Source: Fidelibacterota bacterium
GTDB taxonomy: Bacteria > Fidelibacterota > UBA2242
DNA: 15,154 nucleotides
Assembly: GCA_049975265.1 (NCBI GenBank)
Contig: JBNGDF010000005.1
Span: 114,386-129,539, forward strand
Direction of reading: 5' to 3'
Positions within the stretch are counted from its first letter, which is position 1; each line of letters begins with the position of its first letter. The notes beneath the pieces are model-generated. The model was not told the origin of the DNA. It was given only the letters and a program-made list of their open reading frames with translations, and ran no database searches. The position numbers were made by a program, and so were the translations under genes. Positions 1-15,154 of the stretch are shown here, piece by piece.

Positions 1-779
1 GCTTCGATTGTATTTTGCATATAGCGCAGAACTTTTTGTGCCGTCTTGATTTCGTTGGAGTCCAGAGATGCGCCATAGGTCATTGTTCGGGTTAGAATAC
101 CCGCTTTGTCAAAATAGTATAGCAGCAGGCGACTATCCAAACCACCACTTATGGGGATATAGGCTTTATAATTATATGCTTTTAAATAATCTGTATAAAT
201 ATGAATCCGCTCATTCCATAATGATGCAAATTCCCGTTCTAAACGAGATGAATATTTTTTCTCTGTGAAGGGATAATGGAACACCCAATAGTCTTTTTCG
301 TGAAACGAGTATTTACCGTCAGTAAGAAGAAACTTTGAAATAGCATGGGGTTGGCATTCATATATCCCTTCTACCAGTGTTTTTTTACCCATCACATAGC
401 CAAATGTGTGCATCTCTATTGCGGATTCGGTATTTATTTTTTTATTGATTAAATGGGGTAATAATTTTTTCCAATCATTGGAAACAGCTACGATATCATC
501 CCGGTAATGATAATATATCGGATAAGTGCCCCAGCGATCATTATATATCTTGATGCTAGTATCGCTAACGATAATGAGGTTAAATGCCCCGTTATAGTCT
601 TTGATGAAATGATCGATTCGATCGGTCTTAAAATGCTCTGTTACAATAGGTAAAAACTCATTATCAAACAGTAATTGTTGATTCCATACTACATATCCAC
701 GAAAATAGAGGTAATGTGTGGGGTCCAGCTTGGAAAACCCTTCAAGTATTTTTTTTCCTGCGCCTATACAAATATACAT
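1..779 (-). CDS. Asparagine synthase-like amidotransferase/amide ligase, 3'-truncated by the window edge (absent from the ORF track)
   Basis: Hand translation from ATG at 779 (MYICIGAGKKILEGF...) stays open to position 1 (259 codons). It contains NGAFNLII, YNDRWGTYPIYY (DRxGxxPxYY), FGYVMGKKTLVEGI, KDYW and the PP-loop IPISGGLDSRLL (SGGLDSR at 129-149), then TMTYG and EIKTAQKV. An AGGA lies upstream of the ATG. Confidence 0.88.
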   Translation of the reverse strand, partial: MYICIGAGKKILEGFSKLDPTHYLYFRGYVVWNQQLLFDNEFLPIVTEHFKTDRIDHFIKDYNGAFNLIIVSDTSIKIYNDRWGTYPIYYHYRDDIVAVSNDWKKLLPHLINKKINTESAIEMHTFGYVMGKKTLVEGIYECQPHAISKFLLTDGKYSFHEKDYWVFHYPFTEKKYSSRLEREFASLWNERIHIYTDYLKAYNYKAYIPISGGLDSRLLLYYFDKAGILTRTMTYGASLDSNEIKTAQKVLRYMQNTIE

Positions 780-819
780 GATTCTATTCCTGCCCTATAA
801 GTTCATTTCTTTAAATATG

Positions 820-1809
820 TTAATATGAAAGTTCTGCCGGAAAATTGAACCATCCGGTTGGATAAAATTTAAGTGATCTTTTGAGATGATCTTTAGCCAG
901 GTCGATTTTAATTGATTTTAAGGCAGAAGGATATACTTCTGGTTCGAAATCATATCCGAGAACTTGGCATAAGGATTCGCAGTCGCAGAATGGGAGGGCT
1001 TTTTGCCGGGCTACTCGAGAGCGGATTCTAAAGACCGATAATGCGGTAATAATTTCTTTTTGAATTTCCAAGGGTGCTGCCTCGAATTGACTTTTTTTCT
1101 TCCGATTGATAGTCTGGTTTGGTTGATTTTGCCAGCTGCCGATTGATTCTCTTTTTTCATTCTCTTTTGGTATCAGGATTTTATTCTCAAATTTGAACTT
1201 TAAAAAGGCAAGGATTGCAGATAACTGTTTTTCCGGATCTTGCAGGAGGTCTTCATATTTAAGGTAATGATAATTTGAACTTTTTCGCACTTTCAAAGCT
1301 GAGGACATGTTATATATATACATACCCGCCGAAAAGATCGGCGAGTAACCTCTATTTACATAGGAAGCAACCGTTGCATAGGGGGATCGCGCAAGGTGAA
1401 TGACTTTATTTTTGGGGGATTGGTTTAAAAATTGTTTAAAGCAATAAACGTTGGATGGAGTTTTTTCAATCCAAATGTCAGCGTTATGTCTCTTTTTAGC
1501 AGGCATAAAATATTTATCAGCAAATTCCCTAATTGTATGTGCGCTGTCAATAAGACGATATAGATATTTTCTGGTCCAACCATATTGAGGATTCAGTAAC
1601 CGGGTTCCGGTATACGGTACCCAGCCTTCCGTAGCTAAAAATCGTGACGGTCCTTTAATTTTGTGTTTCTCCTTTTCCCAATTTCTAAACAGCTGCTCCT
1701 TATTGAAAAAATTCAGCTCAGGTCCGCAAAATATCCGGGGATGCCTATTTAAAATATGTCTTAATAACGTACTTCCGGTACTTCCACAACCACCAATCAA
1801 AACAGACAT
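820..1809 (-). CDS. PAPS-dependent sulfotransferase (Sulfotransfer_3-like)
   Basis: 329 aa. N-terminal LIGGCGSTGSTLLRHILNRHPRIFCGPE (5'-PSB region), WIEKTPSN, IHLARSPYATVAS (3'-PB region) and LKYEDLLQDPE. Its start directly abuts the stop of the upstream GT4. Confidence 0.88.
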   Translation of the reverse strand: MSVLIGGCGSTGSTLLRHILNRHPRIFCGPELNFFNKEQLFRNWEKEKHKIKGPSRFLATEGWVPYTGTRLLNPQYGWTRKYLYRLIDSAHTIREFADKYFMPAKKRHNADIWIEKTPSNVYCFKQFLNQSPKNKVIHLARSPYATVASYVNRGYSPIFSAGMYIYNMSSALKVRKSSNYHYLKYEDLLQDPEKQLSAILAFLKFKFENKILIPKENEKRESIGSWQNQPNQTINRKKKSQFEAAPLEIQKEIITALSVFRIRSRVARQKALPFCDCESLCQVLGYDFEPEVYPSALKSIKIDLAKDHLKRSLKFYPTGWFNFPAELSY

Positions 1810-3024
1810 TCATTTCCTCATTGATGTGTTTATTATCTTCTCATATTGCCTGAGATACTGTTTATGATATATTTCTTTACAATAATGATTTCGCACAGCG
1901 ACACTTCCATTCTTACCCAGTCTATCACACAATATTTTATTGCTGTATAACGTTAAAACTTTAGTGATAAAGTCATCAATATTTCCAGATTCAAATATTA
2001 AACCACACTGGTGTCTATTAATAATTTCTTCCTGCGGTACACAATTACTAACCAGCAATGGTCTTTCAAACAACATGTACTGAAAGATTTTATTAGCAAC
2101 ACCGGATTCATGCTGTTCATTTTTAATAATTGGCGAAAGACAAACATCGCTTTTACTGATATATGAAGGCAACAAACTTATATCTTTCCATTTATAGTGA
2201 ATAATGTGATTTTGCAGCCCTGGAGCATGTAGATATTTATTAAAACATGGTTCATCGGCTTTATCAACAGGTCCAATCATTAAAAGCAATATCTCTGGTA
2301 TTTTTTCAACCAGAGTTGGGAGTGCTTCCAATACCGTAAAAATCCCCCTTCTTTCAGCAATCGCACCAAAATAGAGAAGAGTAAACCGCCCCGAAGTATC
2401 AATAATATCTTCCCGAACAGGATATCGTCCGAATTCTTTAATACTGGGTAGATTTGGATAGACAACAAATTGATTATCTTTCAAAAACGAATATTGTTTC
2501 ATCAGCTGATTTTTAAAATACTCACTCAGCACAATAAGTCCATTAATCTTCTGTAATATAATTTTTTCAAGAGACATCCACCGTTGAGGTCGGATAAAGA
2601 TTTTTTGGGGGAATTTATTCGCCCAGCTATATGTACGAATGGCAGCCGGATAGTTCTCATGTAAATCAACAATTATCGGGACCTTTAAATTTTTGGATGA
2701 CCGAATTGCAGCTGGCGCCATATAGAGATCATGGACATGCAAAACATCAATTTTATAGTCCTTAATGAATTGTTCAATATAGGTCGTCCATTTCTTTGTA
2801 TAAAAATCAAGTCTACTTCCGATAAGTGCTCTGCCATTTCGAATCCATTTTCTATGGCGGTTAATTTCTACAAGTTTAATTCCTTTATAATTATTGTGGT
2901 CATGACCGCTGGCAGGATAGCAGATAATCGACACCGAGTAACCAGCCTGAATCAACATGCTTGCCTCATTCTCTACCCGTGAATCCGGTGGAAATTGCTT
3001 GTCCAGCACCATCCCTATTCGCAT
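1810..3024 (-). CDS. Glycosyltransferase family 4 (GT-B)
   Basis: 404 aa. FPPDSRVENEA at the N-terminus, DVLHVHDL, IIVDLHE, LLYFGAIAERRG, SDVCLSP and NKIFQYMLFERPLLVSN (variant of NKLFEYMxxGxP). Confidence 0.9.
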   Translation of the reverse strand: MRIGMVLDKQFPPDSRVENEASMLIQAGYSVSIICYPASGHDHNNYKGIKLVEINRHRKWIRNGRALIGSRLDFYTKKWTTYIEQFIKDYKIDVLHVHDLYMAPAAIRSSKNLKVPIIVDLHENYPAAIRTYSWANKFPQKIFIRPQRWMSLEKIILQKINGLIVLSEYFKNQLMKQYSFLKDNQFVVYPNLPSIKEFGRYPVREDIIDTSGRFTLLYFGAIAERRGIFTVLEALPTLVEKIPEILLLMIGPVDKADEPCFNKYLHAPGLQNHIIHYKWKDISLLPSYISKSDVCLSPIIKNEQHESGVANKIFQYMLFERPLLVSNCVPQEEIINRHQCGLIFESGNIDDFITKVLTLYSNKILCDRLGKNGSVAVRNHYCKEIYHKQYLRQYEKIINTSMRK

Positions 3025-3563
3025 AATTTACCCTTCTTCATGAGCACCAGCAGCGGCTCTTTCTCAAAATTAGCCTGTAATTTCTTAAACTCAGCCTGAT
3101 TCAGAATCAATGTCCCGATCTTGCGGTTGATCAATGCTTCTGTCTTCTTTCTCACCCGTTCAATTTCATCGTAATTGATATCATCGCCCACAATGACCAG
3201 TTCGATTAATCCTGTATCCTTGCCAACGGCGTAATCCCCTTTGATAAATGCCAGTTCAATGTCACCGGATTTGCGCAGAATGTTTTCGATGACCTGATCA
3301 ATACCGGTGGACTTCAGCACGATGGTGCGGATTTCTTCGAAGAGAGGGTGTCTGATGTTGGCGCGATAGACTTTGTTGCGCCCCTCTTTGCGGGCTTCCA
3401 GAATTTTAGCGTCGTTCAATCGGTTCAACTCTATGCGAATACCGTTGGTGGATTCGTTGAATTCTGTTGCCAGCTGGCGGAGATAGCCGCTGTTTTTCGG
3501 ATTGAGAAAAAATTTCAGCAGAAGTTTGATGCGGGTTTCGGATGTGATTAAAGTGTCAAGCAT
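3015..3563 (-). CDS. ArsR-like winged-helix transcriptional regulator with a degenerate nucleotidyltransferase-like C-terminal domain
   Basis: 182 aa. LITSETRIKLLLKFFLNP..GYLRQLATEFNESTNGIRIELNRL (HTH) and KEGRNKVYRAN (wing). C-terminal AFIKGDYAVGKDTGLIELVIVG resembles a decayed hGS..DxD motif. It overlaps the next gene by 10 nt. Confidence 0.8.
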   Translation of the reverse strand: MLDTLITSETRIKLLLKFFLNPKNSGYLRQLATEFNESTNGIRIELNRLNDAKILEARKEGRNKVYRANIRHPLFEEIRTIVLKSTGIDQVIENILRKSGDIELAFIKGDYAVGKDTGLIELVIVGDDINYDEIERVRKKTEALINRKIGTLILNQAEFKKLQANFEKEPLLVLMKKGKLCE

Positions 3564-3564
3564 A

Positions 3565-3593
3565 TTTTATGAGTAATAATATTACTCGTAAAA
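3565..3593. promoter_or_regulatory. Palindromic operator upstream of the ArsR-like gene
   Basis: Perfect GAGTAATA-a-TATTACTC (3571-3587), extending to ttttat...gtaaaa with one mismatch (13 of 14 bp per arm). It lies between the predicted -10 box and the ATG at 3563. Confidence 0.7.
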
Positions 3594-3620
3594 GATAAAA
3601 TACACTGCTGTTTTTGTCAA
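3592..3620 (-). promoter_or_regulatory. Sigma70-type promoter for the regulator-GT4-sulfotransferase block
   Basis: The minus strand reads TTGACA (3620-3615), a 17-nt spacer, then TATCTT (3597-3592), inside the largest intergenic gap of the locus (3564-3627). Confidence 0.7.
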
Positions 3621-3627
3621 GTATTTT

Positions 3628-4917
3628 TTATTGCCAGAAATGCCACAGGTCTTCCGGGGTTTCACGCCGTTTTAAGAGTTGACGTTTTTTCCCGCTATCG
3701 GAATAGCCGATGACGACGGGAATTTGGCGACTCAGGTGGCGACTCCACATGCTTAGTGTATAACCGCCGGTGTCGTGAATAATGATGAAATCGCCGGGAT
3801 GAATTTCCGGCAGTTCAATATCACGGGCTAAAATATCCCCGCTGAAGCAGAGCGGACCGACGATATTGTATTTTCGAAGATGGTGGCAATTTTTTATCAT
3901 TCCATGAGAATCCAGTACACTGAAATCGTGGTGCCAGTCCTGGGGAAAATAGCAACGTCGCATCAGGAAGTCGGCGCCGACATGAATCACGGCGGTGTTG
4001 GTGTTGCAGTATTCCTTGACGTATTCAACCCGGGATGCCGTCCAGCCGGCATTGGCGAATACCGACCGCCCGAATTCGGTGATTACCCGGTATTTTCCGG
4101 TAAACAGTCCGGGGCACTTTTGACGGAGCTGGTCGCGGTACAGCTCCATGGATGGTGGTTCGCGGTCCTTGTGGTAAGAGACCGGAAAACCGCCACCGAT
4201 ATCAACGATTTTGATTCTGTTTTTGGTAAACTTCCCGGCGAGCCACCGATTGGTCTCCTCTACGAAATTATAGACTTTCTGGACACCCTTGACCAGTTGG
4301 TCGACCGGATAGCCCTGACTGCCGATATGCAGGTGGACGCCGGTTAACCACGGATATTGGTAAAAAGCCTGACGGATCTCTTCACGGAATTCATCCATAG
4401 GCACGCCAAATTTTGAGTAATCGCCGGTGGTGCTGGTAATGGCGATTTTGCCCTGCCCGATTTGGGGATTGATTCGCAGACCGAAACGGCTCCGGGTCGA
4501 TCGGTTTTTTAGCAGATCAATGATGCGATTCATTTCGCTGAACGAATCGATATTCAGGTGAATGCCCAGATCAATTGCGTGGGAGAGCTCCCTGGTGGTT
4601 TTCGCCGGTGAATCAAAGACGATTTTTCGGGGTGCGAATCCGCTTTTTTCGGCGATGTAGAGCTCCGGGAAGGTGGCGGCTTCCGCACCGACGCCCAGTG
4701 ATTTGACGATTTTTAGAACTTTTGGAAGCGGGCAGGCTTTTAATGCCAGAGCATGCAGGGCGTCGGGGAAAAGGGATTGGATATACAGAATCCGCTCTTT
4801 GAGATAATCCAGATCGTAGCAGATAATTGTGTTGTCGCGGCTTTTTTGGATTAGAAAGGAGTCCAAAATTCCGGGTAGTGCCGTGCCGATTGTGGTGAGG
4901 GGGATATGGTGGTGCAT
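3628..4917 (-). CDS. Fold-type III PLP-dependent decarboxylase (Orn/DAP/Arg family, LysA-like; substrate probably not DAP, candidate cysteate decarboxylase)
   Basis: 429 aa. ALKAC (PLP Lys), VFDSPAKT, NIDS, LRINP, SKFG, GVHLHIGSQ, DIGGGF, TEFGRS, GPLCFSGD and DTGGY. The family is secure but the substrate is inferred. Confidence 0.85.
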   Translation of the reverse strand: MHHHIPLTTIGTALPGILDSFLIQKSRDNTIICYDLDYLKERILYIQSLFPDALHALALKACPLPKVLKIVKSLGVGAEAATFPELYIAEKSGFAPRKIVFDSPAKTTRELSHAIDLGIHLNIDSFSEMNRIIDLLKNRSTRSRFGLRINPQIGQGKIAITSTTGDYSKFGVPMDEFREEIRQAFYQYPWLTGVHLHIGSQGYPVDQLVKGVQKVYNFVEETNRWLAGKFTKNRIKIVDIGGGFPVSYHKDREPPSMELYRDQLRQKCPGLFTGKYRVITEFGRSVFANAGWTASRVEYVKEYCNTNTAVIHVGADFLMRRCYFPQDWHHDFSVLDSHGMIKNCHHLRKYNIVGPLCFSGDILARDIELPEIHPGDFIIIHDTGGYTLSMWSRHLSRQIPVVIGYSDSGKKRQLLKRRETPEDLWHFWQ

Positions 4918-4921
4918 AGCA

Positions 4922-5611
4922 TTAATAGCGGTTTAAACCGCACTCGACTTTTTCGCTGTCGTGCCACCGGCATTCCCGTTCATTGGAAGGATTTTCAATT
5001 GCCGTGGTACAGGGCTGACAACCGATACTGTGATAGTTCATATCGTAAAGCGGATTGTAGGGAATTTTATACTGATGGATAAAGTCCCACAATTCTGCGC
5101 GATGGCGGTTGTAAAGCGGGTGAATTTTGAGTGTCCCCCGGGAATCGATTTCCACCGGTCGGATGTTAGCACGGTTGGGAGTCTGATCGCGGCGAATGGC
5201 GCTTAGCCAGGCTTTTTTAAGGGGTAGAATATTCAGCAGCGATCTAATCTTCAGATGGTAACAGCATTGGTCGGAATTGGTTTTATAAGGAGGGTTGCCA
5301 ACCATGGCAATCAGCTCAGCGTGGCTGATTTCGGGTTCGATTATTTTCAGATTCAGCTGCCATTTTTCCCGTAATTCTTTCACAAACCGGACTGTTTCCG
5401 GAAAATGGTAACCTGTATCAAAGAAAAAGAGTTCTATACCCGGATAATATTTTCTCAGGTGATAAATTAATACAACACCGTTATAGCTGCAGGTTGTCGT
5501 CATGCCCAGGTCGCTGCCATAGGTCTCCACTGCCCATTTCAAGATGCCGTCAATATCGGCATTCAGCAGTTTGCGATTAGCCTTTTCGACAAATTCTTGA
5601 TCAATCTTCAT
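4922..5611 (-). CDS. cysH: Adenylyl-sulfate/phosphoadenylyl-sulfate reductase (CysH family, [4Fe-4S] type)
   Basis: 229 aa. FDTGYHFPET, CCYHLK, AIRRDQ, KIHPL, YNPLYD..YHSIGCQPCT and C-terminal ECRW...ECGLN. The CC...CxxC motif marks the Fe-S class. Confidence 0.9.
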   Translation of the reverse strand: MKIDQEFVEKANRKLLNADIDGILKWAVETYGSDLGMTTTCSYNGVVLIYHLRKYYPGIELFFFDTGYHFPETVRFVKELREKWQLNLKIIEPEISHAELIAMVGNPPYKTNSDQCCYHLKIRSLLNILPLKKAWLSAIRRDQTPNRANIRPVEIDSRGTLKIHPLYNRHRAELWDFIHQYKIPYNPLYDMNYHSIGCQPCTTAIENPSNERECRWHDSEKVECGLNRY

Positions 5612-5627
5612 TATTTACTTTCCATTT

Positions 5628-6953
5628 TTAGGTAAACAGTTGGGCGATTTTCTGCCATTGTCGTGAAATTTTTCGATTCCGATCCACCGGCTGACATTCC
5701 GACAGTTTCGTAATCATGGGCTTTTTGGTGATATATTTTTGGGTAAAATCCGGCTCGCGCAGAACCCCCTCGCCGAGATTTAATACGACAATGTCGCCGT
5801 TGAAAATCCGACCAGTGTGGAGTGCCTGAAACAGGCCCAACACCGGGAGGGCTGCAGCGGGGCCAACCAGAACCGAGCGTTCCATAGCGATTAACCGTGC
5901 CACATGAATCACTTTGCTTTCGTCTCCGGCGATGATATCGCCACCGGTTTTGCGGACAAACTGGCTCAAAAACGGATATGTTTTCGGGTTTCCGGTTGCC
6001 AGTGTGGGGATAGTCGTTTGTGGTTTTTTAATGATTGGAAAATCGTTCTGCCAGCCTTTGGGAAAATTATTGTTTCGGGCTTTCTCCCAGGCGATTGCCA
6101 TGGGAGCACATTTACTGGATTGAACCAAAATTTGCCTTGGTAATTGTGAGACCAGGTTAAGCGGTTCCAGCTCCATAAAGGCTTTTTCGATACCCAGCGG
6201 ACCGGTTCCGCCGCTTAGTGCCTGGATATAGACCGTCGGGAAATCTTCCAGAACCCGCAGCCACTCGTAGACCATTGTTTTTTTTGCTTCCACCCGCAGG
6301 GGATCAAAATTACCGGCGGCTAATAAAATTCCGTGGTTTGCCGCAAATTCCGCCGCCATTATTTTGGCGGCTTCGTAATCACCGTCCACGCGAAACACCG
6401 TTTGTCCGTAGCCGCCGATATGCGCTTCCTGTAAGACGGAGGAATTGTAGGGGATAAATGCGTAGAGCGCAATCCGGGCGGCAGAAAGGTATTTTGAATA
6501 GGCTGTTGCGATATTACCGGTACTGGCGACGACATAGTTGTCATAGCGGTTTTCCCGCAAGGCGCTGGCAACCACCGTACCAGCCATGTCTTTGAAGGTG
6601 CCGGTACCGGGATTCAGGTCGTTTCGCTGAATGTAGATTTTACAATCCAGATTCAGTACTTCATGGGCGTATCGCTCAATGAAATCCCAGCGTTCAATCG
6701 GTACGATTCCCTCATTGAAAGTGACGATATTTTTCCTGTCCAAGAGGGGGAGATAGTCAAAATAGTGCCAGATATTTTTTGGTTCAAGCCCTTTCCGAAC
6801 CAGTTTTTTCAGCGGTTCATAGCCGCTGTGATAGTGGACAATGACTTTATGACCGCCACACTTGTCGCATTTTTGCCAGTTGGAAAACCATGTTTTGAAA
6901 TCGGGAATTTGGTTGTTGCATTCGCGACACTGCAGGAAAAGTTTGGATTTCAT
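5628..6953 (-). CDS. Threonine synthase-like fold-II PLP enzyme, candidate cysteate synthase
   Basis: 441 aa. N-terminal CxxC...CxxC (CREC/CDKC), NPGTGTFKD (PLP Lys), VASTGN, RVEAKKT, YIQALSGGTG, GPAAA and VVLNLGEG. Confidence 0.8.
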   Translation of the reverse strand: MKSKLFLQCRECNNQIPDFKTWFSNWQKCDKCGGHKVIVHYHSGYEPLKKLVRKGLEPKNIWHYFDYLPLLDRKNIVTFNEGIVPIERWDFIERYAHEVLNLDCKIYIQRNDLNPGTGTFKDMAGTVVASALRENRYDNYVVASTGNIATAYSKYLSAARIALYAFIPYNSSVLQEAHIGGYGQTVFRVDGDYEAAKIMAAEFAANHGILLAAGNFDPLRVEAKKTMVYEWLRVLEDFPTVYIQALSGGTGPLGIEKAFMELEPLNLVSQLPRQILVQSSKCAPMAIAWEKARNNNFPKGWQNDFPIIKKPQTTIPTLATGNPKTYPFLSQFVRKTGGDIIAGDESKVIHVARLIAMERSVLVGPAAALPVLGLFQALHTGRIFNGDIVVLNLGEGVLREPDFTQKYITKKPMITKLSECQPVDRNRKISRQWQKIAQLFT

Positions 6954-6986
6954 GAGATTTGAACCGGTTTTTTCAGATTTTCATTG

Positions 6987-8870
6987 TCAATTGGATTGAT
7001 TATTCAAATCATGGCAATCGTTTGCCATGCGCAGAAAATATTCTACGCCCGCTAATTTATACAAAAATTCGTAATTATCTAAACGTTGCGCATCCGGAGT
7101 GCTGAAGGATTCAAGGTAGGCATGCCAACGGGGGGAATCGATTATTTCCGTCAAAACCATGGCATTGGGATCGATCAGACTGCCAATTTCAGGATCGGTC
7201 AGCAGATTTTTATAGATCGGCAGATAGTCCCAGGTTTGCTGCAGCTGGGAGGCAACCTGCATTCCCAGCCGTTTTTTTATTTTTCCGGTAAATTTCGAAG
7301 ATTGAGCGATCCAGTACCGGAATAGAAAGAGCCACTGCCGGAGACCGGTTTTGGGCAGCATGTCAAGGTTGCCGAAGCTCGTCGGTTCCCGGGCGAGTCT
7401 CTCATCGAGACGGGTGACGACTCCGCGCTGGATTTTTGAGAGATTGTATTTCCACTGTGGTGGCATGGACAGCGCAGCTTCAAGATTTCGTCTCATCAGC
7501 AACGGCGACAGCATATCGATGGCGCAATTGCAGGTGGTGTTGGACACGTTTCCAAAATTGGCATAGCATTCCAGATCGAATTTATCCAGCTGTATCGCTA
7601 CCGGTGCATGTTCATAGCCGGAGCGGGAGCGGTTCAGAAGTTCCGTAAAATATTCGGCGGAATTCCGTTTAATCTCAAGAAAATTGTCCTGAAAAATATC
7701 GTCCCGATATTTTGCGTTTAAAATCCGGTATTTCAGGAGACGCTCGACATTGACATGGCGGGGTTCGCGGTACAGATTCAGGACGTATTGCTCGTTCCAG
7801 AGTCCGTCTTTATAATATCGTCCGTGCACACCGTTGACCACGCAGCTGGCAAAGGGCAGATAGCTGCTTTTCATATAGAAAATCCGCCCTAGCATGAACC
7901 CCGGTTCTTCGCAGCTTCCCAGTGTCACCGCCAGTTTGAAATAGTCGAAAAGATGGTCCAGAAAATCCTGCTGCAGTTTGATATGGTGGGTCTTAAAACC
8001 GTATTTCTGCGCCATCCGTTTGACATTGATCACCTCCACATCGTCGTCCAGACCGAAAATCGCCGTCTCCACATCGATCTTTTGGCTGGTAAATCCGGCA
8101 AAAACCGTTCGCGAATCCTGCCCCGTTGTAAATTCCACTACCTTATGCTGAAAATGTTGATCGATCAGGCGGGCGGTTTCCTGAATGCTGTCCGCCATTA
8201 ACTGGATGTTATCCTCAAGTGACAGAGATGTATACTGTTTCGGCCAGTGCCAGTAATTCGTTAATGTCAGGTAATTGTTTTTGATTGAGTAAAGGGATGC
8301 CGAATTCAGGCGCCGGACGTTTTGGAGCATGGACCGTTCAGAGAGAATGTAATAGCGCCAGAGAAATTCATTTAGAGCATAATAATCGGGTTTCGGCTTG
8401 ATGATGACAGCCGCAAGCAGCAAAAAGGGGGTGATCAGTACATAGTCATCGGTTTCACAGATAAAATTGGTATGGGTCTTATCAAAATCATTGATAATCA
8501 GGTATTCGTCGGCATCGGCATCGTAGAGTTTGATCACGAAGTGACCGTCGAGACGGTTTGCCATTTGTGAACCCTGGTTCTGATAGAGCTGCCACAGCTC
8601 TTCGGCAGAATACATTTTGGTTTGCTCCAGTGCAAAAACCACTCCTTCGTAGATCAGCCAGCTGCCGGATTTGTCGAAGTAGGATTTGGATGGTTCATTT
8701 TGCTTCCGGAATTCTACCAGAAAACAGTTTTTCAGATTATCATGGTATTTAATCGTCCGGAAATATGTCTGAAAGTGGGCTTGAATTGCTTTTTTAAATA
8801 CGGTTTTAACACGATTGAATTCACCGGATTTCGATTCTTTTTTCGAATATAGCAATAACACTCCAGCCAT
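6987..8870 (-). CDS. Asparagine synthase-related ATP-dependent amide ligase without the N-terminal catalytic Cys
   Basis: 627 aa. MAGVLLL start (MCGI in AsnB), LDGHF, NYW, variant PP-loop FTTGQDSR, VNGVHGRYY (GxxGD-like position) and SPLL (PF-like). Confidence 0.72.
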   Translation of the reverse strand: MAGVLLLYSKKESKSGEFNRVKTVFKKAIQAHFQTYFRTIKYHDNLKNCFLVEFRKQNEPSKSYFDKSGSWLIYEGVVFALEQTKMYSAEELWQLYQNQGSQMANRLDGHFVIKLYDADADEYLIINDFDKTHTNFICETDDYVLITPFLLLAAVIIKPKPDYYALNEFLWRYYILSERSMLQNVRRLNSASLYSIKNNYLTLTNYWHWPKQYTSLSLEDNIQLMADSIQETARLIDQHFQHKVVEFTTGQDSRTVFAGFTSQKIDVETAIFGLDDDVEVINVKRMAQKYGFKTHHIKLQQDFLDHLFDYFKLAVTLGSCEEPGFMLGRIFYMKSSYLPFASCVVNGVHGRYYKDGLWNEQYVLNLYREPRHVNVERLLKYRILNAKYRDDIFQDNFLEIKRNSAEYFTELLNRSRSGYEHAPVAIQLDKFDLECYANFGNVSNTTCNCAIDMLSPLLMRRNLEAALSMPPQWKYNLSKIQRGVVTRLDERLAREPTSFGNLDMLPKTGLRQWLFLFRYWIAQSSKFTGKIKKRLGMQVASQLQQTWDYLPIYKNLLTDPEIGSLIDPNAMVLTEIIDSPRWHAYLESFSTPDAQRLDNYEFLYKLAGVEYFLRMANDCHDLNNQSN

Positions 8871-9865
8871 TACAATCTCCCGATCTTTTTCAGCGACTGA
8901 TATTTTAGTACGTACATCCGCAGGGCGTTGTAAACGGTATCCTGTTGACGGAAGAGCACAGCATAGTCATGGAATATTTGATTGCCGGTCAATTGGTGCA
9001 GCAGGCGCATCTGGACCTGATGCAGGCGCTGATAGGAAATAGTCGCCGGGTCAATTCCCGGATGCCAGTCCGCCCGGCAATAGTTGTAGCGCGACCAGAA
9101 TCCGAGATCGTATTCCGGTAAGATATTTATCAGCGTATTCACGCCGTCATTGTAGAGTTTCCGGGCTAATGTGTTCTCGGGAAAGACGCGGATAAAATCG
9201 TAGAGCCCCAGAAGCGCGAAAACGTTGCCGTTCAGTACGAGAGTCGGTACTTCCGCCGTATATTCTTCATAGAAAGGACCCCATTCTGTGAACGAGGTGA
9301 CACCGCCTGCCTGAGCCGATTTGGTGAAGGGGACCAGCGCCTTTTCCGCCAACTCTGCATATGACGGTTTACCGGTCAGCTGATAGGCGCGCAGCAAAAT
9401 ATTCATGGCTCTTGCCTGGGAAAAGGCGGAAGCCCAGGGACCGGGATTTTTGTACTGGGGCAGGGCGACATCGGTCAGCCAGCGGGCGCCGAACTCCACA
9501 CTGGTTTCGACATTATCGCAGAACCAGTCGGCAAATTTCAGAAAGCGCTGTTTATCTTTTTCCGATTGGGTTTGCAGGTAGGTATGAAACACTGCCAAAC
9601 CCATTTGTCCGATTGAGATTGGGAAATAGACATATTCCTTGTCAGTCACGTCAATATAGGTTTTGTTGACAGGTATGCCATTTTCATCAAATTTACTGAT
9701 CAAAGCCTGGTCTTTTCCGGCTGATACCCGCTCCTCCTTGAATAAAAAATAATACCAAGTCAAATCAGATGAATGAACATCCTCAGCTATAGCATACCTG
9801 AGTTTGGGCGTTTTCAGATCAGACCGGAATTTAGTGAGCATAAAAAATATTTTTCTGATCTTCAT
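8870..9865 (-). CDS. D-glucuronyl C5-epimerase family protein (C5-epim_C domain)
   Basis: 331 aa. PISIGQMGL, WASAFSQA, FYEEY..PTLVLNGNVFALLGLYD, YDLGFWSRYN and SYQRLHQVQM correspond to the conserved C-terminal motifs of heparan sulfate C5-epimerase. Confidence 0.88.
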   Translation of the reverse strand: MKIRKIFFMLTKFRSDLKTPKLRYAIAEDVHSSDLTWYYFLFKEERVSAGKDQALISKFDENGIPVNKTYIDVTDKEYVYFPISIGQMGLAVFHTYLQTQSEKDKQRFLKFADWFCDNVETSVEFGARWLTDVALPQYKNPGPWASAFSQARAMNILLRAYQLTGKPSYAELAEKALVPFTKSAQAGGVTSFTEWGPFYEEYTAEVPTLVLNGNVFALLGLYDFIRVFPENTLARKLYNDGVNTLINILPEYDLGFWSRYNYCRADWHPGIDPATISYQRLHQVQMRLLHQLTGNQIFHDYAVLFRQQDTVYNALRMYVLKYQSLKKIGRL

Positions 9866-11187
9866 AACACTCTCTCAAAAACAGAGACCAGCTGCCGGGT
9901 CAATTCATAACGCGAGTATTTGGCAAATTCCCGCAGTTCTCTGGGAGCTAAAGTGCGATTCTTCCACTGTATAAATAATTTGCCAATAATGGTCGAAAAA
10001 TCATCGGTCGGGTCAATGACTCGGCCGCAGTCTGTCTCGTGCAGAATAGCCGCCGCTTCTCCATGCCGGTTGCCGACTCCCAAGATATAGTTCCCGGTGA
10101 TCATATACTCAAAAAGCTTCCCCGGAATATGGCCGGCGTAGTCCCGTACATTCTCCAGAAAGAGCAACAGCAAATCGCCGGAACACATTTCATACATCGC
10201 CTGATCATGGGGAATGTATCCCATGAATTCAGTGACATGATAGGGCTTCAATATATCAGCGATTTCATTCTGAACTGATGATTCGATTTTTCCGGCAAAC
10301 CGAAGCACAAAATTTTCTGATGACAACAGGCCCCTTTCCAGCAGACTGCGGATTCCCCTGTAAAAGGCCGGGTAAAACCGATTTCTGTTTATACTACCGA
10401 TATGGACAATAGTAAATTTTGGGTTTCTCTGTTTCCTGACTGGCACTTCAGGTTGATCAAAACCATTTGTGATCACTGTTGTATTTTGTTTAATATCAGC
10501 GCCGATTAGGGCAATAAACTGCCGGCTAGCAGCTGTCAGCCAGTTGGCCGAGTTGACAGTCTGCTTTTCTTTAACGCCATCAAGCCATTTTGAAAAAGAC
10601 GACCGCTTACCACAATAGTAATGAATTTGGGTCCAGGGATCCCTGAAATCAGCTACCCATTTCGTCCCGCTCCATTTCGCCAGTTTTTTGGCTATCAGAT
10701 GCACGGTTGGCGGTGGCGATGATGAAAAAATCATATCTGGCTGGTGTTTTTTAATTATTTTCCGGCCCTTTTTGACGGCGAAGGGAATCCAGCCGATTTT
10801 GGCATCGGGAATAAATAGATTGAGCCGAACCCAATTGGCTATTCGTCTCTTCCAATTGAGATTTTTTTCAGATAATACAGCTACGGGAATTTTCTCACCT
10901 TTTTTCATGCCGGCAAAATTTTTATACAGATTGGTTGGCTCCCAGGAATTGGTTTTATATACAATACATTCTTTCGGTATATCTTTTTCCAATGTATTAT
11001 CAATGGCTGGGAACTCCCCCGTTTTCACCGTCAATATAATCGGCTGCCAGCCAAATTCAGGCAGGTATTTGGCGAATTTCAGGACCCGCTGGACACCCGG
11101 TCCGCCAGCCGGCGGCCAGTAATAGGTAATGATGAGGACTTTTTTCAGTTTTTTATGAGGCAATAAAGCGCTCCGGTGCTGAACCAT
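9862..11187 (-). CDS. Glycosyltransferase family 4 (GT-B); true start may be CTG at 11148
   Basis: KKVLIITYYWPPAGGPGVQRVLKFAKYL, FIPDAKIGW, SSPPPTVHL, WVADFRDPW, ITNGFD and IPGKLFEY. Confidence 0.9.
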   Translation of the reverse strand: MVQHRSALLPHKKLKKVLIITYYWPPAGGPGVQRVLKFAKYLPEFGWQPIILTVKTGEFPAIDNTLEKDIPKECIVYKTNSWEPTNLYKNFAGMKKGEKIPVAVLSEKNLNWKRRIANWVRLNLFIPDAKIGWIPFAVKKGRKIIKKHQPDMIFSSSPPPTVHLIAKKLAKWSGTKWVADFRDPWTQIHYYCGKRSSFSKWLDGVKEKQTVNSANWLTAASRQFIALIGADIKQNTTVITNGFDQPEVPVRKQRNPKFTIVHIGSINRNRFYPAFYRGIRSLLERGLLSSENFVLRFAGKIESSVQNEIADILKPYHVTEFMGYIPHDQAMYEMCSGDLLLLFLENVRDYAGHIPGKLFEYMITGNYILGVGNRHGEAAAILHETDCGRVIDPTDDFSTIIGKLFIQWKNRTLAPRELREFAKYSRYELTRQLVSVFERVL

Positions 11188-11918
11188 TCATTGATGAATA
11201 GACTGTTCAGTGGTTGTCGTATGCGGCGTATATTGAAGCGGTATTCATGTGCCGGTCGGACGATATAAAACTGACGTTGATGAACCGTCAGTGGGAGTTG
11301 ACTTGTCATTTGTTCAAACTGACGGATACTAAGACGACAGGCTTTGACGTTTAAAAAATTGTCTATTCTTTTCCGGGGAATTTTTAACAGTGCCAGATAC
11401 CAGGCGTAGAGATTATCCGGCAGGCAATGAAGGTACGGTAATTTCCCCGGAAGTGCCGGGCTTCCCTGCTGATGTCCGGCATAGGCTGAATATTTTGGTG
11501 GAAAGGAGATGAACAATTTTCCCCGGGATTTCAGCAGGGCGACCATATTCTGTAGTGCCACTATTTTTTTTTCAGGCTCAATATGCTCGATAACGTCCCG
11601 ACAGATCACGATATCCATTTCACCGGGAATTTTATCCCGGTAGGTCGCCGGATTGGTAATGTCACCATTTACAAACAGGATATTGGAATGTTGATCCAGG
11701 AGAACCGCAATTTCATGGCGGTGAACGGCGAACTCAATTCCGTAGCAGCGGTGACCCTTTTCAGCAAAATATTGTAAGGTTCCTCCTTCGGCGGTTCCGA
11801 CTTCGCAGATGGATAAGCCCGTTGCTTCGGAGATGTTTAGAAAACCTTCCAGTACATGACTGGCGTACCAGTATTGTTCATTGAAATAATTCAGATTACG
11901 GGGGGGAATCGCGTTCAT
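11145..11918 (-). CDS. Class I SAM-dependent methyltransferase, probably glycan-modifying
   Basis: 257 aa. ICEVGTAEGG (motif I), YGIE, NGDIT, DIVICRDVIEHI and LKSRGKLFISFPP..AGHQQ. It sits between two glycosyltransferases with overlapping junctions. Confidence 0.88.
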   Translation of the reverse strand: MNAIPPRNLNYFNEQYWYASHVLEGFLNISEATGLSICEVGTAEGGTLQYFAEKGHRCYGIEFAVHRHEIAVLLDQHSNILFVNGDITNPATYRDKIPGEMDIVICRDVIEHIEPEKKIVALQNMVALLKSRGKLFISFPPKYSAYAGHQQGSPALPGKLPYLHCLPDNLYAWYLALLKIPRKRIDNFLNVKACRLSIRQFEQMTSQLPLTVHQRQFYIVRPAHEYRFNIRRIRQPLNSLFINEWFSTGALYCLIKN

Positions 11919-12949
11919 TTGTAATACTTCTTCACAAAGCCGGTGAACTCGTCTTTTTTAAAGACTATCCGGCGAATAAAATTAACAGTGAAGCCAAAGC
12001 CGTAGGCGAAGACCTGGCAGACGGCGACCACCGGCGCCAGGCAGGCAGCCGGCAAACTGTGATATCTGCGCAGACTGTCAACAAAGATAACCACGAAAAT
12101 CAGGAACGCCAGCCCGGTGACCCCCAGCCAGACTTTCAGCGCTAAACCGGTCAGCAATGTAAAAATCGTCAGCAGTGTATAGCCGACAGCGGCAATGGCG
12201 GGTATGAAATGCAGCGGCTCCAGAATCCCCTGATCGATAACAGTCAAATTGATGCGCGCCACGCCCCAGTTGAACATCTGTCGGAAAAACTTCCGCAGGC
12301 TGCTGCGCCGTTTGTGGTAAACTACCGCTTTGGGAATAAAAATAACGTTGACGCCGCTGGCGACGATCCGGCGGCTGAATTCCAGGTCCTGTCCGTGCCG
12401 CAGAGTACCCATACCCCCCAAAGATTCGAAAATCTTGCGGTGAATGCCCATATTAAAGCTGCGGGGATAATATTTTGCCAGTTTTCTCTTTGAGCGACCG
12501 CGCATGCCGCCGGTCGTCAGGAAAGAGGTCATGGAATAGTCAATCGCCTTTTGCAGCGGCGTGAAATTATCGAGAACCGAATCAGGTCCGCCAAATGCAT
12601 CGGGTTTTTCCTGTTCAATCGCTAACCCCAATTCGCTCAGCCAGTTCGGATCGGCGATGCAATCGGAATCAATAAACAGAAAATATTCACCCTCCGCCTG
12701 GCTCATCCCGAAATTACGCGCTGGTCCGGGGCCCTCGTGATCCCGCTGGAAAAAGCGTATTCGGAAAGGCGATGATTTGATCAGCTCGTTGACAACCGCG
12801 GTTGTATCGTCTGTGGAACCGTCATCCACCAGCAGTACCTCAAAACGCTCCTTGGGAAAGGTCTGCCGGTTAAAGGATTGAACCAGGTCGACAATTTCAT
12901 CAGACCGGTTATAGCAGGGTACAATAATCGAAAACAGATAGTTGTGCAT
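11915..12949 (-). CDS. Glycosyltransferase family 2 (GT-A) with C-terminal transmembrane helices
   Basis: 344 aa. SIIVPCYNR, VDDGSTD, GPGPARN, FIDSD, AFGGPD, YPRSFNMG, GQD and VYHKRR, followed by about three hydrophobic segments. Confidence 0.92.
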   Translation of the reverse strand: MHNYLFSIIVPCYNRSDEIVDLVQSFNRQTFPKERFEVLLVDDGSTDDTTAVVNELIKSSPFRIRFFQRDHEGPGPARNFGMSQAEGEYFLFIDSDCIADPNWLSELGLAIEQEKPDAFGGPDSVLDNFTPLQKAIDYSMTSFLTTGGMRGRSKRKLAKYYPRSFNMGIHRKIFESLGGMGTLRHGQDLEFSRRIVASGVNVIFIPKAVVYHKRRSSLRKFFRQMFNWGVARINLTVIDQGILEPLHFIPAIAAVGYTLLTIFTLLTGLALKVWLGVTGLAFLIFVVIFVDSLRRYHSLPAACLAPVVAVCQVFAYGFGFTVNFIRRIVFKKDEFTGFVKKYYK

Positions 12950-13890
12950 TATTTCTCATATCTCTGGCGGATAATCATTTCGCTGATCAGCCCCAGCGAA
13001 AAGAACTGCATGCCGAAAATAATGAGCAGAACGCCGAGCAGCAGCATGGCAATGTGGTTCCGAAAGGGATCACCAAAGGCATATTTCAAGATCAGGAGGT
13101 AGACCTCCGCGGCGAATCCCAGCAGCACAAAAACCAGTCCCCACAGTCCGAAGAAATGCATGGGGCGCTTTAAAAATTTCATGGTAAACAGGATGGTCAA
13201 CAGGTCCAGAAAGCCTTTGTAGAACCGGCTTACGCCGTATTTTGTTTTGCCATATTTCCGGGGGAAATGTCGAACCTTCATCTCGCCGCTCTTAAAGCCG
13301 TGGATCTTCGCCAGTACCGGAATGAAGCGGTGCATTTCGCCATAGACGGTGATACTTTTGACGACTTCGGCTTTGTAGACTTTCAGACCGTTATTCATGT
13401 CGTGCAGTTTGACGCCGGTCAACAGGCGGCTGACGAAGTTGTAGATTTTGGAGGTAATTTTTTTGATAAAGGGGTCTTTCCGGTTCTGTTTCCAGCCGGA
13501 AATCAGATCATAATCGCCGGTTTTCAACATGGCGACCATTTGGGGAATCGCCTCGGGATCGTCCTGCAAATCGGCATCAATTGTAGCGATAAATTCGCCT
13601 TTGGCGGCACTGAAGCCCTCGTTCAGAGCGGCGGCTTTGCCCAGATTGCGGGTGAGGCGGATCAGCGTTATTTCGGGATGATTCGCCGCTAGTTTCTGTT
13701 CCACCGCATAGGAACCATCCCGGCTGCCGTCGTCGACAAGAATGATTTCGTAGGCGTAGTCGCTTTTGCGCAGAGCGGCTTGAATGTTGCCGCACATTTC
13801 GGCGATGGAATCGACTTCGTTAAAAATGGGCACGATGACCGAGATTAAATTTGGCTGTCCGATATTTTCCACATGCTCTCCCTTTGTCAT
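12949..13890 (-). CDS. Polyprenyl-phosphate glycosyltransferase (DPM1/ArnC/GtrB-like GT2); alternative GTG start at 13872
   Basis: SVIVPIFNE, VDDGSRD, RNLGKAAAL, IDADLQDDP, SGWKQNRKD, GEMHRFIP and GKTKYG, plus two C-terminal TM segments. An SD-like AGGGAG lies 5 nt before the in-frame GTG at 13872. Confidence 0.92.
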   Translation of the reverse strand: MTKGEHVENIGQPNLISVIVPIFNEVDSIAEMCGNIQAALRKSDYAYEIILVDDGSRDGSYAVEQKLAANHPEITLIRLTRNLGKAAALNEGFSAAKGEFIATIDADLQDDPEAIPQMVAMLKTGDYDLISGWKQNRKDPFIKKITSKIYNFVSRLLTGVKLHDMNNGLKVYKAEVVKSITVYGEMHRFIPVLAKIHGFKSGEMKVRHFPRKYGKTKYGVSRFYKGFLDLLTILFTMKFLKRPMHFFGLWGLVFVLLGFAAEVYLLILKYAFGDPFRNHIAMLLLGVLLIIFGMQFFSLGLISEMIIRQRYEK

Positions 13891-13896
13891 GTTATC

Positions 13897-14574
13897 TCAG
13901 GCTAATTTACGGAATTCGACCTGAAATTGGGAGTACTGAATTGCAATTTTCACCTCTTTCCCGAAATTCAGGTTCACCGTTTGGGGAATCCAGTAATATT
14001 CTCCAAGGGAATTCCAGTTGGCATAAGTAAAGATGGTTCCGTTATCGGATTTCGGTGTGAGGCGGATGAGTCGCCGGTATCGGTCGTAGATGGGGTGATA
14101 ATCGGCGTTATGCTGCTCAATCTGTCCGATCAGCAGTCCGGTGAGGTCCTGCAAGGGTATCTGTGGAATGGTGTAGCGACCAATCGTTTCCGGAAGTTCG
14201 ATGCCGGAAAGGTGGCGATTTTCACGCTGCAGCCAGAGATGGTATTGATGGTTGTTCAAGGTAAATTGCGCCAGCTGCCGTTTAAGCGGGTCTCGGACCT
14301 GAATAAAAAGGGAATCCATGCCGGTGTAGTACAGCCAGGCGGAAAGGGTGACATCGCCTTCGGGCGATTGAACATTGATCCGGGCATTAAAGGAGAGGGT
14401 TGCGATAGCCTGCCGGAACGGCGGCGTGGATTCGGGACGTGGCAGAACGGTGGGCGTTTCACGGGTGGTAATATTGCGGATGATCGAACAGTTGTGTCCA
14501 TGCAAACAGAGGTAAAGGATGGTGATCAGAGAAAGGAGTCGCTTATTGAGAGACTTTTTTCTGGAGACGTTCAT
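13897..14574 (-). CDS. Exported/envelope protein, possibly DUF4292/LolB-like lipoprotein
   Basis: ATG at 14574 (or TTG at 14586). A basic N-terminus, then hydrophobic LLSLITILYLCL and a Cys (poor lipobox). The body looks beta-rich with DSLFIQVRDPL and YWIPQTV. It lies directly downstream of a TPR gene, as is usual for DUF4292/LolB. The family call is tentative. Confidence 0.5.
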   Translation of the reverse strand: MNVSRKKSLNKRLLSLITILYLCLHGHNCSIIRNITTRETPTVLPRPESTPPFRQAIATLSFNARINVQSPEGDVTLSAWLYYTGMDSLFIQVRDPLKRQLAQFTLNNHQYHLWLQRENRHLSGIELPETIGRYTIPQIPLQDLTGLLIGQIEQHNADYHPIYDRYRRLIRLTPKSDNGTIFTYANWNSLGEYYWIPQTVNLNFGKEVKIAIQYSQFQVEFRKLA

Positions 14575-15154
14575 TTTCGCTGTCAATTTCGAGGGCTTGA
14601 CGATAATATTTTTGGGCTTCTTCGGGTTTATTGAGTTTCATCAAAACATCACCCATGTGTTCCAGTACTTCGGCGTTATGTGGATTCGTGGAGAGCGCTT
14701 TTTCGATGTACTTTTGGGCGTCTTTGTAATTTTTCTGCAGATACAGAAGCCAACCCTTGGTATCGAGATAGGAGGCGTTATCCGGTTCAATCACCAGGGC
14801 TTTTTCCACCATTTGCAGAGCTTCTTCAATCCGCTCGCCGCGGAGCGCCAGACTGTAGGCATAGTTATTCAACGCTACCGCTTCATCGGGGTGTTGACTG
14901 ATAATCCGGTTGTAAAGACTGTCGGATAGCCGATATCGTTCCAGGGCTTCCCAGGTGTTTGCCAGCAGCAGTTGAGCCTGCAGATTGTCGGGCTTGATCG
15001 CGAGCACCCGTTGGAGATAGCGGACAGCTTCGTCATTGTTACCCTGATTGCTCAGGACATTCGCCCGGACGATGGGGAAGTAGCTCTGATCCGGAAATTT
15101 TTCCATGGCGGTGTCTGTAATGGAGAGAAGCGAATCGATTTCGTCATTCCGTGC
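14543..15154 (-). CDS. Tetratricopeptide repeat protein, 5'-truncated by the window edge
   Basis: The frame stays open upstream of the ATG at 15106 (ARNDEIDSLLSITDTA-MEKF...). TPR repeats include ALNNYAYSLA, ALVIEPDNASYLDTKGW, AEVLEHMGDVL and EAQKYYRQAL. Confidence 0.92.
   Translation of the reverse strand, partial: ARNDEIDSLLSITDTAMEKFPDQSYFPIVRANVLSNQGNNDEAVRYLQRVLAIKPDNLQAQLLLANTWEALERYRLSDSLYNRIISQHPDEAVALNNYAYSLALRGERIEEALQMVEKALVIEPDNASYLDTKGWLLYLQKNYKDAQKYIEKALSTNPHNAEVLEHMGDVLMKLNKPEEAQKYYRQALEIDSENERLQKKVSQ

What the first reader, a model, noticed from the sequence alone, without database searches (positions are those of the whole stretch)
3628..8870. Candidate de novo taurine synthesis and glycan-taurylation cassette (amide ligase + cysteate synthase-like + APS reductase + fold-III decarboxylase)
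Seen: four consecutive co-oriented genes with gaps of 33, 16 and 4 nt sit inside a glycosyltransferase locus, and the first shares a TAATG junction with a uronic-acid C5-epimerase. Routine annotation (asnB, thrC, cysH, lysA) makes little sense here, and three of the four have non-canonical active-site motifs. Established: CysH releases sulfite. Threonine-synthase-like cysteate synthases (Methanosarcina coenzyme M pathway) join sulfite to O-phosphoserine. Decarboxylating cysteate gives taurine. Asparagine-synthase-like enzymes amidate uronic acids of O-antigens (e.g. WbpS). Taurine amides of uronic acids exist (Staphylococcus aureus type 1 capsule, Hyphomonas glucuronosyl-diacylglycerol taurine amide). 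Inference: APS -> sulfite -> cysteate -> taurine -> uronyl-taurinamide, giving a sulfonated, sulfatase-resistant surface glycan. I do not recall this cassette being described, but could not search.
Basis: partly seen in the sequence, partly recalled or inferred. Interest (0 to 1): 0.88.

Follow-up and report, generated by a model that had tools for sequence, protein, structure and literature searches.

The report
Taurine-making cassette in bacterial glycan operon
Four adjacent genes inside a sugar-polymer operon of an uncultured bacterium likely turn activated sulfate into cysteate without oxygen, likely decarboxylate it to taurine and may attach the taurine to acidic sugars on the cell surface, which would supply gene candidates for an oxygen-free bacterial taurine route that our paper searches found only as a hypothesis.

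Summary
In detail: four co-oriented genes with gaps of 33, 16 and 4 nt and a TAATG overlap with a C5-epimerase-domain gene. The genome has separate lysA-like and thrC-like genes, Sat and CysC, and no detected sulfite reductase, so the housekeeping names fail. The cysteate step is well supported. This threonine-synthase-like clade lies next to CysH in 21 of 37 loci and beside cysteate-C-fatty acyltransferase in 8 of 37. It fails both cysteate-synthase models (TIGR03844, CapA). The taurine step is moderately supported. Among 86 Calditrichota genomes, 8 of 9 with this decarboxylase clade also have the synthase or an unrelated fold-type-I PLP protein (X). X fills the same slot and is fused to CysH elsewhere. 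The ligase step is weakest. The AsnB-fold protein lacks the glutaminase cysteine and stays beside the epimerase, but 7 of 15 Calditrichota genomes carrying it have no decarboxylase, and a second AsnB-like gene lies downstream. No activity was measured. Verdict: a likely undescribed oxygen-independent cysteate-to-taurine module; glycan taurylation is plausible (about 45%).

The parts
6987..8870 (-). AsnB/beta-lactam-synthetase-fold ATP-dependent amide ligase without the glutaminase cysteine; predicted to join an amine (likely taurine) to a uronic acid
   Evidence: Profile hits TsnB9, beta-lactam synthetase, AsnB and CarA. AF2 pLDDT 95.4; Foldseek best hit TsnB9, TM 0.67, E 5.6e-21. 17 of 17 intact N-termini of the clade have Ala where class II amidotransferases have Cys (role of that Cys recalled).
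5628..6953 (-). Threonine-synthase-like PLP enzyme of a separate clade; likely cysteate synthase (O-phosphoserine + sulfite)
   Evidence: PALP. TIGR03844 92.7 bits against a cut-off of 324.9. Next to CysH in 21 of 37 loci and beside cysteate acyltransferase in 8 of 37.
4922..5611 (-). CysH, APS/PAPS reductase with CC...CxxC and ECG motifs; sulfite source
   Evidence: Above the cut-offs of NF002537 and TIGR00434, below that of TIGR02055. Only PF01507 hit in the genome; no NIR_SIR reductase found.
3628..4917 (-). Fold-type III PLP decarboxylase of a DAPDC-like clade (EFGR, CF motifs); likely cysteate decarboxylase giving taurine
   Evidence: PLP lysine K60, R320 and F358 each in 120 of 120 relatives; F358 replaces the Glu of the genome's own lysA-like protein. 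Co-occurrence.
8870..9865 (-). D-glucuronyl C5-epimerase C-terminal domain protein; constant partner of the ligase
   Evidence: PF06662, E 8e-40. Upstream of the ligase in 14 of 15 Calditrichota ligase loci, the 15th being cut by a contig end.
9862..11187 (-). GT4 glycosyltransferase of the conserved core
   Evidence: conserved upstream of the epimerase in related loci.
11145..11918 (-). SAM methyltransferase, variable insert
   Evidence: not found in the related loci scanned.
11915..12949 (-). GT2 glycosyltransferase of the conserved core
12949..13890 (-). GT2, polyprenyl-phosphate sugar synthase-like (ArnC/PgfS-like, below cut-off)
3592..3620 (-). Sigma-70-like promoter match (TTGACA-17-TATCTT) between the decarboxylase and the HTH gene; suggests the cassette closes the upstream unit
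   Evidence: consensus match only (20 sites found, 10.5 expected from shuffles).
3015..3563 (-). ArsR-like HTH regulator that follows the ligase or the cassette in most related loci
1810..3024 (-). GT4 glycosyltransferase, start of the low-GC (35-37%) variable glycan region
820..1809 (-). Sulfotransferase (a second sink for activated sulfate)
   Evidence: PF13469, E 4.6e-21
3..779 (-). 5' part of a second AsnB-like ligase (SGGLDS loop, no Cys at position 2); rival acceptor of the amine; followed outside the window by a Wzx-type flippase and a YfhO-like membrane protein

Best explanation
The four genes sit in one glycan operon and likely form an oxygen-independent supply line in which CysH releases sulfite from activated sulfate, the threonine-synthase-like enzyme likely joins it to O-phosphoserine to give cysteate, the fold-III enzyme likely decarboxylates cysteate to taurine, and the AsnB-fold ligase is predicted to attach taurine as an amide to a uronic acid of a surface glycan. 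Shown: gene order, folds, motifs, neighbourhoods and co-occurrence. Established knowledge: CysH chemistry, cysteate-synthase chemistry, and the existence of taurine amides of uronic acids. Inferred: all three substrate assignments, with about 0.85 for cysteate, about 0.75 for taurine given cysteate, and about 0.7 for this ligase and a glycan acceptor given taurine. Decarboxylation must precede ligation, because amidation of cysteate's only amine would block PLP binding (chemical inference).
For: (1) The genome has other lysA-like (C13:40804-42033, EPGR/CE motifs) and thrC-like (C4:161705-163228, named from a recalled motif) genes. It also has Sat and CysC and a SerA-like gene beside a class-V aminotransferase and DUF1015, both below cut-off, and no NIR_SIR hit at 95.3% completeness. 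(2) The synthase clade is next to CysH in 21 of 37 loci and beside a cysteate-C-fatty acyltransferase in 8 of 37: 7 at gaps of -8 to 10 nt, and L036 with CysH between. These neighbours are 72-93% identical to the L025 protein, which matches PDB 28eh/7u7h at E 1e-184. None of those 8 genomes has a CapA-model hit above 170 bits, against a cut-off of 600. (3) CysH was found in 34 of 39 synthase genomes and NIR_SIR in 0 of 39. Control in 86 Calditrichota: 9 have CysH, 2 of these have a sulfite reductase beside it, and 6 of the other 7 have the synthase or X plus the decarboxylase. (4) 8 of 9 decarboxylase genomes have the synthase (6) or X (2), never both. (5) X fills the slot between ligase and decarboxylase in L073 and L074, and precedes the decarboxylase in Bacteroidota glycan loci L086 and L087. 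X is fused to CysH in 3 of the 120 hits listed and has PLP fold-type I. On one Rhizobium plasmid X lies between a weak ATP-grasp-like gene and a group II decarboxylase. (6) The decarboxylase keeps Arg320 and loses the Glu that binds the distal amine in DAPDC (role recalled), which fits an anionic side chain. (7) A ligase subclade (support 96/100) that holds the window's protein has 9 decarboxylase-positive genomes among 10 rows; outside it only 1 of 7 labelled rows is positive.
Against: No activity, metabolite or glycan structure was measured. 7 of 15 Calditrichota ligase genomes have no decarboxylase, synthase or X (a looser search of 5 of the 7 found only 32-33% lysA-like hits), so the ligase does not need the cassette. 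CysH was not found in 5 of 39 synthase genomes (G405, G437, G465, G423, G434). G437 has the synthase without the decarboxylase. G438 and G703 have the decarboxylase without the synthase or X. In G465 and G703 the decarboxylase lies outside a glycan locus. The EFGR/CF motifs also occur in Streptomyces and Arthrobacter relatives (36-42% identity) with no sulfonate genes recognised nearby, so they are not diagnostic. L086 and L087 show X plus decarboxylase with no hit to either AsnB-like query in 20 kb. A second AsnB-like gene lies in the same locus. Lack of sulfite reductase is the phylum background (84 of 86), and the Fisher values (1e-9 to 4e-5) overstate because genomes are kin and incomplete. 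The 7 directly adjacent acyltransferase loci form one clade, so they count as about two independent contexts with L036. X's structure ties among class-V aminotransferases; SepCysS ranks only 22nd (Z 21.7 against 25.4).
Confidence: 0.45

Rival explanations
1. Cysteate and taurine are made as proposed, but the adjacent ligase is a general part of the glycan core that uses another amine. Taurine is attached by the second AsnB-like gene, goes to a lipid, or stays free.
For: The ligase occurs without the cassette in 7 of 15 genomes. The synthase sits in loci with the second AsnB type but without this ligase nearby (L005, L037, L126). X-decarboxylase loci L086 and L087 show no hit to either AsnB-like query. 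The slot after the ligase is a variable insertion site.
Against: The decarboxylase directly follows the ligase, or ligase plus supply genes, in L001-L004, L073, L074, L077 and L079, and tracks one ligase subclade. No cysteate acyltransferase ortholog was found in this genome (best hit 140.5 bits).
Confidence: 0.22
2. The synthase makes cysteate, which is used as such (for example amidated directly), and the decarboxylase acts on a different acidic substrate, such as aspartate to beta-alanine or phosphoserine to phosphoethanolamine.
For: The motifs only indicate an anionic substrate and are shared with actinobacterial relatives. A CoaC-like flavoprotein (PF02441) follows the decarboxylase in L073. 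The decarboxylase occurs without synthase or X in G438 and G703. All cysteate decarboxylases named in the papers read are GAD/CSAD-type, not fold III.
Against: 8 of 9 Calditrichota decarboxylase genomes carry one of two unrelated CysH-linked PLP enzymes, and only 1 of the 77 others does.
Confidence: 0.2
3. The synthase uses another sulfur nucleophile or acceptor (thiosulfate or sulfide, or O-acetylserine or phosphohomoserine, giving S-sulfocysteine, cysteine or homocysteate), so the amine is a taurine analogue such as homotaurine or cysteamine.
For: The closest solved relatives are threonine synthases that bind phosphohomoserine (E 3e-35) rather than the solved cysteate synthase 9k3c (E 4e-18). 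CysH was not found in 5 of 39 genomes.
Against: The clade lies beside cysteate-C-fatty acyltransferases in genomes without a CapA hit, and CysH yields sulfite.
Confidence: 0.08
4. Ordinary duplicated amino-acid and sulfate-assimilation genes (asnB, thrC, cysH, lysA) that happen to lie in a glycan locus.
For: Best database names are these families, and public records call the decarboxylase relatives diaminopimelate decarboxylase.
Against: Separate housekeeping-like copies exist, no sulfite reductase was found, catalytic or specificity residues are changed, three of the four fail the curated cut-offs, and distribution is patchy (decarboxylase in 3 of 401 genomes of the own phylum).
Confidence: 0.05

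Closest known systems
Methanosarcinales cysteate synthase of the phosphoserine route to coenzyme M (TIGR03844; solved cysteate synthase PDB 9k3c; PMC9457059, passages)
   Same: Threonine-synthase-like PLP fold; proposed same reaction (phosphoserine + sulfite to cysteate).
   Different: Scores 92.7 bits against a cut-off of 324.9 and is closer to bacterial threonine synthases than to 9k3c. The downstream gene is a decarboxylase; no transaminase or ComDE-like gene lies in the cassette.
Capnine/sulfonolipid pathway of Bacteroidota: CapA/Cys, CFAT (SulA, CapB), KCR (PMC11211663 and PMC11525784, passages; NF053679; PDB 28eh, 7u7h)
   Same: Members of this synthase clade lie beside CFAT in 8 loci, and L036 also has CysH and an SDR.
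   Different: The window's protein has no CapA-model hit at E 0.001, and this genome has no CFAT ortholog, so the cysteate would go elsewhere.
Cysteine sulfinate/cysteate decarboxylases (CSAD, GAD, BfGAD; bioRxiv 10.1101/2024.03.02.583032 and PMC12019592, passages)
   Same: Proposed reaction, cysteate to taurine.
   Different: Those are group II (fold-type I) enzymes, and the known microbial routes need oxygen or are side activities. This is a fold-type III DAPDC-like protein encoded with its own cysteate supply.
Staphylococcus aureus type 1 (strain M) capsule (PMC12043029, passages)
   Same: Taurine amide on a uronic acid of a surface glycan: the proposed product type.
   Different: The passages read name no ligase and no taurine-synthesis genes; cap1 genes were not compared here.
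AsnB-like uronamide synthases of glycan loci (Bordetella b-Cool BB0880, PMC12407052, passages; WbpS, recalled) and Cys-less AsnB-fold ligases (beta-lactam synthetase, CarA)
   Same: Same two-domain fold and ATP-binding loop; location in a uronic-acid glycan locus.
   Different: No glutaminase Cys, so glutamine-derived ammonia is unlikely. Only 9-14% structural-alignment identity to solved members.

Membership tests
Cysteate synthase, Methanosarcina type (TIGR03844) | Score above curated cut-off 324.9 | tested here: not met
   92.7 bits
Cysteate synthase, Methanosarcina type (TIGR03844) | Fold-type II PLP enzyme with Schiff-base lysine | tested here: met
   PALP E 1.5e-39; K121 invariant in 37 of 37 rows
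Cysteate synthase (any type) | Forms L-cysteate from O-phosphoserine and sulfite | not testable with these tools
   Supported by gene context only
Cysteate synthase CapA (NF053679) | Score above cut-off 600 | tested here: not met
   No hit at E 0.001 for the window protein
Threonine synthase (TIGR00260, NF006050) | Score above curated cut-offs | tested here: not met
   79.5 against 167.1 and 151 against 303; another thrC-like gene is in the genome
CysH APS/PAPS reductase (TIGR00434, NF002537) | Score above cut-off; C-terminal ECG motif | tested here: met
   173 against 165.1 and 186.5 against 154; ECGL
APS-specific reductase (TIGR02055) | CC...CxxC cluster motif and score above 235.3 | tested here: inconclusive
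   Motif present, score 152.3; the genome has both Sat and CysC, so APS or PAPS is possible
Diaminopimelate decarboxylase LysA (TIGR01048) | Score above 297.9; EPGR and CE motifs | tested here: not met
   250 bits; EFGR and CF
Cysteate/cysteine-sulfinate decarboxylase (CSAD/GAD group II) | Fold-type I group II decarboxylase | tested here: not met
   The protein is fold-type III; this bears on membership, not on 'works like'
Cysteate/cysteine-sulfinate decarboxylase (CSAD/GAD group II) | Decarboxylates L-cysteate | not testable with these tools
   Context only
Glutamine-hydrolysing asparagine synthase / WbpS-type amidotransferase | N-terminal catalytic Cys; score above TIGR01536 cut-off 267.1 | tested here: not met
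   Ala in 17 of 17 intact N-termini; 20.6 bits
AsnB-fold ATP-dependent amide ligases | Ntn-like plus adenylation two-domain fold with PP-loop | tested here: met
   T248, G250, D252 and R254 invariant in 111 of 111 rows
Taurine:uronate amide ligase | Amine and acceptor specificity | not testable with these tools
   No characterised reference enzyme found
SepCysS-like phosphoserine beta-replacement enzyme (protein X, outside the window) | Closest structural neighbour is SepCysS | tested here: inconclusive
   Atlas feature score 0.87, a lead only; Z 21.7, rmsd 3.8, 316 aligned, rank 22, against top Z 25.4

The most novel reading that the evidence does not exclude
Bacteria of the FCB superphylum run a modular, oxygen-independent de novo taurine pathway built from three unassigned enzyme families: a third type of cysteate synthase (this threonine-synthase-like clade), a fourth unrelated type (fold-type-I protein X, sometimes fused to CysH), and a fold-type III cysteate decarboxylase. 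A Cys-less AsnB-fold ligase uses the taurine to sulfonate surface glycans through amide bonds, which would make it a taurine:uronate amide ligase.
Probability: 0.35. Interest if true: 0.85.

Novelty: new variant of a known kind. Interest (0 to 1): 0.7.

Why it matters
PMC12019592 (passages) states that known microbial taurine routes need oxygen, proposes cysteate formation plus decarboxylation as an anaerobic route, and found the two genes together in none of its genomes. This operon offers soluble candidate enzymes for the whole route, testable in E. coli. If right, it adds new families of cysteate synthase and cysteate decarboxylase that public records label diaminopimelate decarboxylase or hypothetical, explains CysH in genomes that lack a sulfite reductase, fills the missing cysteate step for acyltransferase-bearing Bacteroidales without CapA, and gives a candidate enzyme for taurine amides of uronic acids, a modification known from S. 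aureus type 1 capsule.

Tried and rejected
Housekeeping reading: rejected. Membership of TIGR03844 or CapA: rejected; the CapA search had no positive control genome, and TIGR03844 was not searched genome-wide. Capnine synthesis in this genome: no acyltransferase ortholog found with one query. The metagenome scan with the decarboxylase gave 9 loci, 1 near-identical and 8 distant at 28-34%, and added nothing. A profile of X found nothing in the PDB by sequence, and structure did not single out SepCysS. Three other rhizobial X loci follow NRPS/PKS-type genes and are not diagnostic. Other threonine-synthase-like hits in decarboxylase genomes lacking the synthase (G438, G467, G468, G845) are not TIGR03844 members. 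My recollection that XcbA of bacterial CoM synthesis is an APS reductase was wrong and is dropped. Bulgecin as a precedent for taurine synthesis genes: nothing in the one paper opened. The Hyphomonas taurine-amide lipid was seen only as a search listing (PMC4071594). The homolog search with the synthase timed out and was not repeated, so its range rests on 37 loci from one pattern scan plus two phylum hits. No RNA holder was listed. Look-ups of earlier findings by sequence, place and six words showed nothing. No complex prediction was run. Paper searches that found no description of this cassette. The library lacks most subscription journals, and no supplements were opened.

Full report
Observation. 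The four ORFs, their gaps (33, 16, 4 nt) and the one-base overlap with the C5-epimerase-domain gene are as reported. They lie on the minus strand in a run GT2-GT2-methyltransferase-GT4-epimerase-ligase-synthase-CysH-decarboxylase-HTH-GT4-sulfotransferase-second AsnB-like gene, continued outside the window by a flippase and a YfhO-like membrane protein. GC is 44-51% over the cassette and 35-37% below position 3000. The nearest related locus is labelled Ca. Neomarinimicrobiota (95% identity for the synthase). Only CysH passes a curated family cut-off.

The genome does not need these genes for housekeeping. It has six PALP genes, one with a thrC-type motif (name from recall), and a second fold-III decarboxylase with the canonical EPGR and CE motifs. 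It has Sat and CysC and a plausible phosphoserine operon, below cut-offs. The cassette's CysH is its only PF01507 hit, and no NIR_SIR sulfite reductase was found at 95.3% completeness. Sulfite made here has no detected route to sulfide.

The synthase. A scan of species genomes gave 37 loci at 44-95% identity. CysH is directly adjacent in 21 of 37. It was found elsewhere in 12 of the other 16 genomes and in 1 of 2 further synthase genomes, so in 34 of 39; it was not found in G405, G423, G434, G437 and G465. None of the 39 has a NIR_SIR hit. That absence is also the background in Calditrichota (2 of 86 have it), so the informative control is different: of 9 CysH-bearing Calditrichota, 2 have the reductase next door, and 6 of the remaining 7 have the synthase or X. 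In 8 of 37 loci the synthase follows a cysteate-C-fatty acyltransferase, the enzyme that consumes cysteate in sulfonolipid synthesis (PMC11211663, passages). L036 reads acyltransferase-CysH-synthase with an SDR upstream on the other strand. No CapA hit above 170 bits was found in those 8 genomes (no positive control). Seven of the 8 are one clade, and in a midpoint-rooted tree of 35 of the 37 aligned rows (rows under 400 aa left out) the glycan-linked clade lies between the two acyltransferase-linked lineages. I infer cysteate synthase activity (about 0.85). The protein is not a member of TIGR03844 or CapA and is closer to threonine synthases than to the solved cysteate synthase.

The decarboxylase. 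It belongs to a large clade: the 120 best of 1868 hits are all 49-58% identical apart from itself. It keeps the PLP lysine and Arg320 and has Phe358 in 120 of 120 where DAPDC has Glu. This fits a substrate with an anionic side chain and no distal amine, but actinobacterial relatives share the motif. It is rare: 3 of 401 genomes in the own phylum, 3 of 401 Bacteroidota sampled, and 8 of 86 Calditrichota plus one truncated copy. Of those 9, six have the synthase, two have X and one (G438) has neither; one synthase genome (G437) lacks it. Of the 37 synthase genomes, 6 have it. G703 has it with neither partner.

Protein X. In L073 and L074 an unannotated 460-490 aa protein stands where synthase and CysH stand in the window, and in L086 and L087 it precedes the decarboxylase in polysaccharide loci. 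Three of the 120 relatives listed are CysH-X fusions. Its model (pLDDT 91, 108 sequences) is PLP fold-type I, with a conserved lysine in a TGSK motif. Language-model features point to SepCysS as a lead only (0.87), and structure does not separate it from class-V aminotransferases. On a Rhizobium tumorigenes plasmid it lies between a TPR protein with a weak ATP-grasp-type hit (E 3e-4, below cut-off) and a group II decarboxylase; three other rhizobial copies follow NRPS/PKS-type genes. Two unrelated, CysH-linked PLP enzymes that alternate in front of the same decarboxylase are the best argument that its substrate is a sulfonated amino acid. X's own reaction is inferred.

The ligase. Profile and structure place it with TsnB9, CarA, AsnB and beta-lactam synthetase (alignment of 14 locus proteins and 97 of the 150 representatives listed). 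It lacks the glutaminase cysteine in 17 of 17 intact N-termini, so an amine other than glutamine-derived ammonia is likely. It is tied to the epimerase in 14 of 15 Calditrichota loci, which points to a uronic-acid acceptor; the genome has nucleotide-sugar dehydrogenase-like genes (family name from recall). But 7 of 15 ligase genomes lack the supply genes, and the slot behind the ligase is variable. In a tree of 20 ligases, a 96/100 subclade holds 9 decarboxylase-positive genomes and 1 negative (G460), while the rest holds 1 positive and 6 negative. This is suggestive, but kin share labels. The second AsnB-like gene is a real rival. AsnB-like genes in uronamide glycan loci (PMC12407052, passages) and taurine amides of GalNAcA (PMC12043029, passages) are precedents for the chemistry, not for this enzyme.

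Mechanism. Sulfate is activated by Sat (and CysC) and reduced by CysH to sulfite (established chemistry); the synthase replaces the phosphate of O-phosphoserine by sulfite (inferred; precedent PMC9457059, passages); the fold-III enzyme removes CO2 to give taurine (inferred); the ligase adenylates a uronate carboxyl and transfers it to taurine (inferred, weakest). Overall about 0.45. Rivals: another ligase or acceptor 0.22, another decarboxylase substrate 0.20, another nucleophile or backbone 0.08, housekeeping 0.05.

Known and new. Ten paper searches found no description of this cassette; the library misses most subscription journals and I opened no supplements. PMC12019592 (passages) treats anaerobic cysteate-to-taurine synthesis in prokaryotes as a hypothesis and found cysS and gadAB together in no genome. 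The BfGAD preprint (passages) names only GAD/CSAD-type enzymes. PMC11525784 (passages) defines sulfonolipid cysteate synthases by similarity to validated references listed in supplements I did not see. Earlier AI notes of this scan describe the same logic with other enzyme families in archaea and Acidobacteria, and a threonine-synthase-like clade beside the acyltransferase that appears to be this one; they are leads, not support. Every step has a chemical precedent, so I rate it a new variant of a known kind, with interest 0.7 because the enzymes are unassigned families and the open question becomes directly testable.

Noticed in passing
L073:10541-11983, L074:15159-16628, L086, L087; P0339, P0365, P0385: Unannotated PLP fold-type I family (614 hits at E 1e-10), sometimes fused to CysH; candidate fourth type of cysteate synthase, common in Bacteroidota records and on rhizobial plasmids behind NRPS/PKS genes.
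   Followed up: partly
L023, L025, L026, L028, L029, L031, L033, L036: Cysteate-C-fatty acyltransferase followed by this synthase clade in Bacteroidales without a CapA hit: a likely sulfonolipid operon.
   Followed up: yes
L006-L016, L019, L020, L030, L035: CysH-synthase pairs in Aminicenantes-type genomes with no recognisable cysteate consumer nearby and no decarboxylase of this clade; their CysH lacks the CC...CxxC motif. In L012 and L035, CapC/PgsC, Mur-ligase-like and Asp/Glu racemase genes lie within 10 kb.
   Followed up: no
L127:5152-9903 (Rhizobium tumorigenes plasmid NZ_CP117265.1): TPR/ATP-grasp-like gene, X and a group II decarboxylase in one run: the same ligase-synthase-decarboxylase logic with other parts, in a cultured strain.
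   Followed up: partly
L073:13266-13799: Stand-alone HFCD/CoaC-like flavoprotein directly after the decarboxylase.
   Followed up: no
L021:6651-8248: Synthase followed by APS kinase and CysD, another sulfate-activation linkage.
   Followed up: partly
G486:C717 (L147): CysH in a Calditrichota genome with no sulfite reductase, synthase or X found; it lies near a contig end.
   Followed up: partly
G000:C5:2321-3368: An alpha-oxoamine-synthase-like gene (serine palmitoyltransferase-like by recall) appears as two overlapping ORFs, possibly frameshifted.
   Followed up: no
G000:C7:90764-91744: PALP protein that looks like the D-cysteine desulfhydrase/ACC deaminase family (recalled motif), the family that includes cysteate sulfo-lyase; it could recycle cysteate.
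   Followed up: no
window 13897-15154: An unassigned lipoprotein-like ORF and a TPR protein precede the glycan core; similar genes lie upstream of the core in L002, L073 and L074.
   Followed up: no
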